Shown: in pieces, positions 1 through 64,000 of the stretch | Layout: each line of letters starts with the position of its first letter | Position numbering within the stretch: position 1 is the stretch's first letter | Source of the DNA: an uncultured Bacilli bacterium | GTDB lineage: Bacteria > Bacillota_I > Bacilli_A > RF39 > UBA660 | Assembly (NCBI GenBank): GCA_934119965.1 | Contig: CAKOTA010000005.1 | Location: 12,939-76,938 of the forward strand | DNA length: 64,000 nt | Reading direction: 5' to 3' | Position numbers and translations under genes: made by a program | Notes under the pieces: model-generated | Database searches by the model: none | What the model saw: only the letters and a program-made list of their open reading frames with translations | What the model was told of the DNA's origin: nothing

Positions 1-969
1 AAACATTTATCTTTATTGTTCCATTTTTTTCAATTGATTCTACACTATTTTTAATTAAATTAACTAGAACTTGTTTCAATCTATTATAGTCTGCTTCAAT
101 ATATAATTCATCTATATCAGTACAAATAAACTCGATATTTTTACTTTTTAAAATCATACTAAAATTATTTTTTATGTCTTCTAAAAGAAATCCTAAATCC
201 ATTTCTTCTTTTTCTATTTTAATTTTTGTTATGCTTAAGAAATCTTCTAATAGCATTAAAACTCTATTTATTTCTTCTCTTATTATTGGAATATATTTAT
301 TTGAATGTTCAATATTATTAACATCATACATATCTAAATAACCCTTTACTACTGCAATTGGATTTTTAATTTCATGAGTTATTTTAAATAATGAGTCTTT
401 TGATTCTTTATCCTCTTCGAAATTTTGTAATGATCTATACAATGAACAGATAGATTCTGTATTTTTGAATAAACTAATTAAAAATTTTGTTATTATATAA
501 GATACAAGAATTACAATTCCTAAAATTACAATGTTATTTTTATTAATGTACATACTATAAAATATCAAACTTCTTAAAATTAGTGAAATACTAATAAAAT
601 CAATCTTTTTATCTTCTATTATATTCAAAATATAAACTAAATAACTTAATATTAAAAAGATTAAATTAATATCAAATCGATTATTATAGTAATATAATAA
701 CAATATTAAAATTGTAATTATACTAAATTTTCTTTTTTTTATACAGGCTATTACAAATGGAATATCAAATAAAATTAATGGTATATCTTCATAAACTGTG
801 TAACCATATTTTAATGATAAATACACTGATGATATTAAAGCTACATCCAAAATCAATTCATTTCTTTTTTTATTAAATGTTTTTGTAAAAAACAAATAAA
901 CTATATAACATAAAATTGGAAATACAATTAGTGAAACATCTAAAACAATTATTTCAAATAAATTCAATT
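1..969 (-). CDS. Sensor histidine kinase, partial (C-terminal catalytic part lies beyond window start)
   Basis: The reverse-strand ORF is open to position 1, so it is not in the ORF track. Translation gives a polytopic N-terminal membrane domain followed by the HisKA phospho-acceptor motif H-E-I-K-N-P-I. A TTG start lies near 969. Confidence 0.6.
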
Positions 970-1040
970 TATCACCTTCCGACAAAATTATACAATTTAT
1001 TTATGTCATTTTTTGTCGAAAAAAAGCATTTTTAAATGCT

Positions 1041-1355
1041 TTATTTTAATTCATCTATGTATTTTTTTAATTGTTTTGCTTCTTCGCCAATTATAATTTT
1101 TAATTGATTATCAATTTCAACTATACCTTGAGCTCCCATTTTTTGAATTCCTTCTTTATTTACTATTTCAACATTCTTTAGAGTTACAATAAATCTTGAT
1201 TTAGAAAACTCATATTCTAAGATATTATCTTTTCCTCCCAAGTAAGTAACTAATTTATTAACATCCATTTTAAAATCTTTTTTCTTTGACTTTATAATTG
1301 CAAATGCTATTAAAAGTGCAACCACAATTATTATTAAATATTGTATATATTCCAT
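1041..1355 (-). CDS. Membrane-anchored PTS EIIB-like domain protein (degenerate active site)
   Basis: An N-terminal TM helix is followed by a glucose-type PTS EIIB fold signature (LVTYLGGKDNI...KMGAQGIVEIDNQLKIIIGEEAKQL). The phosphorylatable Cys of the CxTRLR motif is replaced (FSKSRF). Confidence 0.45.
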   Translation of the reverse strand: MEYIQYLIIIVVALLIAFAIIKSKKKDFKMDVNKLVTYLGGKDNILEYEFSKSRFIVTLKNVEIVNKEGIQKMGAQGIVEIDNQLKIIIGEEAKQLKKYIDELK

Positions 1356-1467
1356 ATTATCACCTAGTAATAATAATACTATAAATTAACAGATATTGCA
1401 AGTTTAAAAAAAATATCATCATATGTCGTTTTTGTTGAAATGATATATGATTTATTATAATATTTAA

Positions 1468-2595
1468 ATGGTGAATAATATGAATAAAAAAATTATGTCT
1501 AATTATAATAAACAATTATATGTTTTTTTAAGTTTGTTTATTATTATAAGTTTAGTTTCAATATATAGTGCTGAAACTATTTTAAGTTATAATAATCATT
1601 TTTTCATTAAACAAATTATCTGGTATTCTCTAGGAATTGTTTTAATTTTTTTATTAACCAAAATAGATAATAAAATTATATATAAGTATTCTATTTATTT
1701 ATATATTCTTGGCAATATCTTATTATTACTACTTTTATTTTTTGGAAATGAAGTTAATAATGCTAGGTGTTGGTTTATGATTCCATATATTGGTTCTTTC
1801 CAGCCTAGTGAATTTATGAAAATAATTTTAATCATTGTTCTTTCTAAAACAACAAGTGAATTCAATCAAAAGTATAACTCACCTACTATTAAAGAAGAAT
1901 TTATTTTTTTACTTAAAATATTAGGGATAGTTGCTATTCCTAGCATTTTGACTTTCTTGGAACCGGATACAGGTGTAGTTTTAATTTATGCTTTAATCAC
2001 TATTTTCATTTTATTTATATCTGGTATTAGAATTAGATGGTTTGTATTACTTTTTTCAGCTATTATTTTATCTATAGGTATTATCTTAGGAATTTATTTC
2101 TTAAATAAAGACTTATTTATTAAAATATTAGGAACTGATTTTTTCTTAAGAGTTGATCGTCTATTAGATTGGTCAAATAAATCAGGATATCAATTAGAAA
2201 ATGGTTTAATTGCTATTGGATCTGGAGGACTACTAGGACATGGTTTTAATCATACTCCAATATATTTTCCCGAACCACAAACCGATTTTATATTTGCTGT
2301 TTTTTCTAGTAATTTTGGATTTATTGGTTCATTAATTTTATTAATATTAATCCTATTTTTTGACTTGAATTTAATCAATCTAGCTAAAAGCAGTAATTTA
2401 ATTAATAAATATATAATTGCTGGAATACTGGGTATGTTAGTATATCAACAATTTCAAAATATCGGAATGACTTTAGGAATTATACCTATAACAGGAATTA
2501 CTCTGCCTTTTATCAGTTATGGTGGATCTAGTTTACTTAGTTATATGATTATTGTCGCACTTACTTTAAATATAAGTAAAGAAAAAATAAGCTAA
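1468..2595 (+). CDS. SEDS family peptidoglycan glycosyltransferase (FtsW/RodA/SpoVE)
   Basis: The protein is 375 aa and polytopic. SEDS motifs are present: PSEFMKI, GSGGLLGHGF, TDFIFA and PFISYGGSS. Confidence 0.85.
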   Translation: MVNNMNKKIMSNYNKQLYVFLSLFIIISLVSIYSAETILSYNNHFFIKQIIWYSLGIVLIFLLTKIDNKIIYKYSIYLYILGNILLLLLLFFGNEVNNARCWFMIPYIGSFQPSEFMKIILIIVLSKTTSEFNQKYNSPTIKEEFIFLLKILGIVAIPSILTFLEPDTGVVLIYALITIFILFISGIRIRWFVLLFSAIILSIGIILGIYFLNKDLFIKILGTDFFLRVDRLLDWSNKSGYQLENGLIAIGSGGLLGHGFNHTPIYFPEPQTDFIFAVFSSNFGFIGSLILLILILFFDLNLINLAKSSNLINKYIIAGILGMLVYQQFQNIGMTLGIIPITGITLPFISYGGSSLLSYMIIVALTLNISKEKIS

Positions 2596-2598
2596 CGC

Positions 2599-2964
2599 TT
2601 ATTCACAATCTCCAAAATTAAAATCATCATATTGACCATAAGCATCAACAGTAATTGATACTTTTTGATTCAAATCAATTGTTCCTCCTGTTTCAACATC
2701 AGTTAATGGTGTTTTTAAATAATTGGCATTTACTAATTCTTGTAATTTTATACAATAAGTATTTCCAGCTATTTTAGGATAACTTTCAACATTTTCATTC
2801 AAATATAAATCGGTTGCAGAATAAATCATATTTTTCATTGTATTACTTAGTTCTTCTTTTTTATTATTCACTTGATTTAACAAATTAGGAAGTATTATTA
2901 GCGTCATAAGAGCTAGTATTCCTATTACTGCTATCATTTCCATAAGTGTAAATCCTTTTTTCAT
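2599..2964 (-). CDS. Prepilin-type N-terminal cleavage/methylation domain protein (ComGC-like pseudopilin)
   Basis: The N-terminus MKKGFTLMEMIAVIGILAL matches the class III signal peptide motif G-F-T-L-x-E. Total length is 121 aa. Confidence 0.55.
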   Translation of the reverse strand: MKKGFTLMEMIAVIGILALMTLIILPNLLNQVNNKKEELSNTMKNMIYSATDLYLNENVESYPKIAGNTYCIKLQELVNANYLKTPLTDVETGGTIDLNQKVSITVDAYGQYDDFNFGDCE

Positions 2965-3009
2965 ATCATCACCTATTATAATTATAACTTTTTAATTAAA
3001 AAAAAGCAA

Positions 3010-3195
3010 CTATTTGCTTTCTTCCTTAGTTACTACTTCTTTGTTTTTATAAGTTCCACATTCTTTACAAACTCTATGTGGTTTTTTTGTTGCACCACAT
3101 TTTGGACAAGTTGTAGTAGCATTTTCACTTATTTTGTAATGAGTTCTTCTCATTCTACCTCTAGTTTTAGATACTTTTCTAAATGGTACTGCCAT
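3010..3195 (-). CDS. rpmF: 50S ribosomal protein L32
   Basis: The N-terminus is [19 protein letters not shown] and two CxxC pairs are present, consistent with L32. Confidence 0.9.
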
Positions 3196-3211
3196 ATTAA
3201 CACCTCTCTTT

Positions 3212-3697
3212 TCATTTTAATAAATCTTTTAATTTTTCTAGTTCTGGATTTGTTGAAGTTTCTTCATATTTATCAATCAACTTCCAACCATCCCCTTCCA
3301 GTTTAATGTTTTCATTTTTTTCATTAACTATACGAATGGGAATTTCCATTAATATATTTTCCCATATTATTGGAAAAATATCAATAGTAAATTCGGTTTT
3401 TTTTGAAGTTTCGCCAATTTCTTCCAATAATTCATCAATATTTCCGGCTATTTCAGTATTAAAGTGATAATTTGTTCTTTCTAATGTAATTGAGTCAGGT
3501 AAAATCATATCACCTTCAACATTAACATTTAGTTCATAATCATTATCACCAATTTCTGAAATACTACCCTTTACTGTTACATTGTTTAATTCAATTATAT
3601 TTGTTTTTTCTAACAATTCTTCACTAATTTCTAATTTTTCATCTATTTCAATACTGAATACATTTTGATTTTTGAGTTTTGTTATATCTATTATCAT
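3212..3697 (-). CDS. YceD/DUF177 family protein
   Basis: A 161-aa acidic protein sits immediately upstream of rpmF, which is the conserved yceD-rpmF arrangement. Confidence 0.7.
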
Positions 3698-3883
3698 TTA
3701 GTGCCTCCTATATCTAATTGTATCATTTTCTACTTTTTCTTGTTCATAACTATTTTTTACAAAAAATTGACCAAAAAATTTAATAAATTGTTCATCTTTT
3801 AAAAAATCATATTTACATTTTCTATGAATCTCATTTGTTGAATTATATGAGACTATTTTCAATTTAGATAGTGATATTTCCAT
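3698..3883 (-). CDS. Hypothetical small protein
   Basis: A 61-aa ORF abuts yceD with no recognizable motif. Confidence 0.25.
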   Translation of the reverse strand: MEISLSKLKIVSYNSTNEIHRKCKYDFLKDEQFIKFFGQFFVKNSYEQEKVENDTIRYRRH

Positions 3884-3962
3884 AATTACACCTACTCTTA
3901 CATTTTAGCACACTTTCCTATATTTTTCAATTGAAATGTGCTAAAATATAGATGGTGATAGT

Positions 3963-5114
3963 ATGAAGAGTGTTGGAATAATTTGTGAGTATAATCCTTT
4001 TCATAATGGTCATTTATATCATTTAAATAAAGTTAAAGAAATGTTTCCTGATTATACTATAATTTTGGTAATGAGTGGAAATTTTACTGAACGTGGTGAT
4101 ATGAGTATCATTAATAAGTGGGATAAAACCGATATTGCTTTGCATTATGGTGTTGATTTAGTTATTGAATTACCTTTTGTTTTTGCTAGTCAAAGCGCTG
4201 ATATATTTGCTAGAGGAAGCATTCAAATTTTAAATAGTTTAAATGTTGATTATTTAGTTTTTGGTAGTGAATCAAATGATTTAAGTAAGTTAATAGAAAT
4301 GGCTAAAATTCAATTAGATAATAAAAAATATAATTCATTAGTTAAAGATTATATGAGTGAAGGAATTAATTATCCAACTGCCCTATCCAAAGCATTATAT
4401 GATTTAACAGGAAAAAAAATTATTAAACCAAACGATATACTAGGTGTTACATATATACGAGAAATATTAAAATTAAACAGTAAAATTAAGCCTATTACGA
4501 TTAAACGAAATGATAATTACAATTGCACAGAATTAGAAGATTTTATGAGTAGTGCAACAAGTATTAGATATGCTTTAAAAAACAATTCTGATGTGTCTAA
4601 ACAAGTCCCTGAATATGTTTTACCATTCTTAAATAAATTGCATTTCATTGATGATTATTTTGGAATTTTAAAATATAATATTTTAAATAATATGGATTCT
4701 TTAGATAAATTTCAAACTGTTGATGAAGGTATTGACAACAGAATTAAGAAATACATAATCAATTCTAAAAGTTTAGATGAATTAATTTTAAAAATTAAAA
4801 CCAAAAGATATACTTATAATAAATTAAATAGAATGTTTACGCATATATTGTGTAACTTTACCAAAGAAGAAGCTAGTCTATTCAAAGATATAGAATATAT
4901 AAGAGTTTTAGGGTTCAGTAATAATGGTAGACTATATCTAAATAATATTAAAAAAGATGTCGATATACCTATAATTACAAATTTTTCTAGCATTAAAAGT
5001 AAAATGTTAGATGTAGAATTCAGAACTACATGTGTTTATGCTTGTTTATTAGAAGAAAAAGAAAAAATTAATCTAATTGAAAGTGAATATAAAAATTCAC
5101 CAATAATGAGATAA
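3963..5114 (+). CDS. tmcAL: tRNA(Met) cytidine acetate ligase TmcAL (YlbM/UPF0348 nucleotidyltransferase)
   Basis: The N-terminal HxGH-like nucleotidyltransferase signature CEYNPFHNGHLYHL and the overall YlbM-like sequence support TmcAL. An 8-bp inverted repeat TTAGCACA/TGTGCTAA overlaps the upstream extended -10. Confidence 0.8.
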   Translation: MKSVGIICEYNPFHNGHLYHLNKVKEMFPDYTIILVMSGNFTERGDMSIINKWDKTDIALHYGVDLVIELPFVFASQSADIFARGSIQILNSLNVDYLVFGSESNDLSKLIEMAKIQLDNKKYNSLVKDYMSEGINYPTALSKALYDLTGKKIIKPNDILGVTYIREILKLNSKIKPITIKRNDNYNCTELEDFMSSATSIRYALKNNSDVSKQVPEYVLPFLNKLHFIDDYFGILKYNILNNMDSLDKFQTVDEGIDNRIKKYIINSKSLDELILKIKTKRYTYNKLNRMFTHILCNFTKEEASLFKDIEYIRVLGFSNNGRLYLNNIKKDVDIPIITNFSSIKSKMLDVEFRTTCVYACLLEEKEKINLIESEYKNSPIMR

Positions 5115-5137
5115 AAAAAATAACTGAAAAGTTATTT

Positions 5138-6910
5138 TTAATTTTTTCTAATGAACCAAGTTTTTTTGATATCACAACTATCACTTGATGGTTGTGGGTT
5201 TGGTAAATCAAATTTTACTAATACAGGTACCTTAAAAGCTGTTCCAAATGCTATACAATTTCCTGGTTGTAATATTCTTAATTTTTTAACTACATCATTT
5301 GTAATATTAGGTACCATTAATTTAATATATTCAACATCTGTTGGATGTAACATTTTAAATATTAAGAAATTACTACATTGTGATAGTGCTGTTTCTGATA
5401 ATTCAGAAGGTCGTTGAGAAATTAATCCTAATAAAACTCCATATTTTCTTCCTTCTTTTGTTATTCGTTCAAATATATTGTAACCTAATAGATATTTATC
5501 ATTGTCATTTTGGACATATCTATGTGCTTCTTCTAATACTATATGAAATGGTAAACTAGCTCTATTTTTCATATTTTTAGCATAATCAAATAATAGTTTT
5601 GAATATATCTTTGTTATATTTTTGGCTAATCTATCATCTATATAATTGATATTAAAATTAATTATTTGAGCTTTTCCACCTGTTGGTGCTGTTAACAATT
5701 GTTTTATATATGAATCTCTATCAATATATTCAGGATAATCAAAATATACATTATTATCGCTATTAACTAATGAATGAAGTCTTACCCTTAAAACATTTGT
5801 ATCATCATATGTCTTTTCACTTTTTAATGTTCCCTCAGATATTAACGCAAAATCAAAGGCATCTTGTAAATCTTTCAAAGTAAATTTAAAACTTCCGTCA
5901 GGTAAAGACATTTCATATCCTTCTGCTAAATATTTTTCCATAAATGTCATTACCAATTCCATATCTCTCATTTTTCCTGAGGCGTCTATTAATAAACATT
6001 GTTTAATTGGTCGGCTATAACCTGGTTGATATATTATTGTTTCTAGATTAAGCTCAGATGTTTTATATGAGGACAATACTGATATTATTTGATCTCTTAT
6101 TTGTGAAGATGGTCTGCCACTAGATAATATATCAATAATGGCTCTAGCTATAATATCATTTTTAATTTTTATTACTTCTGATTCTTCCCTCGCAAATATA
6201 TTTACTAGTTTTAGGGCTTTTTCTATTATAGGCAATTGTGAATGATTTTCTACACCTAATAATAGAGCTATATCGTCTACACCTAATAACCATAAGGGAA
6301 TTCTAAGTAATTCACTATCAGTTATGCCTGTTTGTGTAGTATATTTTTTGAAATTTATTTGCGGTACTATTTTATTTAAATTACTAAATGCTGTATGATA
6401 TTCTCCATAGGCGTCAAATATAAATATACTGGCTTTATATGGAATAGCATTTCTTTTAGCAAATAGATTTTGAAATATTCTTGCTACACTACAAGATTTA
6501 CCACTTCCAGTAGAACCAAATATAGCAAAATGCGAATCAAAGAAAGAATCTATATCTACAGCAATATCAATATCTTTATATATTGGACTTTTACCAATAT
6601 ATAAATGACTTGCTTCATCATAATTTTCAACACTTATGATTTTTGAAACATCAGATGGATCTATTAATGTTACTTTAGAGGCAAATGATGGTCTTCTAAT
6701 AACACCAAATACAAATTCATTGTTTATTAGTTCTCCTAATAGATTTATATGCGCAATGCCATCATTTAAATCAGTGATTTCACCTACTATTTTACCGTCT
6801 GGATCATCTAATATAACATGTAAACTTATTAAATTTTTACTTTTTAGTATATCTTCTTTTACTTGAACATAAACAATATTTTCTTCAATTCCTATTACCT
6901 TACCTATCAT
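5138..6910 (-). CDS. HerA/FtsK-superfamily ATPase (HAS-barrel + DUF87-like P-loop)
   Basis: The N-terminal HAS-barrel-like beta region (MIGKVIGIEENIVYV...) is followed by Walker A FGSTGSGKS and a Walker B/DExx-like HIVLEEAHRY. The likely true start is the ATG at 6910 with RBS AGGAGTGATATT, downstream of the track start at 7003. Confidence 0.65.
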   Translation of the reverse strand: MIGKVIGIEENIVYVQVKEDILKSKNLISLHVILDDPDGKIVGEITDLNDGIAHINLLGELINNEFVFGVIRRPSFASKVTLIDPSDVSKIISVENYDEASHLYIGKSPIYKDIDIAVDIDSFFDSHFAIFGSTGSGKSCSVARIFQNLFAKRNAIPYKASIFIFDAYGEYHTAFSNLNKIVPQINFKKYTTQTGITDSELLRIPLWLLGVDDIALLLGVENHSQLPIIEKALKLVNIFAREESEVIKIKNDIIARAIIDILSSGRPSSQIRDQIISVLSSYKTSELNLETIIYQPGYSRPIKQCLLIDASGKMRDMELVMTFMEKYLAEGYEMSLPDGSFKFTLKDLQDAFDFALISEGTLKSEKTYDDTNVLRVRLHSLVNSDNNVYFDYPEYIDRDSYIKQLLTAPTGGKAQIINFNINYIDDRLAKNITKIYSKLLFDYAKNMKNRASLPFHIVLEEAHRYVQNDNDKYLLGYNIFERITKEGRKYGVLLGLISQRPSELSETALSQCSNFLIFKMLHPTDVEYIKLMVPNITNDVVKKLRILQPGNCIAFGTAFKVPVLVKFDLPNPQPSSDSCDIKKTWFIRKN

Positions 6911-6980
6911 AATATCACTCCTATTATTGTTATTATACCTTTTTTTAGATAAAAAAAAAAGTATTTTAGAAAAATACTTC

Positions 6981-7229
6981 TTATTTTCTTTTAATCTTTT
7001 CAATTTTATTTTTTAAATATGTATTTAATACTGGTCTAAATATTATCAATAACAATGTTCCTAGTATAATAAATGTCAACATTTCAATAATATAATTATC
7101 TATTAATATTGATAATATTAAAGATACCGCAGCACTTATTGCATACCATATTGTAGCAATATTACTAGTCATAAATTCACCAATTAACAATAAAATAATT
7201 GTTATTATCCATATATACATATACATCAC
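6981..7229 (-). CDS. Small two-TM membrane protein
   Basis: An 82-aa hydrophobic ORF lies directly upstream of the HerA-like gene on the same strand. Confidence 0.4.
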   Translation of the reverse strand: MMYMYIWIITIILLLIGEFMTSNIATIWYAISAAVSLILSILIDNYIIEMLTFIILGTLLLIIFRPVLNTYLKNKIEKIKRK

Positions 7230-7285
7230 CTATCTCGATTATACTATTTTTTTTAACAGAAAAAAAGATTTTTCACAAATCTTTT

Positions 7286-8590
7286 TTATTTAGTTTTAGA
7301 AACTTCTGGTTCTTCCAAATTCATTTGACTCGAAATTTGGAAATTTCTACCAAGTTCTCTAGTCATTGTAGCTAATGTAACTTTATAATCTTCTATTTTA
7401 GATTCATAATTTGCTATTCTACCATCTTTTTCAGCTATAGAAGTATTTAATTCTTGAATATTTTTATCACGAGTTGAAATTTCTTGATTTTTTCTTTCTA
7501 TTTCTTCTTTTAATGCCTTAATTTCTGCATCTTTTGAATCAATTGTTCTATTTTTTTCTTCTACAGTATTTAAAGATTGTTCATAGTGTGCCTTATATTG
7601 ATCTCTGTCTTTTTCTACTATTGCCTTTTCATCTAATACTCTTTGAGTATTATTGTTAGCATTATTAATTGCCTCTTTTGACACAGCAGTTATTTCCTCT
7701 ACTTGTCTATTAGCATATTTTTCTGTTTCAACCATAATTTTACTTACAATTGTTCCAAATTCTTTGCTAAAGTTTTCTGTATATTCATTTTGAATATTAG
7801 TTATACTATTTTTATAATCGTTTTGAATATTCATCATAACTTCTTCTTCAGGATCTTTTTGTTCAACTAAAGTAACTGGCTCTTCTTGAACTGGTGTTTC
7901 GGCTTTAGTTTCTACTGGTTCTTCTGGAATTTCTACTGGTTTTAATTCTTCGGTAGTATAATTATTGTCATAATTATCTGATTCTAATTCCTCTTTTGTT
8001 GCTTCTTCGATAGCTTGTTCGTAATCAATTGGTTTGATTTCTTCTTCACTTTCTACTGGTAATTCACTAGTTTCATTTGATTCCATTGGTAATTCAACGT
8101 CTGGTAATTCTTTTTCTTCCTCAGAATCAGCATCTTTAGGTATACTTGAATCATATTCATTTTCTTCTTGTTCAACATCATTTAATTCTTCTCTTGAATA
8201 TTTTTCTGACATAGCATCTTCTAGTTTTGAATTAACCTTTTCTTGTTGTTCTTTCAAAACATCTAAACCGCCTTGCATTTCAGATGCTAGAGAAAGAGAT
8301 TCATATGGAGTTAGAACTTCTTCTTTTCTATCATATTCGTCATTGATTTTTTTAACTGCTTTTTCTATAGTAATATTTTCGTTATTTAAAAATGCAATAT
8401 ACCCGTCTAAAGTTTCATCACTTAGTTTTTCTAAATCACGATTAGATTTAAAGATAATTATGTTTTTTATATATCTAAAGAATGTTTTAATTTTTGTAAT
8501 TAATGATGTTTTACCTTTACTTTTTCTGCTATCTTCTACTACATATGAACTATTATTTAAAGAAGATATTTTTATTTTTCCCATATTCAT
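7286..8590 (-). CDS. Hypothetical protein with acidic low-complexity linker and C-terminal coiled coil
   Basis: The 434-aa protein has a long E/D/P-rich central region and heptad-like C-terminal repeats. It follows the DUF1292 gene. Confidence 0.45.
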   Translation of the reverse strand: MNMGKIKISSLNNSSYVVEDSRKSKGKTSLITKIKTFFRYIKNIIIFKSNRDLEKLSDETLDGYIAFLNNENITIEKAVKKINDEYDRKEEVLTPYESLSLASEMQGGLDVLKEQQEKVNSKLEDAMSEKYSREELNDVEQEENEYDSSIPKDADSEEEKELPDVELPMESNETSELPVESEEEIKPIDYEQAIEEATKEELESDNYDNNYTTEELKPVEIPEEPVETKAETPVQEEPVTLVEQKDPEEEVMMNIQNDYKNSITNIQNEYTENFSKEFGTIVSKIMVETEKYANRQVEEITAVSKEAINNANNNTQRVLDEKAIVEKDRDQYKAHYEQSLNTVEEKNRTIDSKDAEIKALKEEIERKNQEISTRDKNIQELNTSIAEKDGRIANYESKIEDYKVTLATMTRELGRNFQISSQMNLEEPEVSKTK

Positions 8591-8596
8591 TTTGAA

Positions 8597-8863
8597 TTAC
8601 TCCTTCCAATCAACGACAATTTTTTTCATAATATTTTTAATCATTGTCCATTCTTCTTCTGTATCTATATTTTTAAATGTTGGTTGTTCACTTGATTCAT
8701 CAACTACTGAAGAATAAAGTGCTATCATACCAGTTTCGTCAGTTTCATTAAAAGTATATATTACATATTTTTTACCAGTCTCCTCAGATTCAAAGCATAA
8801 TACTACTTCTGCTTCTCTTTCTACACCATTTTTATCTGTAGTTTTTATTATTTCTTTATTCAT
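8597..8863 (-). CDS. DUF1292 (YrzB-like) family protein
   Basis: The 88-aa acidic protein has a VEREAEVVLCFESEETGKKYVIYT pattern typical of DUF1292. A consensus promoter (TTGATA-17-TATAAT) lies upstream at ~8895-8925. Confidence 0.6.
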   Translation of the reverse strand: MNKEIIKTTDKNGVEREAEVVLCFESEETGKKYVIYTFNETDETGMIALYSSVVDESSEQPTFKNIDTEEEWTMIKNIMKKIVVDWKE

Positions 8864-8949
8864 ACTTTCCTCCTATGGTTATTTTACTATTACAATTATA
8901 GCATAGTGTAAAGTGAATATCAACTAATTTTTGACAAAAAAAAGAGTTT

Positions 8950-9324
8950 TTAACTCTTATTACATTCATTACAAATTCCATCTATTTCTATTTTATGGTT
9001 TAGTATTTTAAACCCCTTCTCTTCAATATTTTCTATTGGACATATTTCTATTTCTTCTTTCTTATGGCATTTGATACATTTAATATAATGAATATGATTT
9101 TCCTTTATCCGAAAATATATCTCATCATTATAATTTAGGTTTTTTTCAATTACATTTTTTTCTAGTAATAATTCAATTATTCGATACATTGTTGAATTAT
9201 CTATTTTTATTTTATTTGAAATATTTTTTATTGTGGCATTATCATCTAATTCATTAATTAAATTTAATACTTCTAATCTTTGCTTTGTTACTTTTAAGTT
9301 ATTTTTTCTTAACAGTTCTTCCAT
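8950..9324 (-). CDS. Fur-family metalloregulator (Zur/PerR-like)
   Basis: The N-terminal winged helix (KVTKQRLEVLNLI) and C-terminal CxxC...CxxC structural Zn site are Fur-family features. The gene overlaps the upstream transporter-like gene by 1 nt. Confidence 0.8.
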   Translation of the reverse strand: MEELLRKNNLKVTKQRLEVLNLINELDDNATIKNISNKIKIDNSTMYRIIELLLEKNVIEKNLNYNDEIYFRIKENHIHYIKCIKCHKKEEIEICPIENIEEKGFKILNHKIEIDGICNECNKS

Positions 9325-10202
9325 TATATTACTCCTATTAGGTCAATTATGATGCCGCTTATTACCCCTATTCCATATACTGTGGATAATATTTCAAAGT
9401 TTTCTTTAATATCTTTATTTGTCTTGAATAGTATTAATATAGCTACACCACTTCCAGTTAATAGTCCTGCCATACACGAACCAAATGATATTGTATTATT
9501 TAAATATAATTCGGTTATGGCAACACTTGCACCACAATTAGGTATAAGTCCAATTAAACTTGATATAAATGAACTAAATATATTGTTTTTTAAAAATAAT
9601 TTTTCTATTGTTTCTTCACCAAGATATTCAAATCCTAAGTTTAATAAAAATGATATTATTATTATAAATATTGTTATATTTAATGTGTGTTTTAAAGCTG
9701 ATAAAAATATACTATGTTCACAATGACAATGATCGTGTTCACATAATTCTTTTATTTCTATTTTTTCTTTTTTTCTTAATAATAGATCAATTATAAACCC
9801 ACTAAACATTCCTATAAATACTTTTATTAGTAATATTTTTATAATTATTCCTATTTCTACATTATTACTTAGCATTATTGGAAGCATTTCATCACTTGTT
9901 GATAAATATACTGATATAAGTGTTCCTAGTGTAACTATTCTAGTAACATATAGATTTGTAATTGCTGCTCCAAAACCACATTGAGGAAATATTCCTAATA
10001 AACTACCAAACAGTGGTCCAAGTTTACCAGACGATGTTATTATTTTTTTATTATTTATTTTATGCTCAATTATTTCTATTAATATAAATGTTATTAATAA
10101 AAATGGCACTAATTTTAAACTGTCTATTAATGTATCTAATATTATTTCTTTCATTTTTATTTCCTTTCTAAATGCAAATTTATTGCATTTAGTATAACAC
10201 AT
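9324..10202 (-). CDS. Polytopic membrane protein with internal twofold repeat and His/Cys-rich loop (putative metal ion transporter)
   Basis: Two repeats carry P(Q/N)CGxxxAITxLY motifs. The central loop reads CEHDHCHCEH. The gene is co-operonic with the Fur-family regulator. Confidence 0.45.
   Translation of the reverse strand: MCYTKCNKFAFRKEIKMKEIILDTLIDSLKLVPFLLITFILIEIIEHKINNKKIITSSGKLGPLFGSLLGIFPQCGFGAAITNLYVTRIVTLGTLISVYLSTSDEMLPIMLSNNVEIGIIIKILLIKVFIGMFSGFIIDLLLRKKEKIEIKELCEHDHCHCEHSIFLSALKHTLNITIFIIIISFLLNLGFEYLGEETIEKLFLKNNIFSSFISSLIGLIPNCGASVAITELYLNNTISFGSCMAGLLTGSGVAILILFKTNKDIKENFEILSTVYGIGVISGIIIDLIGVI
10166..10186. promoter_or_regulatory. Palindromic operator candidate (Fur/Zur-box-like) overlapping the -10/TSS of the transporter-Fur operon
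   Basis: The sequence AAATGCAAAT-TT-ATTGCATTT is a 9-1/2-9 inverted repeat. It sits immediately downstream of a TATACT -10 and upstream of RBS AAAGGAAAT and the ATG at 10202. Confidence 0.4.
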
Positions 10203-10274
10203 ATATTTTTTTTAGACAATATTTTGGGTTTACTTTGAATATTAATAATGTTATAATTTTTTTCAGGTGATATT

Positions 10275-10646
10275 ATGCAATCTACACACTACTTTCTAAC
10301 ATTTGGTGTTAACGAAGGTTTTTCTAAAAATAATACGGAAGCTAATAAATTAGAGATTGGCGAAAAGATTAAAGAGTTGACTGATGAAGTTGAGAATGAA
10401 ACTGGTATTTATGTGTCTGGTGTTTTAATCAAAAATTCGGCTTTATATAAGAATGAATGGGATTGCCCATATGGTGGTGAGGTTACTTTCACTTATATGG
10501 GTGACCGAAATAATAATTTTTGCCATGATGATAAAGCGTATAGAGAAGCTGTCGTAATGCTTGCGACTAAGATTAAGAAAGAATTTAAACAGGAAGAAAT
10601 AATTGTTTCTTTTACACATTCTGATCTAGTTTATATTGATGATTAA
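10275..10646 (+). CDS. Hypothetical protein
   Basis: A 123-aa ORF is followed by an intrinsic terminator hairpin GAAACT-TTTAG-AGTTTC plus a T-run at ~10647-10675. Confidence 0.4.
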   Translation: MQSTHYFLTFGVNEGFSKNNTEANKLEIGEKIKELTDEVENETGIYVSGVLIKNSALYKNEWDCPYGGEVTFTYMGDRNNNFCHDDKAYREAVVMLATKIKKEFKQEEIIVSFTHSDLVYIDD

Positions 10647-10741
10647 GAAACTTTTAGAGTTTCTTTTTTATTTGTTATAAAGCAATTAATCATCATAAAA
10701 ATTTCTTAATAAATTATAGTGAGAAGGAATAAAACGATGTA

Positions 10742-12083
10742 ATGTATGAATATACTGATCAAAAAAAATTAGGTACTAATGATACTATATATGTTACTTC
10801 TTCTTATACCTCTAATGTCACCCTAAAAAATATAAAGGTTAATGGTTATAATTATTATGGAATTATTTATGTTCCTGAGGCAAGTGCCTATAAGAATACA
10901 GTTATCGAATATAATAATGTTACTTATAATGGCCCACAAATGAGCTTTAATCCTGTGGGAACTACTAGATTTATAGATTGTATTATTAATTATTCAAGAT
11001 AGTTATGCAAGTGGTAACGAGGTTGCAGAATGCAATAAAATTGAAATTGGTGGACATTCTACTATTACTCATAGTTCAACTGGTAATTCCTCTTTTTGGT
11101 TTCGTAATGATAATCCTTCTTTTACTATTTTAAAAGATGCTTCTTTTTCTGTTACTATATATAATGGACTTACATATGGAAATTATGGAACCAGGCAAAC
11201 TCTAATTGATGAGAATGCAAGTTTTTCTATCAAGCAAACTAATCGAAATGGTTCATATTCAACTTGGTATAGTTATGGTACTATTACTTTAAATAAAAAT
11301 TCCTCATTAGTTATAATAAATAATTACGAAAATATTAGTTCTAATAATTATAATATTTATTTTCAAGGTAAACGGTCTGGTCTTATTTTTAATGGTCCTC
11401 GTAATGTTTTCCTTTATAATAGTAACGCTAATATAATTAATACGACTGATGTTATTCCTTTTTCTTTTTCATTCTCAAGATTAAATTTATTTGATAAAGC
11501 AGTTAATTATTCAGATAATATTTCAAAGGATAGTCTTCCTACTTATTCTTGGTATAAAAGTGTTGATTTATCTAGTGTAAGTGGTACTTTTAATGGAACG
11601 ACAACAACTATTACTAATAATAATTATACTGAGGAAAAATTAAAGATTTTACCGAGTTTAAGTAATTTTATTTTTTCTAATAAAAAGTCTTTATCTATAG
11701 GAAATCTGTTGCTTCATATCAATTCTTTAACCGATTCTGACACTATTATGAAGGGAATAACTACTCCTAAGGCATCTATTTTAATTGAATATAATGATGT
11801 AAGTGTTGTAGTTGTTGCTGCTGATGATGGAAATTTTAGTTATACTTATAATGATACTTTACCAATTGGAACTAACATAAATTTTACTGTTAAAATGTAT
11901 GAAAGTTTAATTTATACTAGTAAAGAAATTCAAATTGTATATACTGGTGAAAATAATGGCGGTAGTGTTAAAATAACTAATATTTCTTGGAGTGAAGATA
12001 AAGGAATTCTTTTAAAGTTAAATAATCCGTTAGAAAATAATACCAAATATAGTGCAGAGATTACTTGGATTTTAGAAGAATAA
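10742..12083 (+). pseudogene. Frameshifted ORF encoding an Asn/Ser/Thr/Tyr-rich repeat (beta-helix/adhesin-like) protein fragment
   Basis: Frame 2 (10742-11002) stops at TAG 11000-11002. Frame 0 is continuously open from 10977 to the TAA at 12083 and contains the track ORF at 11709-12083. The frame switch lies between ~10977 and 10999. There is no signal peptide. Confidence 0.5.
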
Positions 12084-12085
12084 AA

Positions 12086-12113
12086 ATCACTTAATTTAAA
12101 GTGATTTTTTACA
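12086..12113. terminator. Bidirectional intrinsic terminator between convergent genes
   Basis: The hairpin AAAATCACTT-AATTT-AAGTGATTTTTT is flanked by an A-run on one side and a T-run on the other. Confidence 0.5.
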
Positions 12114-12855
12114 TTATTCCATATTCTCTAACAAATTTTATTTTATGTTTTTGTTTATTTTTTGCTTCAGTGGCTTGATTTAATGTTTCGATGTTTTTAC
12201 CAATATATTCGTTTAAATATTTTTTAAAGTAATATAAAAATTCTTTTATATTAGTATCTTTTTCAATATACATTTCATTTAATGTTTTATTTTTTTCAAC
12301 AAATTCATTAAAGTATGAATCTACTAAAAATAATTTTATTCCTATATTAAAGTTATATCTATTTTGTTTAAGAAGTTCATTATAGTTTAAGTCTGAATAA
12401 CAATATTCAGCTGTATCAATTATTTCTATTTTTCTGTTTCCATACATTGTATTATATAGTACATCATATGTTAAGATTCCATAGTCACTTATTATTTTAA
12501 TATCTTCTTCTACTTTTTCTACTGCTTGTATAAAATTATCTAGTTTTATTTTTAAAGGATTTATTTTATCTATCGTTTGTCCTTTTACAAGTGGACAAAT
12601 ATATCCTATTACTTTGTTATCTAATAACACTGCTTCTTCTATAAATATGTATGTTTTATTTTTACAATTTTTAAATTGCAATAATTCTTTTTCTTCTATT
12701 TCATAGTAATATTCATCATATTCAAAAACATCGTGAAATATTTTAACTACTTTTGACATTTTTGGATCATAATACGCTGTTCCTTGGGAACCGTCACCTA
12801 TTATCTTAAGTTTATTTATATAATTTATAAATTCTTGTTTATTTTTTACTTCCAT
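12109..12855 (-). CDS. Protein-kinase-like fold protein (atypical kinase)
   Basis: A glycine-loop-like IGDGSQGTAY, a VVKIF (VAIK-like) lysine and a YDVLYNTMYG...IIDTAEY catalytic/DFG-like region indicate a kinase-like fold. The gene overlaps the upstream gene by 10 nt. Confidence 0.5.
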   Translation of the reverse strand: MEVKNKQEFINYINKLKIIGDGSQGTAYYDPKMSKVVKIFHDVFEYDEYYYEIEEKELLQFKNCKNKTYIFIEEAVLLDNKVIGYICPLVKGQTIDKINPLKIKLDNFIQAVEKVEEDIKIISDYGILTYDVLYNTMYGNRKIEIIDTAEYCYSDLNYNELLKQNRYNFNIGIKLFLVDSYFNEFVEKNKTLNEMYIEKDTNIKEFLYYFKKYLNEYIGKNIETLNQATEAKNKQKHKIKFVREYGIM

Positions 12856-13826
12856 AATATTTTATTCCTTATTGATTGATTTTCTTTTATCTTTTGCAAC
12901 ACAAATTCATTGGCTTCATTTAATTCATTTAAATTATATTTTGTTTTTTTAGATAGTTTTTTTAGAGATATATTTTTAATGTAGTATTGTTCTAATACAT
13001 AGTTAACTATATCACTATTATCTTGAAATAATTTTTTTAATTCTGCTAATACCATTATTCTCCAATAATATTTTCTGTCTGGCGATAATTTATAATATTC
13101 TTCTGTTAATAAGTCATTTAATAATAACTCATATTGTAGTGGAGCTAAGACTGCTACAATTTTTTCTTTCGGAACTCTATTATAATAAATTACTTCTTTA
13201 TCTGATATTGAATAATTGAAACCACTATAATATACACTAGTTGGCGTTTTATCGGAATTAATCATAAATTCTTTATTTTCATTTATTTTTTCTCTGGAAC
13301 TTAGATCAAATGCAATTAAAACATTATCGTTGATTTGATCAAAAATTTTATTTATTTTACTTTCAACAACAACTACATTATTCTTTTCTTGTTCTTTATA
13401 ATAATGTTTTGTTTTTTCTAAATCTGTAGAAAAAGAAATCCAAGAATAATCCTTACCACTTCCGTTAGTAATATGGGCATTTTTGGTTGAAAGAATATCA
13501 TTAAATTGTCTTAATGCTTTTATATCATTAGTGGATATTAATTTTTTTAATATATTATCTATTTGTTCTTGATTTATATTTGCTTTATCTATTATTTCGG
13601 GAATATGAAGATTAATCACAAAGTTATTTCTTATTTCACGATATATTGAATTTAATTCTTGATTAGTCATTTGTGAAAGCGGATTATTTTTTTTGTGAAA
13701 ATTTGAATATAATAACAATTCATAGTCAGAGTATATTATTTCATCAATTATGGATTTTGCTATTAAACCATTTTTAGTTGGATCTATTTTTTCATCTAAT
13801 TCATTAATTGCTCTATAAATATACAT
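12846..13826 (-). CDS. Hypothetical protein (partner of the kinase-like gene)
   Basis: The 326-aa ORF is driven by a consensus promoter TTGCAT-17-TATAAT and RBS AAGGGGGAAG at 13827-13870. Confidence 0.45.
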   Translation of the reverse strand: MYIYRAINELDEKIDPTKNGLIAKSIIDEIIYSDYELLLYSNFHKKNNPLSQMTNQELNSIYREIRNNFVINLHIPEIIDKANINQEQIDNILKKLISTNDIKALRQFNDILSTKNAHITNGSGKDYSWISFSTDLEKTKHYYKEQEKNNVVVVESKINKIFDQINDNVLIAFDLSSREKINENKEFMINSDKTPTSVYYSGFNYSISDKEVIYYNRVPKEKIVAVLAPLQYELLLNDLLTEEYYKLSPDRKYYWRIMVLAELKKLFQDNSDIVNYVLEQYYIKNISLKKLSKKTKYNLNELNEANEFVLQKIKENQSIRNKILWK

Positions 13827-14153
13827 ATAATCTTCCCCCTTTATTGGCTTGATATTATATACCTTATTTTTCAGAAATGCAAGTTGAAATAAAAATTTTA
13901 ATCTTCTGTTTTAAAGGTGTCTTCTTTTCTTCATTATTCGATAAAAAATAATTTGCTGAAAAACGATGGGCCTTACTTTATCAAAATATCCTATATGTGA
14001 AAATAAAACATTTTTGTAAAATTTTTTCTTATTTGTTCCCATTTCTTTAGAATGCAACTCATCACTCCTGCAATTTTTCAAAGTCGTCTTTTATTATTAA
14101 AATAACTTTTTTATCAATTCAAATATTACTTTTATAATTCAAAGTATATTTTT

Positions 14154-15665
14154 CTATTCTGTAGTTATTTTATATTCACCACTTTGAATTATTTCATTAT
14201 TATTTGCAAATTCATCAAAGGAAATGTCATAACAATTATTTTTATTATTATCACACAATTGGTATATAGTTTCGTATTTATTAATCCAATTACCATATCC
14301 TTCACTATCATTATATTCACAATACCATTGGTTTCTATCTATTTTTTTAGTACAATTATGCTCCCCACAAATAAAATATTTATTTTCATATAAAGTTGTA
14401 TCTACAGGAGTTTCTCCCTCATCTAAAATTATATGAGTTGGAATAGCATTTGGTTTTAATAAATTAATATCAATTAATTTGAATCCATATATATCACATC
14501 TTATCTTAGTATTATATTCAATATCAGCTGTAGTTTGGGGAATTACTACTGTAGAATACTTAACATCATTAATATATATATATCCAATAGGATTAGTAAT
14601 AACAACTAATTCATTATCAACACCAACTTTTATATTAAACTTTTTCAAAACTCTTGCAATTTTACTCAATTTAGGTGTTATTTCAGTATTCCATACTCTA
14701 GCAATAGTCATTTTATCAGTCATACTTTTTGATTCTTCATCAGTATAGGAATGGATAGTAAAGTCTTTCTTTATATTACACTCCAATTCTTCGTTATTCA
14801 TATTACATTCATAAACAATACCATAATCTTCATCTTTTTTTAATTCTTCCCAAAGATTAACATAATAATTATCATTACTATTTTTTATTTGTTCATTATT
14901 TTTAATATTAGATAACAGATTACTTTTAGTACTACTATCTATATACTCAATAGAAATATAATCTTTTTTCTTAATTTCAACCTTATCGGTAGTTTTTATT
15001 TTAACACCATTAGATGTATCATATCCCTTTTCTTTAGATAGTTTATATAGATTATTAACACTTTCATCAATAGTTTTACCTTTAACATCTATTTCATTAT
15101 AAATCTCAATACAATCATCATTTAAACAGGCAACATCATTAACTTTGCCATTTTTAATAGTTAATACAAATGATGGATTAATTTCTATAAATACATAACT
15201 GATTTTTTCTTTTTCAATGTTGCTAATATTATCTTTAAATTTATTTATTTTTATATTAGTTATAAAATTATTAATAAAATATTTAACAAATAATAGTAGA
15301 ACAATAACTAATAATATTTTTCTAAATATATGTTTTTTCTTCTTAAATTCTATAACTACAAATCCATATTTATTTATATCATCATTATTGTAATTTTCTA
15401 TTAAACTATTATAATCAAAATTTTCTTTTTTCTTAAATCCTAACTCTTTTTTTTCTACATTTTTAGATAATTCATCTAAATTAGAGTAAAATCTAATGGC
15501 ATTTACTTTTTTATTAAATCTATCTACCTTTGCTTGAAGAGTTATTTTACTATTATTCTTCATTTTTTTAAAATCTTCATTATTATTTAAACGAATTAGG
15601 ATGGTTTGCTTACCTGATTTAATTTTTCTAAATTCTGTTTTTGAAACATTTATTTTACAGTTCAT
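14154..15665 (-). CDS. ASCH-domain N-terminus fused to a single-pass membrane protein with large Cys-containing ectodomain
   Basis: The N-terminal ~100 aa (ISVSKTEFRKIKSGKQTILIRL...) has an ASCH-like pattern, followed by a TM helix (ILLVIVLLLFVKYFI) and a ~370-aa extracytoplasmic region. Confidence 0.45.
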   Translation of the reverse strand: MNCKINVSKTEFRKIKSGKQTILIRLNNNEDFKKMKNNSKITLQAKVDRFNKKVNAIRFYSNLDELSKNVEKKELGFKKKENFDYNSLIENYNNDDINKYGFVVIEFKKKKHIFRKILLVIVLLLFVKYFINNFITNIKINKFKDNISNIEKEKISYVFIEINPSFVLTIKNGKVNDVACLNDDCIEIYNEIDVKGKTIDESVNNLYKLSKEKGYDTSNGVKIKTTDKVEIKKKDYISIEYIDSSTKSNLLSNIKNNEQIKNSNDNYYVNLWEELKKDEDYGIVYECNMNNEELECNIKKDFTIHSYTDEESKSMTDKMTIARVWNTEITPKLSKIARVLKKFNIKVGVDNELVVITNPIGYIYINDVKYSTVVIPQTTADIEYNTKIRCDIYGFKLIDINLLKPNAIPTHIILDEGETPVDTTLYENKYFICGEHNCTKKIDRNQWYCEYNDSEGYGNWINKYETIYQLCDNNKNNCYDISFDEFANNNEIIQSGEYKITTE

Positions 15666-15763
15666 TATATCAACCTCTCATATTTTAATGGCTTATTATA
15701 TTTAATGCATTCTTTATACCATTCTTTTTCAGACATTTTAACACCTTCACTAAAAATATTTTA

Positions 15764-16549
15764 TCATATTTTTCTTTTTTTGAATATATTTAATCTTTCA
15801 CAAAAGCGTTCTATTTGTGGCAAAAAAGAATTTACAATAATTACTATTCCTAATATCAACACACGTGTTGTATACTTAAATTCTATAACTATTGATTGAT
15901 TTTGTGAATATTGTGAAATTATTTTCTCAACACCAACAAACGATATCAATATAAATACGTTTAATAAAGTCTGCATTATTTTATAAATTAATTCAAAATT
16001 TTTATTATTTTCATTTATATTTTTCTTATATCCATTATGTATAGTCGTTAGTACAAAGAATAAATATGACCCAATTAATCCTATAGTTAAATCATTATTT
16101 TTTCTAATAAAAACTAGTAATGTAAAAAATAGCAAATTCAAAATAAAATTATCTCGAATAAATTTTATTAATTCATCTAAAAAAGTTTTTATACAAATTT
16201 TAAATTTCAAACATCTAGTACTAAAGTAGTTGATAAATATTATTAATGCAAAAAATATACTAAAATATAATATATTTAAAAATACTATTTTTATATCATT
16301 TTCATTGGATGTTACTTCCCATAAAACAATATCTACCAAGTAAACTATAATAAAAATCTTAACTATTTCAATTAGAACTCTAGAAATATATTTTAAATCA
16401 TTCTTTAGTTTATCATCTTTACCTTTATCAATTATAAGATTAATCAAAATTGATAATGTTATTGGAAAACCGAACAATAGAATAAAATAAATAATGTATA
16501 ACATCAAACACACTCCTTTACATAAACATAAGTAACTGCAACGGTACAA
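15764..16549 (-). CDS. Polytopic membrane protein, hypothetical
   Basis: The ORF has about 8 predicted TM segments. The likely true start is MLYIIYF at ~16504 with RBS AAGGAG. It is co-directional and immediately downstream of the small Cys/His peptide gene. Confidence 0.45.
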   Translation of the reverse strand: MYRCSYLCLCKGVCLMLYIIYFILLFGFPITLSILINLIIDKGKDDKLKNDLKYISRVLIEIVKIFIIVYLVDIVLWEVTSNENDIKIVFLNILYFSIFFALIIFINYFSTRCLKFKICIKTFLDELIKFIRDNFILNLLFFTLLVFIRKNNDLTIGLIGSYLFFVLTTIHNGYKKNINENNKNFELIYKIMQTLLNVFILISFVGVEKIISQYSQNQSIVIEFKYTTRVLILGIVIIVNSFLPQIERFCERLNIFKKRKI

Positions 16550-16617
16550 GTACAGGTTGGACTTAATGTTCCATCTTTACAGATTTATCTTCCCGAACTA
16601 CTGCAACCACTAACTCC

Positions 16618-16710
16618 TCAATGGTGAGAACAACACCCTCTTGCTGCTTCGATTTTCAAAGGTGAAAACAACATAACACATATTAAAACTAAGAATATCT
16701 TTTTCTTCAT
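16618..16710 (-). CDS. 30-aa secreted Cys/His peptide precursor (signal peptide + RGCCSHH)
   Basis: This ORF is not in the track because it is under 60 aa. The product is MKKKIFLVLICVMLFSPLKIEAARGCCSHH with RBS GAGGTAGGTG 5 nt upstream and a TTGACA-17-TATGAT promoter upstream. The conserved leader hairpin precedes it. Confidence 0.35.
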   Translation of the reverse strand: MKKKIFLVLICVMLFSPLKIEAARGCCSHH

Positions 16711-16729
16711 ATTAACACCTACCTCTAAC

Positions 16730-16778
16730 AAAAAAACGCCAATACAAAATCTATTAATCATAGACCTGTACTAGCGTC
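16730..16778 (-). promoter_or_regulatory. Conserved 5' leader hairpin + U-tract (attenuator/terminator-like), copy A
   Basis: On the minus strand the sequence reads GACGCUAGUACAGG-UCUAU-GAUUA-AUAGA-UUUUGUAUUGGCGU-U7 and sits directly 5' of the RBS. It shares CGCCAATACAAAA and CCTGTACTAGCG blocks with the copy at 20066-20114. Confidence 0.45.
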
Positions 16779-17384
16779 ATCGTTCATTAATTGTCTATAT
16801 TATATATCAAAATACAAAATTAAACAAATATTTTATTCAAAATTTCTATTTAACATCATAAATTACAATTATTTTCTTGACAAAACTATTAGTTTTTTAA
16901 CTTTTTTCAGCAGTTTTGTCAAATGTTTTATTTCATCACATATTTTTTTAGTTATCTAATAATGCTAGACAACTAAAACCATAGTTATAAAATATACTCT
17001 AAGTTGGTGACGAATCGTCAACGACTCAATTTTTGCAGGTAAAAAAATGAAACTCACTGAACATTTTTTCAAAAAAGATTTATCATAATATTAAATAAGT
17101 ATATTATTTTTCAATCAGCTATAAATTGTTCTCGATTAATTTCTTAATTTTATGTGCACAAAATTGTAACAAAAAATATTTAATAGACTTCAAATCCTTT
17201 AATACAAACAAAAACGAGAGCTTTTGCTCTCTTCAGGGGGAAATATTATTATCAGTTCGTAACAATTTAATAATTTGTTAAAGTCTTATAAAATAAGGCT
17301 TTTTATTTTATCAAAATTTACTAAATTTTATAAAAATAACTTTATTTTTGCGGTTTAGTATCTAGTTTTGGTATCTGGAATTAT

Positions 17385-17696
17385 TTATACATTAGTTTCA
17401 ACATTTTCTTCTTCAAAATCATTAATTCCTGTGACAATCTTTTCAATAACCTCAATTATATTACTGTATACAGCATTTGAAAGTTTATCATCGTCACCAA
17501 ATGAAGCATCTTTATCTATCTTAATATTATCTCCTTTTTCAAAATTTGAAAACAACGCATCATATAATTTTTTTCCATCAACACTTAATGTGCTTTTAGA
17601 AATTTCAAATATTTCTTCTGTCCCATTGTTAATTGTATATTTATCACTTTTATTATACATCGTATATGTTTTTGTCATATCTTTTCCACCTTTCAT
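17385..17696 (-). CDS. Small acidic protein, partner of PHP-ATPase (overlaps its 3' end by 44 nt)
   Basis: The 103-aa ORF is overlapped by the 797-aa gene on the same strand. A hairpin GAGAGC-AAAA-GCTCTC plus T-run terminator follows at ~17215-17240. Confidence 0.4.
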   Translation of the reverse strand: MKGGKDMTKTYTMYNKSDKYTINNGTEEIFEISKSTLSVDGKKLYDALFSNFEKGDNIKIDKDASFGDDDKLSNAVYSNIIEVIEKIVTGINDFEEENVETNV

Positions 17697-20046
17697 TAAT
17701 AGAATCTATTCCACCTTCTATGTTATCAGCAACAATTTTTAAAATATCATAATCCTTATCACAATATTCCAGTGCTCCATTTTGAATATATATTTTATCA
17801 TTTTCATCTTTTCCTATAAAAATAACATTATCAACATCTAAATTAACAATAAATTGGGGATTATGTGTAATTATAATGACCTGTCTATTTTTACTCATAT
17901 CATAAAAATCTCCAAGTATATTTTTCTTTATAGATGGTTGTGATACATCATCTTCAGGTTGATCAATTATATATATTCTATTATCATCAGTTTGATTAGA
18001 TATTAAATCAAAATAAATTTTAGAATTAAAACCTGATGATAATTCCTTTGTTACATCTTTATCACTAGCATCATTTATTGCTTTATCAATTAAAAAATAA
18101 TTATCTATTTCTTTATCTAATTCATTTTTTAGATTTATTAATTTATCATTATAAGAAATGTCTTTATTCCTATTACTAAATCTATCTGGGATAGTACTTG
18201 AATCAATTGAATTTATATCTTTTACACTTTTTCCTAAAACATTATTAATTAAAGTTAGTAAATTGGCGTTTGATACCTCTTTAGTTTTAGTCTTTGCAAC
18301 AAATCTGTATTTTCCAACCTTATTAGATGTTGTCGGTACTTTTTCCTCTTTTATATTAGGTTCATATTTAACTTTATTCCTGTTCTTATAATAGTAATTT
18401 ACAATATTTTCTGAAAAAGAATCCTTATTACTTTCATAATTTGCTATTTTTTCTGTTTCATCTGTTTTAGTCTTCTTTAGTACTTTATCTTTACTTGTGA
18501 ATTCATCATTAATAATATTTATTTTAGAAATTTCAAATAAATTTTGTTTAATTTTATTATTATATTTTGAAATTAATTTAATATTAGAATTTATACTATC
18601 ATTAATATATTTTTCATCTTCTTTATCAAAAAAATCATTTTCCTGTATTTTATCCAATAAAGAATTAATTGATTCAAAATATTCAACTATTTTACCTATT
18701 TTTTTTATTTTTGAATTAATACTAGTAATAGTTGCTTGAGTTACATTTTTAAAATTTAAAGATTTTGAAGTAGCCTCAATAACACATATATCAAAATTTG
18801 TTATTTTATTAAATGCATTACTTTTTTCTTCTTTATTTTTTAATATTGAAATATAATTTTCAATTTCAGATTTATAAATTTCAATATACTTGCTTACTAG
18901 TGGTTCTGCAGGGAAAAATCCATTTAAGAATTCATCACTGTCAAAAGTTTTATTTTCAAACATTTTTCTAATAGAACCTTGCCCATTGAATTTAGAAATA
19001 TTTGATTCAGGTATGGATGAGTTAATTTTAATTTTATTGTTTATTAAATATTCATCATAACTATCTTTAATTTTTTGGTCATTAAGGTAATTATAATTAG
19101 TTAACTTGTGAATAAGTAAAGATTTACCTATCGAATTATCTCCAATTATAACATTAATACCTTTAGAAAGCTTTATATCATATTTATTGTTGTCTATTTC
19201 AATATTAATACTATCTAAATATTTATCAGTAGTAGAATAAAAATTATTAACATAATTAATTCTTTTTGTATTTGTTACTGCCATTGCCAAACCTCTAAAT
19301 GTTGGTAAACATTTTAAATAAGTAAATGAAAAGTCATCATTTTCTTCTGGATATTTAGACCAATCATGACAATCAGAACCTGTTACGAATCTTAAAGTAA
19401 CATCTTTATACTTTTCTTTATTCTTTTCAATATAATTTTTATTAAATATTTCATTTCTTTTTCTCTTGAATTCAAACGATTCAAAATAATCCATGAAAAC
19501 TAATTCATCAAATTTTTCTTTTCCTAAACTCATTACATCGTGACTTCTTGTCTCTTTACTTGATAAGGTCTCTTTTTGATGTGCTATCATTACAACATTT
19601 AAATCTATATTTTTTAAAATATTAAGATATTTATTTTCAGAAAATGAATTTAATTCAATATCGTCATAAAATGGTTTATTGTTTTTTATATCAAATATTT
19701 CATTTTGTATTTTTTTTATTTTTTCTTCATCTTTATCATCAAAAATTGTAATTACATGTAAAACTTTTTTATCATATGTTACTGAAAATTCAACTGCAGG
19801 AAACACTTTTTTAATACTACCTTTGTTTTCTTCTTGCTTTAACTTATTATATATATTGAAATCAAAGTTATCGTGGTCTGAAATAGAACACATATTTATT
19901 TCTCTTTGATTTAGTTTTTCTATTAATAAATCTATATTATCTAAAGTAGATAAATCTACACAATCATCACTTTCTTTGTGTTTAGATGCAATAGAATGAA
20001 TATGAAAATCAACTTTATTCCCTGTTTCAATAATTTTTTCTATCAT
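17653..20046 (-). CDS. PHP-domain phosphoesterase fused to ABC/SMC-like (AAA_21/OLD-type) ATPase
   Basis: N-terminal PHP motifs are present (VDFHIHS, SISDHDNFD, AVEFSV, LHVITIF). The central Walker A is GDNSIGKSLL. The C-terminal Walker B/D-loop is IYIIDQPEDD and the H-loop is IIITHNPQF. Confidence 0.65.
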   Translation of the reverse strand: MIEKIIETGNKVDFHIHSIASKHKESDDCVDLSTLDNIDLLIEKLNQREINMCSISDHDNFDFNIYNKLKQEENKGSIKKVFPAVEFSVTYDKKVLHVITIFDDKDEEKIKKIQNEIFDIKNNKPFYDDIELNSFSENKYLNILKNIDLNVVMIAHQKETLSSKETRSHDVMSLGKEKFDELVFMDYFESFEFKRKRNEIFNKNYIEKNKEKYKDVTLRFVTGSDCHDWSKYPEENDDFSFTYLKCLPTFRGLAMAVTNTKRINYVNNFYSTTDKYLDSINIEIDNNKYDIKLSKGINVIIGDNSIGKSLLIHKLTNYNYLNDQKIKDSYDEYLINNKIKINSSIPESNISKFNGQGSIRKMFENKTFDSDEFLNGFFPAEPLVSKYIEIYKSEIENYISILKNKEEKSNAFNKITNFDICVIEATSKSLNFKNVTQATITSINSKIKKIGKIVEYFESINSLLDKIQENDFFDKEDEKYINDSINSNIKLISKYNNKIKQNLFEISKINIINDEFTSKDKVLKKTKTDETEKIANYESNKDSFSENIVNYYYKNRNKVKYEPNIKEEKVPTTSNKVGKYRFVAKTKTKEVSNANLLTLINNVLGKSVKDINSIDSSTIPDRFSNRNKDISYNDKLINLKNELDKEIDNYFLIDKAINDASDKDVTKELSSGFNSKIYFDLISNQTDDNRIYIIDQPEDDVSQPSIKKNILGDFYDMSKNRQVIIITHNPQFIVNLDVDNVIFIGKDENDKIYIQNGALEYCDKDYDILKIVADNIEGGIDSINERWKRYDKNIYDV

Positions 20047-20065
20047 TAATTACCACCTCACTACT

Positions 20066-20114
20066 AAAAAGCGCCAATACAAAAACTTATAAAATATAAG
20101 CCTGTACTAGCGCT
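20066..20114 (-). promoter_or_regulatory. Conserved 5' leader hairpin + U-tract, copy B (upstream of PHP-ATPase gene)
   Basis: On the minus strand the sequence reads AGCGCUAGUACAGG-CUUAUA-UUU-UAUAAG-UUUUUGUAUUGGCGCU-U5, followed by RBS GAGGTGG and the ATG at 20046. The outer stem is identical to copy A and the apical stem differs with compensatory changes. Confidence 0.45.
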
Positions 20115-20228
20115 TCCTTTTTATATATATTATTATAGCATAAATTCTGTTAATTTTATTATAAAATGACACTATGACGCATTGTTTGCGAGTACCCCAC
20201 TCATATTTTTGGTGTCATTGTGTCACTC

Positions 20229-20930
20229 TTAGCAGTTTTGATATTTAAATATTATTATTTTATGGTTTATTCTATTCTTTTTTATCTTATTTGCTATTTC
20301 TGGACCATATATTACTTCAAAACTTTTCTTAGCTTCATTATAAGAATTAAAATTAAAATATGTATCTATTTGTTTATCAACAGTAAAGCCATTGGATAAA
20401 ATCCAATTATTATAATCTCTAGTTCTACTATCTTTATTTCTATTTCTTATTTCTTCAAACTCACTATTTTCATCATTTTCAATTAATATGATTGTTCCAT
20501 TAGATTTTAATAATCGTTTTAACTCACTTAAACATTTATTTCTTTCAGTTATATCTATAATTGTACCTAATACCCACGAACAAACTATTAAATCTACTTT
20601 ATCACTTTCTAAATTGATTTTAGATAAATTAGAACATATAAATTCTGAAGTATCTTTTTTTGATTTTACTTTTGCTTTTTCTAGTTGTTTATCTGATAAA
20701 TCTATTCCAATATATTTTTTTGAATATTCCTCTAATATATTTAAAAACTTACCAGTTCCACATCCAGCATCTAAAACAATTTTATCTTTACATATATGTT
20801 CTAAATAAGAACCAACTTTATTTTCTCCATCTTCAGCAATACTAAAGATTTCATAATAATCATTATTTTCATAATATGCTTTAGAATCTTTTAAGAGATT
20901 TTTGGTATCCATTTTCTTCACCCTTTTCAT
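20229..20930 (-). CDS. Class I SAM-dependent methyltransferase
   Basis: Motif I reads VLDAGCGTGKF. The 233-aa gene is the last in the overlapping operon. Confidence 0.75.
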   Translation of the reverse strand: MKRVKKMDTKNLLKDSKAYYENNDYYEIFSIAEDGENKVGSYLEHICKDKIVLDAGCGTGKFLNILEEYSKKYIGIDLSDKQLEKAKVKSKKDTSEFICSNLSKINLESDKVDLIVCSWVLGTIIDITERNKCLSELKRLLKSNGTIILIENDENSEFEEIRNRNKDSRTRDYNNWILSNGFTVDKQIDTYFNFNSYNEAKKSFEVIYGPEIANKIKKNRINHKIIIFKYQNC

Positions 20931-21963
20931 ACATTTTAGTTTCAGGAAAAATCATATCAACCATATATTTAGCAATATTTTGTGATTTACCTATTGCAGG
21001 TCTGAAATGCATATGCACTCCAGGTACTGTGTTGATTTCAATTATTCTATAACTATCATCATTTTGTAATTTTTCTATTGAATTGGTCATATAATCAATT
21101 CCTACATATGGAAGTCCAGGAAATGCATCTAAAACTCTCATACCAATATCAATAACACTAGGATGTGCTCTATCAGTATAATCTTCACATATTCCTCCCA
21201 TAGCAACATTAGAATTTGGTCTTAAATATACTTTTTCTCCTAAAGTTGGAATAGTATCCATACTTATACCATTTGCTTTAATATATTTATACATTTCTTC
21301 ATCTACAAGTATTTCACATAAAGCATTTGTTCTTGGATTCATTCTACGATAATTTTCTATTGAAATTAATTCTTTTATAGAATGTTCCCCATCTCCATAT
21401 ACATGAGCAGGATCTCTATGAAGTACTGCATAATCTCCATTCTTTGTAACAAACACTCTATATTCTTTTGCATTAAAATATTCTTCTATTAGCACTTTAG
21501 TTTGTAATCCCCTATTTTGAGTTATCTTATCTATTGCTTTTAACAAATCGTTTTCAGAAGTTATATTTGTATAAACATCATAACCATGAGAACCAAAAAC
21601 AGGTTTTAAAACAACAGGGCAATCAAATACATTAAATGCTTTTAAAATATAGTCAGAGTCAGTTATATTGAATACTTCTCCCATAGGAACACTAATACCA
21701 TTATTTTGTAAAATATGTTTTGTTATTCCTTTATCTCCAGCAAGTATTGAAACATTATATGGCATTATTGATGAATCTCTATCATAGATTAATTCCTCAT
21801 GACCATTATAAGATGCTTTTATTAATTCTAAACTCTCATCTAATACTTCAACACTTATACCTCTTTTTAACATTTCATATATCAATATTTTTTGATTAGA
21901 ATGTAAATTTTTATAAATGTTTTCCATTTTACCATCTACTTTCGCCTGAATCGTGGCTTTCAC
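20881..21963 (-). CDS. ATP-grasp family ligase
   Basis: The 360-aa protein has an ATP-grasp fold pattern (VVLKPVFGSHGYDV..., EYRVFV, IEINTVPG). It overlaps the methyltransferase gene by 50 nt and the ESR-repeat gene by 35 nt. Confidence 0.7.
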   Translation of the reverse strand: MKATIQAKVDGKMENIYKNLHSNQKILIYEMLKRGISVEVLDESLELIKASYNGHEELIYDRDSSIMPYNVSILAGDKGITKHILQNNGISVPMGEVFNITDSDYILKAFNVFDCPVVLKPVFGSHGYDVYTNITSENDLLKAIDKITQNRGLQTKVLIEEYFNAKEYRVFVTKNGDYAVLHRDPAHVYGDGEHSIKELISIENYRRMNPRTNALCEILVDEEMYKYIKANGISMDTIPTLGEKVYLRPNSNVAMGGICEDYTDRAHPSVIDIGMRVLDAFPGLPYVGIDYMTNSIEKLQNDDSYRIIEINTVPGVHMHFRPAIGKSQNIAKYMVDMIFPETKMYEKGEENGYQKSLKRF

Positions 21964-22456
21964 TTGAACTACTATACGAAGTATAACTAGAACGAGTAGA
22001 ATCTTTTTTAGGTTTTGCAGGTTTTCTAACTAGTTTTTTTACACTACCTATAAGATCATCTAATTCATCATTAGATTGTTCTAACATTCTTAATTGTTTT
22101 TCTTCTTCTGATTCTCTTTTTGCTTCATCTCTTAATCTTTTTAATTCTTCAATTTTTTGTCTTCTTTGTTCTAAAGCTTGATTAATTCTAGGATTATTAG
22201 ATGTAATAGTAGGCATTTCTCTTTCTAACTTTTCTATTAAAGAATCAATATCATCCAAATTATTATATCTAGAATTATTTACTTGACCTCTAATATCACA
22301 TCTGCTTTCACTATCATTTCTACTTTCATTAGAAAAATTATTACTTGAATAACTACATCTACTTTCTCCAGTATCTCTACTTTCACTTGGTCTAGATACA
22401 TATGATGGAGTATATCTACTTCCTCTACTTTCACTATTATTTCTACTTTCTGACAT
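21929..22456 (-). CDS. ESR-repeat protein (Ser/Arg-rich termini, central coiled coil), candidate modification substrate
   Basis: The 175-aa protein carries seven ESR tripeptides (SESR/GESR/NESR) clustered at both termini and ends in ...SESHDSGESRW. The central segment is a charged helix. It lies 1 nt after the DUF3419 gene and overlaps the ATP-grasp gene. Confidence 0.5.
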   Translation of the reverse strand: MSESRNNSESRGSRYTPSYVSRPSESRDTGESRCSYSSNNFSNESRNDSESRCDIRGQVNNSRYNNLDDIDSLIEKLEREMPTITSNNPRINQALEQRRQKIEELKRLRDEAKRESEEEKQLRMLEQSNDELDDLIGSVKKLVRKPAKPKKDSTRSSYTSYSSSSESHDSGESRW

Positions 22457-22457
22457 T

Positions 22458-23306
22458 TTATTTTCCTCCTCTTTTTAAAATTAAAACACCATCTTTTTTA
22501 TCCTGCGAACTTCCTTCTAAAGCACTCTTAAATTCTACTTGTTGGAAGTTAAAAAATATCTCTTTTACTTTTCTTAAATCATCTATTTCTGTTCTAGGAT
22601 TAGAATTTCCTATATCGTATAAATAAGCAAAATATATTATATCTATTTTTTTTTGAAATTCAATTAATAAATCTCTATATTTTTTTAATATATCACAACT
22701 ATACATTAAACTTAAATAATCAGATATATTCGATAAAAACATATAATCGAAATGTTCATCTACTTTTAAATCTTTTAAACTTGTATTTATATAAGTAATA
22801 TTTGCATCCTTTATTTGTTGTTTTAATAAATTATACTTACTTTTTTCTAAATATAAATTTTGCCACAATTTGCTATTAGGATTAAAATATTTTGTATTAA
22901 ATAAAGAAGAGTTTCTTAATTCAATACCATTATTATCAAATTTAGATAATTGCTCTAACCAAAACATTTTACTTTCATCAGACATATCTAAACTTGAGAT
23001 AATACTATAATCTAAATTCATATTACTTTCAAACAAAAGTAAATTTATAAAATCTTCATAAGATAAATTTTTTAGAGCACTAATTTTTAGATCCATATAT
23101 GGTTTTGTTAATGGATTAATATCAAACGTTGTTATCTCAGCTGCTCCCTGTAATATTACATTTAATATATGGTCCGTTGAACCTGTTACTGTAATAACTT
23201 TTTTACCAGTTAAATTCAAATATTTCATATATCCAGCAATATTTTCAGAAGTAAAAGGATATATACTATTAAATCTTCCCATAACATTTTCCTTTACTTT
23301 TTGCAT
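22458..23306 (-). CDS. DUF3419 family protein (BtaA-like SAM-dependent 3-amino-3-carboxypropyl transferase fold)
   Basis: The 282-aa protein has the pattern VITVTGSTDHILNVILQGAAEITTFDINPLTKPYMDLKISALKNLSYEDF, which resembles the DUF3419 ITSAGxNxLDYL...AVDLNPxQ..LLELK signature. Confidence 0.5.
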   Translation of the reverse strand: MQKVKENVMGRFNSIYPFTSENIAGYMKYLNLTGKKVITVTGSTDHILNVILQGAAEITTFDINPLTKPYMDLKISALKNLSYEDFINLLLFESNMNLDYSIISSLDMSDESKMFWLEQLSKFDNNGIELRNSSLFNTKYFNPNSKLWQNLYLEKSKYNLLKQQIKDANITYINTSLKDLKVDEHFDYMFLSNISDYLSLMYSCDILKKYRDLLIEFQKKIDIIYFAYLYDIGNSNPRTEIDDLRKVKEIFFNFQQVEFKSALEGSSQDKKDGVLILKRGGK

Positions 23307-24738
23307 CTAAAAATCTTACTAAAACTTTATCTCTTTTAATTTCTTCTAAAGAATTATCTCTTAATGATTTAGTTGTGATACAAGTCTTATCACTTTCTAA
23401 TACCCAAGGGCATGGACTTACATTACCAAAATTATTTATATATATAAATTTATCTCCTGCAGGACATCTATGAACAAAATTAGGTTGTTTACCAAAATTG
23501 TAATTAACTATTATTTGTCCATTATATTTTTCTCTTAATTCATCAATTTGAGAAATTAATACTTCGTTTGGTACTGTCTTAACTAATGTTCTATCTTGTC
23601 CAGAAACTGGTTCCATTATTGAAAAGATTATTTCATCAGCTTGTAAACCTACTGAATCCAAAATCAAACTTTCTAAATCGTATTGATTATTTGAATGTAT
23701 AACAGAACCTATTCTTACTTTATTAACTGATTTTCTTAATGCTTCTAAACCTCTTATAGTTCTTTCATAAGTATTATTTCCTCTTACTGATTCATGTTCC
23801 AATTTATCTCCATCTAAACTAACATGTATCATTTTTAACTTTAATTGATTTAATAACTCTACTTTTTCAGGAGTTATTAAAGATGCATTAGTAGATATAT
23901 CAGTAATCAATCTTTCACTTGCATATTTTAAGATTTCTAAAATATCTTTTCTAATAAGTGGTTCTCCACCAGTTATCTTTAAATGTTTGAAATTATGTAA
24001 AACTAATTCATCTATAATATGATAACATTCTTCAGTAGTTAATTCCCCATCAATTTTTTTATTATTACAAGAAAATATACAATAAGAACAATTATAATTA
24101 CATTGATGTGTAATTTCCCAAATTGCCTTACCTTCATTATTTGGTAAAGTAAATTTACATTCCATACTATTTAAAAATTCATTAATTTTGTTTATATCAT
24201 AACCATTATCAGTATTAATTATTAAAAAGTTGTCTGAAAGATATTCTTCTAAATTATCTATTCTTTGTAGTTCAAATCTTTTTAATATATCCTCTTTGGA
24301 TAAATCACTTTCAATTAATCTCTCTAATCTTGTTTTATCAGAAGCAGTAACATAAATTATTTTATCAAACTTATCTCTTAGGTCATCATTAAGTATTAAT
24401 GCCCAATCAACAATTATTGTTTTATTATCAAAACAATCTAAATAATTAAATAAATATTTATACAATACCCCTTTATATTTTTCCATATATTCTTCATTAC
24501 TATAAATATATTTATTTAAAATTAAAGAATTTATTTCATCATATTCTTTTAATTCAGGAATTACATTTTTTAACTCTAAAATATATGAAGCATTTTTATA
24601 TAAACTTCTTCTAAAAATATCTACATCTACATAAATGTAATCAGGACTATATTTTAAAATATCCTCTGATATAGTTGTTTTTCCTGATGACATTCCACCT
24701 GTTATTCCTATTAATCTATTCATACCAACACATCCCAT
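23269..24738 (-). CDS. P-loop nucleoside/nucleotide kinase-like domain fused to radical SAM enzyme with SPASM/twitch-like C-terminus
   Basis: The N-terminal P-loop is GITGGMSSGKTT. The radical SAM cluster motif is CNYNCSYC and the GGEPL motif follows. Additional C-terminal Cys residues (HRCPAGD...SPCPW...CI) are present. Confidence 0.7.
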   Translation of the reverse strand: MGCVGMNRLIGITGGMSSGKTTISEDILKYSPDYIYVDVDIFRRSLYKNASYILELKNVIPELKEYDEINSLILNKYIYSNEEYMEKYKGVLYKYLFNYLDCFDNKTIIVDWALILNDDLRDKFDKIIYVTASDKTRLERLIESDLSKEDILKRFELQRIDNLEEYLSDNFLIINTDNGYDINKINEFLNSMECKFTLPNNEGKAIWEITHQCNYNCSYCIFSCNNKKIDGELTTEECYHIIDELVLHNFKHLKITGGEPLIRKDILEILKYASERLITDISTNASLITPEKVELLNQLKLKMIHVSLDGDKLEHESVRGNNTYERTIRGLEALRKSVNKVRIGSVIHSNNQYDLESLILDSVGLQADEIIFSIMEPVSGQDRTLVKTVPNEVLISQIDELREKYNGQIIVNYNFGKQPNFVHRCPAGDKFIYINNFGNVSPCPWVLESDKTCITTKSLRDNSLEEIKRDKVLVRFLDAKSKGKCYGKI

Positions 24739-26059
24739 ACTTTATTGGAGTAAATGCTGCTATTTTAGTATTCTTATCAGCATTCTCATATATATTCCAA
24801 TCTATATCATTTGAAACCATATTATAATTTTCTTTTTCTAATTCTTTTATAAGTTTATTTATTTCATTAGTTAAATCATTATTTTCTATATTAGGTTTAT
24901 TACTATGAATATATTGTGTTTTATTTACTACTTCTTTATTCTCGTTATATATTGGTGTACCAACACGATATGCTAAATAATGAAGTCTTAATTCGTGAGG
25001 CATTATTGATAAAATTAATTCTTTTGTTTTTATAATATCTTCTTTAGTTGATGATGGATAATCCAAAATAAAACTTGTTCTTATTCTATAACCAATTTTC
25101 TTTGTTTCTTCTATTACTTGTTTTATATAATTAATATCCATATCTTTATTCATTAATTTTAATAATCTTTCACTACCTGTTTCAATACCATAATGAACCC
25201 ATCTAAATCCAACTTTATACATATATTCTAAAAGTTCTTTATCATAACATTTAATACTACATAATGCCCCAAATAAACATTTGATATTTCTTTTTTCAAT
25301 TTCTTTACAAATTTCTATCATTCGTTCTTTATTGACAGTTGCATTATCATCTAAAAAGATTATTTTCTTTGTATTATATTTTTCTATTAACATTTCTATT
25401 TCATTTACAACATCTGTAACATTTCTTCCATTCCACTTACCAAAATAATATGGTGTAGTACAAAATTTACAAGTTCCAACACAACCTCTTGAAGTAATAA
25501 TAGTTCTTGTATCCATATATTTAGTAATATCTAATAAATCTCTATTAGGAATTGGTAACTTATTAAAATCATTTGTTAATATTTTCTTTTCAGTAAAGTA
25601 TATATCTTCTTTATTTTTTATAACTAAATTAGGAATACTTTTTAATTTATCTATATTATTAATATTTTCTATTACATCAGTAATAATTTCGTCTGCTATT
25701 CCTCTAATAACAACATCTATACCATTATCTAAAAATTTTTGATAAAAGTGAGTAGATGTTTTTCCTATCATTATGAATTTAGTAGGTTTATTTGTATTAT
25801 GAATTGTTTCAAATATATTTTGTATTGTTTCAGTAGTATGTAATGGTAATTGATAATCATAGACAAAAACAACTATATTTTCATCAGATAAATATTCATT
25901 AATATTATTATTCATTCTATTAACATCCATATCAATTACTTTTACTCTATCAAATTTTTTATTTATAATTGTTGCTATTTGTAATACATCTAATGGTTCA
26001 GCTAAAATAGACCTATTTGTAAATGGTTTATTTGCTGGATTAACTACTAAAACATTCAT
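24716..26059 (-). CDS. B12-binding domain radical SAM enzyme (class B rSAM)
   Basis: An N-terminal cobalamin-binding Rossmann-like region is followed by the radical SAM motif CVGTCKFC. The 447-aa gene is first in the operon and has an extended -10 TGCTATAAT upstream at ~26085-26110. Confidence 0.75.
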   Translation of the reverse strand: MNVLVVNPANKPFTNRSILAEPLDVLQIATIINKKFDRVKVIDMDVNRMNNNINEYLSDENIVVFVYDYQLPLHTTETIQNIFETIHNTNKPTKFIMIGKTSTHFYQKFLDNGIDVVIRGIADEIITDVIENINNIDKLKSIPNLVIKNKEDIYFTEKKILTNDFNKLPIPNRDLLDITKYMDTRTIITSRGCVGTCKFCTTPYYFGKWNGRNVTDVVNEIEMLIEKYNTKKIIFLDDNATVNKERMIEICKEIEKRNIKCLFGALCSIKCYDKELLEYMYKVGFRWVHYGIETGSERLLKLMNKDMDINYIKQVIEETKKIGYRIRTSFILDYPSSTKEDIIKTKELILSIMPHELRLHYLAYRVGTPIYNENKEVVNKTQYIHSNKPNIENNDLTNEINKLIKELEKENYNMVSNDIDWNIYENADKNTKIAAFTPIKYGMCWYE

Positions 26060-26198
26060 AATAAATCCCCCCTTAAAAGTTGGTTTCTATTATAGCACAA
26101 AATTCATTAAATAGCTATTCTTTTCTTGTTTTTATAAAAAAATACTATGATATAACTTATTTACCATTATTAGCAATAACATATCATAGTATTAATTT

Positions 26199-26498
26199 TT
26201 AATTTTTCTTAGGCAGTTTATCATAATCATACTTTTCCATAATTGGATTGAGTAAGTCATTTGCTTTTGTTAATTCTTCTACTGCTTGTTCTAGTGTATA
26301 TTCACTTTTACCTTCTTTAAGTAATTTTAAATGTTCTGTAACTTCAAATATTATAAATCCTACTTCTCTTGCTTTTTCTATTTTATTAAAATCAAATTGT
26401 AATAAATCAGTTTCTGATTCTTTATATTGTTCAATTAAGTCTTTTAAATCTTTACTGGATTTATTTGCATATTTATCTTTAGAAAAATAGAAAAGCAT
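26199..26498 (-). CDS. Hypothetical protein
   Basis: The 99-aa ORF is followed by a long hairpin terminator (ATACTATGATAT ... ATATCATAGTAT plus T7) at 26141-26195. GGTATCTA direct repeats lie upstream at 26596-26650. Confidence 0.4.
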   Translation of the reverse strand: MLFYFSKDKYANKSSKDLKDLIEQYKESETDLLQFDFNKIEKAREVGFIIFEVTEHLKLLKEGKSEYTLEQAVEELTKANDLLNPIMEKYDYDKLPKKN

Positions 26499-26677
26499 TT
26501 CTTCATTTTTTACTATTAATTATACTTTAATTCTATCATTTTTCAAAAAAATTGTCCACTTTACAATATTAAAATATAAGTTTATCAAAAAAATACCATA
26601 TTATTGGTATCTAAATATAATATTTAATATCTAGTGTGGTATCTAGATAAATCAAAAATAGTTAAAAATTCCTTATA

Positions 26678-26776
26678 AATAAAAGTATTCCCCTCTTTCG
26701 AGGGGAATTTCAGGGGGTTTTGGTTGCGCACTCTCATCTGTTGAATCGTAAGAGTGCTACGTGATATTATCACGCT
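26678..26776 (-). ncRNA. Candidate ~100-nt small RNA with consensus sigma-A promoter and intrinsic terminator
   Basis: On the minus strand, TTGACT-17-TATAAT sits at 26783-26811. Two internal hairpins follow (CGTGATA/TATCACG and GCACTCT/AGAGTGC), then the terminator UUCCCCUC-GAAA-GAGGGGAA plus a U-run. The unit lies directly downstream of the recG stop. Confidence 0.4.
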
Positions 26777-26822
26777 AGTATAATTATAGAGTATAATCTC
26801 TAAAAAGTCAAGTTGATATTCG

Positions 26823-28796
26823 TTAGTTCAAATCAATAGAATCTTCTAATAACCTAATTAAATTACTGTCTTTATTTTTTTCTAAATATTCCATCGCATC
26901 CTCTTTAGCTTTAAGCAAAATATTATAATCTTTTTTTATATCTGCTATCTTAAATACCATATCTCCACTTTGTCTTAATCCAAACAAATCTCCAGATCCT
27001 CTAAGTAAAAAATCTTCTTCGCTAACTTTAAAACCATCATTAGTTTTAGTTAAAACATTTAATCTTTCAGTTTCTCTATTACTAATTAGAATACAATATG
27101 ATTGTAAATTATTACGGCCCACTCTACCTCTTAATTGATGTAAGGCTGATAATCCAAATCTAAAAGCATCAAAAATAACAATCATTGTAGCATTTTTAAC
27201 ATCTATTCCTACTTCAATAACTGTAGTACTTATTAATATATTAATTTTATTATCTTTAAAATCATTCATTATTTTTTCTTTTTCGGCATTATCCATCTTA
27301 CCATGTAAAACACCTATTTTATATAATTTACCAAACGCTTTATTCATTTTTGTTTCTAATTCATAAACATTTTCTAAATCCGATTTATCACTTTCTTCAA
27401 TTAATGGAGCAATAACATACACTTGATGATTATTTGATAATTCATTATACATATCATTTAATACATCTTTTATTTCTTTTTCCTTTTTTAATTTTGTTAT
27501 TATTTCTTTTTTACCACTTGGTAATGTCCTAATGCTAGATACATCCATATCACCATATAATGTAATAGCATAAGTCCTTGGAATTGGGGTTGCACTCATA
27601 TACAAAATATCAGGAGTAATTCCTTTATTTTTCAAATTACTTCTTTGATTAACACCAAAACGATGTTGCTCATCAGTTATAACTAAACCTAAATTTTTAT
27701 ATTTAACATTATCACTAATTAAAGCATGAGTGCCAATTATAAAATCTATTTCACCATTTTCTAATTTAGAATACAATTCTTTTTTTTCTTTTGCTTTTAA
27801 TTTACCCGTCAATAAACCTACATTTATATTATAATTTCTAAATAACTCTTTTATATTTTCATAATGTTGAATAGCTAAAATTTCAGTGGGTGCCATTAAA
27901 GCAGATTGATAGCCGCTTAAATAATTAATATACATACTTATAATTGCTACTATTGTTTTACCGCTTCCAACATCACCCTGTAATAATCTATTCATTCGAT
28001 ATTTACTATTTAAATCTTTATATATATCCTCTACAGCTTTTAATTGATCAGTAGTTAAATCAAAACTTAAATTATCAATAAATTCAGAAACATCTTTATA
28101 ATCAACATTTCTAGTAAGTCCTATTTTATTTTTATTATTTTTTAAATAATTCATTTTTAACATAAACAAAAATAGTTCTTCATATTTAAATCTTGTTCTT
28201 GCTTTTTTTAATTCTAATAAATTATTAGGATGATGTAATATACTAATAGATTTGTTTTTATCTTCAAATTTATATTTTTCTTTTAAATAGTCAGGTATAT
28301 AATCAATAATACTATAATTTGTTTCTAAAGCTTGATCAATATATAATGATATATTTTTGCCACTTATACCATATGTAGAATGATATATTGGTTCTATTTT
28401 TTCTTTTAAGATTCTTCCAAATCTTATTTCTGATGTGACGATTGTGTTATGTTTTTTATCATACTTACCTATCACGGTAATACTTGTTCCAATTTTTAGG
28501 TTGGATTTTAAAAATCCTCTATTAAATATAATTATGTTAAATAAATTTGAACCACTATTTAATTTAAAACTCATTTTATCCATTTTTCGATTAAAGTGAA
28601 AAACATTAGGTACAGTTTCTACTACGCCATCCATTATTATTTTATCATTATCATTTAATTCTTCTATATTACTTCTTTTAATTACTTCATATCGAAATGG
28701 ATAAAAATTAACTAGGTCTTCAACTTTATTAATACCAAGTTTATTTAATAAATTTATTTTCTTAGGTCCAATTCCTTTGAGTGTACTAAGTTCCAA
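26823..28796 (-). CDS. recG: ATP-dependent DNA helicase RecG
   Basis: The protein has a LKGIGPK wedge/N-terminus, Walker A LQGDVGSGKT, DEQHRFGV, and RGRVGR. The likely start is the TTG at 28796 with RBS AAGGTGGTG. The track ORF extends to 28874 with an implausible hydrophobic N-terminus. Confidence 0.85.
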   Translation of the reverse strand: MELSTLKGIGPKKINLLNKLGINKVEDLVNFYPFRYEVIKRSNIEELNDNDKIIMDGVVETVPNVFHFNRKMDKMSFKLNSGSNLFNIIIFNRGFLKSNLKIGTSITVIGKYDKKHNTIVTSEIRFGRILKEKIEPIYHSTYGISGKNISLYIDQALETNYSIIDYIPDYLKEKYKFEDKNKSISILHHPNNLLELKKARTRFKYEELFLFMLKMNYLKNNKNKIGLTRNVDYKDVSEFIDNLSFDLTTDQLKAVEDIYKDLNSKYRMNRLLQGDVGSGKTIVAIISMYINYLSGYQSALMAPTEILAIQHYENIKELFRNYNINVGLLTGKLKAKEKKELYSKLENGEIDFIIGTHALISDNVKYKNLGLVITDEQHRFGVNQRSNLKNKGITPDILYMSATPIPRTYAITLYGDMDVSSIRTLPSGKKEIITKLKKEKEIKDVLNDMYNELSNNHQVYVIAPLIEESDKSDLENVYELETKMNKAFGKLYKIGVLHGKMDNAEKEKIMNDFKDNKINILISTTVIEVGIDVKNATMIVIFDAFRFGLSALHQLRGRVGRNNLQSYCILISNRETERLNVLTKTNDGFKVSEEDFLLRGSGDLFGLRQSGDMVFKIADIKKDYNILLKAKEDAMEYLEKNKDSNLIRLLEDSIDLN

Positions 28797-28928
28797 TATA
28801 TCACCACCTTGTAAAAAAATTATACAAAACATTTGTTCGTTTGTCAATCTAAAAACTTGGGAAATTAAAAACATAATTTCGTTTTTGTTAAATTTTTACA
28901 ATTTTTTAAAATTTCCCAAAAAAAAGAC

Positions 28929-29060
28929 TTGACTTTGCAAGCTTTTTCGGTTAGTATATAAGGCACCAGTTCGGAAAACGAATTGGTGCTAGTATCACAC
29001 TAGCCAACCCCTTTTTATTCTTTTATGAAACTGTCTCAGGGGGCAGTTTCTATTTTTTTA
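28929..29060 (+). ncRNA. Candidate small RNA (promoter TTGACT-17-TAGTAT, two hairpins, intrinsic terminator)
   Basis: The -35 is at 28929-28934 and the -10 at 28952-28957. The transcript from ~28964 contains GCACCAGUUCG-GAAAA-CGAAUUGGUGC and the terminator GAAACUG-UCUCAGGGGGC-CAGUUUC plus U8 at 29027-29060. There is no downstream ORF on this strand. Confidence 0.35.
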
Positions 29061-29117
29061 TTCTCTTATGAACTGACCCAGTCATATGCCTTATTTACTA
29101 TAACGAGTATATCATAG

Positions 29118-29150
29118 AAAAAAGAATACTAAAATATGTATTCTTTTTAT
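29118..29150. terminator. Bidirectional terminator downstream of rubrerythrin
   Basis: The hairpin AGAATAC-ATATTTTA-GTATTCT is flanked by A5 and T6. Confidence 0.5.
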
Positions 29151-29179
29151 TTTGTCAAATTTGACACAACTTTACAAGA

Positions 29180-29716
29180 TTAATAATTATTAGCTTTTTC
29201 TTCAAAGTAGCTTTGTGGATGATTACATACTGGACATACTTCTGGGGCTTTTTCACCAAAATGAATATGACCACAATTTCTGCAAATCCACATTTTTGGT
29301 TGTTCTTTTATAAATACTTTTCCTGATTCAATATTATCTAATAATTGTCTATATCTTTCTTCGTGTTCTTTTTCTATTTTACCTACTTCTGTAAATAGAT
29401 ATGCTATATCATCAAATCCTTCTTCTTTAGCTGTTTTAGCAAATCCTTCATACATATCTGTCCATTCATAGTTTTCCCCGTTAGCAGCATCTAACAAGTT
29501 AGCTTTTGTATCAGGCATTCCATTATGTAATAGTTTAAACCATATTTTTGCGTGTTCTTTCTCATTGTTTGCTGTTTCTTCAAAAATAGCAGCTATTTGT
29601 TCATAACCATCTTTTTTAGCTTTGCTTGCATAATAAGTATATTTATTACGAGCTTGTGATTCTCCTGCAAATGCAGTCATTAAGTTTTGTTCTGTTTTTG
29701 TTCCTTTTAATTCCAT
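29180..29716 (-). CDS. Rubrerythrin
   Basis: Ferritin-like diiron motifs (E...EKEH x2) are followed by a C-terminal rubredoxin-like CRNCGH...CPVCNHP. Confidence 0.85.
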
Positions 29717-29773
29717 ATTTTACCTCCTAAATATTGTCATTTAATTATATTTTATATATCTTTAATTGTCAAT

Positions 29774-30949
29774 CTATTTCACAATTATTTTTTTATTTTT
29801 TACTTCAATGCTTACTCTTTGTACCATTGCAAGTGATATCATAAGAGCTAGTGTAAATGAACCACCATATGATAGAAATGGTAATGGTACACCCGTTAAT
29901 GGCATCATTGCAAATAAACCACCTAAGTTGACTATTATATGAATTCCAATATAAGATCCTACACCATAACAAATGTATCTTCCTCTTACTGTATTTGCTC
30001 TACCAGCCAATTTAAATATTCGATATAGTAATACAATATATAAAATAAATATTATAGTACATACTATTAATCCATATTCTTCAGCAACAATTGCAAATAC
30101 ACTATCGGTATGTGATTCTGGTAAATATGATACTTGTTTACTGTTTCCAATTCCTAATCCAAGTATACCACCAGAATTTATTGCTATAAATCCATTACAT
30201 ATTTGATAGCCACCTTCTTCATACCTGCTACAAGGATTGGTAAATGTTAGCCTACTTTTTTGGGCTTCACTTAGTAATGTACCTTTGGTTGATAGTAGTC
30301 CTACCATAGCCACTAAAACTACTATTATGGCAAATATTATTGATTGATATTTTTCTTTTTTTCTAATCGGTCCTAACAAATACATTATTCCAAATATAGC
30401 CGTTATAATTATAGCTGTTCCTAAATCCTTTTGTAGTAAAACTATTCCGATATATAGTGTAGCTGGTATCAAGATTATTCCTAACAATGAAAAGATTAAT
30501 TTTGATTCAACATTTTTATTGTTTAATTTTTTATAAAATTTATCAAATAATATTGCTGTGACCATTACAAGGACTGGTTTTGCAAATTCACTAGGTTGAA
30601 TACTCATAGGTCCTACTTTAATCCAGTTTTTTGAACCTTGATGGGTTGTTCCAAACAAATATAAATATACTAATAATCCTAATATTGTTAAATATGATAG
30701 TATGCTTATTTTGGAATATTTTTTAGTTGGTATTCTAAGTATAAATAGTGTTATGAATACTCCTAATATTATTGATATCAATTGTTTATTAAAGTATTCG
30801 TATAATGATTGGTTATATCTTATAACTACAGCTTGACTTGATGCATTTACTATATTTAATAAACCAAACACAAATAAAATAATTGATATTATTAAAATAC
30901 CTTTATCCATATCCCTTATTAGTTTTTTCATACTATCACCTATTATCAT
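29774..30949 (-). CDS. SEDS family peptidoglycan glycosyltransferase (second FtsW/RodA/SpoVE paralog)
   Basis: The 391-aa polytopic protein has the SEDS motifs PSEFAKP, NSGGILGLGIG, TDSVFA and PFLSYGGS. Confidence 0.85.
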   Translation of the reverse strand: MIIGDSMKKLIRDMDKGILIISIILFVFGLLNIVNASSQAVVIRYNQSLYEYFNKQLISIILGVFITLFILRIPTKKYSKISILSYLTILGLLVYLYLFGTTHQGSKNWIKVGPMSIQPSEFAKPVLVMVTAILFDKFYKKLNNKNVESKLIFSLLGIILIPATLYIGIVLLQKDLGTAIIITAIFGIMYLLGPIRKKEKYQSIIFAIIVVLVAMVGLLSTKGTLLSEAQKSRLTFTNPCSRYEEGGYQICNGFIAINSGGILGLGIGNSKQVSYLPESHTDSVFAIVAEEYGLIVCTIIFILYIVLLYRIFKLAGRANTVRGRYICYGVGSYIGIHIIVNLGGLFAMMPLTGVPLPFLSYGGSFTLALMISLAMVQRVSIEVKNKKIIVK

Positions 30950-31076
30950 AATAATACCACAATATCAAAATATCTACAATGAACTTAACTAAATTTAATC
31001 AAAATATAGACTAATTTATTAACTAATTATATTTAATTTAATAAAATATATTGAGAATAGATAGGAGGGGAACTTT

Positions 31077-31241
31077 ATGTATTATTATGGTGGATACCAA
31101 GGATATGGAAATAGTTGTGGTCAATGTGGTGGATATCCTTCTTATGGAGGATATGGAACAGGATACGGAGCAGCTATTATATTAGTTCTATTCATTTTAT
31201 TAGTTATAATTATTGGTGCTAGAAGTTGGGGAAATAATTAA
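31077..31241 (+). CDS. YjcZ-like small sporulation protein (Gly/Tyr-rich + C-terminal TM)
   Basis: This 54-aa ORF is missing from the track. The product is MYYYGGYQGYGNSCGQCGGYPSYGGYGTGYGAAIILVLFILLVIIIGARSWGNN with RBS AGGAGGGG. A terminator AACTCTATC-AATTAA-GATAGAGTT plus T8 follows. Confidence 0.5.
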   Translation: MYYYGGYQGYGNSCGQCGGYPSYGGYGTGYGAAIILVLFILLVIIIGARSWGNN

Positions 31242-31315
31242 TGTATTTAACTCTATCAATTAAGATAGAGTTTTTTTTAATTTTATGTTATAATATATGC
31301 GAATGAGGTGATTGT

Positions 31316-31864
31316 ATGTTTAAGAAGTTAGATATTTTAGATGATACTCATAAGGTATTAAGACAAGTGAGTAAGGAAGTATCTTTCCCACTTTCTAGCG
31401 AAGATAAACAAACTATTGATGATATTATTAAACATCTTACCTATAGCCAAATTGAAAAATATGAAAAACAATACGATTTAAGACCTGGCATGGGGCTTGC
31501 TTTTGTTCAATTAGGTATTTTAAAAAGAATTATTGTTATTGTTGATGAATATGAAAAAGGTAAATTTGATAACTATGTTGTTATTAATCCTAAAATAGTC
31601 AGTAATTCTGTTGAAATGGTTGCTGCTGATGCTGGTGAAGGTTGTTTAAGTGTTAATAGAGAAATTGAAGGTCATGTACCAAGATATGCAAGAGTTACAG
31701 TTGAAGGTTATGATATTGATGGTAATAAAATAAGTATTAGAGCCAGAGAAGAATTATCAATTGCTTTCCAACATGAGATTGATCACTTAAATGGTATTTT
31801 ATTCTATGATAGAATTGATAAGAATAAACCATTTTATACAGAGGATGAAATTAGATTATTATAG
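31316..31864 (+). CDS. def: Peptide deformylase
   Basis: The conserved motifs GMGLAFVQLG, EGCLSV and HEIDHLNG are all present. Confidence 0.9.
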   Translation: MFKKLDILDDTHKVLRQVSKEVSFPLSSEDKQTIDDIIKHLTYSQIEKYEKQYDLRPGMGLAFVQLGILKRIIVIVDEYEKGKFDNYVVINPKIVSNSVEMVAADAGEGCLSVNREIEGHVPRYARVTVEGYDIDGNKISIRAREELSIAFQHEIDHLNGILFYDRIDKNKPFYTEDEIRLL

Positions 31865-31872
31865 GAGGATAC

Positions 31873-31956
31873 ATGAAGAAATATATAATTAAATTAGTTT
31901 TACTAATATTACTAGCTTGTATTTGTTCAATTCTTATTTATTATAGTTTTAATTAA
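31873..31956 (+). CDS. 27-aa hydrophobic peptide with lipobox-like LLAC, co-transcribed after def
   Basis: The product is MKKYIIKLVLLILLACICSILIYYSFN. RBS AGGAGG lies 6 nt upstream and a bidirectional terminator (AGTAGAG-TTTAAG-CTCTACT) follows. Confidence 0.25.
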   Translation: MKKYIIKLVLLILLACICSILIYYSFN

Positions 31957-31981
31957 AAAAAGTAGAGTTTAAGCTCTACTT

Positions 31982-32419
31982 TTATTCTGCATCTAATTCT
32001 TCTTCATCTAAGATTGCTAAATCATCGATGTCATCATCATCGTCATCAATTATTTCTGCATCATCATCATATAATTCTTCTGATTCTTCATTTTCGATTG
32101 GTTCTTCTTCTGTTTCTTCATCTAATTCTTCAATATCATCGTCATCTTCTTCATCTAGTTCTATTTTTATTGAATGATTGTCTCTTATATCCCATTCATT
32201 GTTTTCTAATAAAACAAATCTTTTATCTAATGTTAAAGATGTATAATAGTCTCCTATTTTATCAGCATATTCACTATCAGTGTATTCTAATAAATTACAG
32301 ATTTCTCTAAATAAATTAGCTGTATTCATTGTTTTTTTTGTTTCTTTTAATAATTTATATGTCAAATCAGTATAAGATAGTAATTCTAATTCTTCTTTAC
32401 TCATTTCACTTAAATTCAT
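31982..32419 (-). CDS. rpoE: DNA-directed RNA polymerase subunit delta
   Basis: An N-terminal HARE-HTH-like region (EELELLSYTDLTYKLL...) and a highly acidic D/E-rich C-terminal tail identify the delta subunit. Confidence 0.8.
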   Translation of the reverse strand: MNLSEMSKEELELLSYTDLTYKLLKETKKTMNTANLFREICNLLEYTDSEYADKIGDYYTSLTLDKRFVLLENNEWDIRDNHSIKIELDEEDDDDIEELDEETEEEPIENEESEELYDDDAEIIDDDDDDIDDLAILDEEELDAE

Positions 32420-32444
32420 AATATTTCCTCCTAAATATATTTTT

Positions 32445-34142
32445 TTACATAATTGTAGGTATATCTATTGCAATTAAAGATAACATTTCTTTTAATATAT
32501 TATTAGTTAAACTAATTATATATAACCAATCGTTTTTATTTTCTTCATTATCACAATTTGCAATATGATTGTTTTGATAGAAGTTGTTAGCAGATACTGC
32601 TAGATTATAAATATAGTCGGCTATATAACTTGGCATTCTTTCATTAAATGCTTTATTTATAGCTTCATCAAATTCTAATATTTTTAATCTTAATTTTCTA
32701 TCTACAACATTATATATATTATTTGATAAATTGTAAATAGTTTTTTCATTATTTATTATTTTATTAAATCTTAAATATGTATATAGGATATATGGTCCTG
32801 TTTTACCAACTACTTGAGAAAATTTTAAGACATCAAATATATAGTCTTTGTCTCTCCCATTTTGTAGATCAGCAAATTTAATTATGGCATTTACTATTTT
32901 GTCTATATCAGAATCTTTCATCTCTTTATTTGTTTCTTTTAAACTCAAGAAAGTTTCTTTTACTAAGTTAAATAGTTCCCCTAATTTAGGAGCATTACCA
33001 GCTCTTGTTTTAAATGGTTTACCATCAGTACCATTTATTGTACCATTATAAGCATGTTCTAAAGAGTTGTATGGAATAATATCTGCTAAATCACTTACTC
33101 TAAATACTTGTTCAAAATGTAAGTTTTGTCTAAAGTCTGTTACATATATTATATGGTCTGGATTAAATTTTTGTTTTCTTTCTAAGATGGTTGCTAAATC
33201 AGTTGAATCATAAACATAGGCACCATTACTTTTTTTAAACATCATAGGTGGCATAGGTTTATTATCAGTTTCTTTTTTTACATTAACTACTAATGCTCCT
33301 TCACTTAATTCCAATAAATTTTTCTCTTTTAATATTTTTTCGGTGTCAGGTAAATATTTATAGGCATCACTTTCGCCTTCCCATAAATCAAAACTTACTC
33401 CTAAATAATTACAAATTGACTTAGCGTCTTCTATTGATACTTCAAGTATTTTATCCCATATTATTTTGTATTCTTTATTACCTTCTTGTAATTCTTTAGT
33501 TATGGTAGCACATTTTTCTTTTATTTCTTCATTTTCTTTACATAGTCCACTTATTTCTGGATATATTTTATTTAAGTAATCTATTGTTATTTCTTCAGTT
33601 TTTATGTTGTCTCTTTTTATTCCATAAATTACTTGACCCATTTGTAATCCATAATCTCCTAAATGAACATCTGCTATTACATTATGTCCTTTATATTTTA
33701 TGATTCTTTTAATAGATTCTCCTATTATTGTAGGTCTTAAATGTCCTATATGTAATGGTTTAGCAATGTTATATCCACCATAATCTATTACGAATGTTTC
33801 TTGTTTGTCTGGTTCATTCAATCCAAATTTAGGACTGTTATTCATTTTTGTTAGTATTTCATTTATAAATTTATTACTTAGTGTTATATTAATGAATCCT
33901 GGTTTACAAAATTCTACTTTATCAAAATATTTACTAAAGTTTTCAATTTTGTTTATTTTTTCTACTATTTTTTCACCTATTTCAATTGGATTTGTATGAT
34001 TTTCTTTAGCTATTTTAAAGATATCATCGCATTGATAATCGCATAAGTCTGGTTTATTTGATTTTTTTATTGTTATTTGGTTATTATAACCTAACTCTTT
34101 AAATTGCTCTCCTATAATACTTTCTAATATATTTGTAACCAT
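32445..34142 (-). CDS. argS: Arginine--tRNA ligase
   Basis: The class I HIGH motif PLHIGHLRPTIIG, a length of 565 aa and a C-terminal ...IPTIM are consistent with ArgS. Confidence 0.9.
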   Translation of the reverse strand: MVTNILESIIGEQFKELGYNNQITIKKSNKPDLCDYQCDDIFKIAKENHTNPIEIGEKIVEKINKIENFSKYFDKVEFCKPGFINITLSNKFINEILTKMNNSPKFGLNEPDKQETFVIDYGGYNIAKPLHIGHLRPTIIGESIKRIIKYKGHNVIADVHLGDYGLQMGQVIYGIKRDNIKTEEITIDYLNKIYPEISGLCKENEEIKEKCATITKELQEGNKEYKIIWDKILEVSIEDAKSICNYLGVSFDLWEGESDAYKYLPDTEKILKEKNLLELSEGALVVNVKKETDNKPMPPMMFKKSNGAYVYDSTDLATILERKQKFNPDHIIYVTDFRQNLHFEQVFRVSDLADIIPYNSLEHAYNGTINGTDGKPFKTRAGNAPKLGELFNLVKETFLSLKETNKEMKDSDIDKIVNAIIKFADLQNGRDKDYIFDVLKFSQVVGKTGPYILYTYLRFNKIINNEKTIYNLSNNIYNVVDRKLRLKILEFDEAINKAFNERMPSYIADYIYNLAVSANNFYQNNHIANCDNEENKNDWLYIISLTNNILKEMLSLIAIDIPTIM

Positions 34143-34489
34143 TAAATCACCTCGTATTCTACTTCATATATATATTTTTCATTATTTAATAGATATTCTA
34201 TATTTATTCTACTATTTTCTAATGTTTTTGTTATTATTTTTAATTCTAATTCAATTCTTCCTTCTTTTATATCAATATATCCTTTTTCTTCTAATATATG
34301 TAAGTTAATTTCATAATCGTCATTTTTTCTTGTTATTATTAAATTTTCTTTATCTATTGTTGTTGTTATTCCATTATCACTATATATTATTTTATTGTTA
34401 TTAAGTATTCCTAAACAATTATTATTTAGATTTTGGCTAGAATTTTTTAAATTATATTTTATTTTAATTTTACTCATAATATCACTCAT
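34142..34489 (-). CDS. DUF1934 (YwiB-like) protein
   Basis: The 115-aa gene lies immediately upstream of argS, overlapping by 1 nt. This is the conserved position of ywiB-like genes. Confidence 0.45.
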   Translation of the reverse strand: MSDIMSKIKIKYNLKNSSQNLNNNCLGILNNNKIIYSDNGITTTIDKENLIITRKNDDYEINLHILEEKGYIDIKEGRIELELKIITKTLENSRINIEYLLNNEKYIYEVEYEVI

Positions 34490-34572
34490 TACGCTTGTAA
34501 TTATACCATATATTTTATATTGTTCAATATTTTTTCATAAATTTATGTAAAAAAAAGAGATTAATTAATCTC

Positions 34573-34839
34573 TTAGTTTAATGCATCTTTTAATTTAGAT
34601 CCTGCTTTAATTGTAACAGCAGTTCTTGCAGCAACTGGAACAGTAGCACCAGTTTTTGGATTACGAGCAGTTGTAGCTTCTTTATGTTTAGCTGTAAAAG
34701 TAACGAATCCAGTTAAAGTAACTTTACCATTTTCTTTTAATAATTTTGCTACTCCATTTGTCATAGCATCCATAGCTCTTTTAGCGTCTGCTTTTGTTAA
34801 TCCTGTTTCTTCAGCAATATAATTTACTAATTCTTGCAT
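34573..34839 (-). CDS. hup: DNA-binding protein HU
   Basis: The product reads MQELVNYIAEETGLTKADAKRAMDAM...GFVTFTAKHKEATTARNPKTGATV. The true start is the ATG at 34839 with RBS AGGAGG. The track ORF is 5'-extended. Confidence 0.9.
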   Translation of the reverse strand: MQELVNYIAEETGLTKADAKRAMDAMTNGVAKLLKENGKVTLTGFVTFTAKHKEATTARNPKTGATVPVAARTAVTIKAGSKLKDALN

Positions 34840-34993
34840 AAATAACCTCCTATAATTATTGTTTAAGCACATATCTTGCTTACACTCTAAGAATACCATT
34901 TTTAAGTATTAAAATCAATACTTTTTAATAAAAAACTACTATTTTTATTAAAATATATGTTGATATTTTTCATATAATTAAACAGGTGATTAT

Positions 34994-36151
34994 ATGAAAA
35001 AAATATTTATTATATTTGTTTTACTTTTAATTACAGGCTGCTCTAACAAACTGGAATATATAGATACTATTGTAATTGAAAATGATGATCTTTTAGTTAA
35101 TATTAATTATCCAGTAACAGGAACAGAATTAGATTTAAATATCAAAAAAGATGTAAAGAATATATATAATAAATATAAATATCTGAATGGTGAGTTAAAT
35201 ATTGATTATTTATACTACAAGGTTGATAATTTTATTTCAGTTGCTCTATTTATATATGTTAATGGTGATAATATAAATAAAAATTATGTAAAAACTTATT
35301 TCTATAATAACAAAATAAATAACATTGAAAGTTTTGTTGATATAAATAAATTAAATAGGATATTAATAAATAAAATCAAAAATACTAGTTTAAATATAGA
35401 TATAGCAAATAACTATGAATTTAGTTTTGATGATACAAATTTATATGTATATTTTAATTATGATAATAATTATGAAACTATTGATATTCCATTGGCTAAT
35501 TTAAATATATTTTTTGAAAAAGAGAAAAAGGTTATTAATGAAATAATCTTACCTAACAATGACATTAATTATAGTGAAAAAGTAATTGCTCTTACTTTTG
35601 ATGATGGTCCAAGTAAGTATACTGATGATCTAATAGAGTATTTACATCAAAATGATTGTAAAGCAACGTTTTTCATTCTAGGTAATAAAGTAAGTAATTA
35701 TCAAGATACTCTAAATAAAAGTATTAGTTATGGCAATGAAATTGGAAATCATTCATATAATCACAAATGGTTAATCAAACTTAAAAAGGAAGAAATGATT
35801 AATCAAATAGAAAAAACTCAAAACCTTATTTACGAGTATACAGGTTATATTCCTACATTGATTAGACCTACTTATGGATCTGTTAATTCAACTTTAAAAA
35901 ATAGTACTAATTTAAAAATTGTATTATGGAATGTTGATACTTTAGATTGGAAATATAAAAGTGTTGACAAGATTGTAGCCAGGGCCACTAAAAATTTAAA
36001 ATCTGGTAATATCATTTTAATGCATGATATTTATAAAAGAACTTATGATGCTGTTAAGAAAATTGTTCCTATTTTAAAGGAAAATGGTTATAAATGTGTT
36101 ACCATAAGTGAATTGAAAGAAATTAATGATATGAGAAATTTATATGAATAA
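34994..36151 (+). CDS. Lipoprotein with C-terminal NodB-type polysaccharide deacetylase domain
   Basis: The lipobox signal is MKKIFIIFVLLLITGCS. NodB motifs are present: ALTFDDGPS, IGNHSYNH, LIRPTYGS and LMHD. Confidence 0.75.
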   Translation: MKKIFIIFVLLLITGCSNKLEYIDTIVIENDDLLVNINYPVTGTELDLNIKKDVKNIYNKYKYLNGELNIDYLYYKVDNFISVALFIYVNGDNINKNYVKTYFYNNKINNIESFVDINKLNRILINKIKNTSLNIDIANNYEFSFDDTNLYVYFNYDNNYETIDIPLANLNIFFEKEKKVINEIILPNNDINYSEKVIALTFDDGPSKYTDDLIEYLHQNDCKATFFILGNKVSNYQDTLNKSISYGNEIGNHSYNHKWLIKLKKEEMINQIEKTQNLIYEYTGYIPTLIRPTYGSVNSTLKNSTNLKIVLWNVDTLDWKYKSVDKIVARATKNLKSGNIILMHDIYKRTYDAVKKIVPILKENGYKCVTISELKEINDMRNLYE

Positions 36152-36518
36152 TAAAGAAAAAAAATTATTAGAACAGCAAATGATAACTACTATTATATAT
36201 TTACTTACATTATTTGTTTCACTTTCTCTTACATATAATGATATTTTAAATTTAGATGATAAATATATTTATAATGATGAACTTGCCGAAAAAATAGGTA
36301 TCACTAATAGAACTATTGTTTTAGTTCTTACTCTGTCATATTTATATATTAATTATCAAAATAGAGAAATAGCAAAATCAAAGAAAAAAGACTTGAAATT
36401 TTCAAATCTTCAATTAACAGCTAGTTCTTTATCTACTATTGCTGCTATTATCGTTCTATATGTTGTTATAAGTAGTGGTAAATACACTGTTATAAGTGCG
36501 GGAAATCCTAATTTATAA
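36144..36518 (+). CDS. Small membrane protein, hypothetical
   Basis: The 124-aa ORF has 3 TM segments and overlaps the deacetylase stop. Confidence 0.35.
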   Translation: MNNKEKKLLEQQMITTIIYLLTLFVSLSLTYNDILNLDDKYIYNDELAEKIGITNRTIVLVLTLSYLYINYQNREIAKSKKKDLKFSNLQLTASSLSTIAAIIVLYVVISSGKYTVISAGNPNL

Positions 36519-36553
36519 TTTAAAAAAAGACAGAATCTTCTGCCCATTTTTAA

Positions 36554-36760
36554 TTATTTTGATTGGTAGTTAGAACCACTTAATTGTTGTTCAGCCATAC
36601 GAACTAATCTTTTTGTGATTTCTCCACCTACAGAACCGTTAGCTCTACTTGTAGCATCTGGACCCATTGTAACACCTAATTCAGTAGCTATTTCATATTT
36701 CATTTTGTCGATAGCTTGTTTAGCACCAGGTGCAACCATTTTATTGTATTTGTTATTCAT
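36554..36760 (-). CDS. Alpha/beta-type small acid-soluble spore protein (SASP)
   Basis: The product is [40 protein letters not shown]. The true start is the ATG at 36760 with RBS AGGAGGTG. A sigma-G-like promoter (GTATT-17-CATCATA) lies upstream. Confidence 0.85.
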
Positions 36761-36830
36761 TGTACTCACCTCCTGTACATTAATATGATGTACGGATGTG
36801 ACAAATAAATACATTTTTTTAATTGGTAAT

Positions 36831-38009
36831 TTATAGCAATTCGCTATAATTTTTTTTATCCAATTCTGTTATTACTTCTATATTATTAATACATTCATCG
36901 ATTAAAGTTTCATAATCGAAGTTTGTTTCATATAATAAACATTTGTCTAATTCTGGATTAATTACTGGATGTTTTGGTAGAAATATTGTACAACAATCTT
37001 CATATGGTAAAATACTTGTTTCATATGTATTTATTTTATTTGCTATATCAATTATTTCTAATTTATCCATACAAGCAACTGGTCTAATTACTGGTAAATT
37101 AGTTACATTATTTATAACTATCATACTTGATAATGTTTGTGAAGCTACTTGTCCAATAGATTCACCATTAATTATTATTTTTAAGTTATTTTTTATACAT
37201 AATTTATGAGCTATACGATACATCATTCTTCGCATTATGGTAATAATATAATTATCAGGTACATTTTTATATATTGCTTCTTGTAATTTTGTAAAAGGTA
37301 CAACATTTACTTTTATATTACCTGAATATTCATTAATAATGCGCGCTAATTCAATTACTTTATTTTTAGCTTCAACACTAGTATGTGGAGGAGATTCAAA
37401 ATATAAACATTCTAAATCAACGCCTCTTTTTAATGATAAGTATCCAGCAACTGGTGAATCTATTCCACCACTTAACATTAGTAAACCTTTACCTTGAACG
37501 CCAACAGGATAACCACCAATTCCCTTGATTTCATCTAAGTAAATAAATGTTCCTTCCATTCTAATTTCAATATGAATATTAATGTCTGGATTATGAACAT
37601 CAACTTTTAGATTTGTATTTTTTAAAACGAATCCACCTATTACATTATTAAAATCCATACTACTTATTTCAAATCTTTTGTCAGCTCTTTTAGTAATTAC
37701 TTTAAATGTTTTATTAGATTCATTTTTTATTAATTCTAATACTTTGGATTTTATTTCATCAGTATTATTATTTACTTTATGTGCGACTACTATACCATGT
37801 ATTCCAAATACTTTTTTCAATTTATTTACGACTTGATTTAAGTCTTCATTGGAACATTCAATATACATTCTTACTCGATCTTTTGTTATTTTTATATCAA
37901 AATCTTTTAAGATTTTTTTAATATTGTTATCTAATATTTGAATGAATAACTTTCTATTTGCTTTTTTTGTTGTTAATTCTCCATATTTAATCATTATCAA
38001 TTTATTCAT
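36831..38009 (-). CDS. thiI: tRNA 4-thiouridine synthase ThiI
   Basis: A THUMP-like N-terminus and the PP-loop [16 protein letters not shown] are present. Confidence 0.85.
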
Positions 38010-38124
38010 AAAATCACCTGTTAAAATTATACATTAATTAGTTTTTTAAATCAATAAAAAAGCATTTGATTAATATTCAAATGTTCTTTTAATATCAATA
38101 CGATATCCACTTTTATATTTTTCT

Positions 38125-39027
38125 CTATCTTCCTAATTTTAAACCAAGTTGAATACCATCTTCAATAGTTTCTTTAGAAATAGGAATTCTATTTTTATGA
38201 TTTATTAAAATATTGGGATCTTTTTCTTCTATTTTCTTATAATATGTTATTCGCCTAAATTCATTTTCTAGTAAATGAATATAAGAACTAAAATCAATTG
38301 AAATCAGTTCCCTAGCAGCTATAAGATGCATTCTTTTTAATGTATTTTCAATCGTATGAGGTTCTTCATCATATTCTTTTTCTAAAATGAAATCTCCACC
38401 TCCGATTTTACAGGCTGCTAATCCTAAATTTTCATCTTGATTGTATAACATAACTAAATTAGCTATCATCGCTTTACAAATTGTATATGTATCTTCAGTA
38501 TTATATAAATCAAATCTATAACTTGGATTAGGTACATAAGCTCCATAACCTAGTTCAGAAGAAGCAATACATCTTGCTTGATAAATATATGGTGTTAAAA
38601 AAGCTTCTCTATATCCATTAGAAAAATAATTCGTTGGACATACTATCAAATCAGGATTTCTTTTTGCAAGCATATTCAAATTTTCGTATTCTTTTTTTAC
38701 AGTGCCAAATTCAACATTTGGTTGTCCTACCAATAAAGTTCTTTTGTAGCCAAGTTCATCAATGACATATACCAATTCTGTATCACCATAATTAATAAAA
38801 TTTATATTAAAAACATCATTGAATTCTTTAGGATGGTTTACTACAACCCAGTTTAAAAATTCTTCTGTTTTTAAAAATTCCTCTCCACGATTTTGATGTT
38901 CACCAATATTATGGTAAATATAGCCATTATCTGGAATACCTAATTTTTCTTGTTCATCTATTTCTAAATTTAGATAATTACGTAGTAGATTTTCAATAAG
39001 TTCTTTTTTATTCGAATAATTTTCCAT
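38125..39027 (-). CDS. Hypothetical protein
   Basis: A 300-aa ORF with no confident motif. Confidence 0.35.
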   Translation of the reverse strand: MENYSNKKELIENLLRNYLNLEIDEQEKLGIPDNGYIYHNIGEHQNRGEEFLKTEEFLNWVVVNHPKEFNDVFNINFINYGDTELVYVIDELGYKRTLLVGQPNVEFGTVKKEYENLNMLAKRNPDLIVCPTNYFSNGYREAFLTPYIYQARCIASSELGYGAYVPNPSYRFDLYNTEDTYTICKAMIANLVMLYNQDENLGLAACKIGGGDFILEKEYDEEPHTIENTLKRMHLIAARELISIDFSSYIHLLENEFRRITYYKKIEEKDPNILINHKNRIPISKETIEDGIQLGLKLGR

Positions 39028-39187
39028 ACTAAATCTCCGTTTCTAGTGTAAATTTGAGAATACTATGTACAAATTTTCTAAATCGTCATAATTCATTTTA
39101 GAAATTGATGACTATTATAACACATTTATTAGTATAATAAAACTCGAACCTTAAATAAATTTTAAAAGTCCGAGTTTTTTATCAATA

Positions 39188-39273
39188 TGGTACCGGCCAA
39201 GGGACTTGAACCCTCACGATATTGCTACCAATGGATTTTGAATCCATCGCGTCTACCATTCCGCCAGACCGGT
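39188..39273 (-). tRNA. tRNA-Leu (anticodon CAA), type II with long variable arm
   Basis: The minus-strand sequence is ACCGGTCTGGCGGAATGGTAGACGCGATGGATTCAAAATCCATTGGTAGCAATATCGTGAGGGTTCAAGTCCCTTGGCCGGTACCA. A 7-bp acceptor stem, the CAA anticodon in a 7-nt loop, a long variable stem-loop, the T-loop GGTTCAAGTCC and an encoded CCA end are all visible. Confidence 0.85.
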
Positions 39274-39301
39274 ATATAAAGATTATAGCACATAACTATA
39301 A

Positions 39302-39856
39302 TTAATTCAATTCTTTATATTTAGATTCAAACAAATCTTTTTCAGTATCTTCTACTTCTGTTTCTTCTATTTTAGGTAAATCTTCAATACTTTTTAATCC
39401 AAAATAATCTAAAAAATTTTCTGTAACATTATATAATATTGGTCGACCTGGTTTATCAGATCTTCCAACATCTTTTATTAAATTTTTAAGTAATAATTTT
39501 CTTACTAAATGACTACTATTAATTCCTCTTATTTCATCAATTTCTATTCTTGTAACTGGTCCATTATAAGCTATGATTGCTAAAGTTTCTAAAGCCGCAT
39601 TACTTAATAATGAATTTGCTTCTTCATCAACTAATTTTTCGTAATATTTTTTATGTTCAGGTTTAGTGGTTAATTTTATTCTTTTACCAAACAACTCAAC
39701 ATTTAATCCTCTTTCACTACTACTATAATTATCTATAAGTTCTCTGATTAATTCTTTTAATTCTTCATCAGTTATTTCAAGAATATTTTTTATAGTTTCT
39801 AATTCTATTCCTTCATCACCGGATATAAATAGTAAACCCTCTAAAACTGCTATCAT
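39302..39856 (-). CDS. scpB: Segregation and condensation protein B
   Basis: The 184-aa protein starts with the ScpB signature MIAVLEGLLFISGDEGIEL. It overlaps the scpA stop by 4 nt. Confidence 0.85.
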   Translation of the reverse strand: MIAVLEGLLFISGDEGIELETIKNILEITDEELKELIRELIDNYSSSERGLNVELFGKRIKLTTKPEHKKYYEKLVDEEANSLLSNAALETLAIIAYNGPVTRIEIDEIRGINSSHLVRKLLLKNLIKDVGRSDKPGRPILYNVTENFLDYFGLKSIEDLPKIEETEVEDTEKDLFESKYKELN

Positions 39857-40587
39857 TCTTCACCTCTTAATGAAAGAATTATTTTACTAAAATTATTATC
39901 TTGTGTTATTTTTAATTCTTGTCTTTTAGCAAGTGTTAAAATTGATAAAAATGTTACAACAATATAATCTTTGTTAACTTCTTCAAATAATTCTTCAAAT
40001 TCTATTTTTTTCTTTTGTTTTAAAATATTTCTAATTTCAGTACTTCTTTCACCTACGGAATATTCTTTTTTTGTAATCTTTGTATTTAAAGGTTGCTCCA
40101 ATTTCTTTCTTTCTAGGAACTTATTAAAGGCATTCATTAAATCTTCAATACCAATATCGCCTAAGTCAATATTTTCTTCTACTATTTTAAAATGACTTAA
40201 ATCGCTTGGATCTTTACTAAACACTTGTTTTCTATCCATTTCTAGTTGTTTGAATTCCGGTAATTTCTCTTTATATTGTTTATATTCAATTAACCTTCTA
40301 ATTAATTTTTCTCTTGGATCTTCTTCATATTCATCTTCTTCTATTTCTTGTTTTGGCAATAATATAGAAGATTTCATTTCAATAAGTTCAGCTGCCATTA
40401 TTAAATATTCGCTAGCAATATCTAAATCTAATTTTTCCATTTCATTTATGTAATCTAAATATTGTTTAGTTATTTCTTCAATGCTTATATCACAAATATT
40501 AATATCTGATTTTTTTATTAAATGAAGTAATAAATCCATTGGACCTTCAAATTCATTAATCATTATTTTATAATCCATAAGTTTCAC
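39853..40587 (-). CDS. scpA: Segregation and condensation protein A
   Basis: The 244-aa protein has a kleisin-like N-terminus MINEFEGPMDLLLHLI. Confidence 0.85.
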   Translation of the reverse strand: MKLMDYKIMINEFEGPMDLLLHLIKKSDINICDISIEEITKQYLDYINEMEKLDLDIASEYLIMAAELIEMKSSILLPKQEIEEDEYEEDPREKLIRRLIEYKQYKEKLPEFKQLEMDRKQVFSKDPSDLSHFKIVEENIDLGDIGIEDLMNAFNKFLERKKLEQPLNTKITKKEYSVGERSTEIRNILKQKKKIEFEELFEEVNKDYIVVTFLSILTLAKRQELKITQDNNFSKIILSLRGEE

Positions 40588-40686
40588 ATCCTTAATAATT
40601 ATAACATAATTTTTATTTTTTTTACATATTCATTTTCTTTTATATCGTTAAATTTCTTATTATTTTAATTATATGTTATAATCTAT

Positions 40687-41001
40687 TTGGTGAATGAAAT
40701 GAAAAAATTTAATATGATAGATGAAGAATTTATTTGTGAAAATTGTGGTAAAAATGTTCCAAAATCTAATTATACAGCTAGAGACCATTGTCCTCATTGC
40801 TTATATTCTAAACACGTAGATATTAATCCTGGTGATAGATTGAATGATTGTCTTGGATTATTGGAACCAATTGGGATTGAAAAATTTAAAAATACATATA
40901 AAATTATATACAAATGTGAAAAGTGTAAAAAATTACATAAAAACATTATGGCTAATGACGATAATATGGATTTAATAATTAATTTATCAATAAAAAAATA
41001 G
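40687..41001 (+). CDS. RNHCP-domain zinc-ribbon protein
   Basis: Motifs FICENCGK and RDHCPHCLYSKHVD are present, with further CxxC pairs. Confidence 0.5.
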   Translation: MVNEMKKFNMIDEEFICENCGKNVPKSNYTARDHCPHCLYSKHVDINPGDRLNDCLGLLEPIGIEKFKNTYKIIYKCEKCKKLHKNIMANDDNMDLIINLSIKK

Positions 41002-41015
41002 GCTTTGCCTATTTT

Positions 41016-41381
41016 TTATAATGCTATAAGTGGTATTAATATAATTATTATTAATAAAAATAATCCTAACATTAATACTTTCATTAATGATTTATTTCCC
41101 TTCAAATCAACTTTAATGTCTTTAGGATCTATTTGTTCTGGCTCTTCCTCTTCTTTATTTAAATTTACTTTAGCACTTGGATTTTCATTAATTTCTGTAT
41201 CTATCTTTTTATCTTCAATTTTTCGATTATTAACTATATCATCATAGGTTTCAACAGGTGCTTCTTCATACATTGGTTCTAATGGAACTGGTTTAACTTC
41301 TTGTTTTGCTTTTTCCATTTCTTCCTTTATATTTGAAAAATCTAATTCTTCTGTATATCCGTTTTCTAAATTATTGTTCAT
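41016..41381 (-). CDS. C-terminally membrane-anchored acidic protein, hypothetical
   Basis: The 121-aa ORF has RBS GGGAGGAAAGT. It lies directly downstream of ezrA and has a C-terminal TM segment. Confidence 0.4.
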   Translation of the reverse strand: MNNNLENGYTEELDFSNIKEEMEKAKQEVKPVPLEPMYEEAPVETYDDIVNNRKIEDKKIDTEINENPSAKVNLNKEEEEPEQIDPKDIKVDLKGNKSLMKVLMLGLFLLIIIILIPLIAL

Positions 41382-41393
41382 ACTTTCCTCCCT

Positions 41394-43121
41394 TTAATTT
41401 CCTTTAGAATATAAATTTAATAATTTATCATATATTCCAGGTTCTACTTTATTTAGTGAATTAATTGTTATTTCTAATGATTTTTGATATTCTCCATTAT
41501 AAAATAGCTTCTCAGAATAAGTTAAATACTTGTCTAATTCTTCTTCACTACTTCTATATCTATTTCCATAGACTATAGCCATTTCAGCAAACATAGCAGT
41601 TCTCATCATTTCTTTTGTTGTTTTAAATAATTTAAGAACTAAATCACGAGCAGTATCCACTCTTGTATTTAAAACATCAATTGTTATTGGTTTCTTATCC
41701 AATTCTTTAATAATTTCTTTAATGGCAGTTTGAGCTTCACTTAATTCAACAAAATAAGTTTTAGGAATAACTGGTAAGTTATATTCTCTAATTTTATTTT
41801 TAGAATCATGAAGAATAATTTTAATTTCCTCCAATTGTTGTCTTGCTCTTATTTCATCATCTTTCATACTACCAATAGAATTTAATACCATATCTACTCT
41901 TTCCTCAGAATTTGCTAACTTAAGTGATAAATTTTCTATTTCTTTAGTTAGTTTAGAATAAGCAAATGTGTTATTTCCAGTATGATCATTTAATACTTTA
42001 TAATCATTATTTAAATTTTCAACATCAATTCTTACTTGTTCTAATATATCTATTTCTTCTGGTTTTAAATTATAAACAGCTTTTATTTCATCTAATTGGT
42101 TAAATAATTCTGTCATCAAACGATTATTTTTCTTAAGTTTTTTCTCAAATACAATACTTGTTTCTTCATATGTTTTTTTGTCAACTTTTTCTTTTTCAAA
42201 ATCTGTAAATACTGAATCAAAATAATCAGATAATACTTTCAATTCAAATAAGCTATCTTCTAAGTTTAACACATTAGCTCTATCTTTGATATCGTCAATT
42301 TTTTTATTTGCTTCATCTATATTATACTCAATATTTAAATAATCTAACGGATATCCTTCTTCTGTCATCTGATCATATTCTTCTTTTATATCAGATATTT
42401 TTTTAGGTAATACTGTATTAACCATTAAATAGATACTTGGTAATTCTTCAAGTACAATTTCCATATGTTTTAACATTTCATCAATTGATTTTACAACATT
42501 TGGAACTTCTGTATATTCATTATTTTCCATTAAAGTTTCAAAGCTCTCAAATCTTGTAGCAATATTCTCAAATTGTAAATCTATTGGTTCACTATATTCG
42601 CCAAACTCTGATTTTGTTTCTTTATACTTATCATATAAATCACGATATTTTCCTTTTAAACTAGTAATTATTGCTCTATTTCTTTCTTCACTTGTTGTTA
42701 TTTCTTTTATTTCATTAAGCAAGAATTCACTATTAGTTCTTACTTTATATATTTCCATTTCAAGTTTAGCAATTTTATAAATTGTATCTTTATAATCTTG
42801 TTGTGATAGTGAGTAATTAGCATCCAATAACATATCAGTTATTTTAGGAATTTGATTAGTTCTAATTACATCTAATCTATCTTTCCATTTATTATACATT
42901 GTTTCTAATTTTTCGTTTTTAACTAATGATTCTACTTTAGTAAGTTCTGGAATTATTGGTGAACTATCAATTTTATTTTTTTCGATTTCAAGATTTGATA
43001 ATTGTTTTTTAATTTTTGCTGTTTTTTTCTTTTGAAGTAATATTAATACTGTTACTATTAATATTAAAGCTAAAATCATCAAGGATATAATTGATATTAT
43101 AATTGTATCCACTAGAACCAC
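41394..43121 (-). CDS. ezrA: Septation ring formation regulator EzrA
   Basis: A single N-terminal TM helix is followed by ~550 aa of coiled-coil repeats. The total length is 575 aa. Confidence 0.8.
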   Translation of the reverse strand: MVLVDTIIISIISLMILALILIVTVLILLQKKKTAKIKKQLSNLEIEKNKIDSSPIIPELTKVESLVKNEKLETMYNKWKDRLDVIRTNQIPKITDMLLDANYSLSQQDYKDTIYKIAKLEMEIYKVRTNSEFLLNEIKEITTSEERNRAIITSLKGKYRDLYDKYKETKSEFGEYSEPIDLQFENIATRFESFETLMENNEYTEVPNVVKSIDEMLKHMEIVLEELPSIYLMVNTVLPKKISDIKEEYDQMTEEGYPLDYLNIEYNIDEANKKIDDIKDRANVLNLEDSLFELKVLSDYFDSVFTDFEKEKVDKKTYEETSIVFEKKLKKNNRLMTELFNQLDEIKAVYNLKPEEIDILEQVRIDVENLNNDYKVLNDHTGNNTFAYSKLTKEIENLSLKLANSEERVDMVLNSIGSMKDDEIRARQQLEEIKIILHDSKNKIREYNLPVIPKTYFVELSEAQTAIKEIIKELDKKPITIDVLNTRVDTARDLVLKLFKTTKEMMRTAMFAEMAIVYGNRYRSSEEELDKYLTYSEKLFYNGEYQKSLEITINSLNKVEPGIYDKLLNLYSKGN

Positions 43122-43264
43122 CTCGTTATTATAATTTTACCACAAATTGTGTTTTTTTTACATATTTTTTATTCTTATTATATAGTTATTGTATCATATT
43201 TTATTTTTTTTGTACATTTTAATTTAAAATTTCATATAATTATGTAGTTAACGCTTGACTTATA

Positions 43265-43444
43265 AGGGGAAAATATATATAATTATAGGTGCTTAAAACG
43301 TTGGCAGCGTTATTTTGAAAATTGTAATGTGTTTATTACCCTGTGGGTTATTGTGTAGCTTTAGCTGCAAAGTGAAGATATTAAAATAAACACCCTACAG
43401 TTTGGCAAGATAACCTTTATGTTTAGGCAGAAAGGAGAGATTTT
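43265..43444 (+). promoter_or_regulatory. rpsD promoter and structured 5' leader (candidate S4 autoregulatory element)
   Basis: The promoter TTGACT-17-TATAAT sits at ~43256-43290. The ~150-nt leader has local stems (AACG..CGTT, ACCC-TGT-GGGT) and a long-range pairing GTGTTTATT/AATAAACAC before RBS AAAGGAGAG. Confidence 0.35.
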
Positions 43445-44044
43445 ATGTCAAGATATACTGGTTCTACTTATAGAAAATCACGTAGACTTGGTTTTTCTGT
43501 TTTAGAAAACGGAAAAGAATTAGCAAGAAGACCATATGCACCTGGTCAACACGGATCTGATCGTAAAAAGGTTTCTGATTATGGTGTTCAATTACAAGAA
43601 AAACAAAAAGTTAGATTTATGTATGGTCTAAATGAAAAACAATTTAGAAAAATATTTGATGAAGCTGGTAAGATGAAAGGTGTTCATGGTGAAAACTTCT
43701 TAAGATTACTAGAAAGTCGTCTAGATAACTTAGTTTATCGTATCGGTTTTTCTACTACAAGAAAAGGTGCTAGACAACTTGTTAACCACGGACATATTAC
43801 TGTAAATGGTAAAAAAGTTGATATTCCTTCTTACAGAGTTAAACCTGGTGATGTAATCAGTGTTAAAGATTCTGATAAAGAATTAGCAATTATTAAATCT
43901 TCATTAGAAGCTACTCATAACAGAGTTGAATATGTTACTTATGATGATAAAAAAATGGTTGCTACTTATGTTAGATATCCTGAAAGAAGCGAATTAAATG
44001 CTGATATCAATGAATCATTAATTGTTGAATTCTACAACAGATAA
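43445..44044 (+). CDS. rpsD: 30S ribosomal protein S4
   Basis: The N-terminus is [19 protein letters not shown]. An S4 domain is present and the length is 199 aa. Confidence 0.9.
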
Positions 44045-44077
44045 TGTTAAAAAGATAAGTTTGAAACTTATCTTTTT

Positions 44078-46198
44078 TTAATCTATTTCTATTCTCAATG
44101 TGTTAATGCCCATCTCGAACAATTTATTAGAATCAAGTTCTATTTTTTCATAATTTTTAATATGAATTAAATTATCTCTTTTAATTAATTTAAATTCTTT
44201 ATTATTTATATCTTTTAAATAACCACTATTAGTATTATATTTTTTTAATATATCATATTTTGTAATCATTATCTCTGGATAACTAGATATAATAACTTCT
44301 AAATTAGGATTTTGATTATACCTCTTTTTATAATTATCGATTAATAATTTGATATCATCATATTTCATTTCATATGATAAAGTAACTCTTTTAACTCCTA
44401 AACTATTTAAAAAAGCAACACCATACGAATTAACTATATTTAAAGAAAAATCAGATACTCCTTTATTTAAGTAGACACTACCTATTTCACTATTTAAATA
44501 ATTACCACTAGGAATATCTTTAATCACCCTAGGTAATTTATAAATAATTTCATCATTAATTAACTCTTTATTTTCTGTATAAATATATTTATAATCTTTA
44601 ATATTCAATTTTTCTTTATCATTGATTAAATATGAAAAACCTGGCTTTTCTATATATTCAGTAGTATTAATATAATAATCTTTTTTCAAATAATTAGTTT
44701 TATATATTCTTTTTTTATTTAGTTCTAATACAGCATTTCTTCTTAGATCATTTAAATCAGAAATTCTAACAAATATATTTTCATCTCTTTTAATATCAAA
44801 TTCATCTATTGTGTAAACAGTATCACCTAACTTATTTATTTGTTTCATTATATCTTCATTTTTCATATTAATTTTATTAGATTTTTGAACTAATTCACCA
44901 AATACTTCTATTTTATTTATCCCATCATTAAATATAAGTTTTAATGGTTTATCTATATATAATTCAATAAAACAATTAATTTTCACTTTTCTTAAATTTA
45001 ATTTAATCTTATTATCAATCTCATTCAACTGCTTTATATCCGTTGTCTTCAAAACAACATCATTTACTTTAACATCATAATTATTATCTAACTCTATTAT
45101 TTCATTTTGTAAAGCACTACTTACTAATTTACCTTTTTTGTACATTTTATTGACAATTCCGCCATCTTCAGTTTTACCAATAAATCTAATTCCATCACCT
45201 TGATTTAAATTATCGGTTAATTTTATTTTGATTTTTTTGCCAACTGAGGTAACAGAACCAATCTTAATTCCCATATGATTAGGTCTAAATTCATTAGTAA
45301 AATCATTATTGTTTTCATTAAAAATAAATCCTTTAGTAAATTCACGATTAAATATTTTTTTCATTTCTTTTATATCATTATCGGTTATTCTTGTTTCTTT
45401 GTATTTTAAATAATTATCTATTGCTTTACGATATAAACTAGTAATTAAATAAACATATTCTGGTCTTTTCATTCGGCCTTCTATTTTTAAACTATCTACT
45501 CCTATATCAATAAGCTTACCAATATTTAAAATAGTATTTAAATCTTTAGTACTTAATAAATATTTATCTTTATTCAATTTATGATCACTATATAAATCAT
45601 ATTTCATTCTACAAGGTTGACTACAAGTTCCTCTATTACCACTTCTACCAGTTAAAAAATAACTCATTAAACATTCACCAGAATAACTTATACATAAGGC
45701 CCCATGAATAAATATTTCTAGCTCAATATTGGTATTTTTTTTAATATTACTAATTGTATCAATATCTGTTTCCCTAGCTAAAACTACTCTTTTTATTCCC
45801 ATATCAGTTGCGAATTTAACACCTTCTAAGTTATGAATATGCATTTGTGTAGAAGCGTGTATTTCTAAATTAGGATATGTTTTTCTAACTAAATCCATCA
45901 TCCCTAAATCTTGAATTATAATAGCATCAACATTATTTTTATGAAGAAAATCAATATAATTCATAAATTCACTTATCTCTTTATCGTAAACTAAAGTATT
46001 AACTGTTACATATACTTTTACACCATATAAATGGGCATATTTAATTGCTTCAATTATTTCTTCTTCATTAAAGTTTCCGGCGTAACTTCTAGCTCCAAAC
46101 ATAGTACCACCAATGTATACTGCATCACATCCAGCTTGAATAGCAGCAATTAAACATTCCATATTACCAGCTGGCGCTAACAACTCAGGTTTCTTCAT
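44078..46198 (-). CDS. Peptidase U32 family protein (collagenase-like, long form)
   Basis: The N-terminus MKKPELLAPAGNMECLIAAIQAGCDAVYIGG and the motif EGRMKRPEY are U32 signatures. The length is 706 aa. Confidence 0.8.
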   Translation of the reverse strand: MKKPELLAPAGNMECLIAAIQAGCDAVYIGGTMFGARSYAGNFNEEEIIEAIKYAHLYGVKVYVTVNTLVYDKEISEFMNYIDFLHKNNVDAIIIQDLGMMDLVRKTYPNLEIHASTQMHIHNLEGVKFATDMGIKRVVLARETDIDTISNIKKNTNIELEIFIHGALCISYSGECLMSYFLTGRSGNRGTCSQPCRMKYDLYSDHKLNKDKYLLSTKDLNTILNIGKLIDIGVDSLKIEGRMKRPEYVYLITSLYRKAIDNYLKYKETRITDNDIKEMKKIFNREFTKGFIFNENNNDFTNEFRPNHMGIKIGSVTSVGKKIKIKLTDNLNQGDGIRFIGKTEDGGIVNKMYKKGKLVSSALQNEIIELDNNYDVKVNDVVLKTTDIKQLNEIDNKIKLNLRKVKINCFIELYIDKPLKLIFNDGINKIEVFGELVQKSNKINMKNEDIMKQINKLGDTVYTIDEFDIKRDENIFVRISDLNDLRRNAVLELNKKRIYKTNYLKKDYYINTTEYIEKPGFSYLINDKEKLNIKDYKYIYTENKELINDEIIYKLPRVIKDIPSGNYLNSEIGSVYLNKGVSDFSLNIVNSYGVAFLNSLGVKRVTLSYEMKYDDIKLLIDNYKKRYNQNPNLEVIISSYPEIMITKYDILKKYNTNSGYLKDINNKEFKLIKRDNLIHIKNYEKIELDSNKLFEMGINTLRIEID

Positions 46199-46222
46199 AA
46201 AATCACCAATATTATCTTATCA

Positions 46223-47029
46223 TTATTCTTCTAAATGTTCAACGATATTAGTAATTGTAAATCCCTTATTTTTTATATATTTAATTATTATATCTAAATT
46301 ATCGATTAAATTATTACTTACTTTATAACTAATTAAACTTCCACTATCTAAAATTTTTTTTGTTTCATATAGATAGTTATTATCAATAGTGTTTACTAAT
46401 ATAGTATTCATTTTTTCTTTAGAGCAATTTTTTAAAAATTCTTTATTCTTATCTGATACAAAACAATAATTTTTTTGTTTTAGAACATCTTTTATAACTG
46501 AATTCAAATGTTTATTTTTATCTCTAATTATAAAATTATGATTTTTTTGCGCTAAAGATAGTAATAAATCACCATTTTTTTCAAGCCAAACATTGTTAAT
46601 TGCAAAAGTCACTTTTATTTCATTATTATCAATTATTTTTTTGATTTCTTCTATATCAGTATTACCATCTAATACAAATATTAAACTAACCATATTTTTA
46701 GTTTTATTACCACTTATTATATATTTATCATAATTATTTTTTAATGATCCTTTATTATCAATTTTTTCATATACTAATAGTTTTTCATTATAAACGCCAT
46801 TTTGTTTCATTTTTCTATAGCTTTCATTTATATTAATCTTTTTTTCCAAAATACCAGGTATGATTGTATCTTTATCAATCTTACTATCTAATGCCGGAAT
46901 ATTATTTTGTTCTTTTATTTTAATCATTATTTCATCATATTCTCTAACAACCATTACTGTTTTTTCAGTATAAACAAAACTTATTATCACTAGTCCAATT
47001 ATTCCTATGGCATTAAAGACTTTCTTCAT
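46223..47029 (-). CDS. Hypothetical secreted/membrane-anchored protein
   Basis: The 268-aa protein has an N-terminal signal/anchor. There is a weak resemblance to a degenerate polysaccharide-deacetylase-like fold (VTFAINNVWL), which is not convincing. Confidence 0.35.
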   Translation of the reverse strand: MKKVFNAIGIIGLVIISFVYTEKTVMVVREYDEIMIKIKEQNNIPALDSKIDKDTIIPGILEKKININESYRKMKQNGVYNEKLLVYEKIDNKGSLKNNYDKYIISGNKTKNMVSLIFVLDGNTDIEEIKKIIDNNEIKVTFAINNVWLEKNGDLLLSLAQKNHNFIIRDKNKHLNSVIKDVLKQKNYCFVSDKNKEFLKNCSKEKMNTILVNTIDNNYLYETKKILDSGSLISYKVSNNLIDNLDIIIKYIKNKGFTITNIVEHLEE

Positions 47030-47046
47030 TGTATCACCTAATCAAA

Positions 47047-47093
47047 TATATGAAAAAAAATAGTTAATTAAAACTATTTTAAATCATAATTTA
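47047..47093. repeat. 47-bp direct repeat copy 1 (duplicate of aminopeptidase 3' end + bidirectional terminator)
   Basis: This sequence is identical to 47490-47536. It contains the hairpin AATAGTT-AATTAA-AACTATT flanked by A8 and a T-rich tract. Confidence 0.7.
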
Positions 47094-47139
47094 TATCTTT
47101 AATTTTTATACAATTAAATTTATAAAATAAATTAATTAA

Positions 47140-47151
47140 GAACATATGTTC
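47140..47151 (+). promoter_or_regulatory. Cheo-box (Firmicute LexA operator) GAACATATGTTC within promoter of toxin-like peptide gene
   Basis: The sequence is a perfect GAAC-N4-GTTC palindrome (AGAACATATGTTCT). It lies immediately upstream of the extended -10 TGGTATAAT at 47152-47160. Confidence 0.55.
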
Positions 47152-47214
47152 TGGTATAATTAACTTAGGAATATTTTAACAGTTGAGTGCTCGCCTCCGA
47201 AAGGAGGTGGTGAA

Positions 47215-47289
47215 ATGACTAAGAAAGATTTTTTAATCTTTGCTCTAATCATTATCATCATTCTACTTATACTTCTATTATTCAAGTGA
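47215..47289 (+). CDS. 24-aa hydrophobic type-I-toxin-like peptide
   Basis: The product is MTKKDFLIFALIIIIILLILLLFK. Its SD GGAGG is sequestered in the hairpin CCUCC-GAAA-GGAGG at 47196-47209, and the ATG lies 6 nt after it. The 5' AGTTGAGTGC is complementary to the 3' flank AGCACTCAAT. Confidence 0.5.
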   Translation: MTKKDFLIFALIIIIILLILLLFK

Positions 47290-47300
47290 TAATGAATTAT

Positions 47301-47406
47301 AAAAAAAAGCACTCAATCTAACAAGATTAAGTGCGTAACCAATTGGCAAGTACTCAACTTTGCGATGTTAAGTATTCCTTTTTTATATTATGCAAGTTTC
47401 CTTGAT
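47301..47406 (-). ncRNA. Convergent antisense small RNA (candidate antitoxin) overlapping the peptide mRNA 3' region
   Basis: The minus-strand promoter is TTGTCA (47436-47441), a 17-nt spacer and TACTAT (47413-47418). The intrinsic terminator GCACUUAAUCU-UGUU-AGAUUGAGUGC plus U8 ends at ~47301, 12 nt after the peptide stop. Confidence 0.4.
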
Positions 47407-47489
47407 ATATCCATAGTAACACAAAAAATATTTTTTGACAAGTTTTCTATTTTGATGATATCAATATAATACCTACTTTAAGAAATTAT

Positions 47490-47536
47490 TATATGAAAAA
47501 AAATAGTTAATTAAAACTATTTTAAATCATAATTTA
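47490..47536. repeat. 47-bp direct repeat copy 2 (native aminopeptidase stop + terminator)
   Basis: This copy is identical to 47047-47093. It contains the TAG stop of the aminopeptidase gene at 47517-47519. Confidence 0.7.
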
Positions 47537-48650
47537 GATGCAATAATTCGGGTAATACAAATTTTCCATCTTTTCTAATCAATGTATGATCAAAGTATAT
47601 TTCTCCTCCACCATATTCTTCTCTTTGAATTAAAACTAAATCCCAATGAATTCCTGAATCATTACCATTATAAGCATCTTTATAAGCCTGACCTGGTGTA
47701 AAATGAATACTTCCTATTATTTTTTCATCATATAGTATATCACCCATTGGATTTCTAATTAATGGATTTAATCCAAATGAAAATTCTCCTACATATCTAG
47801 CTCCTTCATCAGTATTAAATATCTTATTAAGTTCTTCATTATTTTCGTCACATTTTGCTTCAATTATTTTTCCATCTTTAAATAGTAAAGAAACTTTATG
47901 ATAAATATTACCATTATAAGGACTAGGCGTATTATAAGTTATTAAACCATTAACAGATTCCCTAACAGGCGCTGTATAAATTTCACCATCAGGTAGATTA
48001 GCCTCACCAACACAAGGAATAACAGGAATATCTTTAATACTAAATTCAATATCCGTATTTGGACCAGTTATTCTTACAATATCTGTTTGTTCCATTAATT
48101 TTTTTAATGGAGCAATATCATTACTCATTTTTTCATAGTCAAATATCATAACATCTAAAGCATAGTTTTTATATGTATCAGTTGTCATTTTAGCTTTATA
48201 AGCATCAACATTGCTTGGATAATTTAGTAATACCCATTTTCTCTCATTTATTCTTATATAATCACTTTCTTTTGTTGTTAGTGCAATATTTTTTAAAGTG
48301 TTTTCATCAATATTTTTTTTACTATAATCATTAGTTGTATATCTAATATTGATAAAAATATCATAATTATTTACATCATCTAATCCATGTTGTTTTATTT
48401 CTTGATATCTATTTTCACTAGCAGTTTCTAATAAATAACTATTTATACTTTCATCATTTATTCTTACAAAAGGAATTCCTTTATTTAAAGTAATATAGTA
48501 AATTAATCTTTTAATAAAGAAACCATCATTTACATATGTATTTATTAATACTCTTTCATTAACATTCACTTTTACTGAATAATTAACTATTTTTTTAGCT
48601 AATTCATCTAATTTTGATTCCATTTTCTCACTCTTTTCTTTTTTTATCAT
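47517..48650 (-). CDS. Aminopeptidase, M29 (AmpS/PepS) family
   Basis: The 377-aa protein has an N-terminus LAKKIVNYSVKVNVNERVLI typical of the thermophilic-aminopeptidase family. Confidence 0.7.
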   Translation of the reverse strand: MIKKEKSEKMESKLDELAKKIVNYSVKVNVNERVLINTYVNDGFFIKRLIYYITLNKGIPFVRINDESINSYLLETASENRYQEIKQHGLDDVNNYDIFINIRYTTNDYSKKNIDENTLKNIALTTKESDYIRINERKWVLLNYPSNVDAYKAKMTTDTYKNYALDVMIFDYEKMSNDIAPLKKLMEQTDIVRITGPNTDIEFSIKDIPVIPCVGEANLPDGEIYTAPVRESVNGLITYNTPSPYNGNIYHKVSLLFKDGKIIEAKCDENNEELNKIFNTDEGARYVGEFSFGLNPLIRNPMGDILYDEKIIGSIHFTPGQAYKDAYNGNDSGIHWDLVLIQREEYGGGEIYFDHTLIRKDGKFVLPELLHLNYDLK

Positions 48651-48675
48651 AATATATTATGAAAGGGGATTTATT

Positions 48676-48864
48676 ATGTACAGATATTATCCAAATATGC
48701 CTATAAGAAATAATGATAGATTTGTTGGTGGTTTCTTAGGTCCATTTGTTTTAGGTGGTATTACTGGTGGTTTATTAGCGCCTGCTTTCTATAATGGCCC
48801 TGCATATAGACCTTGTTATGGTCCATATTGTTCTTATCCATACTACGGTCCATATTATAGATAA
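48676..48864 (+). CDS. Gly/Tyr/Pro-rich small protein (spore-coat-like low-complexity peptide)
   Basis: The 62-aa product has YGPY repeats (CYGPYCSYPYYGPYYR) and a glycine-zipper-like GGFLGPFVLGGITGG. Confidence 0.35.
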   Translation: MYRYYPNMPIRNNDRFVGGFLGPFVLGGITGGLLAPAFYNGPAYRPCYGPYCSYPYYGPYYR

Positions 48865-48885
48865 AACGTATCAACCAGATACGTT

Positions 48886-49428
48886 TTAATATTCATACAT
48901 TCCATTAATCTTCATTCTATCAGTTTCGCTTAAATCATCCATTTTCCATTCATTATCAACTTTAGTTAAGTATATATTTAATGTATATTTAACTTTATCA
49001 GTTGATTTTTTTAATTGTTCTAAACGATAACTAGTAAATAATGATTCATCATATTCATTTTTATCATTGTTGAATTCTTCTTTATGTTCATTTAAATAAG
49101 TTTCCGCATCTTTTAGTGTTTTAGAATAATCTTTGACTTCTATTTCAACTGTTACGGTTGCTGTATCACCATCTACTATTTCATCTTTTATTTCATATTT
49201 TAAGTCTTGATAATGTTTTTTCATTAAGTCTACATATTCTTTTCTTTGTGTGGAATTGAATAATTCTTCTTCATTAGCGACATCATTTAATTGTTTTACA
49301 ACGCTATCATCTAATGATTGGTAGTTGGCAAAAAACATTTCTACTTTTTTGGTTGGTGTATTCATCATTTTACCACCACAACCTACTAATAAGAATGGTA
49401 TAAATAACATCATAACAAATTTTTTCAT
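48886..49428 (-). CDS. Lipoprotein, hypothetical
   Basis: The signal with lipobox is MKKFVMMLFIPFLLVGCGG. The length is 180 aa. Confidence 0.5.
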   Translation of the reverse strand: MKKFVMMLFIPFLLVGCGGKMMNTPTKKVEMFFANYQSLDDSVVKQLNDVANEEELFNSTQRKEYVDLMKKHYQDLKYEIKDEIVDGDTATVTVEIEVKDYSKTLKDAETYLNEHKEEFNNDKNEYDESLFTSYRLEQLKKSTDKVKYTLNIYLTKVDNEWKMDDLSETDRMKINGMYEY

Positions 49429-49468
49429 ATTTTCCTCCTCATTAGTATTTTGTTTTGTTTATTTTTTT

Positions 49469-50092
49469 TTATACATTTTTTATATTAACAAAATCATTTA
49501 TTTTATTAATTATATTTTTATTTTCTATTTTTTTATTTAATTCTTTTATTATTTCTTCGATTGAATCATTTTTCTTATCAAAACATTCATAATATAAATA
49601 TTTTAATTTTTCAGGATTATTTTCATTTAAAATATTTTTTAGAACTTTTTTAGCTGTACTAATTTGTTCTAATTCTTTTCTTGTTTTAAATTCTTCTTTT
49701 TCTTTTGAGCCAATTATTTTAAATGGAATATCAACTTCTTTCATATGTAAACTCATATTTGTTACTTCAAATTCTTCATCTAATAATAATTTACTATATG
49801 TTGTCCTTTTTCCAATATTTATTCCTATTACTTCAGTACTATCAGTAAACAAACAAGCATAATCAATATGTCTATTTTTTCTTGATGTAAATTCTTCTGT
49901 TTTATTATATATTTTTTCTAGAAAAGTTTCTTCAAATATTATTTTATTTGTCTTTAATTGTTTCATTTTTTTTGAGTCAATTTTAAATATTGGAATTTTT
50001 TTAATATGTTTTATATTATCCGTTTTATTCCAATCATAAAATTCATAAATATTTTCATTAAAATTTAATAATAAATCATAAATGTAGTTCAT
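49469..50092 (-). CDS. Hypothetical protein
   Basis: A 207-aa ORF with no motif recognized. Confidence 0.35.
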   Translation of the reverse strand: MNYIYDLLLNFNENIYEFYDWNKTDNIKHIKKIPIFKIDSKKMKQLKTNKIIFEETFLEKIYNKTEEFTSRKNRHIDYACLFTDSTEVIGINIGKRTTYSKLLLDEEFEVTNMSLHMKEVDIPFKIIGSKEKEEFKTRKELEQISTAKKVLKNILNENNPEKLKYLYYECFDKKNDSIEEIIKELNKKIENKNIINKINDFVNIKNV

Positions 50093-50306
50093 AGTTTCCT
50101 CCTGGTAAATAAATTGAAAGAAAAATTAATGTTAAGCCTAACAAGGTATATAAACATTCAATTCTTCTAAATATAAAATTTACATATTCAAAAAAATTAT
50201 ACCCTATTGCTATCAAATTTAAATAACTTATTACATATATTAATCCTATTATAGTTAATGCATATCCTAACAAAAAAATAAATATTCGTGCAAGCATAAG
50301 CACCAC
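50076..50306 (-). CDS. Small membrane protein, hypothetical
   Basis: The 76-aa ORF has 2 TM segments and overlaps the downstream gene by 17 nt. Confidence 0.3.
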   Translation of the reverse strand: MVLMLARIFIFLLGYALTIIGLIYVISYLNLIAIGYNFFEYVNFIFRRIECLYTLLGLTLIFLSIYLPGGNYELHL

Positions 50307-50382
50307 CTATTTAATTTTATTTAAATATTTTATTTTTATTTATTTTTTTTTAGTTTTATTATATAATTAGATAGGTGATGAT

Positions 50383-51189
50383 ATGTTATTATTAAAGTAT
50401 ATTTTATTAGGATTTATTCAAGGAGTTACGGAGGCTTTACCTATATCTTCAAGTGGACACCTACTTATTTTTAAAACTTTACTAAATGTTGATGTTGATT
50501 TTGATACATTAGCAATTATTACTAATGCTGGTAGTTTACTTGCTGTAGTAATTATATTCTGGAAAGATATTATAGAATTAATAAATAGTTTCTTCAAATA
50601 TTTAAAAACTAAAGATTCTAAATATAAAACAGATTATAATTATTGTTGGTTAATTGTTTTAGGATGTATTCCAGCTGGTATTATCGGATTATTAGTAAAA
50701 AAATTTAATATATTTTCGTTACTAGAAAATAATGTCAAAATTGTTGGATTATCTTTATTAATTACTGCTTTGATGCTATTTATTATTAAAGATTTTAAAG
50801 GTAGAAAAGATAAAGAAGATATGAAAGTTAAAGATGCTTTAACTGTTGGTTTATTTCAAGTATTAGGAGTTTTTCCTGGTATTAGTAGAAGTGGTTCAAC
50901 AATAGTTGGTGGTATGGCTACTGGGTTAAAAAGAGATACTGCTTTTAAGTATTCATTTATGTTATATATTCCAATTAGTTTAGCAGCTACAGTAGTTGAA
51001 CTAAAAGATTTATTATCTGTTAGTATTAGTTCTACATTATGGATATATTATATTGTAGCAACTATTATTGCTTTCATCTTTACAGCTATATGTATTAAAT
51101 GGTTTAGAAAAATTGTTAACGAAGGTAAATTAAGTGGATTTGTTTATTATTGTTTAATCGTTGGATTATTAGTGATTATATTTTTATAA
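50383..51189 (+). CDS. uppP: Undecaprenyl-diphosphate phosphatase
   Basis: BacA signatures are present: GFIQGVTEALPISSSGHL and PGISRSGSTI. Confidence 0.9.
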   Translation: MLLLKYILLGFIQGVTEALPISSSGHLLIFKTLLNVDVDFDTLAIITNAGSLLAVVIIFWKDIIELINSFFKYLKTKDSKYKTDYNYCWLIVLGCIPAGIIGLLVKKFNIFSLLENNVKIVGLSLLITALMLFIIKDFKGRKDKEDMKVKDALTVGLFQVLGVFPGISRSGSTIVGGMATGLKRDTAFKYSFMLYIPISLAATVVELKDLLSVSISSTLWIYYIVATIIAFIFTAICIKWFRKIVNEGKLSGFVYYCLIVGLLVIIFL

Positions 51190-51242
51190 GTAGAGAAATC
51201 TACTTTTTTTATAAAATAAAAGAATGAATTTTTATCATTCTT

Positions 51243-51917
51243 TTATTTACTTAAATATTTTTGAAATTCTAAATTCATTCCTTCAACTACTTGTCGTTCA
51301 TCATAATTAATTGATTCAAGATAATTATTAAAATCATTTTTAAAATCAGGATTATTAGAAGCATTAACAATTTCCTCTAATAGTGGTATTATTGAACACA
51401 AATCTATTCTCTTTCTTCCATTTGGTTTAAAATCTTGAAGTGTTACATTTTTTACTTGTTCATAAAAGCTTTTATTATCTTTTATATAATCATCCTTACT
51501 ACATTTATATACATTAGTTGGAGAACAGATTTTATAATAGACATCTTTTTCAAATCTTAATAGTAATGTTGGATCATAAACATAATTATCAATTTCAATC
51601 CATCCGTGACCAGCATCTTCTTTACCATAAAGCAATTCTAATTCTTTATTATTGCCTCTGACTAATAAAGCATCATCAAAGCATAAAAACATATAAAGAC
51701 TTCTATCAAAACATCGTCCTGGAGTAATAATTGGTCTTAAATATTTAATATGCATAGAAACTGGGATACAAGAAATATATGTATGAGACATTTTTTCATA
51801 TAGTTGTTTATCAAATGGGACAATACTACCATTTAATAATCCTTGTTTAATCAATAAATCCCTCTTATTAAAATAGTATAATTTTTTTAAATTATCGAAC
51901 ATATTACTCAACTCCAA
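51243..51917 (-). CDS. Transglutaminase-like/cysteine-peptidase-fold protein (putative)
   Basis: A Cys (GRCFDRSLY) and a downstream His motif (AGHGWIEIDNYVYDP) are arranged like a transglutaminase-like catalytic core. Confidence 0.35.
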   Translation of the reverse strand: MELSNMFDNLKKLYYFNKRDLLIKQGLLNGSIVPFDKQLYEKMSHTYISCIPVSMHIKYLRPIITPGRCFDRSLYMFLCFDDALLVRGNNKELELLYGKEDAGHGWIEIDNYVYDPTLLLRFEKDVYYKICSPTNVYKCSKDDYIKDNKSFYEQVKNVTLQDFKPNGRKRIDLCSIIPLLEEIVNASNNPDFKNDFNNYLESINYDERQVVEGMNLEFQKYLSK

Positions 51918-52033
51918 TTCATCTATTAAAATATTAAATTTTTATTGTCCTATATACTATCATAAAAATTGATTTTGCGCAAATTATAGTTTATTCTAAA
52001 CTTTGACAAAAAAAGAACTGGAAAATCCAATTC

Positions 52034-52447
52034 TTACATAATATCATCCATTTCACCATTAATAATTTTAGCTGCCTTTTCATCATCAAGTTTTAGATCC
52101 TTTAAATCTTCGGCTCCTTCAACTCTTATTTTTTTTCTTTGAAAACCATATATATCTATCTTAGCCATCGCATTTTTTAAATCAACATATTCATCATATA
52201 TTTTTTTAAAATCTATCAATGATTGTTCATATTTTAATTCAATTTCTTTTATCTTTGTTTTATATTCTTCACTATTCTTTTTTAGTTTAGCTTTTTTTAA
52301 ATTTTTTAAATCTTCTTTATATATTTCTTCTGCATTATCTGCTTCAATTTTATCTTCTAATTCAATGACTTGATTTTTTAAACTATCATATTCAGCTATT
52401 TTTGAATCATACTTTTCAATCAAAACTTGTTTAACTTGTTCTAACAT
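52034..52447 (-). CDS. Coiled-coil protein downstream of ftsEX, hypothetical
   Basis: The 137-aa product is helical and charged. RBS AAGGAGGGT is present. Confidence 0.4.
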   Translation of the reverse strand: MLEQVKQVLIEKYDSKIAEYDSLKNQVIELEDKIEADNAEEIYKEDLKNLKKAKLKKNSEEYKTKIKEIELKYEQSLIDFKKIYDEYVDLKNAMAKIDIYGFQRKKIRVEGAEDLKDLKLDDEKAAKIINGEMDDIM

Positions 52448-52456
52448 ATACCCTCC

Positions 52457-53377
52457 TTATATCTTTAAATATTTTTTAACTGCTCTTAAACTTCCTATCA
52501 TACCAACTACTATACCAATGATAATTAATAAACCTGAAACCATATAGACAAATGGTGTTGGTTCTATTAATTTAATAAATGGTGAGAATAATTGACCATT
52601 AAATTCTTCATATAAAGTTGCATAAGCATAAACTGTTAATAATACTGGTATTATTGAACCAAACAATCCTAAAAAGAATCCTTCAAATATAAATGGTATT
52701 TTAATATTTATATTTGATGCCCCAACTAATCTCATAATTTCAATTTCTCTTTTTCTTGAATAAATTGTAATTTTTATTGTATTAGCAATTAAGAAAGCAG
52801 TAACAATGATTAAAGCAACAACCATACCAATTGAAATATTTTTAACAATATCAAATACGGAAATTAATTGTTCAACCATTCCCTCTCCATATTTAACAAC
52901 ATTTACTTTATCTAGTTTTCCTATTTTCTTAGCTGTATCTCCAATTTTTTCAATATCTTTTACTTTTACTGTATAAGTATCTTGTAATGGATTTTCTTCT
53001 GGAGTCCAGTTTTGCATAATGTTTTTAAATACTTCTGATGATTCCATCATTTCTTCAGATATTTTTGTTTTTGATTCAAATGTTACAGATTCAATATTGT
53101 CTAATTTTTTTATTTCTGACAATATCTTTTCTCTTCCAGCATCATCGATATCTACATCCAGAAAAGCAACTATTGTAACATCTTTTTCAACTAAAGTAGT
53201 AAAATTATTAACATTGTATGAAAGAATTATTGAAATAGCAACTACAATTAAAGTAATCGTAATACAAGAAATAGACGCTAAAGAAAGTGAAAAATTTCTA
53301 AATACTCCTTTAAAGGAATCTCTTATGCTTCTATTTATTATTCTTAATGCTCTCATGATTATAAGTTCCTTTCTCAA
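52457..53377 (-). CDS. ftsX: Cell division ABC transporter permease FtsX
   Basis: Four TM helices and a large extracellular loop give the FtsX topology. It overlaps ftsE by 47 nt. Confidence 0.85.
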   Translation of the reverse strand: MRKELIIMRALRIINRSIRDSFKGVFRNFSLSLASISCITITLIVVAISIILSYNVNNFTTLVEKDVTIVAFLDVDIDDAGREKILSEIKKLDNIESVTFESKTKISEEMMESSEVFKNIMQNWTPEENPLQDTYTVKVKDIEKIGDTAKKIGKLDKVNVVKYGEGMVEQLISVFDIVKNISIGMVVALIIVTAFLIANTIKITIYSRKREIEIMRLVGASNINIKIPFIFEGFFLGLFGSIIPVLLTVYAYATLYEEFNGQLFSPFIKLIEPTPFVYMVSGLLIIIGIVVGMIGSLRAVKKYLKI

Positions 53378-54038
53378 AATCTCTTAATATTCTTCCACTA
53401 TCTAATAAAATTGTTCTTTTCTTTAATTTATTTACTATTTCAGTATCGTGAGTTACCATTATTATAGTTGTACCCATTTTATTAATTTCTTCTAATACTT
53501 TCATAATTTCCATACTTGTTACTTCATCTAAGTTTCCTGTTGGTTCGTCACAAATTAATAACTTTGGTCCATTTACAATTGAACGGGCGATTGCTACCCT
53601 TTGTTGTTCTCCACCTGATAATTGATGGGGATAATTATTTGCTTTATGTTTTAATCCAACTAAATCCAAGGCTTTTAATACTTTAGGATAAATTTCAGAT
53701 TTAGGTTGACCTAAAACTTCCAAAGCAAAAGCTACATTTTCATATACTGTTGATTTGGAAAGTAACTTGTAATCTTGGAAAACAACTCCTATTTTTCTTC
53801 TTAATTTATAAACTTTGCTATTTTTAAGTTTTCCTACATCTAAACCACCAATATTTATTTTACCACTAGTTGGTTTTTCTTCACGATACATCATTTTTAT
53901 TAATGTTGATTTACCACAACCAGTAGATCCAATTATAAATACAAAATCGCCTTTTTCAATATTTAAGCTCATATCATATATAGCTGTTACGCCAGTTTTA
54001 TATGTTTTTTTTACATTTCTTATTTCTATCAAATTCAT
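53331..54038 (-). CDS. ftsE: Cell division ATP-binding protein FtsE
   Basis: Walker A GSTGCGKST, the ABC signature LSGGEQQR and Walker B LLICDEPTGNLD are present. Confidence 0.9.
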   Translation of the reverse strand: MNLIEIRNVKKTYKTGVTAIYDMSLNIEKGDFVFIIGSTGCGKSTLIKMMYREEKPTSGKINIGGLDVGKLKNSKVYKLRRKIGVVFQDYKLLSKSTVYENVAFALEVLGQPKSEIYPKVLKALDLVGLKHKANNYPHQLSGGEQQRVAIARSIVNGPKLLICDEPTGNLDEVTSMEIMKVLEEINKMGTTIIMVTHDTEIVNKLKKRTILLDSGRILRDFEKGTYNHESIKNNK

Positions 54039-54039
54039 A

Positions 54040-54948
54040 TTATCGCCTCAAACTTCCTCCAGACACTTCATAAGCGTCTGTTACTAAGAAAAATGCTTTA
54101 GGATCTATTCCTAAGATTCCTTCTTTAGCTAAAAAATAATCTTTTGTTGGTATAATACACATTATTACTTTTTGATGATTACCAGTATAACCACCACGAC
54201 CATCTAATACCGTAACCCCTTGACTTAAATGTTCCATTATAAATTTTTTAACTGATGTTTCGTGTTCAGTAACAATATAAAATGCTTTACATTGAGATAT
54301 TCCTAATATTACTTTATCAGCCATTAAACTTATTATATATAATACTATTACAGCATACATTACATTTTCCCAAGCATAAACATTATTATTTAGAAAAAAT
54401 CCTGCGGCTAAAACTATAATACCATCAGACATCAACATTGATTTTCCAATAGATACTTTTCCATATTTCGCAATTATTTGATTTATTATGTCAGTACCAC
54501 CTGTTGAAAACCCAGATTTAAAATTAGTTCCTGATCCTAATCCTGCAATTACGGCTCCAAATACAACTATTAAAATCATATTATCAATATTAAAATTAAT
54601 ATATTCACCCAAATTAGCAGTTAATTTAATACATAATGGATACATTATTGAACCAGCAATTGATCCTTTTGTTTTTTCCCAGCCTAATGTAAAATAACTC
54701 AATATTAATAATAACATTGAAACTATGAATACAAATAGTGAGGTATCTATTCCAAATAGTTTATTAACAACAATAGCAATACCTGATACACCACCATAGA
54801 CAATACTACGAGGTAAGAAAAATACATTGAAGGCAATTGAAACTAATAAACACCCAATAAATAGTGTAAAGTATCTTTTAATTTTATTTTTATTATATAT
54901 TTTTTCAATTATTTCATCTAATTTTTCTTTTTTCTTAAAAATACTCAT
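54040..54948 (-). CDS. YitT family membrane protein (DUF161 + DUF2179)
   Basis: A polytopic N-terminal domain and a C-terminal DUF2179-like region are present. The length is 302 aa. Confidence 0.65.
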   Translation of the reverse strand: MSIFKKKEKLDEIIEKIYNKNKIKRYFTLFIGCLLVSIAFNVFFLPRSIVYGGVSGIAIVVNKLFGIDTSLFVFIVSMLLLILSYFTLGWEKTKGSIAGSIMYPLCIKLTANLGEYINFNIDNMILIVVFGAVIAGLGSGTNFKSGFSTGGTDIINQIIAKYGKVSIGKSMLMSDGIIVLAAGFFLNNNVYAWENVMYAVIVLYIISLMADKVILGISQCKAFYIVTEHETSVKKFIMEHLSQGVTVLDGRGGYTGNHQKVIMCIIPTKDYFLAKEGILGIDPKAFFLVTDAYEVSGGSLRR

Positions 54949-56049
54949 TTTGTTTTTCCTTTCAAATTATCATTTATAAATTTATCAATTTCTCCATCTA
55001 ATACTTTTACAACATTAGTTTCTTCAGTATTTGTTCTATGGTCTTTTACTAATGAATATGGATGCATTACATAGCTCCTGATTTGTGATCCAAAATTAAT
55101 ATCTGATAAATTACCTTTTATATCCATTAGTTCTTTATTTCTTTTTTCTAATTCTAAGTTATATAGTTTATTTTTTAGTACTTCCATAGCTGTTTCTTTG
55201 TTTTGAATTTGACTTCTTTCATTTTGACAAGTAACTACTATTTTAGTAGGTAAATGGGTTATTCTAACTGCCGAATCAGTTGTATTTACTCCTTGTCCAC
55301 CTTTACCACTACTTCTATATACATCTATTCTTAAATCTGCTTCATTTATTTCTATATCAATATTTTCTTTTTCAAATAATGGTGTTACATCAACTGAAGC
55401 AAATGAAGTATGTCTTCTTGAGTTAGAATCAAATGGTGATATTCTAACTAGTCTATGAACTCCTTTTTCATTTTTTAAATATCCATAAGCATTAATTCCT
55501 TTTACTATCAATGTTATACTCTTTATTCCAGCTTCATCACCATATTCGCAATCAATGACATCTACTTTATATTTCTTTTTATTACACCATCTGTCATACA
55601 TTCTATATAACATATTTACCCAGTCGCAAGCTTCTGTTCCGCCAGCCCCAGAATGTAGTTCTAAAACAGCATCTAACTTATCATATGGTCCATTTAATAA
55701 TATTTCAATTTCTAGATCTTGAATAGTTTCATTTATTTCATTAACATCATTTTCAATTAATGATTTTAATTCATCATCATTAGAATCTTTTAATTCTTTT
55801 ATTATTTCAAAATTATCATTGATTTTTTGTTTTAAAGTTTCAACTTTTTCTACTTTATTTTTTAAATCGTTCAATTCATTTATTATTTTTTCGCTTAATC
55901 TTTTATCATTCCAAAAATTAGGTTCATTCATTTTTTCTTCTAATTCTTTTATTCTAATTTTTTTCTTGTCTGGTTCAAAGAGCCCTCCATAATTCTTCAA
56001 TTCTATTAGAATAATTCAAATATGTGTTATAAAGTTCATTTAATTCCAT
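54945..56049 (-). CDS. prfB: Peptide chain release factor 2 (requires programmed +1 frameshift)
   Basis: The SPF motif (RISPFDSNSRRHTSF) and GGQ motif (GKGGQGVNTTDSAVRITH) are present. Frame 0 runs from the ATG at 56049 (RBS AGGAGG) as MELNELYNTYLNYSNRIEELWRAL then meets TGA. The +1 frame continues as FEPDKKK, matching the track ORF. Confidence 0.85.
55985..55990 (-). other. prfB +1 programmed frameshift site CTT TGA A with upstream internal SD GGAGGG
   Basis: The minus-strand sequence is TGG AGG GCT CTT TGA ACC. This is the classic RF2 autoregulatory shift site, with an SD-like element 3 nt upstream of the CUU. Confidence 0.8.
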
Positions 56050-56212
56050 TTTATAACCTCCTACTCTTATTAATTATAACATTTTATAGATAAAAAAAAA
56101 AGAATTTTTATGATAAAAATTCTTACTATAAATATATTTATTAAATAAATTTTATTATTATTCGACAAATTATAATATTTACTTTTTTATATTGATGTGT
56201 TATTATGTATAT

Positions 56213-56317
56213 AGATGAGTTATCGCTCATATAATAAAAGGGAACATTCATTATGAATGTCTACCTATATTTGGTGAGACATTTAAGTCATCGACTTAAG
56301 TGTCATTTTTTTATTAC
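56213..56317 (+). ncRNA. Candidate small RNA (copy 1), antisense to the 3' end of a toxin-like ORF
   Basis: The -35 TTTACT is at 56178-56183 and the -10 TATTAT at 56201-56206. The terminator GACAUUUAAGUC-AUC-GACUUAAGUGUC plus U7 sits at 56277-56317. Confidence 0.4.
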
Positions 56318-56395
56318 TAAAACCAATATTATTAGTTGTAATAAAATAAAGGAGAAAGAAGAAAGTATTTTTAAATAAAACTCTCTTTTTTTCAT
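56303..56395 (-). CDS. 30-aa hydrophobic type-I-toxin-like peptide (present only in copy 1)
   Basis: The product is MKKREFYLKILSSFSFILLQLIILVLVIKK. RBS GGAGG lies 7 nt upstream of the ATG at 56395. The stop overlaps the plus-strand sRNA terminator. In copy 2 the RBS and ATG are replaced (…AATATTAAAAGAAGAG…). Confidence 0.4.
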   Translation of the reverse strand: MKKREFYLKILSSFSFILLQLIILVLVIKK

Positions 56396-56493
56396 CTTTA
56401 AACCTCCTTTCTTTTTTTAGATAAGAGGTAGACACCCATTAAATGTTCCATTTTATATTTTATAATATTTAAAACAAAAAGTAATTATTTTTC

Positions 56494-56745
56494 GTTCGAC
56501 AAAATTAGACATAGTTATAATATTTACTTTTTTTTATTGGTGTGTTACTATGTATATAGATGAGTTATTGCTCATATAATAAAAAAGGAACATTCATTAT
56601 GAATGTCTACCAAAATTTGACTAGACATTTAAGTCATCGACTTAAGTGTCATTTTTTTATTACTAAAACTAATATTATTAGCTGTAATAAAATAAAGGAG
56701 AAAGAAAAAAGTATTTTTAAATAAAACTCTCTTTTCTCTTCTTTT
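56494..56745. repeat. Tandem duplication unit, copy 2
   Basis: This is a direct repeat of 56161-56400 with a ~10-nt insertion near its start and substitutions that remove the minus-strand RBS/ATG. Confidence 0.6.
56558..56657 (+). ncRNA. Candidate small RNA (copy 2)
   Basis: The -35 TTTACT is at 56523-56528, the -10 TACTAT at 56546-56551, and the same terminator hairpin plus T7 ends at ~56657. Confidence 0.35.
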
Positions 56746-56822
56746 AATATTCTTTTTCGATTAAGAAATAGTGTTTTATAGCAAAAAAAGAATCTATTAT
56801 TTTTATTATATTGCTTATAATT

Positions 56823-57260
56823 TTATATTTTTTTTCTTAAGATAGTTGTAAAATTTAAAAAATTATTATTTTTATACAAATTTATTGCATTTTGATTTTT
56901 ATCAAATGCTTGCACATCAATAAATTTTACATTTCGAGATTTTAGCTCTAATTCCATCTTTTTTAGAAGTTCAGTAGCTATTCCTTGTTTTCGGTATTCT
57001 TTATTAACATATAAGAAATTAATTTTTGCGATATTATTTATATTAATATCTCTCTTGATAATGCTTGAATATATAAACCCACATATCATATTGTTTTTTT
57101 CAAATACAAAAATGATAATATTTTCATCCAAACCGTATGATAAACTTTTAAATTTGAATTTTTTATTATAATTTTCATCATACTTTGCCTCTTCAAAAAG
57201 AAATTTTTTAAATAAATAATCAAGTTCAATAAAATCTCTATTCTCTGCTTTTCTTATCAT
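56823..57260 (-). CDS. GNAT family N-acetyltransferase
   Basis: The acetyl-CoA binding motif RKQGIATELLKKME is present. The length is 145 aa. Confidence 0.75.
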   Translation of the reverse strand: MIRKAENRDFIELDYLFKKFLFEEAKYDENYNKKFKFKSLSYGLDENIIIFVFEKNNMICGFIYSSIIKRDININNIAKINFLYVNKEYRKQGIATELLKKMELELKSRNVKFIDVQAFDKNQNAINLYKNNNFLNFTTILRKKI

Positions 57261-57303
57261 ATTTTAGTTTCTCTTTTTTATTACTTTATAATATATTCAA
57301 ATT

Positions 57304-57579
57304 TTATTCTTTTTCTAAAATAAAATATTTACAATCATAAGCACAATTATTTCTTAAATAATCTTTTCTTTTTTCAAAATCATTTATTTCTTTATATAGT
57401 TTATTTTCTTTCTTACAAAAACCCTTTAGTCTTAATTTGCCATAGGCCCAATCACCTAATACATAATCATAATCATAAAAATAATCAGTTAATTTATTTT
57501 CTACTTCTTCTTGATCAAATCCATCCTTATAATTTGTAATTAAGTTATATTTAATATCATTTATTACAACCATTTTCAT
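57304..57579 (-). CDS. yutD: YutD-like protein (DUF1027)
   Basis: The product VVINDIKYNLITNYKDGFDQEE...YDYVLGDWAYGKLRLKGF resembles B. subtilis YutD. The true start is the ATG at 57579 with RBS AGGTGAT. Confidence 0.6.
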   Translation of the reverse strand: MKMVVINDIKYNLITNYKDGFDQEEVENKLTDYFYDYDYVLGDWAYGKLRLKGFCKKENKLYKEINDFEKRKDYLRNNCAYDCKYFILEKE

Positions 57580-57610
57580 TATATCACCTATTAAAATTAT
57601 AACATATTTT

Positions 57611-58324
57611 TTAACTTGAAGAAAGTGTATATGGGTTAAAATAGTATCCTGGAACTGTTCCATTTATAATTTTTATTGATATTGGCACTACTGTTTCTAC
57701 TTGAATTTGTTTTGTATCAAATGGTAGTATTACTTGTTCTTCAGCTATTATTTTTACCCCTAATTCAATTACAGCATTATTAATTCCATACTCTTTTATA
57801 TCTGTTACTATATCGGTTGTTATATCACCAATTAAACTCAATTTGACTGGTATTTTGGGTCCTAAATTAGCAAGCAATCCATTATTAAATATAATTCCTG
57901 ATGGTACTTGATAAATAATGCCACTCTTCAATTTTTCTGAATTAACATTAATATTTTCATTATCGGATAACCCAATATCTCCTAATTCACCCTTCTCTAA
58001 TTTTCTTAAATATTCTTTAACATTTATACTAACTTCTTTTAAAATATTATTAATCTCATATGTATTATAATTTGTTTCTTTTCCATCAGTTATAAATAAA
58101 TTATCACTTTTAAATTTTTCACCTAACTCATTATCAATAGCATTTCCGATTACTAAAACTGCTATTTTTTTTGCCTGTTTTTCAGCATAATTCATTATAA
58201 TTGGAGTTAACTTTTTTCCTATAAAATTAAACACTACAAATAATGTAATTATAATCATTACAATTAATAAAATTATAACATTGTGATTTTTGTTTTTTTT
58301 CTTTTTTAGTTTTATCTTTCTCAT
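57611..58324 (-). CDS. Sporulation protein YunB-like
   Basis: An N-terminal TM anchor is followed by a ~200-aa domain with a YunB-like pattern (AEKQAKKIAVLVIGNAIDNEL...). The length is 237 aa. Confidence 0.45.
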   Translation of the reverse strand: MRKIKLKKKKNKNHNVIILLIVMIIITLFVVFNFIGKKLTPIIMNYAEKQAKKIAVLVIGNAIDNELGEKFKSDNLFITDGKETNYNTYEINNILKEVSINVKEYLRKLEKGELGDIGLSDNENINVNSEKLKSGIIYQVPSGIIFNNGLLANLGPKIPVKLSLIGDITTDIVTDIKEYGINNAVIELGVKIIAEEQVILPFDTKQIQVETVVPISIKIINGTVPGYYFNPYTLSSS

Positions 58325-58362
58325 AATTAATTATATAATAAAAAACAGAATAAAATTCTGTT

Positions 58363-58911
58363 TTAAACAAATAAATATTTGCCTCTTTTAACTTCTTGTT
58401 CATTGTACTTATCTACTATTACAATTTCATTTTTTATTAATGACTGTTGAACATCGATAATTCTTTGATTTTTTGAACCTCTATATGGGGCTTCATAAGT
58501 TTTTTCTTCTAGAACAAACTTACCATCAATTAGGACATCAATATTTTTTAATAATTCAATTATGACTGGTTTCGTTCTCCCAAGTGTCTTTAATTGGTCA
58601 AATGTAAAACCTGTATATGTCCATACATTTAAGCCTATCTTTTTAGCAAACTTAGCTATTTCTAAACAAGCGTCTGGTTGCATAAATGGGTCGCCTCCTG
58701 ACAAGGTTATACCATCTTGGAATTTTAAGTTCATCAATTCCTTTTTTATATCCTCAATATCTATCAAGGCACCACCATTAAAATCGTGAGTTTCTGGATT
58801 ATGACATCCTTTACAATTATGACTACAACCTTGGGTCCAAATTACAGTTCTTATTCCTTCACCATCTACAACACTATCATATTGAAGTGGAGCAGCTAAT
58901 CTAATTTTCAT
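58363..58911 (-). CDS. nrdG: Anaerobic ribonucleoside-triphosphate reductase activating protein
   Basis: The radical SAM motif is GCSHNCKGCHNPETH and the length is 182 aa. Its ATG overlaps by 1 nt (TAATG) the stop of the upstream glycyl-radical ORF. Confidence 0.85.
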   Translation of the reverse strand: MKIRLAAPLQYDSVVDGEGIRTVIWTQGCSHNCKGCHNPETHDFNGGALIDIEDIKKELMNLKFQDGITLSGGDPFMQPDACLEIAKFAKKIGLNVWTYTGFTFDQLKTLGRTKPVIIELLKNIDVLIDGKFVLEEKTYEAPYRGSKNQRIIDVQQSLIKNEIVIVDKYNEQEVKRGKYLFV

Positions 58912-59084
58912 TAGCTAGCCTTCTTTTCAACAGAATATTCATTTAGGTCTTTTAAACTATGTTTAACTCTATCTCTTTCTTCAGCTCTTTTAGCATTATT
59001 AAATCTTTTTACATCTCCTGCTAAATAACCTGTTACTCTTCTAATTCTTTCGAATCCTACATTTTCACCTACTACTTTTTCCAT
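58911..59084 (-). CDS. Stand-alone NrdD C-terminal glycyl-radical segment (57 aa)
   Basis: This ORF is not in the track. The product is MEKVVGENVGFERIRRVTGYLAGDVKRFNNAKRAEERDRVKHSLKDLNEYSVEKKAS and carries the RVxGY glycyl radical motif. Its own SD AGGAGG lies 7 nt upstream of the ATG, which is 10 nt after the nrdD TAG and in a different frame. Confidence 0.55.
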   Translation of the reverse strand: MEKVVGENVGFERIRRVTGYLAGDVKRFNNAKRAEERDRVKHSLKDLNEYSVEKKAS

Positions 59085-59094
59085 ATATTGCCTC

Positions 59095-61377
59095 CTACTT
59101 ATCTAATAATATACCTTCAAATTCTCTTCTTCCACATTTTGGACATACATCTTTAATAATTCCAACATATCCACAAACAGGATCTCTATCTACTGGGTGG
59201 TTAATTGCTCCATAACCAATTCCAGATTCTTTCATTAATCTTATTACTTTTTCGAATGCTTCAACATTTTGAGTTAAATCTCCGTCCATTTCAATATAAC
59301 TAATATGTCCAGCATTAGTTAAAGCATGGAATGGAGCTTCTTTTTTAATTTTATTTACTATTGAAGTATTGTAATAAACCGGTACATGGAATGAATTTGT
59401 ATAATAATCTCTATCAGTTACACCTTTAATTTTTCCATATATTGCTTTATCAATATTAACAAATCTACCTGATAAACCTTCAGCTGGAGTTGCTAAACAA
59501 GTAAAATTCAAATTGTATTTTTCACTATATTCATCACATTTATCACGCATAAATTTAATGATTTTAATTCCTAGTTTTTCAGCCTCATCACTTTCTCCGT
59601 GATGTTCACCGATTAGAGCTTTTAATGTTTCAGCTAAACCAATAAATCCAATTGATAGTGTACCATGTTTAAGTACTCTTCTAATTCTATCATTTGGTTT
59701 TAATGTTTCCCCATCATTCCATACTCCTTCTCCTAATAAGAATGGAAAATTATAAACTTTTTTACTACATTGAATTTCAAATCTTTCTAATAATTGGTCT
59801 TTAACTAATTCCATTGTTTCTTCTAATTCATTAAAGAAACCTTTCATATCAGCTTTATCTCTTTCTTTTAAACAAATACCATGTTTAATACCAATTCTTG
59901 GTAAGTTAATTGAAGTGAATGATAAATTTCCTCTTCCTGTTACTATTTGATTTTGTTTATCAGTAACATCTCCAATAACTCTTGTACGACATCCCATATA
60001 AGATATTTCTGTATTATAATCATCTGGTTTATAGTAAATTATGTTGTGTGGAGCATCTATAAAAGAGAAATTTGGAAATAATCTTTTAGCAGATACTTTA
60101 CAAGCTAATTTAAATAAATCATAATTTGGATCTCCGGGATTATAGTTTATTCCTTCTTTTACTTTAAATATAGATACTGGGAATATTGGAGTTTCTCCCA
60201 TTCCTAGTCCAGCATCTGTTACTTTTAAGAAATTATCTATTACCATTCTCCCTTCTTTTGAAGTACAAGTACCAAAGTTAATTGATGAGAAAGGTACTTG
60301 GGCACCAGCACGGGAATGCATTGTATTTAAATTATGAATAAATGCTTCCATTGCTTGATATGTCATTCGATCAGTTTTTTGTAATGCTTTTTCATAAGAT
60401 AAATCGAATATTCTTTTTACTTCTTTTGATTCTTTATAAAATGGTGCGAATAATTCTATATCTAATTCAATTGTATCAAGTTTATCTATTTCTTTTATTA
60501 CTCTATCAAAGTTTACAAATGAAATGAAATCACTATATTCTAATAAATCATATAATTGTTGTTTAAATTGTTTTTTAAATGTTTTTACAACTCCTGGTGC
60601 CATATAATAATCAAATGCTGGAATTGATTGACCACCATGTTGATCATTTTGATTTGCTTGAATTGCAATGGCTGCAAGTGCTGAATACGACATTATATCA
60701 TTTGGTTCTCTTAGGTGTCCATGACCTGTATCAAATCCACCTTTAAATAATTTTTCTAGATTTATTTGACAACAAGTTGTTGTTCCCATTGGTAGAAAGT
60801 CCATATCGTGAATATGAATTTCACCGCTATCGTGTGCTTCAGCAAATTTTGGTTTCATTAAATATGCTTTAGCAAATTCTTTTGATACAGTTGAACCATA
60901 TTGTAACATTGTTCCCATAGCTGTATCTCCATCGATATTAGCATTTTCTCTTTTAGCGTCTTCTTCATTAGCTGATTTAAGTCCTAAAGATTCTATTGAT
61001 TTTAAAAATTTATGAGTTTTCTTTTCTCCGAAGAATAATTCTCTTGAAGAATTTCTTCTTTCTCTATATTCGGAAAAAGATTTATATACATCGTTGTATC
61101 CTTTTTTTTCTAATTCCTCTTCAATTAAATCTTGAATTTGTTCAATTTTAATTTTTGTTTCATTTTTGAAATCTTTTTCGATTCTGTTCATTACAGATTG
61201 ATATACTTTTTGAATATCTTTCTCATTATATACCTTTGTTTCTCCATCATCATCTGTATCATTTACGATACTATCAAAGCCTTTTTTTATGGCAATTGCT
61301 ATTTTTGATCCATCAAAATCTACTTTTTTGCCATTTCTTTTTTCTACTTTTAATGTAGCTAATAATTCTTCAACCAT
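59095..61377 (-). CDS. nrdD: Anaerobic ribonucleoside-triphosphate reductase (class III), body lacking glycyl-radical tail
   Basis: An N-terminal ATP-cone (KVDFDGSKIAIAIKKG) and the large catalytic barrel are present. The C-terminal Zn ribbon CGYVGIIKDVCPKCG is present. The ORF ends 12 aa after CPKC without the RVxGY motif. Confidence 0.85.
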   Translation of the reverse strand: MVEELLATLKVEKRNGKKVDFDGSKIAIAIKKGFDSIVNDTDDDGETKVYNEKDIQKVYQSVMNRIEKDFKNETKIKIEQIQDLIEEELEKKGYNDVYKSFSEYRERRNSSRELFFGEKKTHKFLKSIESLGLKSANEEDAKRENANIDGDTAMGTMLQYGSTVSKEFAKAYLMKPKFAEAHDSGEIHIHDMDFLPMGTTTCCQINLEKLFKGGFDTGHGHLREPNDIMSYSALAAIAIQANQNDQHGGQSIPAFDYYMAPGVVKTFKKQFKQQLYDLLEYSDFISFVNFDRVIKEIDKLDTIELDIELFAPFYKESKEVKRIFDLSYEKALQKTDRMTYQAMEAFIHNLNTMHSRAGAQVPFSSINFGTCTSKEGRMVIDNFLKVTDAGLGMGETPIFPVSIFKVKEGINYNPGDPNYDLFKLACKVSAKRLFPNFSFIDAPHNIIYYKPDDYNTEISYMGCRTRVIGDVTDKQNQIVTGRGNLSFTSINLPRIGIKHGICLKERDKADMKGFFNELEETMELVKDQLLERFEIQCSKKVYNFPFLLGEGVWNDGETLKPNDRIRRVLKHGTLSIGFIGLAETLKALIGEHHGESDEAEKLGIKIIKFMRDKCDEYSEKYNLNFTCLATPAEGLSGRFVNIDKAIYGKIKGVTDRDYYTNSFHVPVYYNTSIVNKIKKEAPFHALTNAGHISYIEMDGDLTQNVEAFEKVIRLMKESGIGYGAINHPVDRDPVCGYVGIIKDVCPKCGRREFEGILLDK

Positions 61378-61757
61378 ATTCTGTACCTCACTTTATTGTT
61401 ACCTAAATTGTAGTTCATATTTGAGTGACTGTCAATACATTTTTGTAAAAAAAACTGAATTTATGTTCGTGTATGTCATTTTGCCCTTATTTTTCAATAA
61501 TTTTTGTTTTTCAAAAGTTTACATTTTTATTTTTTTAATTTTTTCTATTTTTTAGTTTTTATTTTTTTTATAAATTATTGCTATTTTTCTTTATTTTATA
61601 AAGGCTTGTCCAATTTTACTATTTTTATACAAAAAAATATTTTTTTATATTTTTCCGTATTTTTTTATTTTCCTATTTTTATTTTTCATCTTTTTTTGTT
61701 TTTTATGTTGTTGCCCAACTAGAGATAAATCATATAATATTCTAGGAGGATGCCATA

Positions 61758-62000
61758 ATGAATTTTAGTGATAATTTTTTTAAAAGAGTTGAGAAAAAAA
61801 CTAATGTTGGAAAGGATACAATTCTTTCTTTAGCAACTAAACTTCAACAAAATAATTTAAAGGATGAGAAGACTTTAAGAGAGGTAATTCAAGAACTAGG
61901 AAAAATGACTGGTAAAGTTGTTGATAAAGAGAAAGAGGACAAAATTATAAGTGCTGTCCAAAATGATAAAGTTCCAAAAGATATTGATAAATTAATATAA
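61758..62000 (+). CDS. spoVIF: Stage VI sporulation protein F-like (SpoVIF/YjcC family)
   Basis: The product is MNFSDNFFKRVEKKTNVGKDTILSLATKLQQNNLKDEKTLREVIQEL, which matches the FFKxIEKKTGV...LQNANFKDE pattern of SpoVIF. It lies immediately upstream of spoIVA. Confidence 0.55.
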   Translation: MNFSDNFFKRVEKKTNVGKDTILSLATKLQQNNLKDEKTLREVIQELGKMTGKVVDKEKEDKIISAVQNDKVPKDIDKLI

Positions 62001-62077
62001 GCTTTTAACTTATATTTTTTTTGAATATATTTATTTTTTAATACATATAGTTTATTGATACAGAAAGTAGGGATTAA

Positions 62078-63553
62078 ATGGATAAATTAGAAATAGTTAA
62101 AAGTATTGCTGCAAGGTCAAATGGAGATTTATATCTTGGGATAGTTGGTGCTGTCAGAACTGGAAAGTCAACTTTTATCAAAAAAACTATTGAAACTTTA
62201 GTGGTTCCTAATATAGAAGATGAATATGAAAAGAAAAGAACTTTAGATGAAATTCCTCAAAGTTCTGCTGGTAGAACGATTATGACTACAGAACCTAAGT
62301 TTATACCGAGCAATGCTGCTAAAATTAAAATTGATGATTTTGAAACTAATATTAGATTAGTTGATTGTGTTGGTTATGTTATTAAGGATGCTAAAGGATA
62401 CGAGGATGAAAATGGTCCTCGAATGGTTAAATGTCCTTGGTATGATGAAGAAATACCTTTTATAGAAGCGGCTGAAATTGGTACTGAAAAAGTTATTAGA
62501 GACCACTCTTCTATTGGTATTGTTATAACTACTGATGGTTCTTTTGGTGAAATAAGCAGAAGTAGCTATATTGAAGCTGAGGAGAAAGTTGTTTCTGAAT
62601 TAAAGGAAATAGGTAAACCTTTTATAGTAGTTTTAAATTCAAGTCACCCAATGCTTCCTGAAACAGAAAGATTAGCTGAAAAATTAAGAGAAGACTATAA
62701 TGTTCCAGTTTTACCAATGAGTGTTGAGAATATGACTGAAAGAGATATTTATTCTGTTTTAAGAGAAGCTTTATATGAATTTCCAGTTGTCGAGGTAAAA
62801 GTTAGTATGCCAGAATGGATTGCTTGTTTATCACCTAGTAACTGGTTAAAAAAAGAATATATTTCTAAGATTAGGGAAAGCGTTGTTGAAATTGATAAAT
62901 TAAGAGATATTAATACTATAACTACTCATTTTGAGAATTCAGAATATATCAGTAAAGCATATTTATCAGATGTTGATACTTCAACTGGAGTTGTTACTAT
63001 GAGTTTAGAAGCACCTGACGAATTATATAGTAAAGTTTTAAAAGAATTCATTGATATTGATATCAATAATAAAGTAGAGGTTCTTAAATTATTCCAAGAT
63101 TATAGTGAATCTAAACAAGAGTATGATCAAGTTAAAGATGCTATTAAGATGGTTAAACAAACTGGATATGGTATTGCCTCTCCAACTTTAATGGATATGA
63201 AATTAGATACGCCAGAGATAATTAAACAAGGTAGCCGATATGGTATAAAACTAAAAGCAGTTGCTCCTTCTATTCATATGATTAGAGTCGATGTTGAGTC
63301 TACTTTTGAACCAATTATCGGATCTGAGTTACAAAGTAAGGAATTAATTGATTATTTAATGAAGGATTATGATACAAATCCATCTAATATTTGGAAAAGT
63401 GAGATTTTTGGAAGAAGTTTAGACATCATTGTTAAGGAAGGAATTCAAGCAAAATTATCACTTATGCCTGATAATATAAGGTTTAAACTTAACCAAACTT
63501 TAACTAAATTAGTTAATAAGGGTTCTAACAATTTATTTGCAGTTGTACTATAA
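62078..63553 (+). CDS. spoIVA: Stage IV sporulation protein A
   Basis: The product begins MDKLEIVKSIAARSNGDLYLGIVGAVRTGKSTFIKK, carries a Walker A and is 491 aa long, which is canonical for SpoIVA. Confidence 0.9.
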   Translation: MDKLEIVKSIAARSNGDLYLGIVGAVRTGKSTFIKKTIETLVVPNIEDEYEKKRTLDEIPQSSAGRTIMTTEPKFIPSNAAKIKIDDFETNIRLVDCVGYVIKDAKGYEDENGPRMVKCPWYDEEIPFIEAAEIGTEKVIRDHSSIGIVITTDGSFGEISRSSYIEAEEKVVSELKEIGKPFIVVLNSSHPMLPETERLAEKLREDYNVPVLPMSVENMTERDIYSVLREALYEFPVVEVKVSMPEWIACLSPSNWLKKEYISKIRESVVEIDKLRDINTITTHFENSEYISKAYLSDVDTSTGVVTMSLEAPDELYSKVLKEFIDIDINNKVEVLKLFQDYSESKQEYDQVKDAIKMVKQTGYGIASPTLMDMKLDTPEIIKQGSRYGIKLKAVAPSIHMIRVDVESTFEPIIGSELQSKELIDYLMKDYDTNPSNIWKSEIFGRSLDIIVKEGIQAKLSLMPDNIRFKLNQTLTKLVNKGSNNLFAVVL

Positions 63554-63580
63554 AAAACCACTTTAGTGGTTTTTTTCTTT
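63554..63580. terminator. Bidirectional intrinsic terminator
   Basis: The hairpin AAAAAACCACT-TTA-GTGGTTTTTTTC sits between convergent spoIVA and the downstream minus-strand gene. Confidence 0.55.
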
Positions 63581-64000
63581 TAATAGGCTGATTATATTAA
63601 TTGATATTTTGGGATTTAAATCAGTTACTTTTTTAAATGATTTGATGTTTTCTTCTAAGAAGTATTTTAGTTTACGATGTTTATAGGGATATTCACTATT
63701 ATTTATTTTTTCTAAAACTATTTTAATTTCACTATCCAATTTTTTAATTTCATTTATTATTTGTTTACCATCAACATTTTTATTTCGTTCATATATTAAA
63801 GAGTACTCATCGATGTTCATATTTATATATTCTTTAAATGCTGCATTGTTTCGTTTAATATTATCTTTATTCTTTTTTTCTAGTTGTTCTAATTCCAATT
63901 CTTCGTCTTTAATTTTATTTTCTAGATATTCTATTTCATTTATTAGTTCGTTTAGTTTATTAATTCTTTTTATGTTTGTTTTTTTGGATATTTGATTTAA
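63563..64000 (-). CDS. Coiled-coil protein, partial (N-terminus beyond window end)
   Basis: The minus-strand frame is open from 64000 down to the stop at 63563. The track ORF (TTG start at 63898) is only the C-terminal part. The product is rich in E/K/L/N heptads. Confidence 0.4.
   Translation of the reverse strand, partial: LNQISKKTNIKRINKLNELINEIEYLENKIKDEELELEQLEKKNKDNIKRNNAAFKEYINMNIDEYSLIYERNKNVDGKQIINEIKKLDSEIKIVLEKINNSEYPYKHRKLKYFLEENIKSFKKVTDLNPKISINIISLLKEKNH

Follow-up and report, generated by a model that had tools for sequence, protein, structure and literature searches.

A conserved terminator-like leader precedes swappable, mostly anti-phage defence genes on integrated mobile elements of uncultured Bacilli

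Why should two unrelated genes be preceded by the same structured leader? The window in which this question arises is a stretch of 64,000 nt from an uncultured Bacilli bacterium (RF39; UBA660), positions 12,939-76,938 of the forward strand of contig CAKOTA010000005.1 (assembly GCA_934119965.1). A preliminary description had located a hairpin, U-run, SD and ATG at two sites on the minus strand, and all of these features are indeed found at both. We refer to the two copies as A and B. The features of the leaders and of the surrounding DNA are summarized in Table 1.

Table 1. Positions in the window of the two leaders, the genes behind them and the element that carries leader A.
Feature	Positions	Strand	Content
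-10 element, leader A	20132-20140	-	Extended -10 promoter element TGCTATAAT
Leader A	20066-20122	-	Purine tract 20122-20114; hairpin GCGCUAGUACAGG...UUUGUAUUGGCGC 20113-20071; U5 20070-20066
SD region, leader A	20047-20065	-	AGUAG, then SD GAGGUGG (20059-20053); last backbone sequence 5' of the cargo ATG (20046)
-10 region, leader B	16799-16809	-	TGATATATAAT
Leader B	16730-16778	-	Hairpin ~16777-16737; U7 16736-16730
Gene of leader B	16504-16710	-	Pseudogene of a secreted CCSHHGGV-motif protein
Cargo gene 1	17653-20046	-	797 aa; N-terminal histidine motif DFHIHS; C-terminal ABC/OLD-type ATPase region
Cargo gene 2	17385-17696	-	Small partner, ~97-103 aa
L module, left edge	20163-20225	-	Long inverted repeat TGACACAATGACAC...GTGTCATAGTGTCA, inner hairpin, T-run
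R module	17241-17382	-	Conserved right arm of the element; direct repeats CAGATAC/CTAGATAC at 17377-17358
attR	17232-17240	-	Right-hand copy of core CCCCCTGAA
Displaced terminator	17206-17231	-	Native small-RNA terminator, GAGAGCAAAAGCUCUC and U-run
Small-RNA gene	26680-26811	-	Follows recG; integration target; two hairpins, invariant AACCAAAACCCCCUGAA

Copies A and B have predicted folding energies of -25.9 and -24.1 kcal/mol respectively (z = -4.8 and -5.3), and none of 200 shuffled sequences folded equally well. They have in common a basal stem of 11-13 bp with the same four G-U pairs, and a UU bulge. The apical stems differ, with CUUAUA/UAUAAG in A and UCUAU/AUAGA in B, and as had been described the differences are compensatory. 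The apex of the B subtype is also present at five other loci. A 12-mer and a 13-mer common to the two copies have no exact match elsewhere in the 64 kb window. On application of a covariance model to the window copy A scores 91.2 bits and copy B 64.7 bits, and the next match (24 bits) is to copy A read on the other strand. In both copies a -10 element lies 19-20 nt upstream of the hairpin. The SD of leader B is AGAGGUAGGUG.

Further copies of the motif occur in other genomes. A scan of whole genomes for exact arms gave 78 loci, which belong to uncultured Bacilli/"Tenericutes" and represent ~75 genomes at the species level, with one or two copies in each. All are in the sense orientation with an ORF 18-30 nt downstream, and the covariance model gives 60-96 bits on the sense strand against 17-27 bits on the opposite strand. 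Where the basal stem departs from Watson-Crick pairing, at four positions, the sense strand has G-U in every case. The single structured leader that had been suggested for unrelated genes is conserved and strand-specific. Searched against Rfam, the hairpin has no match at E <= 10. Nor does its distribution resemble that of a REP- or MITE-type dispersed repeat, with two copies in 64 kb, few per genome, and each of them in sense before an ORF.

The apical segment occurs in 41 variants of 11-20 nt, nearly all of which can still form a stem; 96.5% of cells are paired, compared with ~53% when the partners are slid. The apex therefore varies in both sequence and length, and the UU bulge is the only conserved unpaired element. 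The arms behave differently. In a sample of 31 hairpin sequences chosen by an SD anchor, and not by the arms, eight had a single change (of four kinds) and the arms were otherwise invariant. They are conserved to the same degree as the -10 box, whereas the spacer, the upstream region and the apex vary. Even in a diverged copy, L142, the architecture and the 5' arm GCUAGUA are retained, and two of the G-U pairs have become Watson-Crick pairs by changes in the 3' arm. The hairpin is carried on at least four different backbones. It is also present at a second chromosomal locus, where it follows a Bro-N gene and an XRE-ImmA-type gene. The apparent conservation may be exaggerated by horizontal transfer of the elements. 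In L127, from a more distant species, the same promoter-SD arrangement occurs without any hairpin, so that expression in itself does not require the hairpin.

The ORFs downstream of the motif belong to ~30 unrelated families, of which ~20 are of defence type, including PHP-ATPase, Gabija/OLD, KAP, YobI, Schlafen, DUF3644, ResIII and nSTAND. Further cargo matches are to GajA, PDC-M49A, PDC-S19 and PDC-S46. The product of cargo gene 1 is a candidate defence protein. It has no Pfam family at E <= 0.01 and only weak PADLOC matches to PDC-M49A, GajA and PtuA; a relative, L028, matches PDC-M49A at 1e-195. Twelve members of the family lie behind the same leader. The PHP label is an earlier reader's interpretation of the DFHIHS motif. 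Cargo gene 2 gave no family match in our searches, and at eight other loci, too, a small ORF (81-107 aa) lies behind the PHP-ATPase.

Cargo is exchanged with ORF precision between conserved flanks. At L059 the same flanks enclose a different gene, with homology ending between the SD and the ATG, while at L012 the same PHP-ATPase cassette has different upstream genes. The type of SD goes with the backbone and not with the cargo (compare L004 with L066). Conservation of the L and R modules is 80-93% around different cargo, which is the arrangement of an anti-phage defence hotspot. The inverted repeat at the edge of the L module (-20.4 kcal/mol, z = -3.4) is conserved with different upstream genes at four loci. 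It probably terminates the operon upstream, with a DNA-level role also possible. The most frequent neighbours of the hairpin are integrase/relaxase, XRE and Fic genes. It is well supported that the hairpin, the extended -10 promoter (or upstream Fic stop codon) and the near-consensus SD form a fixed 'expression socket' for exchangeable cargo, and that the sockets belong to genomic islands, their hosts being low-GC gut bacteria, uncultured and Bacilli/Mycoplasmatota-like.

In the window the socket lies on an integrative element. The core CCCCCTGAA is directly repeated at 26717-26709 and 17240-17232, and the segment between the two copies (26708-17241) is the element, with hairpin A at the head of its cargo slot (the PHP-ATPase and a 103-aa partner). 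Such cores are on the hairpin strand in 75 of 76 cases. The R module follows directly after the last cargo stop codon, and is 82-93% identical at ~26 loci. The left-hand core lies at the 3' end of a small RNA, not described before, whose gene adjoins recG, and is followed by an element-type terminator at 26708-26687. This RNA has its own promoter (TTGACT at 26811-26806 and TATAAT at 26788-26783) and a predicted fold of -35.6 kcal/mol (z = -6.9); compensatory changes are found for 11 of its 11 predicted pairs across 19 species, and it has no match in Rfam. Its 3' end is the attachment site for integrase/relaxase elements. In addition to the direct repeats there is an occupied and an empty site within one species. 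L125, whose insert encodes an integrase, Mob_Pre and AAA_25, and L127 have identical RecG and identical sequence as far as CCCCCTGAA, and diverge past the core. The element integrases are phage-type, acting at CCCCCTGAA, and the elements encode or formerly encoded tyrosine integrases together with Mob_Pre relaxases; the window element itself has no integrase. The terminator displaced to the right of attR was itself classed as terminator-like, and is of a type found directly after the small RNA at three other loci. The ordinary terminators after the core vary in sequence by locus but belong to a few recurring types, consistent with their being swapped as blocks.

Hairpin B, by contrast with A, heads the native chromosomal gene adjoining the att site. 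What had been taken as a Cys/His peptide gene is a pseudogene, with in-frame TGA and TAA in place of Gly and Gln codons; intact homologues of 207 and 127 aa are present at L055 and L061. Neither this nor the -10 elements appeared in the preliminary description. The latter had offered, as an alternative, that the two copies are repeats bounding a 3.3-kb insertion. The cassette is certainly exchangeable, since L059 and L012 differ as above and L018, apparently of the same species as the window, carries a different element. Yet hairpin B is not a scar at the boundary; it is the leader of the next gene, and the 3' border is made by the right arm and att core (17382-17232). The homology with L018 (98-99% identical) picks up again at ~17251, just before the core.

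What does the leader do? Among 96 unique instances of the motif, 92 have an SD and 90 a T-run of at least five. A -10 element ends 14-24 nt before the hairpin in 73, and in 55 of those it is TGnTAnAAT. In 16 of the 96 there is no promoter, and a Fic stop codon lies 8-9 nt before the start of the hairpin. In this position the hairpin must double as the Fic terminator, and the cargo can be reached only by read-through. A stable stem-loop (-24 to -26 kcal/mol) with a G+C-rich base (GCGC/GGCGC) and an immediate U-run is the anatomy of an intrinsic terminator, in agreement with the original description of a terminator-like hairpin immediately before the SD. The predicted start site leaves ~6-12 nt of transcript before the stem, and the purine tract can pair with the U-run so that the helix reaches the very 5' end. 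Both minimum-free-energy and centroid folds are a single hairpin with the near-consensus SD unpaired.

The reading that we tentatively prefer, with a probability of about 0.45, is that the hairpin would act both as an intrinsic terminator that leaks and as a 5' hairpin, throttling expression of the cargo and insulating it. Transcription would start ~6-12 nt upstream of the stem, and most transcripts would stop at the U-run to give an RNA of ~55-60 nt. A minority would read through and be translated from the strong SD, with the hairpin at the 5' end of the mRNA screening the ribosome-binding site from upstream context. The net result would be that defence genes, which are potentially toxic, are expressed at a low level independent of context, whatever the cargo. 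There is a precedent in abiD1 of the Lactococcus lactis plasmid pIL105, where the promoter gives a ~50-nt transcript terminated just upstream of the gene, the full-length mRNA was shown experimentally to arise by rare read-through, and expression is very low (PMC2661086). The abiD1 leader and the present one both have a promoter, the poly-U of a terminator directly 5' of the RBS and, behind it, a defence gene or, here, mostly a defence-type gene. However, the abiD1 leader is specific to one gene and has a further stem-loop, which sequesters the RBS and is opened by a phage protein, whereas here one sequence-conserved hairpin serves ~30 unrelated cargo families in ~75 genomes and leaves the SD free. 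The two are not similar in sequence. Removal of the abiD1 terminator gave no rise in reporter output (PMC2661086), and by analogy the throttling effect here could be small.

A plain terminator does not explain why a basal stem with four G-U pairs should vary no more than the -10 box does when the apex is drifting, and this leaves room for a trans-acting factor. The hairpin might be a conditional switch, an efficient terminator overcome only when a factor of host, element or phage origin reads the basal stem or modifies RNA polymerase, with cargo induced on infection or element activation. The near-invariance of the arms and G-U pairs in the SD-anchored sample, the survival of GCUAGUA in L142, the adjoining XRE, XRE-ImmA-type and Bro-N regulator genes and the repeat motifs upstream of the leader promoters would all fit. 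The abiD1 leader RNA is bound by a phage protein that activates expression, but that activation is translational and not antitermination (PMC2661086). Moreover no RNA-binding or antiterminator gene consistently co-occurs with the hairpin, an alternative structure would not fit into the transcript, and the apex is variable. We regard such a switch as unlikely, albeit a serious contender. Its most general form is quite doubtful. In this form a factor of any of these origins would recognize the sequence-specific basal stem of a promoter-proximal terminator, and the hairpin would be a universal, cargo-independent and infection-responsive antitermination switch, the shared control point of a mobile 'defence socket'. 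It is also rather unlikely that the hairpin is solely a 5'-terminal stabilizer and insulator, causing no appreciable termination but shielding the mRNA from 5'-dependent RNases and standardizing translation initiation. The proximity of the predicted start to the base of the extended stem, the pairing of purine tract with U-run and the consistently unpaired SD are what such a role would predict. Yet it has no need of a U-run, and U5-8 follows the G+C-rich-based stem in 90 of 96 instances, and the promoterless hairpins directly past a stop codon are in the normal position of a terminator.

The hairpin stands where variability begins on several unrelated backbones, and G-T pairs and a variable loop length would suit a hairpin in single-stranded DNA. 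Given the present or former integrases and relaxases, it might be a recombination, single-strand origin or transfer site that marks the cargo boundary for that reason. This is very unlikely, as the attachment core that has been demonstrated differs in sequence from the hairpin, the swaps are ORF-precise with the SD staying on the backbone, and the hairpin is always in sense with promoter and SD, in one or two copies per locus without arrays. Different inverted repeats lie upstream of the relaxase genes. The integron-type GTTRRRY was not seen, and the ssoA signatures RSB and CS-6 (TAGCGT; PMC4598088) have no convincing counterpart; TAGCGC is present only on the strand where the stem would have C-A mismatches. 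An inert duplicated scar or passenger of recent horizontal transfer is highly improbable. The elements are mobile mosaics whose cross-species identity may come from recent spread, and in six of seven recG-anchored species (69-82% RecG identity) there is no hairpin within 10 kb downstream of recG. Against that, there is no variation in position, orientation, U-run or SD coupling over at least four backbones and ~75 genomes, the arms are as conserved as the -10 box between variable flanks, and the apical variation preserves structure. The principal proposal of the preliminary description, a metabolite-sensing riboswitch or classical attenuator governing a small regulon under one signal, arose from finding a terminator-like hairpin directly 5' of the SD of two genes. 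It is already contradicted and hardly tenable. There is no aptamer with invariant unpaired nucleotides, no conserved loop or junction, no leader peptide and no pair of mutually exclusive terminator and antiterminator folds, for which the few nucleotides before the stem are too little. The downstream genes are not a coherent metabolic set, a genome has no more than one or two copies, and the copies are always in variable-gene islands.

Hotspots in P2/P4 phages (PMC9122126) and in ICEs and genomic islands (PMC10121019, PMC10250203) are described as having variable anti-phage cargo between conserved flanks. As far as their abstracts describe them, the likeness is in the conserved flanks of an integrated mobile element with cargo alleles that differ between close strains. 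The differences are that the flanks here are non-coding (the promoter-hairpin-SD socket on one side and the att arm on the other), that the hosts are uncultured low-GC Bacilli and that the target is a small-RNA gene beside recG. No shared structured leader is described in those abstracts. In integrons a Pc promoter with attI and attC cassettes provides a fixed promoter and leader that expresses any cassette, defence included. Similarly, here one promoter and leader serves whatever cargo follows. But there is no integron integrase, and the hairpin is not an attC site, as it lies 5' of an ORF that has its own SD, behind a promoter. Cargo seems to be exchanged by recombination between backbones, of a homologous or illegitimate kind, and not by a site-specific event at the hairpin. 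Integrative mobilizable elements and their integrase-less derivatives (IME/CIME) accrete at the 3' ends of tRNA- and tmRNA-type genes. The elements here are like these in the direct repeats of a short core at an RNA gene's 3' end, the replacement terminator brought by the element, the tandem units of which some lack an integrase, and the occupied and empty sites in one species. They differ in their target, and the likeness covers the context and not the hairpin.

The leader offers a concrete and portable way into the question of how mobile elements express arbitrary and potentially toxic defence genes, with its strong promoter, built-in terminator hairpin and consensus SD. The analysis also reveals the recG-adjacent small RNA as an integration target, with a family of integrative elements stacked there. 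If the invariant stem does bind a factor, this would be a new regulatory layer of anti-phage defence, and if the leader is a switch the hairpin would be a sequence tag for new defence genes in uncultured gut bacteria. The motif is directly searchable, and 'guilt by leader' flags unannotated candidate defence genes from a lineage that is not yet culturable. Those flagged include a 685-aa P-loop protein, a 428-aa zinc-ribbon-like protein with two partners, and a 520-aa protein.

Two minus-strand sites in the window have the arms GCUAGUACAGG and UUGUAUUGGC in common: hairpin A, before the gene for a 797-aa PHP-ATPase, and hairpin B, before a CCSHHGGV gene. Searching the window located these blocks only there. 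Each basal stem has four G-U pairs and a UU bulge, and the apical stems differ between A and B through compensatory changes. After each hairpin come a U-run (U5 or U7), then an SD, then an ATG, and a −10 element lies 19-20 nt upstream (TGCTATAAT for A and TGATATATAAT for B). The calculated folding energies are −25.9 kcal/mol (A) and −24.1 kcal/mol (B), with z about −5 for both and no shuffled sequence as stable. The shared structured leader of the preliminary description is therefore real, and far from chance. A covariance model, built after the two sites had been found, scores A at 91 bits and B at 65 bits in the window; the next match, at 24 bits, is the opposite strand of A. A simple terminator scan overlooked both hairpins because of the bulge. 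Rfam returned nothing relevant, either at the gathering threshold over the whole window or at E <= 10 over 16400-20500 and 26500-26850. The sole gathering-level match in the window is a tRNA (54.7 bits). The features are collected in the table.

Positions of the features in the window and in related loci
Feature	Locus	Position	Strand	Remarks
tRNA	window	39191-39273	-	
sRNA gene	window	26680-26811	-	directly after recG; promoter TTGACT-17-TATAAT; RNA ~110 nt
att core CCCCCTGAA	window	26717-26709 and 17240-17232	-	
Point of divergence at CCCCCTGAA	L125; L127	12069; 3144		
Integrative element	window	26708-17241		
Short direct repeats	window	26646-26605, 17377-17358	-	
Short direct repeats	L018	5320-5300		
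Short direct repeats	L142	12150-12200		
99-aa ORF	window	26199-26498	-	
Modification-type operon	window	20229-26059	-	radical-SAM gene at 26059
175-aa protein	window	21929-22456	-	
L module	window	20225-20056	-	inverted repeat TGACACAATGACAC...GTGTCATAGTGTCA with T-run, promoter, hairpin A, AGUAG, SD
Left edge of L module	window	20163-20225	-	the inverted repeat and T-run
Hairpin A	window	20113-20071	-	
PHP-ATPase and small ORF	window	17385-20046		
R module	window	17382-17197	-	begins directly after last cargo stop codon
Hairpin B	window	about 16777-16737	-	
CCSHHGGV pseudogene	window	16504-16710	-	native gene behind hairpin B
685-aa cargo protein	L019	2027-4084		
428-aa cargo protein	L052	1192-2478		
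520-aa cargo protein	L004	867-2429		

We scanned one genome from each of 185,579 species, using as query the two arms with a free centre of 6-26 nt. This gave 78 loci. The hosts are ~75 MAGs labelled uncultured Bacilli, Bacillales, Tenericutes, Mollicutes or Erysipelotrichaceae, together with Clostridium sp. CAG:417 and CAG:609 and Candidatus Faecisoma (Mycoplasmatota incertae sedis). Each genome has only one or two copies of the hairpin, so there is no regulon, and the suggestion of a small regulon under one signal fails on this genome-wide search with the arms. At every locus the hairpin lies in sense ahead of an ORF, typically 18-30 nt from it. A −10 element ends 14-24 nt upstream in 73 of the 96 unique instances (extended in 55 of those 73), and in 16 of the 96 a Fic-domain gene has its stop codon 8-9 nt ahead of the start of the hairpin. 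T-runs of five or longer occur in 90/96, and an SD in 92/96. The leader is a conserved sense-strand hairpin with a U-run, placed between promoter and SD or between stop codon and SD.

The arms were fixed by design in the genome scan, so only the apex is informative in that sample. There are 41 different central segments, and the apical stem is kept in nearly all. Double changes occur in four of the five apical pairs, and 96.5% of cells are paired compared with about 53% for slid partners. A second sample came from a metagenome scan anchored on the SD and not on the arms, and comprises 31 real sites plus 5 chance matches. Here the arms are almost invariant; eight of the 31 sequences have one change each, of four kinds, one preserving a G-U pair and three disruptive. 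Conservation of the arms equals that of the −10 hexamer, while the spacer, upstream region and apex vary. The covariance model also found two diverged copies. One, in locus L029, is a tandem second leader with one doubly compensated pair. Another, in L142, stands ahead of an OLD-like gene and retains the purine tract, basal stem, 1x1 internal loop, apical stem, U7 and SD (−22.8 kcal/mol, z = −5.6); two of its G-U pairs have become Watson-Crick pairs by changes in the 3' arm. The distance between the arms varies from 11 to 20 nt, which argues against a double-stranded DNA operator and favours a single-strand hairpin. The pattern of G-U pairs shows the strand forming it to be the sense strand.

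Comparison with related loci showed that the cargo is flanked by two conserved non-coding modules, L (the promoter-hairpin-SD side) and R (3' of the cargo). In locus L059 both the upstream operon and R match the window at 92.6% identity, but a 985-aa ResIII helicase takes the place of the PHP-ATPase pair; homology breaks between SD and ATG. Locus L012 has the same cassette with other upstream genes, at 96.8% identity over 3,032 nt, and the shared stretch begins with the TGACAC repeat and ends at the terminator that follows R. On the hairpin-B side, locus L018 and the window share 98-99% identity and apparently come from the same species; L018 contains a different PHP-ATPase and a different right arm, with homology returning at CCCCCTGAA. 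The type of SD goes with the backbone and not with the cargo (L004 compared with L066), and cargo swaps are therefore ORF-precise. The alternative offered earlier, that repeats bound a 3.3-kb insertion, was correct in that the cassette is exchangeable, but its borders are the L module, which includes hairpin A, and the R module, not hairpin B. Within mobile islands the hairpin serves as a constant component of a cargo socket. The inverted repeat at the left edge of the L module is kept ahead of differing upstream genes, and could terminate the backbone operon or be bound by a protein or relaxase. Its ATAGTGT presumably resembles the nick region of pMV158. When the L module was compared by BLAST with plasmids nothing matched, and with phages the one match was a promoter-like, AT-rich stretch of 25 nt in Lactococcus phages. 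Neither the hairpin pattern nor the right-arm pattern had a match in IMG/VR.

The sRNA following recG consists of two hairpins, a CUUACG loop, an invariant single-stranded AACCAAAACCCCCUGAA and a terminator (−35.6 kcal/mol, z = −6.9). All 11 predicted pairs exhibit covariation across 19 species. It has no Rfam match (26500-26850, E <= 10), and is previously undescribed. The gene is also present in L052, L061, L071, L115, L125, L127 and L142. CCCCCTGAA, at its 3' end, occurs 76 times in the 928 kb of loci analysed, 75 of them on the hairpin strand. L125 and L127 encode an identical RecG protein, but only in L125 is recG followed directly by genes for a tyrosine integrase, a Mob_Pre relaxase and an AAA_25 protein. 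The two are identical up to CCCCCTGAA and diverge immediately past it; the element in L125 supplies its own terminator. Cores occur in tandem, with three in L127, and the terminator 3' of the core belongs to a few block-swapped types across loci. The occupied and empty site in one species, the tandem cores and the block-swapped terminators show that integrase/Mob_Pre mobilizable elements have CCCCCTGAA as their att core. Homologues or fragments of the L125-type integrase or relaxase are found in about 30 hairpin loci.

The window contains one such integrative element, without an integrase, comprising a truncated XRE gene, a radical-SAM/ATP-grasp/methyltransferase operon, the L module and the cargo. 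We had initially read the R module as a small-RNA gene, and replaced this with the right att arm; it is the conserved right arm of the element family. Direct repeats of the CTAGATAC type lie at both ends. Short direct repeats are seen near the att core or upstream of leader promoters in different elements, as CTAGATAC(C), CTACCCATCA and AAAGGTTGCAA. These are probably arm-type integrase sites or repressor sites, and different repeat families accompany different element families. In relatives the island begins with an XRE-family regulator of 185-189 aa, and the 99-aa ORF matches about 100 aa of it. HTH_3 covers residues 21-76 of the L073 protein, but the 99-aa ORF gives no HTH match; the window copy seems to have lost that part.

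Past the second core comes a terminator of the native type, as found directly after the sRNA in L061. Hairpin B, at a further 465 nt, heads the gene that is the native neighbour; in L061, recG and the sRNA are followed by the hairpin, at 130 nt, and by an intact CCSHHGGV protein. What had been described as a Cys/His peptide gene is a pseudogene in the window, intact in L055 and L061. The in-frame TGA is a nonsense mutation. Genetic code 4 was ruled out as its cause, since the long ORFs are the same under code 11 and stops are mostly TAA; the window (24% G+C) uses the standard code. Intact homologues are secreted and C-terminally anchored, with CCSHHGGVSGC...DGTLSPTCTC, and match no Pfam family.

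The hairpin is not bound solely to the att site beside recG. A second type of locus (L066, L060, L041 and L074) adjoins a P-type cation ATPase and lacks the CCCCCTGAA core; its order is an XRE-Peptidase_M78 (ImmA-like) fusion, a Bro-N protein, the hairpin, and Schlafen or other cargo, so that here too the hairpin precedes defence cargo. Among seven species sampled at RecG identity 69-82%, six had no hairpin within 10 kb downstream of recG, L142 being the exception. In L127 the promoter is followed directly by the SD, with no hairpin between.

The ORFs downstream of the hairpin form 31 BLAST clusters, most of them defence-type by Pfam and PADLOC. They include PHP-ATPases (PDC-M49A), full-length GajA with its partner, other OLD-family ATPases, KAP and YobI NTPases, ResIII helicases, DUF3644 (PDC-S19), PDC-S46, Schlafen AlbA_2 and Schlafen-type helicases, AAA_13, an SDH/ClpP-like protease, nSTAND and ADP-ribosyltransferase. 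A minority are secreted Cys/His-rich or membrane proteins, and several have no annotation. A small ORF of 81-107 aa, often overlapping, lies 3' of the PHP-ATPase in the window and in L009, L017, L006, L025, L028, L034, L042 and L067, which suggests a conserved, PDC-M49-like two-gene system. Three cargo proteins match neither Pfam nor PADLOC: a P-loop protein in L019, a Cys-rich protein in L052 within a three-gene set (as in L011 and L054), and one in L004. By position these are candidates for new defence systems.

How might the leader act? Most transcripts would end about 55-60 nt from the start, at the hairpin terminator, with read-through giving low cargo expression; the same hairpin would cap the 5' end of the mRNA. 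In the experimentally analysed abiD1 leader there is a 50-nt terminated transcript, and full-length mRNA arises solely by read-through (PMC2661086). That leader likewise has poly-U then an RBS, in the same promoter-proximal terminator arrangement (PMC2661086). We found no described leader of the same kind as ours in the literature. The hairpin is a new, sequence-conserved variant of a known design, the promoter-proximal terminator leader of a defence gene, generalised here as a common socket for swappable cargo in integrative elements of an uncultured gut lineage.

The main rival to a leaky terminator is a switch in which a factor acts on the hairpin, and the invariance of the basal stem, left unexplained by the leaky-terminator model, speaks for it. 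Yet no RNA-binding gene consistently co-occurs with the hairpin, nor was pairing found between the leaders and the neighbouring sRNA: pairing with this C-rich sRNA or with the right arm is no better than for shuffles (p = 0.07-0.9). By eye, the 5' end of the sRNA and the 5' arm of the hairpin show an 8-nt complementarity, but it is not conserved across the species alignment. The riboswitch of the preliminary description fails. Roles at the DNA level, as a recombination site, single-strand origin or oriT, are unlikely given the placement, orientation and copy number of the hairpin and the separate, demonstrated att core. Regions upstream of relaxase genes hold unrelated inverted repeats, and oriT was rejected, as were ssoA, integron and REP/MITE readings.

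The operon within the element encodes a DUF3419 protein, an ATP-grasp ligase, a methyltransferase and a 175-aa protein rich in ESR/SESR repeats. It also encodes two radical-SAM enzymes, of which one is a fusion to a CoaE-like kinase and has a weak SPASM match. An exact-sequence look-up of the methyltransferase for other strains gave no record. The G-rich SD (AAGGGGGG) of the radical-SAM gene at the start of the operon is complementary to the C-rich stretch of the sRNA. The operon looks like a peptide-modification (RiPP-like) or nucleotide-modification cluster.

Follow-up and report, generated by a model that had tools for sequence, protein, structure and literature searches.

A PHP-ABC ATPase gene with an overlapping acidic partner, a candidate two-gene relative of the Ppl defence protein in an uncultured Bacilli bacterium

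Defence proteins that combine a PHP domain with an ATPase so far comprise one validated single-gene example, Ppl, and two families known from annotation only, TrlF and Spaf_1101. Gao et al. reportedly established Ppl as an anti-phage protein in 2020. According to a review (PMC12904381), Ppl is a 3'-5' exonuclease on ssDNA whose activity is nucleotide-gated and requires 3'-OH ends. Members of the TrlF family measure 850-890 aa, have a patchy distribution and also occur on plasmids; on two plasmids we found trlF standing alone, with no overlapping small ORF. In Photorhabdus, trlF shares an operon with trlR and trlG (AlbA_2 plus HATPase_c_4), and since no temperature-tolerant mutation of the Photorhabdus temperature restriction locus mapped to trlF (PMC7554251), the only TrlF studied has no assigned phenotype.

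The window analyzed here, a 64,000-nt stretch of DNA from an uncultured Bacilli bacterium, had been described from its sequence as carrying a 797-aa fusion of a PHP phosphoesterase and an ABC-type ATPase. We found this ORF in its reported place, with the following features.

17653..20046, minus strand: gene for the PHP-ABC ATPase protein (797 aa), the presumed effector, from the ORF list
19261..20046, minus strand: PHP phosphoesterase/nuclease domain, residues 1-262, from invariant residues and Foldseek
19120..19143, minus strand: Walker A motif GDNSIGKS, residues 302-309, with G302, N304, G307 and K308 invariant
18382..18894, minus strand: coiled-coil insertion, residues 385-555, between the halves of the ATPase head, from AF2 helices and Foldseek
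17857..17973, minus strand: Walker B motif IIDQPED (693-699) through H-loop THNP (727-730), with D695, Q696, P697, T727 and H728 invariant

The motifs that had been read from the letters are present in the translation, both for the PHP domain (FHIHS with H15 and H17, SDHD with D57 and H58, E86 and H97) and for the ATPase (GDNSIGKS, IIDQPED and IITHNP at 725-730). Moreover, their key residues are invariant in an alignment of 51 homologues of 23-76% identity. The invariant set includes D13, H15, H17, D57, H58, E86, H97, D225 and H227 in the PHP domain and, besides the ATPase residues listed above, Q356 and G672, the latter in the signature motif upstream of Walker B. A Pfam search with the protein gave no usable match and left the PHP model itself unmatched, so that the PHP assignment rests on the motifs and the predicted fold. 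In the AF2 model (pLDDT 89.7), the PHP domain matched the PHP phosphoesterase 3o0f/3e0f and the PHP domain of RNase AM (7ug9) with a Foldseek probability of 1.00. Its fold is nearest to the TrlH/YciV/RNase AM group, and the substrate could therefore be RNA or a nucleotide instead of DNA.

The remainder of the model, the ATPase with its coiled coil, resembled RecN (4ad8), SMC (5xei/5xns), Rad50 (3auy), AriA (8v46) and JetC heads. Four helices (385-416, 437-468, 475-524 and 529-555) make up a predicted coiled coil of about 170 residues in all, or about 80 per arm. As in SMC, Rad50 and RecN, the N- and C-terminal lobes, marked by Walker A (302-309) and by the signature and Walker B (672-699), appear in the model to be joined by an antiparallel coiled coil. 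Sequence and model together thus describe an ABC ATPase head, interrupted by a coiled coil, with a PHP domain fused in front of it. The preliminary description had placed the ATPase in the OLD/Gabija class. This stands insofar as the protein shares with AriA, GajA and OLD an ABC ATPase equipped with Walker A, Q-loop, signature, Walker B and H-loop. However, the Toprim nuclease fused in OLD and GajA is absent and an N-terminal PHP domain is found instead, Foldseek aligns OLD and GajA over 123-131 ATPase columns only, and the head with its coiled coil looks like those of RecN, SMC, Rad50 and AriA. The cryo-EM chains of PARIS AriA (8v46) are among the best fold matches, but AriB, the Toprim partner in PARIS, is lacking, and the partner found here has 97 aa and no catalytic signature.

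By sequence, the large protein is a remote sister to TrlF, Spaf_1101 and Ppl and falls below the curated cut-offs of all three families. Its best match was TrlF (NF045780), with 126.8 bits against a cut-off of 350 (E 1.2e-36, residues 10-670), followed by Spaf_1101 (NF045781), with 61.8 bits against 475, and Ppl (NF042955), with 40.4 bits against an equivalog cut-off of 1000 and an alignment confined to residues 692-789 (E 9e-11). The PADLOC Ppl model matched the same residues with 30 bits, and PDC-M49A reached 32.8 bits, its best stretch (residues 10-137 against a 681-position profile) falling short of a full-length match. The PADLOC GajA, AriA and PtuA models matched the C-lobe, those for GajA over residues 659-761 only. 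All 51 family members matched the TrlF and Spaf_1101 models and 50 of the 51 matched Ppl, the best TrlF E-value being 2.6e-64; PADLOC matches within the family include Ppl, PDC-M49A, GajA and AriA. The part common to the 797-aa protein, Ppl and TrlF is the C-terminal lobe, which hhalign aligned to TrlF with 99.7% probability. A sequence search of PDB chains with the protein returned nothing.

Like Ppl, the protein unites an ATPase and an N-terminal PHP domain in one polypeptide, and the two have a homologous C-terminal ATPase lobe and tail. Nevertheless, only about 100 of its residues align, it is 797 aa long whereas the Ppl model has 882-894 positions, and Ppl is encoded by a single gene whereas a partner gene is always found here, as set out below. 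With TrlF it shares a PHP-like N-terminus (annotated in TrlF as histidinol phosphatase), Walker A, a long helical insert and the C-terminal lobe, but the window contains no TrlG-like gene, nor does AlbA_2 rank among the 25 Pfam families most frequent in 124 proteins neighbouring family loci.

The SMC-like fold raises the possibility of an activity like that of Wadjet or Lamassu, in which foreign DNA that is small and circular, or that is replicating, would be sensed by the ATPase and cut by the fused nuclease, so that plasmids or competing elements, and not phages, would be the main target. Lamassu has the layout LmuA, LmuB, LmuC, and an effector fused to the ATPase plus a small third-party subunit would parallel it; the heads with coiled coil resemble SMC, JetC, Rad50 and RecN, and the cassette is found on mobilisable elements. 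Against this, the 797-aa protein has no PADLOC match to Wadjet or Lamassu components, its arms are far shorter than those of loop-extruding SMCs, and its nearest sequence relatives are Ppl and TrlF. We therefore regard a mainly anti-plasmid role as unlikely. More generally, SbcCD/Mre11-Rad50, RecN and Lamassu offer the likeness of an ATPase head, interrupted by an antiparallel coiled coil, in combination with a metal-dependent nuclease, and Lamassu also has a third, small subunit. Here, however, a PHP nuclease is joined to the ATPase in cis, the coiled-coil arms are short and the distribution is accessory and not core.

The second gene of the cassette overlaps the 3' end of the first.

17385..17678, minus strand: gene for the acidic partner (97 aa), from its conserved start; the longest ORF begins at 17696
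17686-17691, minus strand: ribosome-binding site of the partner gene, AGGTGG, 7 nt upstream of the ATG at 17678

This gene had been reported as a 103-aa acidic ORF with a 44-nt overlap. The ORF (17385..17696, minus strand), its acidity and the overlap were all borne out, but its start was not: an alignment of 60+ loci showed that the start kept is Met7 of the listed ORF, which gene callers on related contigs had picked too. Because of this kept start, the partner has 97 aa and the overlap is 26 nt. A same-strand partner ORF was present in all 83 family loci, from Firmicutes and Coriobacteriia, whose 3' flank was available, with overlaps of 17-65 nt and, in one locus, a 13-nt gap instead. The two-gene cassette, composed of a large PHP/SMC-like ATPase enzyme and a small acidic partner, is real. 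Near-identical partner copies in loci L001-L005 have a pI of 4.4-4.5, and a model of the partner (AF2, pLDDT 90.4, from an alignment built from database proteins) predicts a beta-beta-beta-alpha-beta-alpha fold with an acidic tail. Searches of Pfam, PADLOC and NCBIfam gave no match to the partner and a fold search gave no convincing one; as judged from sequence and model, it has no detectable relatives outside the loci of this cassette family. The partner also diverges faster than the enzyme, with a mean identity to the window copy of 30% versus 46%, and was the less conserved of the two in 73 of 75 loci. What is new in this PHP-ATPase family, which is spread over gut Firmicutes and Coriobacteriia, is a small partner that is obligate, evolves fast and goes unrecognized by all current model sets.

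We compared the site of the cassette with close relatives whose flanking cluster is 87-94% identical, found through a protein search with the flanking methyltransferase.

17197..20225, minus strand: 3,032-bp block common with a different species, 96.8% identity (blastn, L001-L004 against the window)
17201..17380, minus strand: conserved 3' flank of the slot, 86-89% identity to L110, L112-L116/L118

In these relatives, the same slot holds Tmn (PADLOC 1.5e-62) or PDC-S06 (1.6e-188), and in others a ResIII helicase-HsdS fusion, or MazG with a GIY-YIG/Schlafen-type helicase. The conserved 3' flank follows Tmn or PDC-S06, and not the PHP-ATPase cassette, in L110, L112-L116/L118. The accessory character that had been suggested for this stretch is thus evident, since other defence genes fill the slot, and the site behaves as a defence island, with variable presence at a conserved position and alternation with known defence genes. 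The cassette has also moved by horizontal transfer: the 3,032-bp block is 96.8% identical in a species pair whose flanking recG is 69.5% identical, and in a third context exactly the upstream hairpin and the two genes are shared. An exact-match search of metagenomes for the empty-site junction returned nothing. In the window, the neighbours are a SAM methyltransferase gene and a decayed surface-protein gene; elsewhere they include type I and type II R-M systems, Abi_2/AbiD, ThsB_TIR, ToxN, AbiLi, AriA, JetA, recombinases and relaxases. Hundreds of CAG:417-type contigs carry the cassette, which may therefore be near fixation in that species.

These observations bear on whether the cassette could be a housekeeping DNA-repair system, an analogue of SbcCD/Mre11-Rad50 in which PHP replaces the calcineurin-like nuclease. 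An ABC/SMC-like ATPase with a metal nuclease follows the logic of SbcCD, some family members give weak NCBIfam matches to RecN and Rad50, and PGAP assigns a double-strand-break-repair GO term to one TrlF protein. Yet the family is patchy and found in Firmicutes and Coriobacteriia: at least 243 relatives were confirmed among the 598 pattern matches listed in a search of one genome per species across 185,579 species, and about 231 clusters (50% identity) match the 797-aa protein at E<1e-30. Moreover, other defence genes replace the cassette in close relatives, it lies among R-M and Abi genes, and its copies in divergent species agree at about 97% identity. A core locus with a housekeeping role in all relatives, which the preliminary description had set against its own proposal, is therefore not what we see, and presence/absence together with cargo swapping already largely refutes the repair reading, which we consider very improbable. 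A tblastn search of plasmids and phages gave distant C-lobe matches only and no family member; hit H8, a protein of 289 aa, turned out to be unrelated and was rejected.

Because the slot holds other anti-phage genes in close relatives, the cassette very probably represents an uncharacterised relative of the defence protein Ppl. The earlier proposal of a Ppl-like defence candidate is thus strengthened by the slot cargo, by the transfer and by the union of PHP and ATPase in one protein with an overlapping partner. We favour, with a probability of about 0.7, a role of the two genes in defence against invading DNA, most likely phages, at a defence hot spot, a reading based on location, namely the slot cargo, the near-identity of the cassette between species and its defence-gene neighbours. 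The locus offers a clean natural defence slot, with short regulatory flanks that are conserved while the cargo between them is swapped, in uncultured gut bacteria with small genomes whose defence biology is almost unexplored.

A small acidic partner in an overlapping reading frame also invites comparison with toxin-antitoxin or addiction modules, in which the nuclease-ATPase would be the toxin, the partner a labile antitoxin, and stabilization of an island or element, not phage defence, the main role. The faster evolution of the partner would fit such a module, as would the occurrence of the cassette on integrative mobilisable elements that carry relaxases and integrases, and ToxN and Fst toxins adjoin some loci. 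However, the gene resembling an antitoxin follows that of the enzyme, unlike the order typical of type II modules. In relatives the slot is filled by defence systems of one gene each (Tmn, PDC-S06) and not by toxin-antitoxin pairs, and the nearest characterized relative, Ppl, is an anti-phage nuclease. An addiction module thus seems improbable as the main role, although the two roles are compatible with each other.

In the defence mechanism that we infer, down to substrate, polarity and oligomeric state, the effector would be the 797-aa protein, a metal-dependent PHP nuclease fused to an SMC/RecN/AriA-like ABC ATPase. By analogy with E. coli Ppl and SMC-like defence ATPases, ATP-dependent head engagement and the coiled-coil arms would allow recognition of DNA ends or unusual DNA, and this recognition would gate a PHP exonuclease that degrades the nucleic acid of the invader and possibly also that of the host. 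The partner, presumably coupled to the enzyme in translation through the 26-nt overlap, may be a regulatory subunit that either restrains the enzyme or supplies its trigger.

A subset of partners suggests how such control could operate. In 12 of the 83 loci, which form one monophyletic clade in the enzyme tree, the partner is fused to Peptidase_S24 (E 1e-18 to 1e-21), in the order partner domain, acidic linker, A-C-A-G (Ala-Gly) site and Peptidase_S24 domain with its Ser and Lys motifs; ACAG, G-x-SMEPT and MCKR are kept. Loci with this fusion include those of Sporomusa aerivorans and Neglectibacter caecimuris. This is the layout of LexA with the partner domain replacing the DNA-binding domain, but, in contrast to LexA, CI and UmuD, the N-terminal domain is no helix-turn-helix DNA binder. 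In this clade, the partner might be freed by autoproteolysis, like LexA and phage CI on RecA-ssDNA filaments. The 97-aa partner of the window has no S24 domain, and the autoproteolysis idea is thus, for this locus, an extrapolation from a sister clade; here and in other short partners the cue could lie, for example, in proteolysis, in a protein of the phage or in the acidic tail being displaced. We tentatively suggest, as a possibility still on the doubtful side, that the partner serves as a dedicated sensor or safety catch and defines a two-component class of its own among PHP-SMC-like immune nucleases, the S24 clade being armed by LexA-like autoproteolysis on RecA-ssDNA filaments and short partners answering another cue. 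If true, the S24-clade partner would wire an SOS-type damage signal straight to an immune effector. The fused variants provide a concrete, testable hypothesis of how PHP-ATPase nucleases are held inactive and later activated.

The two repeats of about 50 bp that had been noted on either side of the gene are real and share a 12-mer (2 occurrences versus 0 expected).

20060..20120, minus strand: hairpin and U-run, repeat copy A (repeat 20063-20112), -25.9 kcal/mol, z -4.2
16735..16778, minus strand: hairpin, repeat copy B (repeat 16728-16776), outside the cassette, -27.6 kcal/mol, z -5.1
17206..17231, minus strand: intrinsic terminator after the partner gene, GAGAGC-AAAA-GCTCTC then GTTTTTGTTT

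As bounds of the transferred DNA they did not hold up, since copy A lies inside the 96.8%-identity block and copy B about 420 nt outside it. Ends of a transposon, IS or other mobile element were likewise rejected: the repeats have the same orientation, only one of them falls within the transferred block, and the hairpin precedes unrelated cargo in relatives (the element of copy A there stands directly before Tmn or the helicase-HsdS fusion) as well as a separate surface-protein gene. On the coding strand each forms a strong RNA hairpin and then a U-run, and we describe them as terminator-like hairpins at the slot boundary. A search of the hairpins and intergenic regions against Rfam returned nothing. 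We also considered an attenuator, for which covariation support is weak because the changes are mostly one-sided (G-U to G-C) with one double-change pair only. Copy B leads the decayed Cys-rich surface-protein gene, which is not part of the cassette, and the intrinsic terminator lies just within the end of the block common to CAG:417. Copy A is located 20-25 nt upstream of the start codon of the 797-aa gene, and its hairpin accompanies the cassette in Clostridium sp. CAG:417 contigs.

Downstream of a SAM methyltransferase gene, the window holds a cassette of two genes, one for a 797-aa PHP::ABC-ATPase protein (the enzyme) and one for a small acidic protein (the partner) that overlaps the 3' end of the enzyme gene.

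Features of the cassette and its repeats in the window
17653..20046, minus strand: enzyme, 797 aa
17385..17696, minus strand: ORF of 103 aa holding the partner gene
about 20066-20118, minus strand: repeat copy A, folding into a long hairpin that includes several G-U pairs, then a U-run
about 16735-16778, minus strand: repeat copy B, with a like fold (long hairpin, several G-U pairs) and then a U-run

We fetched relatives through the flanking methyltransferase and kept for comparison those in which the radical-SAM/ATP-grasp/methyltransferase cluster is 87-96% identical to that of the window. Among them, the site downstream of the methyltransferase (the slot) carried different cargo.

Cargo of the slot in close relatives
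This cassette, downstream of the methyltransferase (contigs L108 and L117)
1203-aa Tmn (PADLOC 1.5e-62; Pfam YobI-ATPase 4e-98), then a Fic protein (PDC-S04)
708-aa PDC-S06 (1.6e-188)
1055-aa ResIII/DEAD helicase fused to HsdS-type specificity domains, adjoined by an IS110 transposase
MazG-like protein with a GIY-YIG/Schlafen-type helicase

In the Tmn and PDC-S06 contigs, homology to the window returns at 17380-17201, the terminator region 3' of the partner gene. Because relatives with the same flanks hold other defence cargo in the slot, the stretch, which the preliminary description had called accessory-looking, is indeed accessory and not a core housekeeping locus. This same-slot polymorphism is the decisive evidence that the cassette serves in defence against invaders, a reading to which we assign a probability of roughly 0.7 to 0.8. 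Across contigs L108-L118, the swapped cargo is framed by a hairpin/terminator conserved 5' of it (20056-20233) and by a terminator region of ~180 nt conserved 3' of it (17201-17380). No recombinase adjoins the slot in most of these contigs, which suggests that very short flanks suffice for exchange of cargo by homologous recombination.

The ~50-bp repeats around the cassette proved to be real elements, but not the boundaries of a mobile element. Each copy is followed, 20-25 nt downstream, by a ribosome-binding site. Copy A stands before the enzyme gene and travels with the cassette in Clostridium sp. CAG:417, and the same hairpin is found directly before the Tmn and helicase-HsdS genes in relatives; copy B stands before a decayed gene that encoded a Cys-rich surface protein. 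On the simplest reading, the hairpin acts as an intrinsic terminator, shielding the slot from the operon upstream, and also provides, jointly with the 3' terminator region, the short homology for cargo exchange. A leader-attenuator role is possible, with weak covariation support. The decayed gene behind copy B (16521-16814, minus strand; MKKKIFLV...RGCCSHH*GVSGCSSSGR*ICKDGTLSPTCTC) is interrupted by two in-frame stops, one from GGA to TGA and one from CAA to TAA. Its intact 180-aa homologues (L098:2542-3084; L007:10810-11352) combine a signal peptide and a GCCSHHGGVSGC motif with three YGCTD..A.NYN..A..DDG.C repeats, and are anchored in the membrane at the C-terminus. Such a Cys-rich surface-protein gene adjoins the defence cassette in three genomes, upstream or downstream.

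In this very AT-rich window (~24% G+C), the enzyme ORF is present exactly as first described, and every motif initially named for it occurs in the translation and is invariant across 51 full-length homologues (23-76% identity). Invariant positions comprise the PHP metal ligands (D13, H15, H17, D57, H58, E86, H97, D225, and H227), Walker A (G302, N304, G307, and K308), the Q-loop (Q356), the signature motif (G672), Walker B (D695, Q696, and P697), and the H-loop (T727 and H728). The enzyme had no match in Pfam, and nothing similar by sequence among PDB chains. It scored well under the cut-offs of the NCBIfam models for the TrlF family AAA-like ATPase (E 1.2e-36, 126.8 bits, residues 10-670; cut-off 350), the Spaf_1101 family (61.8 bits; cut-off 475), and the anti-phage protein Ppl (40.4 bits, residues 692-789 only; cut-off 1000), and PADLOC matched PDC-M49A, Ppl, GajA, and PtuA weakly and in part only. 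The TrlF and Spaf_1101 models were matched by 51/51 sampled family members and the Ppl model by 50/51, with best E values of 2.6e-64, 6.9e-28, and 2.4e-25, respectively. A search of 1.84 billion cluster representatives gave 231 clusters with E<1e-30 to the enzyme; since almost all of these are 760-820 aa long and align end to end, the family is discrete. Judged by these comparisons, the enzyme represents a sister family of TrlF, Spaf_1101, and Ppl that belongs to none of them.

The AlphaFold2 model of the enzyme is confident (pLDDT 89.7) and runs from an N-terminal alpha/beta domain (1-262) through the N-lobe of an ABC ATPase and four long helices (385-555), which form a coiled coil between the lobes, to the ATPase C-lobe. 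Foldseek against the PDB matched the N-terminal domain to the PHP phosphoesterases 3o0f and 3e0f and to the RNase AM PHP domain 7ug9, and the remainder to the heads of RecN, SMC, Rad50, PARIS AriA, and Wadjet JetC; no solved structure matched over the full length. The enzyme is thus predicted to join a PHP nuclease or phosphoesterase to an SMC-like ABC ATPase in one chain, with both active sites intact, a split head, and a short coiled coil. Of the Ppl/OLD-like character first proposed for it, the PHP-plus-ATPase likeness to Ppl stands; the enzyme has no Toprim domain, so the likeness to OLD and Gabija does not extend beyond the ATPase class. The substrate is uncertain, and could be RNA or a nucleotide given that the PHP domain is structurally nearest the YciV/RNase AM group.

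The partner ORF, initially listed as 103 aa with a 44-nt overlap, exists, but as a gene it is shorter. When the downstream ORF was aligned from >60 loci, the conserved start fell at Met7 (ATG at 17678, with AGGTGG 7 nt upstream), giving a partner of 97 aa and an overlap of 26 nt; gene callers picked the same start in related contigs. We surveyed 84 loci by tblastn and ORF analysis, 80 from one genome per species and four CAG:417-type contigs, covering uncultured Bacilli, Clostridia, Lachnospiraceae, Oscillospiraceae, Erysipelotrichaceae, Acholeplasmatales, Negativicutes, and Coriobacteriia (Collinsella, Adlercreutzia, and Olsenella). A same-strand downstream ORF was present in 83/83 loci having a 3' flank, overlapping the enzyme gene by 17-65 nt except at a single locus with a 13-nt gap. 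Partners are mostly 87-132 aa long with a pI mostly of 4.2-5.2, and their divergence outpaces that of the enzyme: identity to the window copy averages 30% for the partner vs 46% for the enzyme, and the partner has the lower value in 73/75 loci. No partner family was found in Pfam, NCBIfam, or PADLOC, and none of 112 proteins from a partner profile search had an informative name or Pfam domain. At two loci the ORF is shortened to 68 aa (L022:10342-10548 and L037:10345-10551), perhaps by decay or assembly error, and these may mark inactive cassettes.

In 12 loci (L035, L043-L045, L049, L051-L054, L056, L057, and L071), the ORF downstream of the enzyme gene is instead 213-239 aa long, its N-terminal ~95 residues matching the partner profile (E 1e-14 to 1e-20) and its C-terminal half being a Peptidase_S24 domain (E 1e-18 to 1e-21). 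These fusions share conserved A-C-A-G, G-x-S-M-E-P-T, and M-C-K-R motifs, which match the cleavage site and Ser/Lys dyad of LexA, CI, and UmuD. All 12 fall in one clade of the neighbour-joining tree of enzymes, spanning Oscillospiraceae-type Clostridia and Negativicutes (Sporomusa and Phascolarctobacterium), which indicates that the fusion arose once and that the two genes have since diverged together.

The cassette also occurs outside the slot, and its horizontal transfer is further evidence for a defence role. A 3,032-bp block (17197-20225) is common to the window and the CAG:417-type contigs at 96.8% identity, against just 69.5% for the nearby recG, and different genes surround the block. 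There, the cassette is carried by an integrative mobilisable element that also has integrase fragments, a Mob_Pre relaxase, and an AAA_25 protein. A third context shares with the window precisely the hairpin and the two genes (20120-17383, ~92% identity), flanked on one side by ThsB_TIR, an AAA_11/12 helicase-DUF2726 protein or ToxN, and on the other by a methyltransferase cluster. The family is rare and patchy, with at least 243 confirmed relatives among 598 pattern matches listed (one genome per species, 185,579 species). Seven loci on predicted viral contigs (IMG/VR, L101-L107) encode members at 29-40% identity; none were found on catalogued plasmids or phages.

The neighbours of distant family members likewise speak for defence. 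A Coriobacteriia-type locus follows directly after hsdM-hsdS-hsdR and is adjoined by IS21, by three tyrosine recombinases, and by Abi_2 and a relaxase; at a Bacilli-type locus, Abi_2 comes next, along with a type II R-M pair and a serine recombinase. The 124 proteins flanking the family at 32 diverse loci belong most often to the Pfam families ResIII, DEAD, SWI2_SNF2, HSDR_N, Eco57I, N6_Mtase, SLFN-g3 helicase, Abi_2, and Recombinase, and among them PADLOC detected type I and IIG R-M, AbiD, AbiLi, AriA, mad2, and several PDC candidates.

The cassette resembles Ppl and TrlF in working with a PHP-ATPase effector, yet its enzyme falls below the threshold of each named family, and it is set apart from both by its small partner, obligate and translationally coupled, and by the S24-fused form of that partner. 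Neither form of the partner was seen at two plasmid TrlF loci or in the literature consulted on Ppl and TrlF; in the Photorhabdus TRL operon, TrlF is paired with TrlG and TrlR (PMC7554251) rather than with a small overlapping partner. We regard the cassette as a probable two-component form of PHP-ATPase defence, a good, testable candidate from poorly studied gut lineages that will not surprise specialists. According to a review, Ppl is a ssDNA 3'-5' exonuclease that needs 3'-OH ends and is inhibited by NTPs bound to both domains (PMC12904381); a phage Ro60-like protein counters it (PMC11482910). By analogy with E. coli Ppl, and further with AriA and SMC-like sensors, the ATPase would gate the PHP nuclease upon DNA ends or nucleotide status. 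The partner might act as an inhibitor or sensor subunit and, in the S24-fusion clade, autoproteolytic release of the partner domain could be the arming step, as LexA-type fusions suggest; we hold any such specific regulatory role tentatively, at somewhat below even odds.

Other features of the window were noted. Between recG and the slot lies a biosynthetic-looking cluster (20229-26059, minus strand), kept at 63-96% in 24 metagenome contigs, with two radical SAM enzymes (one fused to a CoaE-like kinase), a DUF3419 protein, an ATP-grasp ligase, the SAM methyltransferase, and a 175-aa protein rich in SESR-type Ser/Glu/Arg repeats; it could be a RiPP or peptide-modification cluster. Just downstream of recG (26585-26830, minus strand), a consensus-like promoter (TTGACT-17-TATAAT) is followed by ~100 nt and a G+C-rich terminator hairpin, and then by a 96-nt stretch 86% identical to the CAG:417 genome, though recG is only 69.5% identical; this region had no match to tRNA or Rfam families and may be a small RNA or an island attachment site. 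A 503-aa membrane protein whose central domain is RsgI-like (E 1e-9, anti-sigma factor type; 14154-15665, minus strand) sits in an otherwise unannotatable gene run (12109-16549). Finally, a HerA/DUF87-type ATPase (621 aa) adjoins a 434-aa protein (5138-7003 and 7286-8590, minus strand), and the two may form a further defence pair.

What the first reader, a model, noticed from the sequence alone, without database searches (positions are those of the whole stretch)
20229..26059. Six-gene overlapping operon: two radical SAMs + ATP-grasp + ACP-transferase-like + methyltransferase around an ESR-repeat protein
All six ORFs are on the minus strand. Their junctions are overlaps of 23, 38, 35 and 50 nt and a 1-nt gap, which indicates tight translational coupling. 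A single extended -10 promoter lies upstream of 26059. The enzyme set is a B12-binding rSAM (CVGTCKFC), a P-loop kinase::rSAM/SPASM fusion (CNYNCSYC plus C-terminal Cys cluster), DUF3419 (BtaA-like SAM 3-amino-3-carboxypropyl transferase fold), an ATP-grasp ligase and a class I methyltransferase. This resembles RiPP or protein-PTM cassettes or a hypermodified-nucleoside pathway (compare acp transfer plus methylation plus ATP-dependent ligation in diphthamide and wybutosine logic). It does not match any described cluster that I recognise. A non-enzymatic repeat protein is embedded in it.
Basis: partly seen in the sequence, partly recalled or inferred. Interest (0 to 1): 0.85.

Follow-up and report, generated by a model that had tools for sequence, protein, structure and literature searches.

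The report
Enzyme cassette modifying an ESR-repeat protein
A six-gene operon in a gut bacterium pairs five enzymes with a small protein whose floppy ends repeat the motif Ser/Gly-Glu-Ser-Arg. The same set recurs in very distant microbes and has never been described, so it probably installs an unknown chemical modification on that protein.

Summary
**Observation.** It is confirmed. Six minus-strand genes at 20229-26059 form one compact operon, with an extended -10 promoter upstream and a hairpin terminator downstream. They encode:
- a B12-type radical SAM (rSAM) enzyme;
- a CoaE-like kinase fused to a SPASM/twitch rSAM;
- a DUF3419 SAM-dependent transferase;
- a 175-aa ESR-repeat protein;
- a cyanophycin-synthetase-like ATP-grasp ligase;
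- a class I methyltransferase (MT).

**Synteny.**
- The cassette, always including the small protein, is syntenic in more than 25 loci with unrelated flanks.
- These come from gut Bacilli, a large Clostridia clade, a 46 %-GC contig, a genetic-code-25 (Gracilibacteria-like) contig and a Woesearchaeota MAG.
- Distant relatives fuse kinase, rSAM, DUF3419 and MT into single proteins.

**The motif.** The small proteins are otherwise unalignable between clades, yet all keep two or more [S/G]-E-[S/D] motifs in disordered tails (124 observed, 24 expected). Glu is the only invariant residue.

**Known families.** No curated family (NCBIfam, Pfam, PADLOC) and no paper I could search describes the system.

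**Best reading (confidence about 0.6).** This is a self-contained maturation cassette that hypermodifies the repeat motif of a ribosomally made protein. Its closest analogue is the HXS antiphage system. The chemistry and the biological role (defence is possible) remain inferred.

The parts
26089..26097 (-). Extended -10 promoter element TGcTATAAT. The Shine-Dalgarno GGGGGG lies at 26067-26072.
   Evidence: Read directly from the sequence. The generic promoter scan is not informative in this AT-rich DNA.
24716..26059 (-). Class-B (B12-binding-domain type) radical SAM enzyme, 447 aa, with CVGTCKFC.
   Evidence: Pfam Radical_SAM 69.9 bits. The best NCBIfam matches are ApyD (RiPP C-methylase, 132 bits), the MCR glutamine C-methyltransferase (112 bits) and PhpK, all far below their cutoffs. 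Present in every locus.
24169..24723 (-). CoaE-like P-loop kinase domain of the fusion protein (about aa 1-185).
   Evidence: Pfam CoaE 47 bits (cutoff 27); TIGR00152 59.7 bits, below its 65.55 cutoff. The P-loop GGMSSGKTT and a DVD motif (compare the CoaE DAD motif, recalled from established knowledge) are invariant in 23 homologues. It is a separate gene in the Clostridia, Woesearchaeota and code-25 loci.
23269..24141 (-). Radical SAM / SPASM-twitch domain of the fusion protein (about aa 195-484), with CNYNCSYC and C-terminal Cys420, 438, 448 and 480.
   Evidence: Radical_SAM 83 bits; SPASM 18.5 bits, below cutoff. Full-length alignments are to peptide maturases: MftC 104 bits, StsB 103, SkfB, PqqE.
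22458..23282 (-). DUF3419-family SAM-dependent transferase (274 aa), the family of the betaine-lipid enzyme BtaA.
21929..22456 (-). ESR-repeat protein, 175 aa, the presumed substrate. Disordered tails (aa 1-65 and 144-175) carry 8 (S/G/N)-E-S-(R/H) motifs and the protein ends GESRW. A helical core spans aa 67-143.
   Evidence: Sequence. AF2 gives disordered tails and helices at 67-80 and 89-143. Strong Shine-Dalgarno. No Pfam or NCBIfam family. A counterpart is present in all loci.
20881..21927 (-). ATP-grasp ligase, 348 aa, of the cyanophycin-synthetase G-domain / GshAB C-terminal type.
   Evidence: NCBIfam cyanophycin synthetase 232 bits (cutoff 850), GshAB 197 bits. PDB hits CphA1 at 5e-41 and GshAB at 3e-37. 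Absent from the code-25 locus L085.
20229..20909 (-). Class I SAM-dependent methyltransferase, 226 aa.
   Evidence: Methyltransf_11 75 bits. Fused to a Metallophos domain in some Clostridia loci. Fused to rSAM::DUF3419 in others. Absent next to the cassette in L023.
20163..20229 (-). Stem-loop followed by UUUUAUAAU: the likely terminator of the operon.
   Evidence: MFE -21.9 kcal/mol, z = -4.3, 0 of 200 shuffles as stable. The next gene has its own TGcTATAAT.

Best explanation
The six genes are one operon encoding a self-contained maturation system for a ribosomally made protein.

**Substrate.** The 175-aa ESR protein is the substrate. A helical core (aa 67-143, beginning with the conserved YNxLDDIDxLIExLE helix in the Bacilli clade) probably serves as a docking or oligomerisation handle. 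Its disordered Ser-rich tails present multiple copies of [S/G]-E-[S/D]-x to the enzymes.

**Enzymes.**
- The invariant core is the B12-type rSAM, the CoaE-like kinase, the SPASM/twitch rSAM and the DUF3419 SAM-dependent transferase. Together they build a multi-step side-chain modification centred on the invariant Glu.
- The ATP-grasp ligase and the class I methyltransferase add later decorations.

**Most likely steps (inferred).**
- Radical C-H functionalisation and C-methylation of the Glu or a neighbouring residue, by the two rSAMs.
- Alkyl transfer from SAM (3-amino-3-carboxypropyl or methyl) by the DUF3419 enzyme.
- Phosphorylation of a hydroxyl that is installed, not native, by the kinase.
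- N- or O-methylation by the MT.
- ATP-dependent amide ligation to a free carboxylate by the ATP-grasp.

**Fate and role.** No protease or exporter is conserved and there is no signal peptide, so the product probably stays a cytoplasmic modified protein. Its role is unknown; anti-phage defence is one candidate.

**Shown versus inferred.** Shown: operon structure, domain identities, strict co-inheritance, domain fusions, motif conservation. Inferred: that the small protein is the substrate, the target residue, every chemical step, and the role.
For: 1. **Co-inheritance.** The small protein lies between DUF3419 and the ATP-grasp in every Bacilli-clade locus long enough to show it. It is also present in the Clostridia, 46 %-GC, digester, Woesearchaeota and code-25 versions, with unrelated flanks.
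2. **Motif survival.** Across clades the small proteins lose all alignable similarity but keep the motif, at the N-terminus, the C-terminus or both.
   - Aggregate count: 124 [S/G]E[SD] against 23.8 expected, with two or more in each of 25 proteins.
   - ESR alone: 88 against 5.8.
3. **Glu is the only invariant residue.** L005 has no Arg in its repeats, and L084 uses E-D instead of E-S.
4. **Rosetta-stone fusions.** rSAM::DUF3419, rSAM::DUF3419::MT and CoaE::rSAM::DUF3419 tie four of the five enzymes to one pathway.
5. **Nearest characterised relatives act on peptides or proteins.**
   - B12-rSAM: ApyD and the MCR Gln C-methylase.
   - SPASM rSAM: MftC, StsB, SkfB and PqqE, over the full length.
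6. **Substrate-like architecture.** AF2 shows disordered motif-bearing tails around a confident helix.
7. **Precedent.** The HXS system is two rSAMs maturing a tripeptide-repeat protein effector (PMC13128918).
Against: - There is no direct evidence of modification.
- No RRE/PqqD-like recognition domain was detected in any enzyme.
- The CoaE family phosphorylates a nucleotide ribose, not protein.
- Nucleotide-handling genes (NUDIX, PRTase, MazG, HD, UDG-like) recur near some cassettes, which hints at a nucleotide-like moiety or a small-molecule product.
- The relatives of the ATP-grasp ligate alpha-carboxylates of small peptides, not protein side chains.
- The [S/G]-E-[S/D] motif was defined post hoc from these same sequences.
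Confidence: 0.6

Rival explanations
1. The cassette makes a small molecule (a cofactor- or nucleoside-like compound). The ESR protein is either a sacrificial precursor whose E-S-x units are excised (PQQ/mycofactocin logic) or a carrier on which the compound is assembled and then released (LysW/pearlin logic).
For: - The kinase is CoaE-like, i.e. from a ribose-3'-OH kinase family.
- The ATP-grasp belongs to the clade that extends alpha-carboxylates (CphA G domain, GshB, Ngg).
- Many small proteins end in GESRW or GES, which looks like a C-terminal handle.
- MftC and PqqE are among the best full-length rSAM matches.
- NUDIX, PRTase, MazG and HD neighbours occur in some loci.
- The sinefungin pathway combines a B12-rSAM, a ribose kinase and a vestigial RiPP-like peptide.
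Against: - No peptidase is conserved in or next to the cassette.
- The motifs are many and internal, and they sit at either end. Several proteins lack any C-terminal motif.
- The nucleotide-handling neighbours are absent from most loci, e.g. L005, L006, L008, L083 and L088.
Confidence: 0.2
2. The modified (or unmodified) ESR protein is the effector of an anti-phage defence system, analogous to HXS. This concerns biological role and is compatible with the best explanation.
For: - In the window the cassette abuts a TrlF/Ppl-like PHP-AAA ATPase.
- In near-identical strains an Abi_2/AbiD gene is inserted upstream and a ResIII helicase lies downstream.
- The code-25 locus sits beside AriAB (316 bits) and PDC-S19 (352 bits).
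- L084 sits beside HipA, Mrr and NikA-like genes.
- The flanks differ in almost every lineage, as expected of an accessory island.
- HXS is a precedent.
Against: - Most loci have housekeeping or unrelated neighbours: aaRS genes, cell-wall genes, an M13 peptidase.
- PADLOC models give only generic rSAM, MT or coiled-coil hits to the cassette proteins.
- No relatives were found in phage, plasmid or IMG/VR collections, so there is no sign of an arms-race partner.
Confidence: 0.25
3. The ESR protein is not a substrate but a scaffold, chaperone or regulator for an enzyme complex that modifies something else (a nucleic acid, lipid or metabolite). The repeats would then serve binding, e.g. of RNA or metal.
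For: - It has a coiled-coil core with charged, disordered tails.
- The characterised DUF3419 relative, BtaA, acts on a lipid (established knowledge).
- The CoaE family acts on nucleotides.
Against: - A pure scaffold would be expected to conserve its folded part, not a short motif. Here the helical core is replaced between clades while the motif persists.
- The motif copy number and position vary freely, as in multi-core precursors.
Confidence: 0.1
4. The six genes are a known cofactor or natural-product pathway with a canonical assignment.
For: The individual domains are all common ones.
Against: - Every NCBIfam hit is 3- to 10-fold below its equivalog cutoff.
- DUF3419 and the ESR protein have no NCBIfam model.
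- NCBI names the gene only 'DUF3419 family protein'.
- Only 6 papers mention DUF3419 and none concerns this cassette. The other nine searches found nothing either.
Confidence: 0.03

Closest known systems
HXS antiphage system (HxsA-D; Nat Commun 2026, PMC13128918)
   Same: Two radical SAM enzymes are encoded with a protein that carries a repeated tripeptide motif, and the enzymes mature that protein into a functional effector. It is an accessory, island-borne cassette.
   Different: - The motif is His-x-Ser, not [S/G]-E-[S/D].
- HxsA has a signal peptide and a peptidoglycan-binding domain and acts in the periplasm, whereas the ESR protein has neither.
- HXS has no B12 domain, kinase, DUF3419, ATP-grasp or MT.
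- The HxsB model scores 59 bits against a cutoff of 370.
rSAM-dependent RiPP and protein maturation (ApyD in aminopyruvatides; MCR glutamine C-methylase; MftC, StsB, SkfB, PqqE)
   Same: These are the best-scoring characterised relatives of the two rSAMs. They show the same logic of a ribosomal substrate encoded beside its rSAM enzymes.
   Different: - All scores are far below family cutoffs.
- No leader-plus-RRE arrangement, no protease and no exporter are present.
- The substrate is a 110-215-aa protein with many sites, not a short single-core peptide.
Betaine-lipid pair BtaA/BtaB, and diphthamide biosynthesis
   Same: A DUF3419 (BtaA-family) SAM-dependent transferase is paired with a class I methyltransferase. 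Adding an ATP-dependent ligase gives the formal sequence ACP transfer, then N-methylation, then amidation, as seen in diphthamide. This comparison rests on established knowledge plus the Pfam hit.
   Different: - Only the N-terminal third of the DUF3419 model aligns, and the protein is about 110 aa shorter.
- The acceptor here is presumably a protein, not diacylglycerol.
- Diphthamide uses a Dph2-type rSAM for ACP transfer and a non-ATP-grasp amidase.
- ACP transfer was not tested.
Cyanophycin synthetase CphA1 G domain / GshAB C-terminal domain
   Same: The ATP-grasp is a clear homologue (5e-41 to CphA1 structures and 3e-37 to GshAB).
   Different: It is stand-alone and lacks the CphA N and M domains. 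It scores 232 bits against a cutoff of 850. Its substrates are unknown.
Sinefungin pathway (SinC B12-rSAM, SinF ribose kinase, vestigial peptide SinA; bioRxiv 10.64898/2026.05.21.726688)
   Same: It combines a B12-dependent rSAM and a kinase acting on an installed adenosyl ribose with a RiPP-like peptide gene. This offers a rationale for a CoaE-like kinase in a peptide cassette.
   Different: It is a Streptomyces small-molecule pathway acting on free arginine. Arg is not required in the motif here (L005, L084). No sequence comparison was possible.

Membership tests
RiPP biosynthetic gene cluster (general definition) | The precursor gene is encoded next to its modifying enzymes. | tested here: met
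   The small repeat protein lies inside the cassette in all loci examined.
RiPP biosynthetic gene cluster (general definition) | A leader/core organisation with a recognition element (RRE) in a maturase. | tested here: inconclusive
   No PqqD/RRE domain was found by Pfam. A conserved helix (YNxLDDIDxLIExLE) could be a recognition sequence, but only within the Bacilli clade.
RiPP biosynthetic gene cluster (general definition) | A leader peptidase and/or exporter releases a small mature peptide. | tested here: not met
   No protease or transporter is conserved among flanks. A single locus (L019) has a C39-ABC exporter.
HXS system | HxsB/HxsC-type rSAM equivalogs and a His-x-Ser repeat effector with signal peptide and peptidoglycan-binding domain. 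| tested here: not met
   The HxsB model scores 59 bits against a cutoff of 370. The motif is different, and no signal peptide or PG-binding domain is present.
DUF3419 / BtaA (SAM:diacylglycerol 3-amino-3-carboxypropyl transferase) | Pfam PF11899 gathering score. | tested here: met
   56.6 bits against 28.2, but only model positions 6-129 of 385 align. The same holds for all relatives, including the fusions.
DUF3419 / BtaA (SAM:diacylglycerol 3-amino-3-carboxypropyl transferase) | Transfers the aminocarboxypropyl group of SAM rather than the methyl group. | not testable with these tools
Dephospho-CoA kinase (CoaE) | Family score, the P-loop, and the catalytic Asp motif. | tested here: inconclusive
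   Pfam CoaE scores 47 bits against a cutoff of 27, but equivalog TIGR00152 scores 59.7 against a cutoff of 65.55. The P-loop and DxD are invariant. It is fused to an rSAM, so it is CoaE-like rather than CoaE.
Class B (cobalamin-dependent) radical SAM methyltransferases | An N-terminal B12-binding domain plus a CxxxCxxC rSAM core. | tested here: inconclusive
   CVGTCKFC is present. NCBIfam B12-rSAM models align from residues 1-28 onward. Pfam B12-binding is not significant in the window protein and only 'weak' in relatives.
Cyanophycin synthetase | N, G (ATP-grasp) and M (Mur-ligase-like) domains; equivalog score. | tested here: not met
   Only the G-domain region aligns (model positions 165-475 of 862), at 232 bits against a cutoff of 850.
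Prokaryotic viperin (pVip), with or without kinase | A viperin-family rSAM equivalog. | tested here: not met
   NCBIfam viperin_w_prok scores 59.5 bits against a cutoff of 180. The PADLOC pVip score of 75 bits reflects generic rSAM-core similarity, and SPASM maturases score higher.

The most novel reading that the evidence does not exclude
The cassette installs a previously unknown, multi-step modification on glutamate residues of [S/G]-E-[S/D] repeats. One possibility is a SAM-derived aminocarboxypropyl/betaine appendage. Another is a radical-installed adenosyl (nucleoside) appendage that the CoaE-like kinase then phosphorylates. Either would create a new class of hypermodified, ribosomally encoded protein that is widespread in human-gut Bacilli and Clostridia and has been exchanged with CPR bacteria and DPANN archaea. 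It might act as an effector in phage defence.
Probability: 0.35. Interest if true: 0.85.

Novelty: new variant of a known kind. Interest (0 to 1): 0.72.

Why it matters
**Prevalence.** The cassette is common. The DUF3419-type enzyme has 937 relatives at E <= 1e-10 among 50 %-identity cluster representatives. Single alleles are seen on hundreds of metagenome contigs. The loci come from human, mouse, rabbit and rumen gut MAGs.

**It is undescribed.** It has no name, no curated model for its central protein, and no literature I could find.

**Unusual chemistry.** Four SAM-using enzymes, a nucleotide-type kinase and a cyanophycin-type ligase surround a substrate whose only invariant feature is a three-residue motif. 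This suggests chemistry not yet seen on proteins.

**It is testable.** The substrate and all enzymes are encoded in 5.8 kb, so the question can be addressed by co-expression and mass spectrometry.

**Broader point.** Together with HXS, it would show that rSAM-matured repeat proteins are a recurring design and not a one-off.

Tried and rejected
- **Known-pathway assignment.** NCBIfam, Pfam and PADLOC scans of all six proteins give no equivalog-level hit.
- **Viperin-kinase reading.** It was suggested by PADLOC pVip hits and rejected because SPASM maturases score higher and the viperin cutoff is not met.
- **Literature.** Ten searches (DUF3419, BtaA, ACP transfer, CoaE plus rSAM, cyanophycin plus RiPP, and others) found nothing on this cassette. 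They yielded only the analogues HXS and sinefungin.
- **Mobile-element origin.** No relatives were found in IMG/VR, in GenBank phages or in PLSDB plasmids.
- **Conserved neighbours.**
  - Clustering of flanking ORFs across 20 loci found no seventh universal gene.
  - NUDIX and tandem roughly 108-aa Cys-rich genes recur in only 5-7 loci.
- **Ser or Arg as the target.** This is disfavoured. L005 has no Arg in its repeats, L084 has E-D, and the -1 residue alternates Ser/Gly.
- **DNA-level tandem repeat as the source of the ESR repeats.** TRF finds none of note.
- **Fold search of the DUF3419 model.**
  - It gives only the generic class I SAM fold.
  - The AFDB library was unavailable.
- **Riboswitch search.** Rfam at gathering threshold found no riboswitch in the window.

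Full report
**1. What is in the window**

The region 20229-26059 holds six minus-strand ORFs.

- a radical SAM (rSAM) protein with CVGTCKFC whose whole length aligns to B12-binding rSAM families (ApyD 132 bits, MCR glutamine C-methyltransferase 112, PhpK, BchE, HpnJ/R);
- a fusion of a CoaE-like P-loop kinase (Pfam CoaE 47 bits) with a SPASM/twitch rSAM (CNYNCSYC);
- a DUF3419 protein (56.6 bits, N-terminal third of the model only);
- a 175-aa protein with no family;
- an ATP-grasp ligase that matches the cyanophycin synthetase G domain (232 bits) and the GshAB C-terminal domain (197 bits), confirmed against solved structures (CphA1 5e-41);
- a class I methyltransferase (MT).

None of these hits approaches a curated equivalog cutoff.

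The reported overlaps hold for maximal ORFs.
- Gene calls on 99 %-identical contigs, and the uniform 484-aa length of about 120 homologues, point to later starts. On the near-identical contig L001 the junctions are 8 nt, 14 nt, a 1-nt gap, a 1-nt gap and 32 nt (29 nt in window coordinates).
- An extended -10 (TGcTATAAT, 26097-26089) and a strong Shine-Dalgarno precede the first gene.
- A stable hairpin with a U-run follows the last gene.
- The next gene downstream has its own extended -10.
- The six genes are therefore one transcription unit, as far as sequence can show.

**2. The ESR protein**

- The protein has (S/G/N)-E-S-(R/H) eight times, six in residues 1-53 and two in residues 164-175, and ends GESRW.
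- AlphaFold2 predicts residues 1-65 and 144-175 as disordered, with helices at 67-80 and 89-143.
- The gene has a strong ribosome-binding site.
- The repeats are not a DNA tandem repeat.

**3. Synteny**

*Bacilli clade.*
- The kinase::rSAM fusion has 713 hits, and the best 120 are all full-length at 62-99 % identity.
- Contexts from metagenomes and from one-genome-per-species GTDB contigs show the same six genes in the same order in about 20 species-level 'Bacilli' gut MAGs (Hadza human, mouse, rabbit, goat rumen).
- tblastn and ORF clustering confirm this.
- The flanks differ almost everywhere: recG and an ATPase, cell-wall genes, a GH10-PHP protein, aaRS genes, FtsK-FHA, an M13 peptidase.
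- The cassette is therefore an autonomous accessory unit.

*Clostridia clade.*
- A second large clade (more than 120 clusters) lies in Clostridia-type genomes.
- There the kinase is a separate gene, and the MT is sometimes fused to a Metallophos phosphoesterase.

*More distant versions.*
- A Woesearchaeota MAG (L028).
- A 31 %-GC digester contig (L088).
- A 46 %-GC contig (L084).
- A contig that must be read with genetic code 25, because KIT**EPF corresponds to KITGGEPF (L085).

*Family size.* A full HMMER scan of 1.84 billion cluster representatives finds 937 relatives of the DUF3419-type protein at E <= 1e-10.

*Domain fusions.* Eleven of the best 150 relatives are long proteins of 581-858 aa, and Pfam on six of them shows fusions. 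This is Rosetta-stone evidence that these enzymes work on one substrate. The fusions are:
- rSAM::DUF3419;
- rSAM::DUF3419::MT;
- CoaE::rSAM-SPASM::DUF3419.

*Dispensable parts.* The ATP-grasp is missing in L085 and the MT in L023. The invariant core is thus the B12-rSAM, the kinase, the rSAM, DUF3419 and the small protein.

**4. The motif**

A small ORF is present in every locus.

Within the Bacilli clade its helical core is conserved (YNxLDDIDxLIExLE followed by a coiled coil). The Clostridia, archaeal, CPR and other versions have unrelated folded parts.

What persists everywhere is the short motif in Ser-rich tails, at the N-terminus, the C-terminus or both:

| Lineage | Examples |
|---|---|
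| Clostridia | MSESRxGESR |
| L088 (digester) | SSSESRF...SGESHD...GESRE |
| Woesearchaeota | ...SGSGESRVGES* |
| Code-25 contig | ...YGESSSESSSESN...SGESSSSRGES* |
| L084 | MSEDH, GGEDY, SGEDL, RGEDL |

- One complete Bacilli cassette (L005) has only SSESH and SSESD, with no Arg.
- ESR occurs 88 times against 5.8 +/- 2.4 expected.
- The generalised [S/G]-E-[S/D] occurs 124 times against 23.8 expected, at least twice in each of 25 proteins.
- This last motif was defined post hoc from the same sequences, so its count is descriptive.
- Glu is the only invariant residue. Neither flanking Ser nor the Arg is.

**5. Interpretation**

*Why the small protein is the substrate.* A motif that survives complete turnover of the rest of the protein, varies freely in copy number and position, and is always co-encoded with the same enzymes is best explained as the enzymes' target.

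*Support from homology.*
- The nearest characterised relatives of both rSAMs modify peptides or proteins.
- The SPASM rSAM aligns over its full length to MftC, StsB, SkfB and PqqE. Tetrapyrrole enzymes match only the core.

*Product and fate.* I therefore read the cassette as a maturation system that hypermodifies a ribosomally made protein at Glu-centred motifs. With no conserved protease, exporter or signal peptide, the product likely remains a protein.

*The chemistry is inferred only.*
- **B12-rSAM:** its relatives C-methylate Gln and Asp.
- **DUF3419:** it is the BtaA family, but the predicted fold (pLDDT 89) cannot distinguish alkyl transfer from methyl transfer.
- **Kinase:** because no hydroxyl residue is invariant in the motif, it probably phosphorylates an installed group.
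- **ATP-grasp:** its relatives ligate amines to alpha-carboxylates. That would fit the free carboxylate of an aminocarboxypropyl group (diphthamide-like logic), but this is speculation.

*A sinefungin-like alternative.* The newly described sinefungin pathway has a B12-rSAM that adenosylates arginine, followed by a ribose kinase. A nucleoside appendage would explain a CoaE-like kinase and the occasional NUDIX, PRTase and MazG neighbours. However, Arg is dispensable here.

**6. Role**

*For defence.*
- In the window the cassette lies next to a TrlF/Ppl-like PHP-AAA ATPase.
- Sister strains carry an Abi_2/AbiD gene or a ResIII helicase beside it.
- The code-25 locus is flanked by AriAB (316 bits) and PDC-S19 (352 bits).
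- L084 is flanked by HipA, Mrr and NikA-like genes.
- The HXS system (two rSAMs maturing a His-x-Ser-repeat effector that blocks phage DNA entry; PMC13128918) is a functional precedent.

*Against defence.* Most loci have no defence neighbours.

I give defence about 0.25.

**7. Comparison and novelty**

The system works like an rSAM-dependent RiPP or protein maturation cassette, and most resembles HXS in design. It fails the membership tests for HXS, cyanophycin synthetase, viperin and canonical CoaE. It meets only domain-level criteria (DUF3419, Radical_SAM, ATP-grasp, class I MT).

No curated family or searchable paper covers it. NCBI calls the gene only 'DUF3419 family protein'.

I rate it a new variant of a known kind: a new enzyme set, a new motif and an unknown modification within the known concept of ribosomal-substrate maturation.

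**8. Limits**

- There are no experimental data.
- The literature library is incomplete, since subscription journals are missing.
- Taxonomic labels are those of MAG submitters.
- The motif generalisation is post hoc.

Noticed in passing
window 17653-20046 (-) and 17385-17696 (-): An 797-aa PHP-domain/AAA-like ATPase lies downstream of the cassette. It matches TrlF family at 127 bits, with weak hits to Ppl, GajA and PtuA. It has its own extended -10 (TGcTATAAT at about 20139-20131) and is followed by an overlapping 103-aa ORF of no known family. It looks like a separate two-gene defence module.
   Followed up: partly
L001-L003 6399-7916, compared with window 26199-26498: In 99 %-identical strains an Abi_2/AbiD-like gene (505 aa) sits between recG and the cassette. 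The window has only a 99-aa ORF there. The site downstream of recG is a variable insertion hotspot. In the window it is bounded by the recG terminator (26708-26687) and a strong promoter-like site (26546-26519).
   Followed up: partly
L004 14691-17693; also L010, L012, L016, L025: Arrays of 5-6 tandem paralogous genes of roughly 90-115 aa, Cys-rich (GCGA...FKCPCCGKET, zinc-ribbon-like) and without a Pfam family. They are followed by an NrtR-like NUDIX (about 260 aa) and a 182-aa NUDIX. The 182-aa NUDIX family also flanks Clostridia-clade cassettes (L027, L079).
   Followed up: partly
L085 and L086 (whole loci): These contigs must be read with UGA = Gly (genetic code 25, Gracilibacteria/Absconditabacteria-like). 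The gene caller's products contain many in-frame stops under code 11. Here the cassette lacks the ATP-grasp and sits beside AriAB (PARIS) and PDC-S19 defence genes.
   Followed up: yes
L004 6908-7690; L012 5660-6475; L016 5701-6483: A short (260-272 aa) S-adenosylmethionine-synthetase-like gene lies 1-2 kb upstream of the cassette in three related MAGs. Only the N-terminal MAT domain is detected. It may provide a local SAM supply for a cassette with four SAM-using enzymes.
   Followed up: no
L079 769-5732 and 11688-16059; L081 1-5682 and 11376-15062: Clostridia-clade cassettes are embedded in long same-strand runs of nucleotide-handling genes. These include an Apyc1-like metallo-beta-lactamase, GNAT-DUF402, AAA_18/AAA_33 kinases, a UDG-like gene, HD, PRTase, NUDIX, MazG and a Metallophos::methyltransferase fusion. 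L083 has the bare cassette, so these are not obligatory partners.
   Followed up: partly
L019 10262-10909 and 12847-14961: The small protein here contains an internal duplication of a roughly 39-aa block (ESGESRISSESRGLSYADWLKT...GGLSSQGEMHA). A C39-peptidase ABC exporter lies just downstream, the only exporter seen next to any cassette.
   Followed up: no
window 1-64000: The window is about 24 % GC with persistently negative GC skew, and most genes are on the minus strand. Its closest genomes are 'uncultured Bacilli bacterium' MAGs from Hadza gut samples (L022 93 %, L008 89 % identity for the fusion protein). Single alleles of the DUF3419 gene are recorded on up to 558 contigs, so the host is a common gut organism.
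   Followed up: partly
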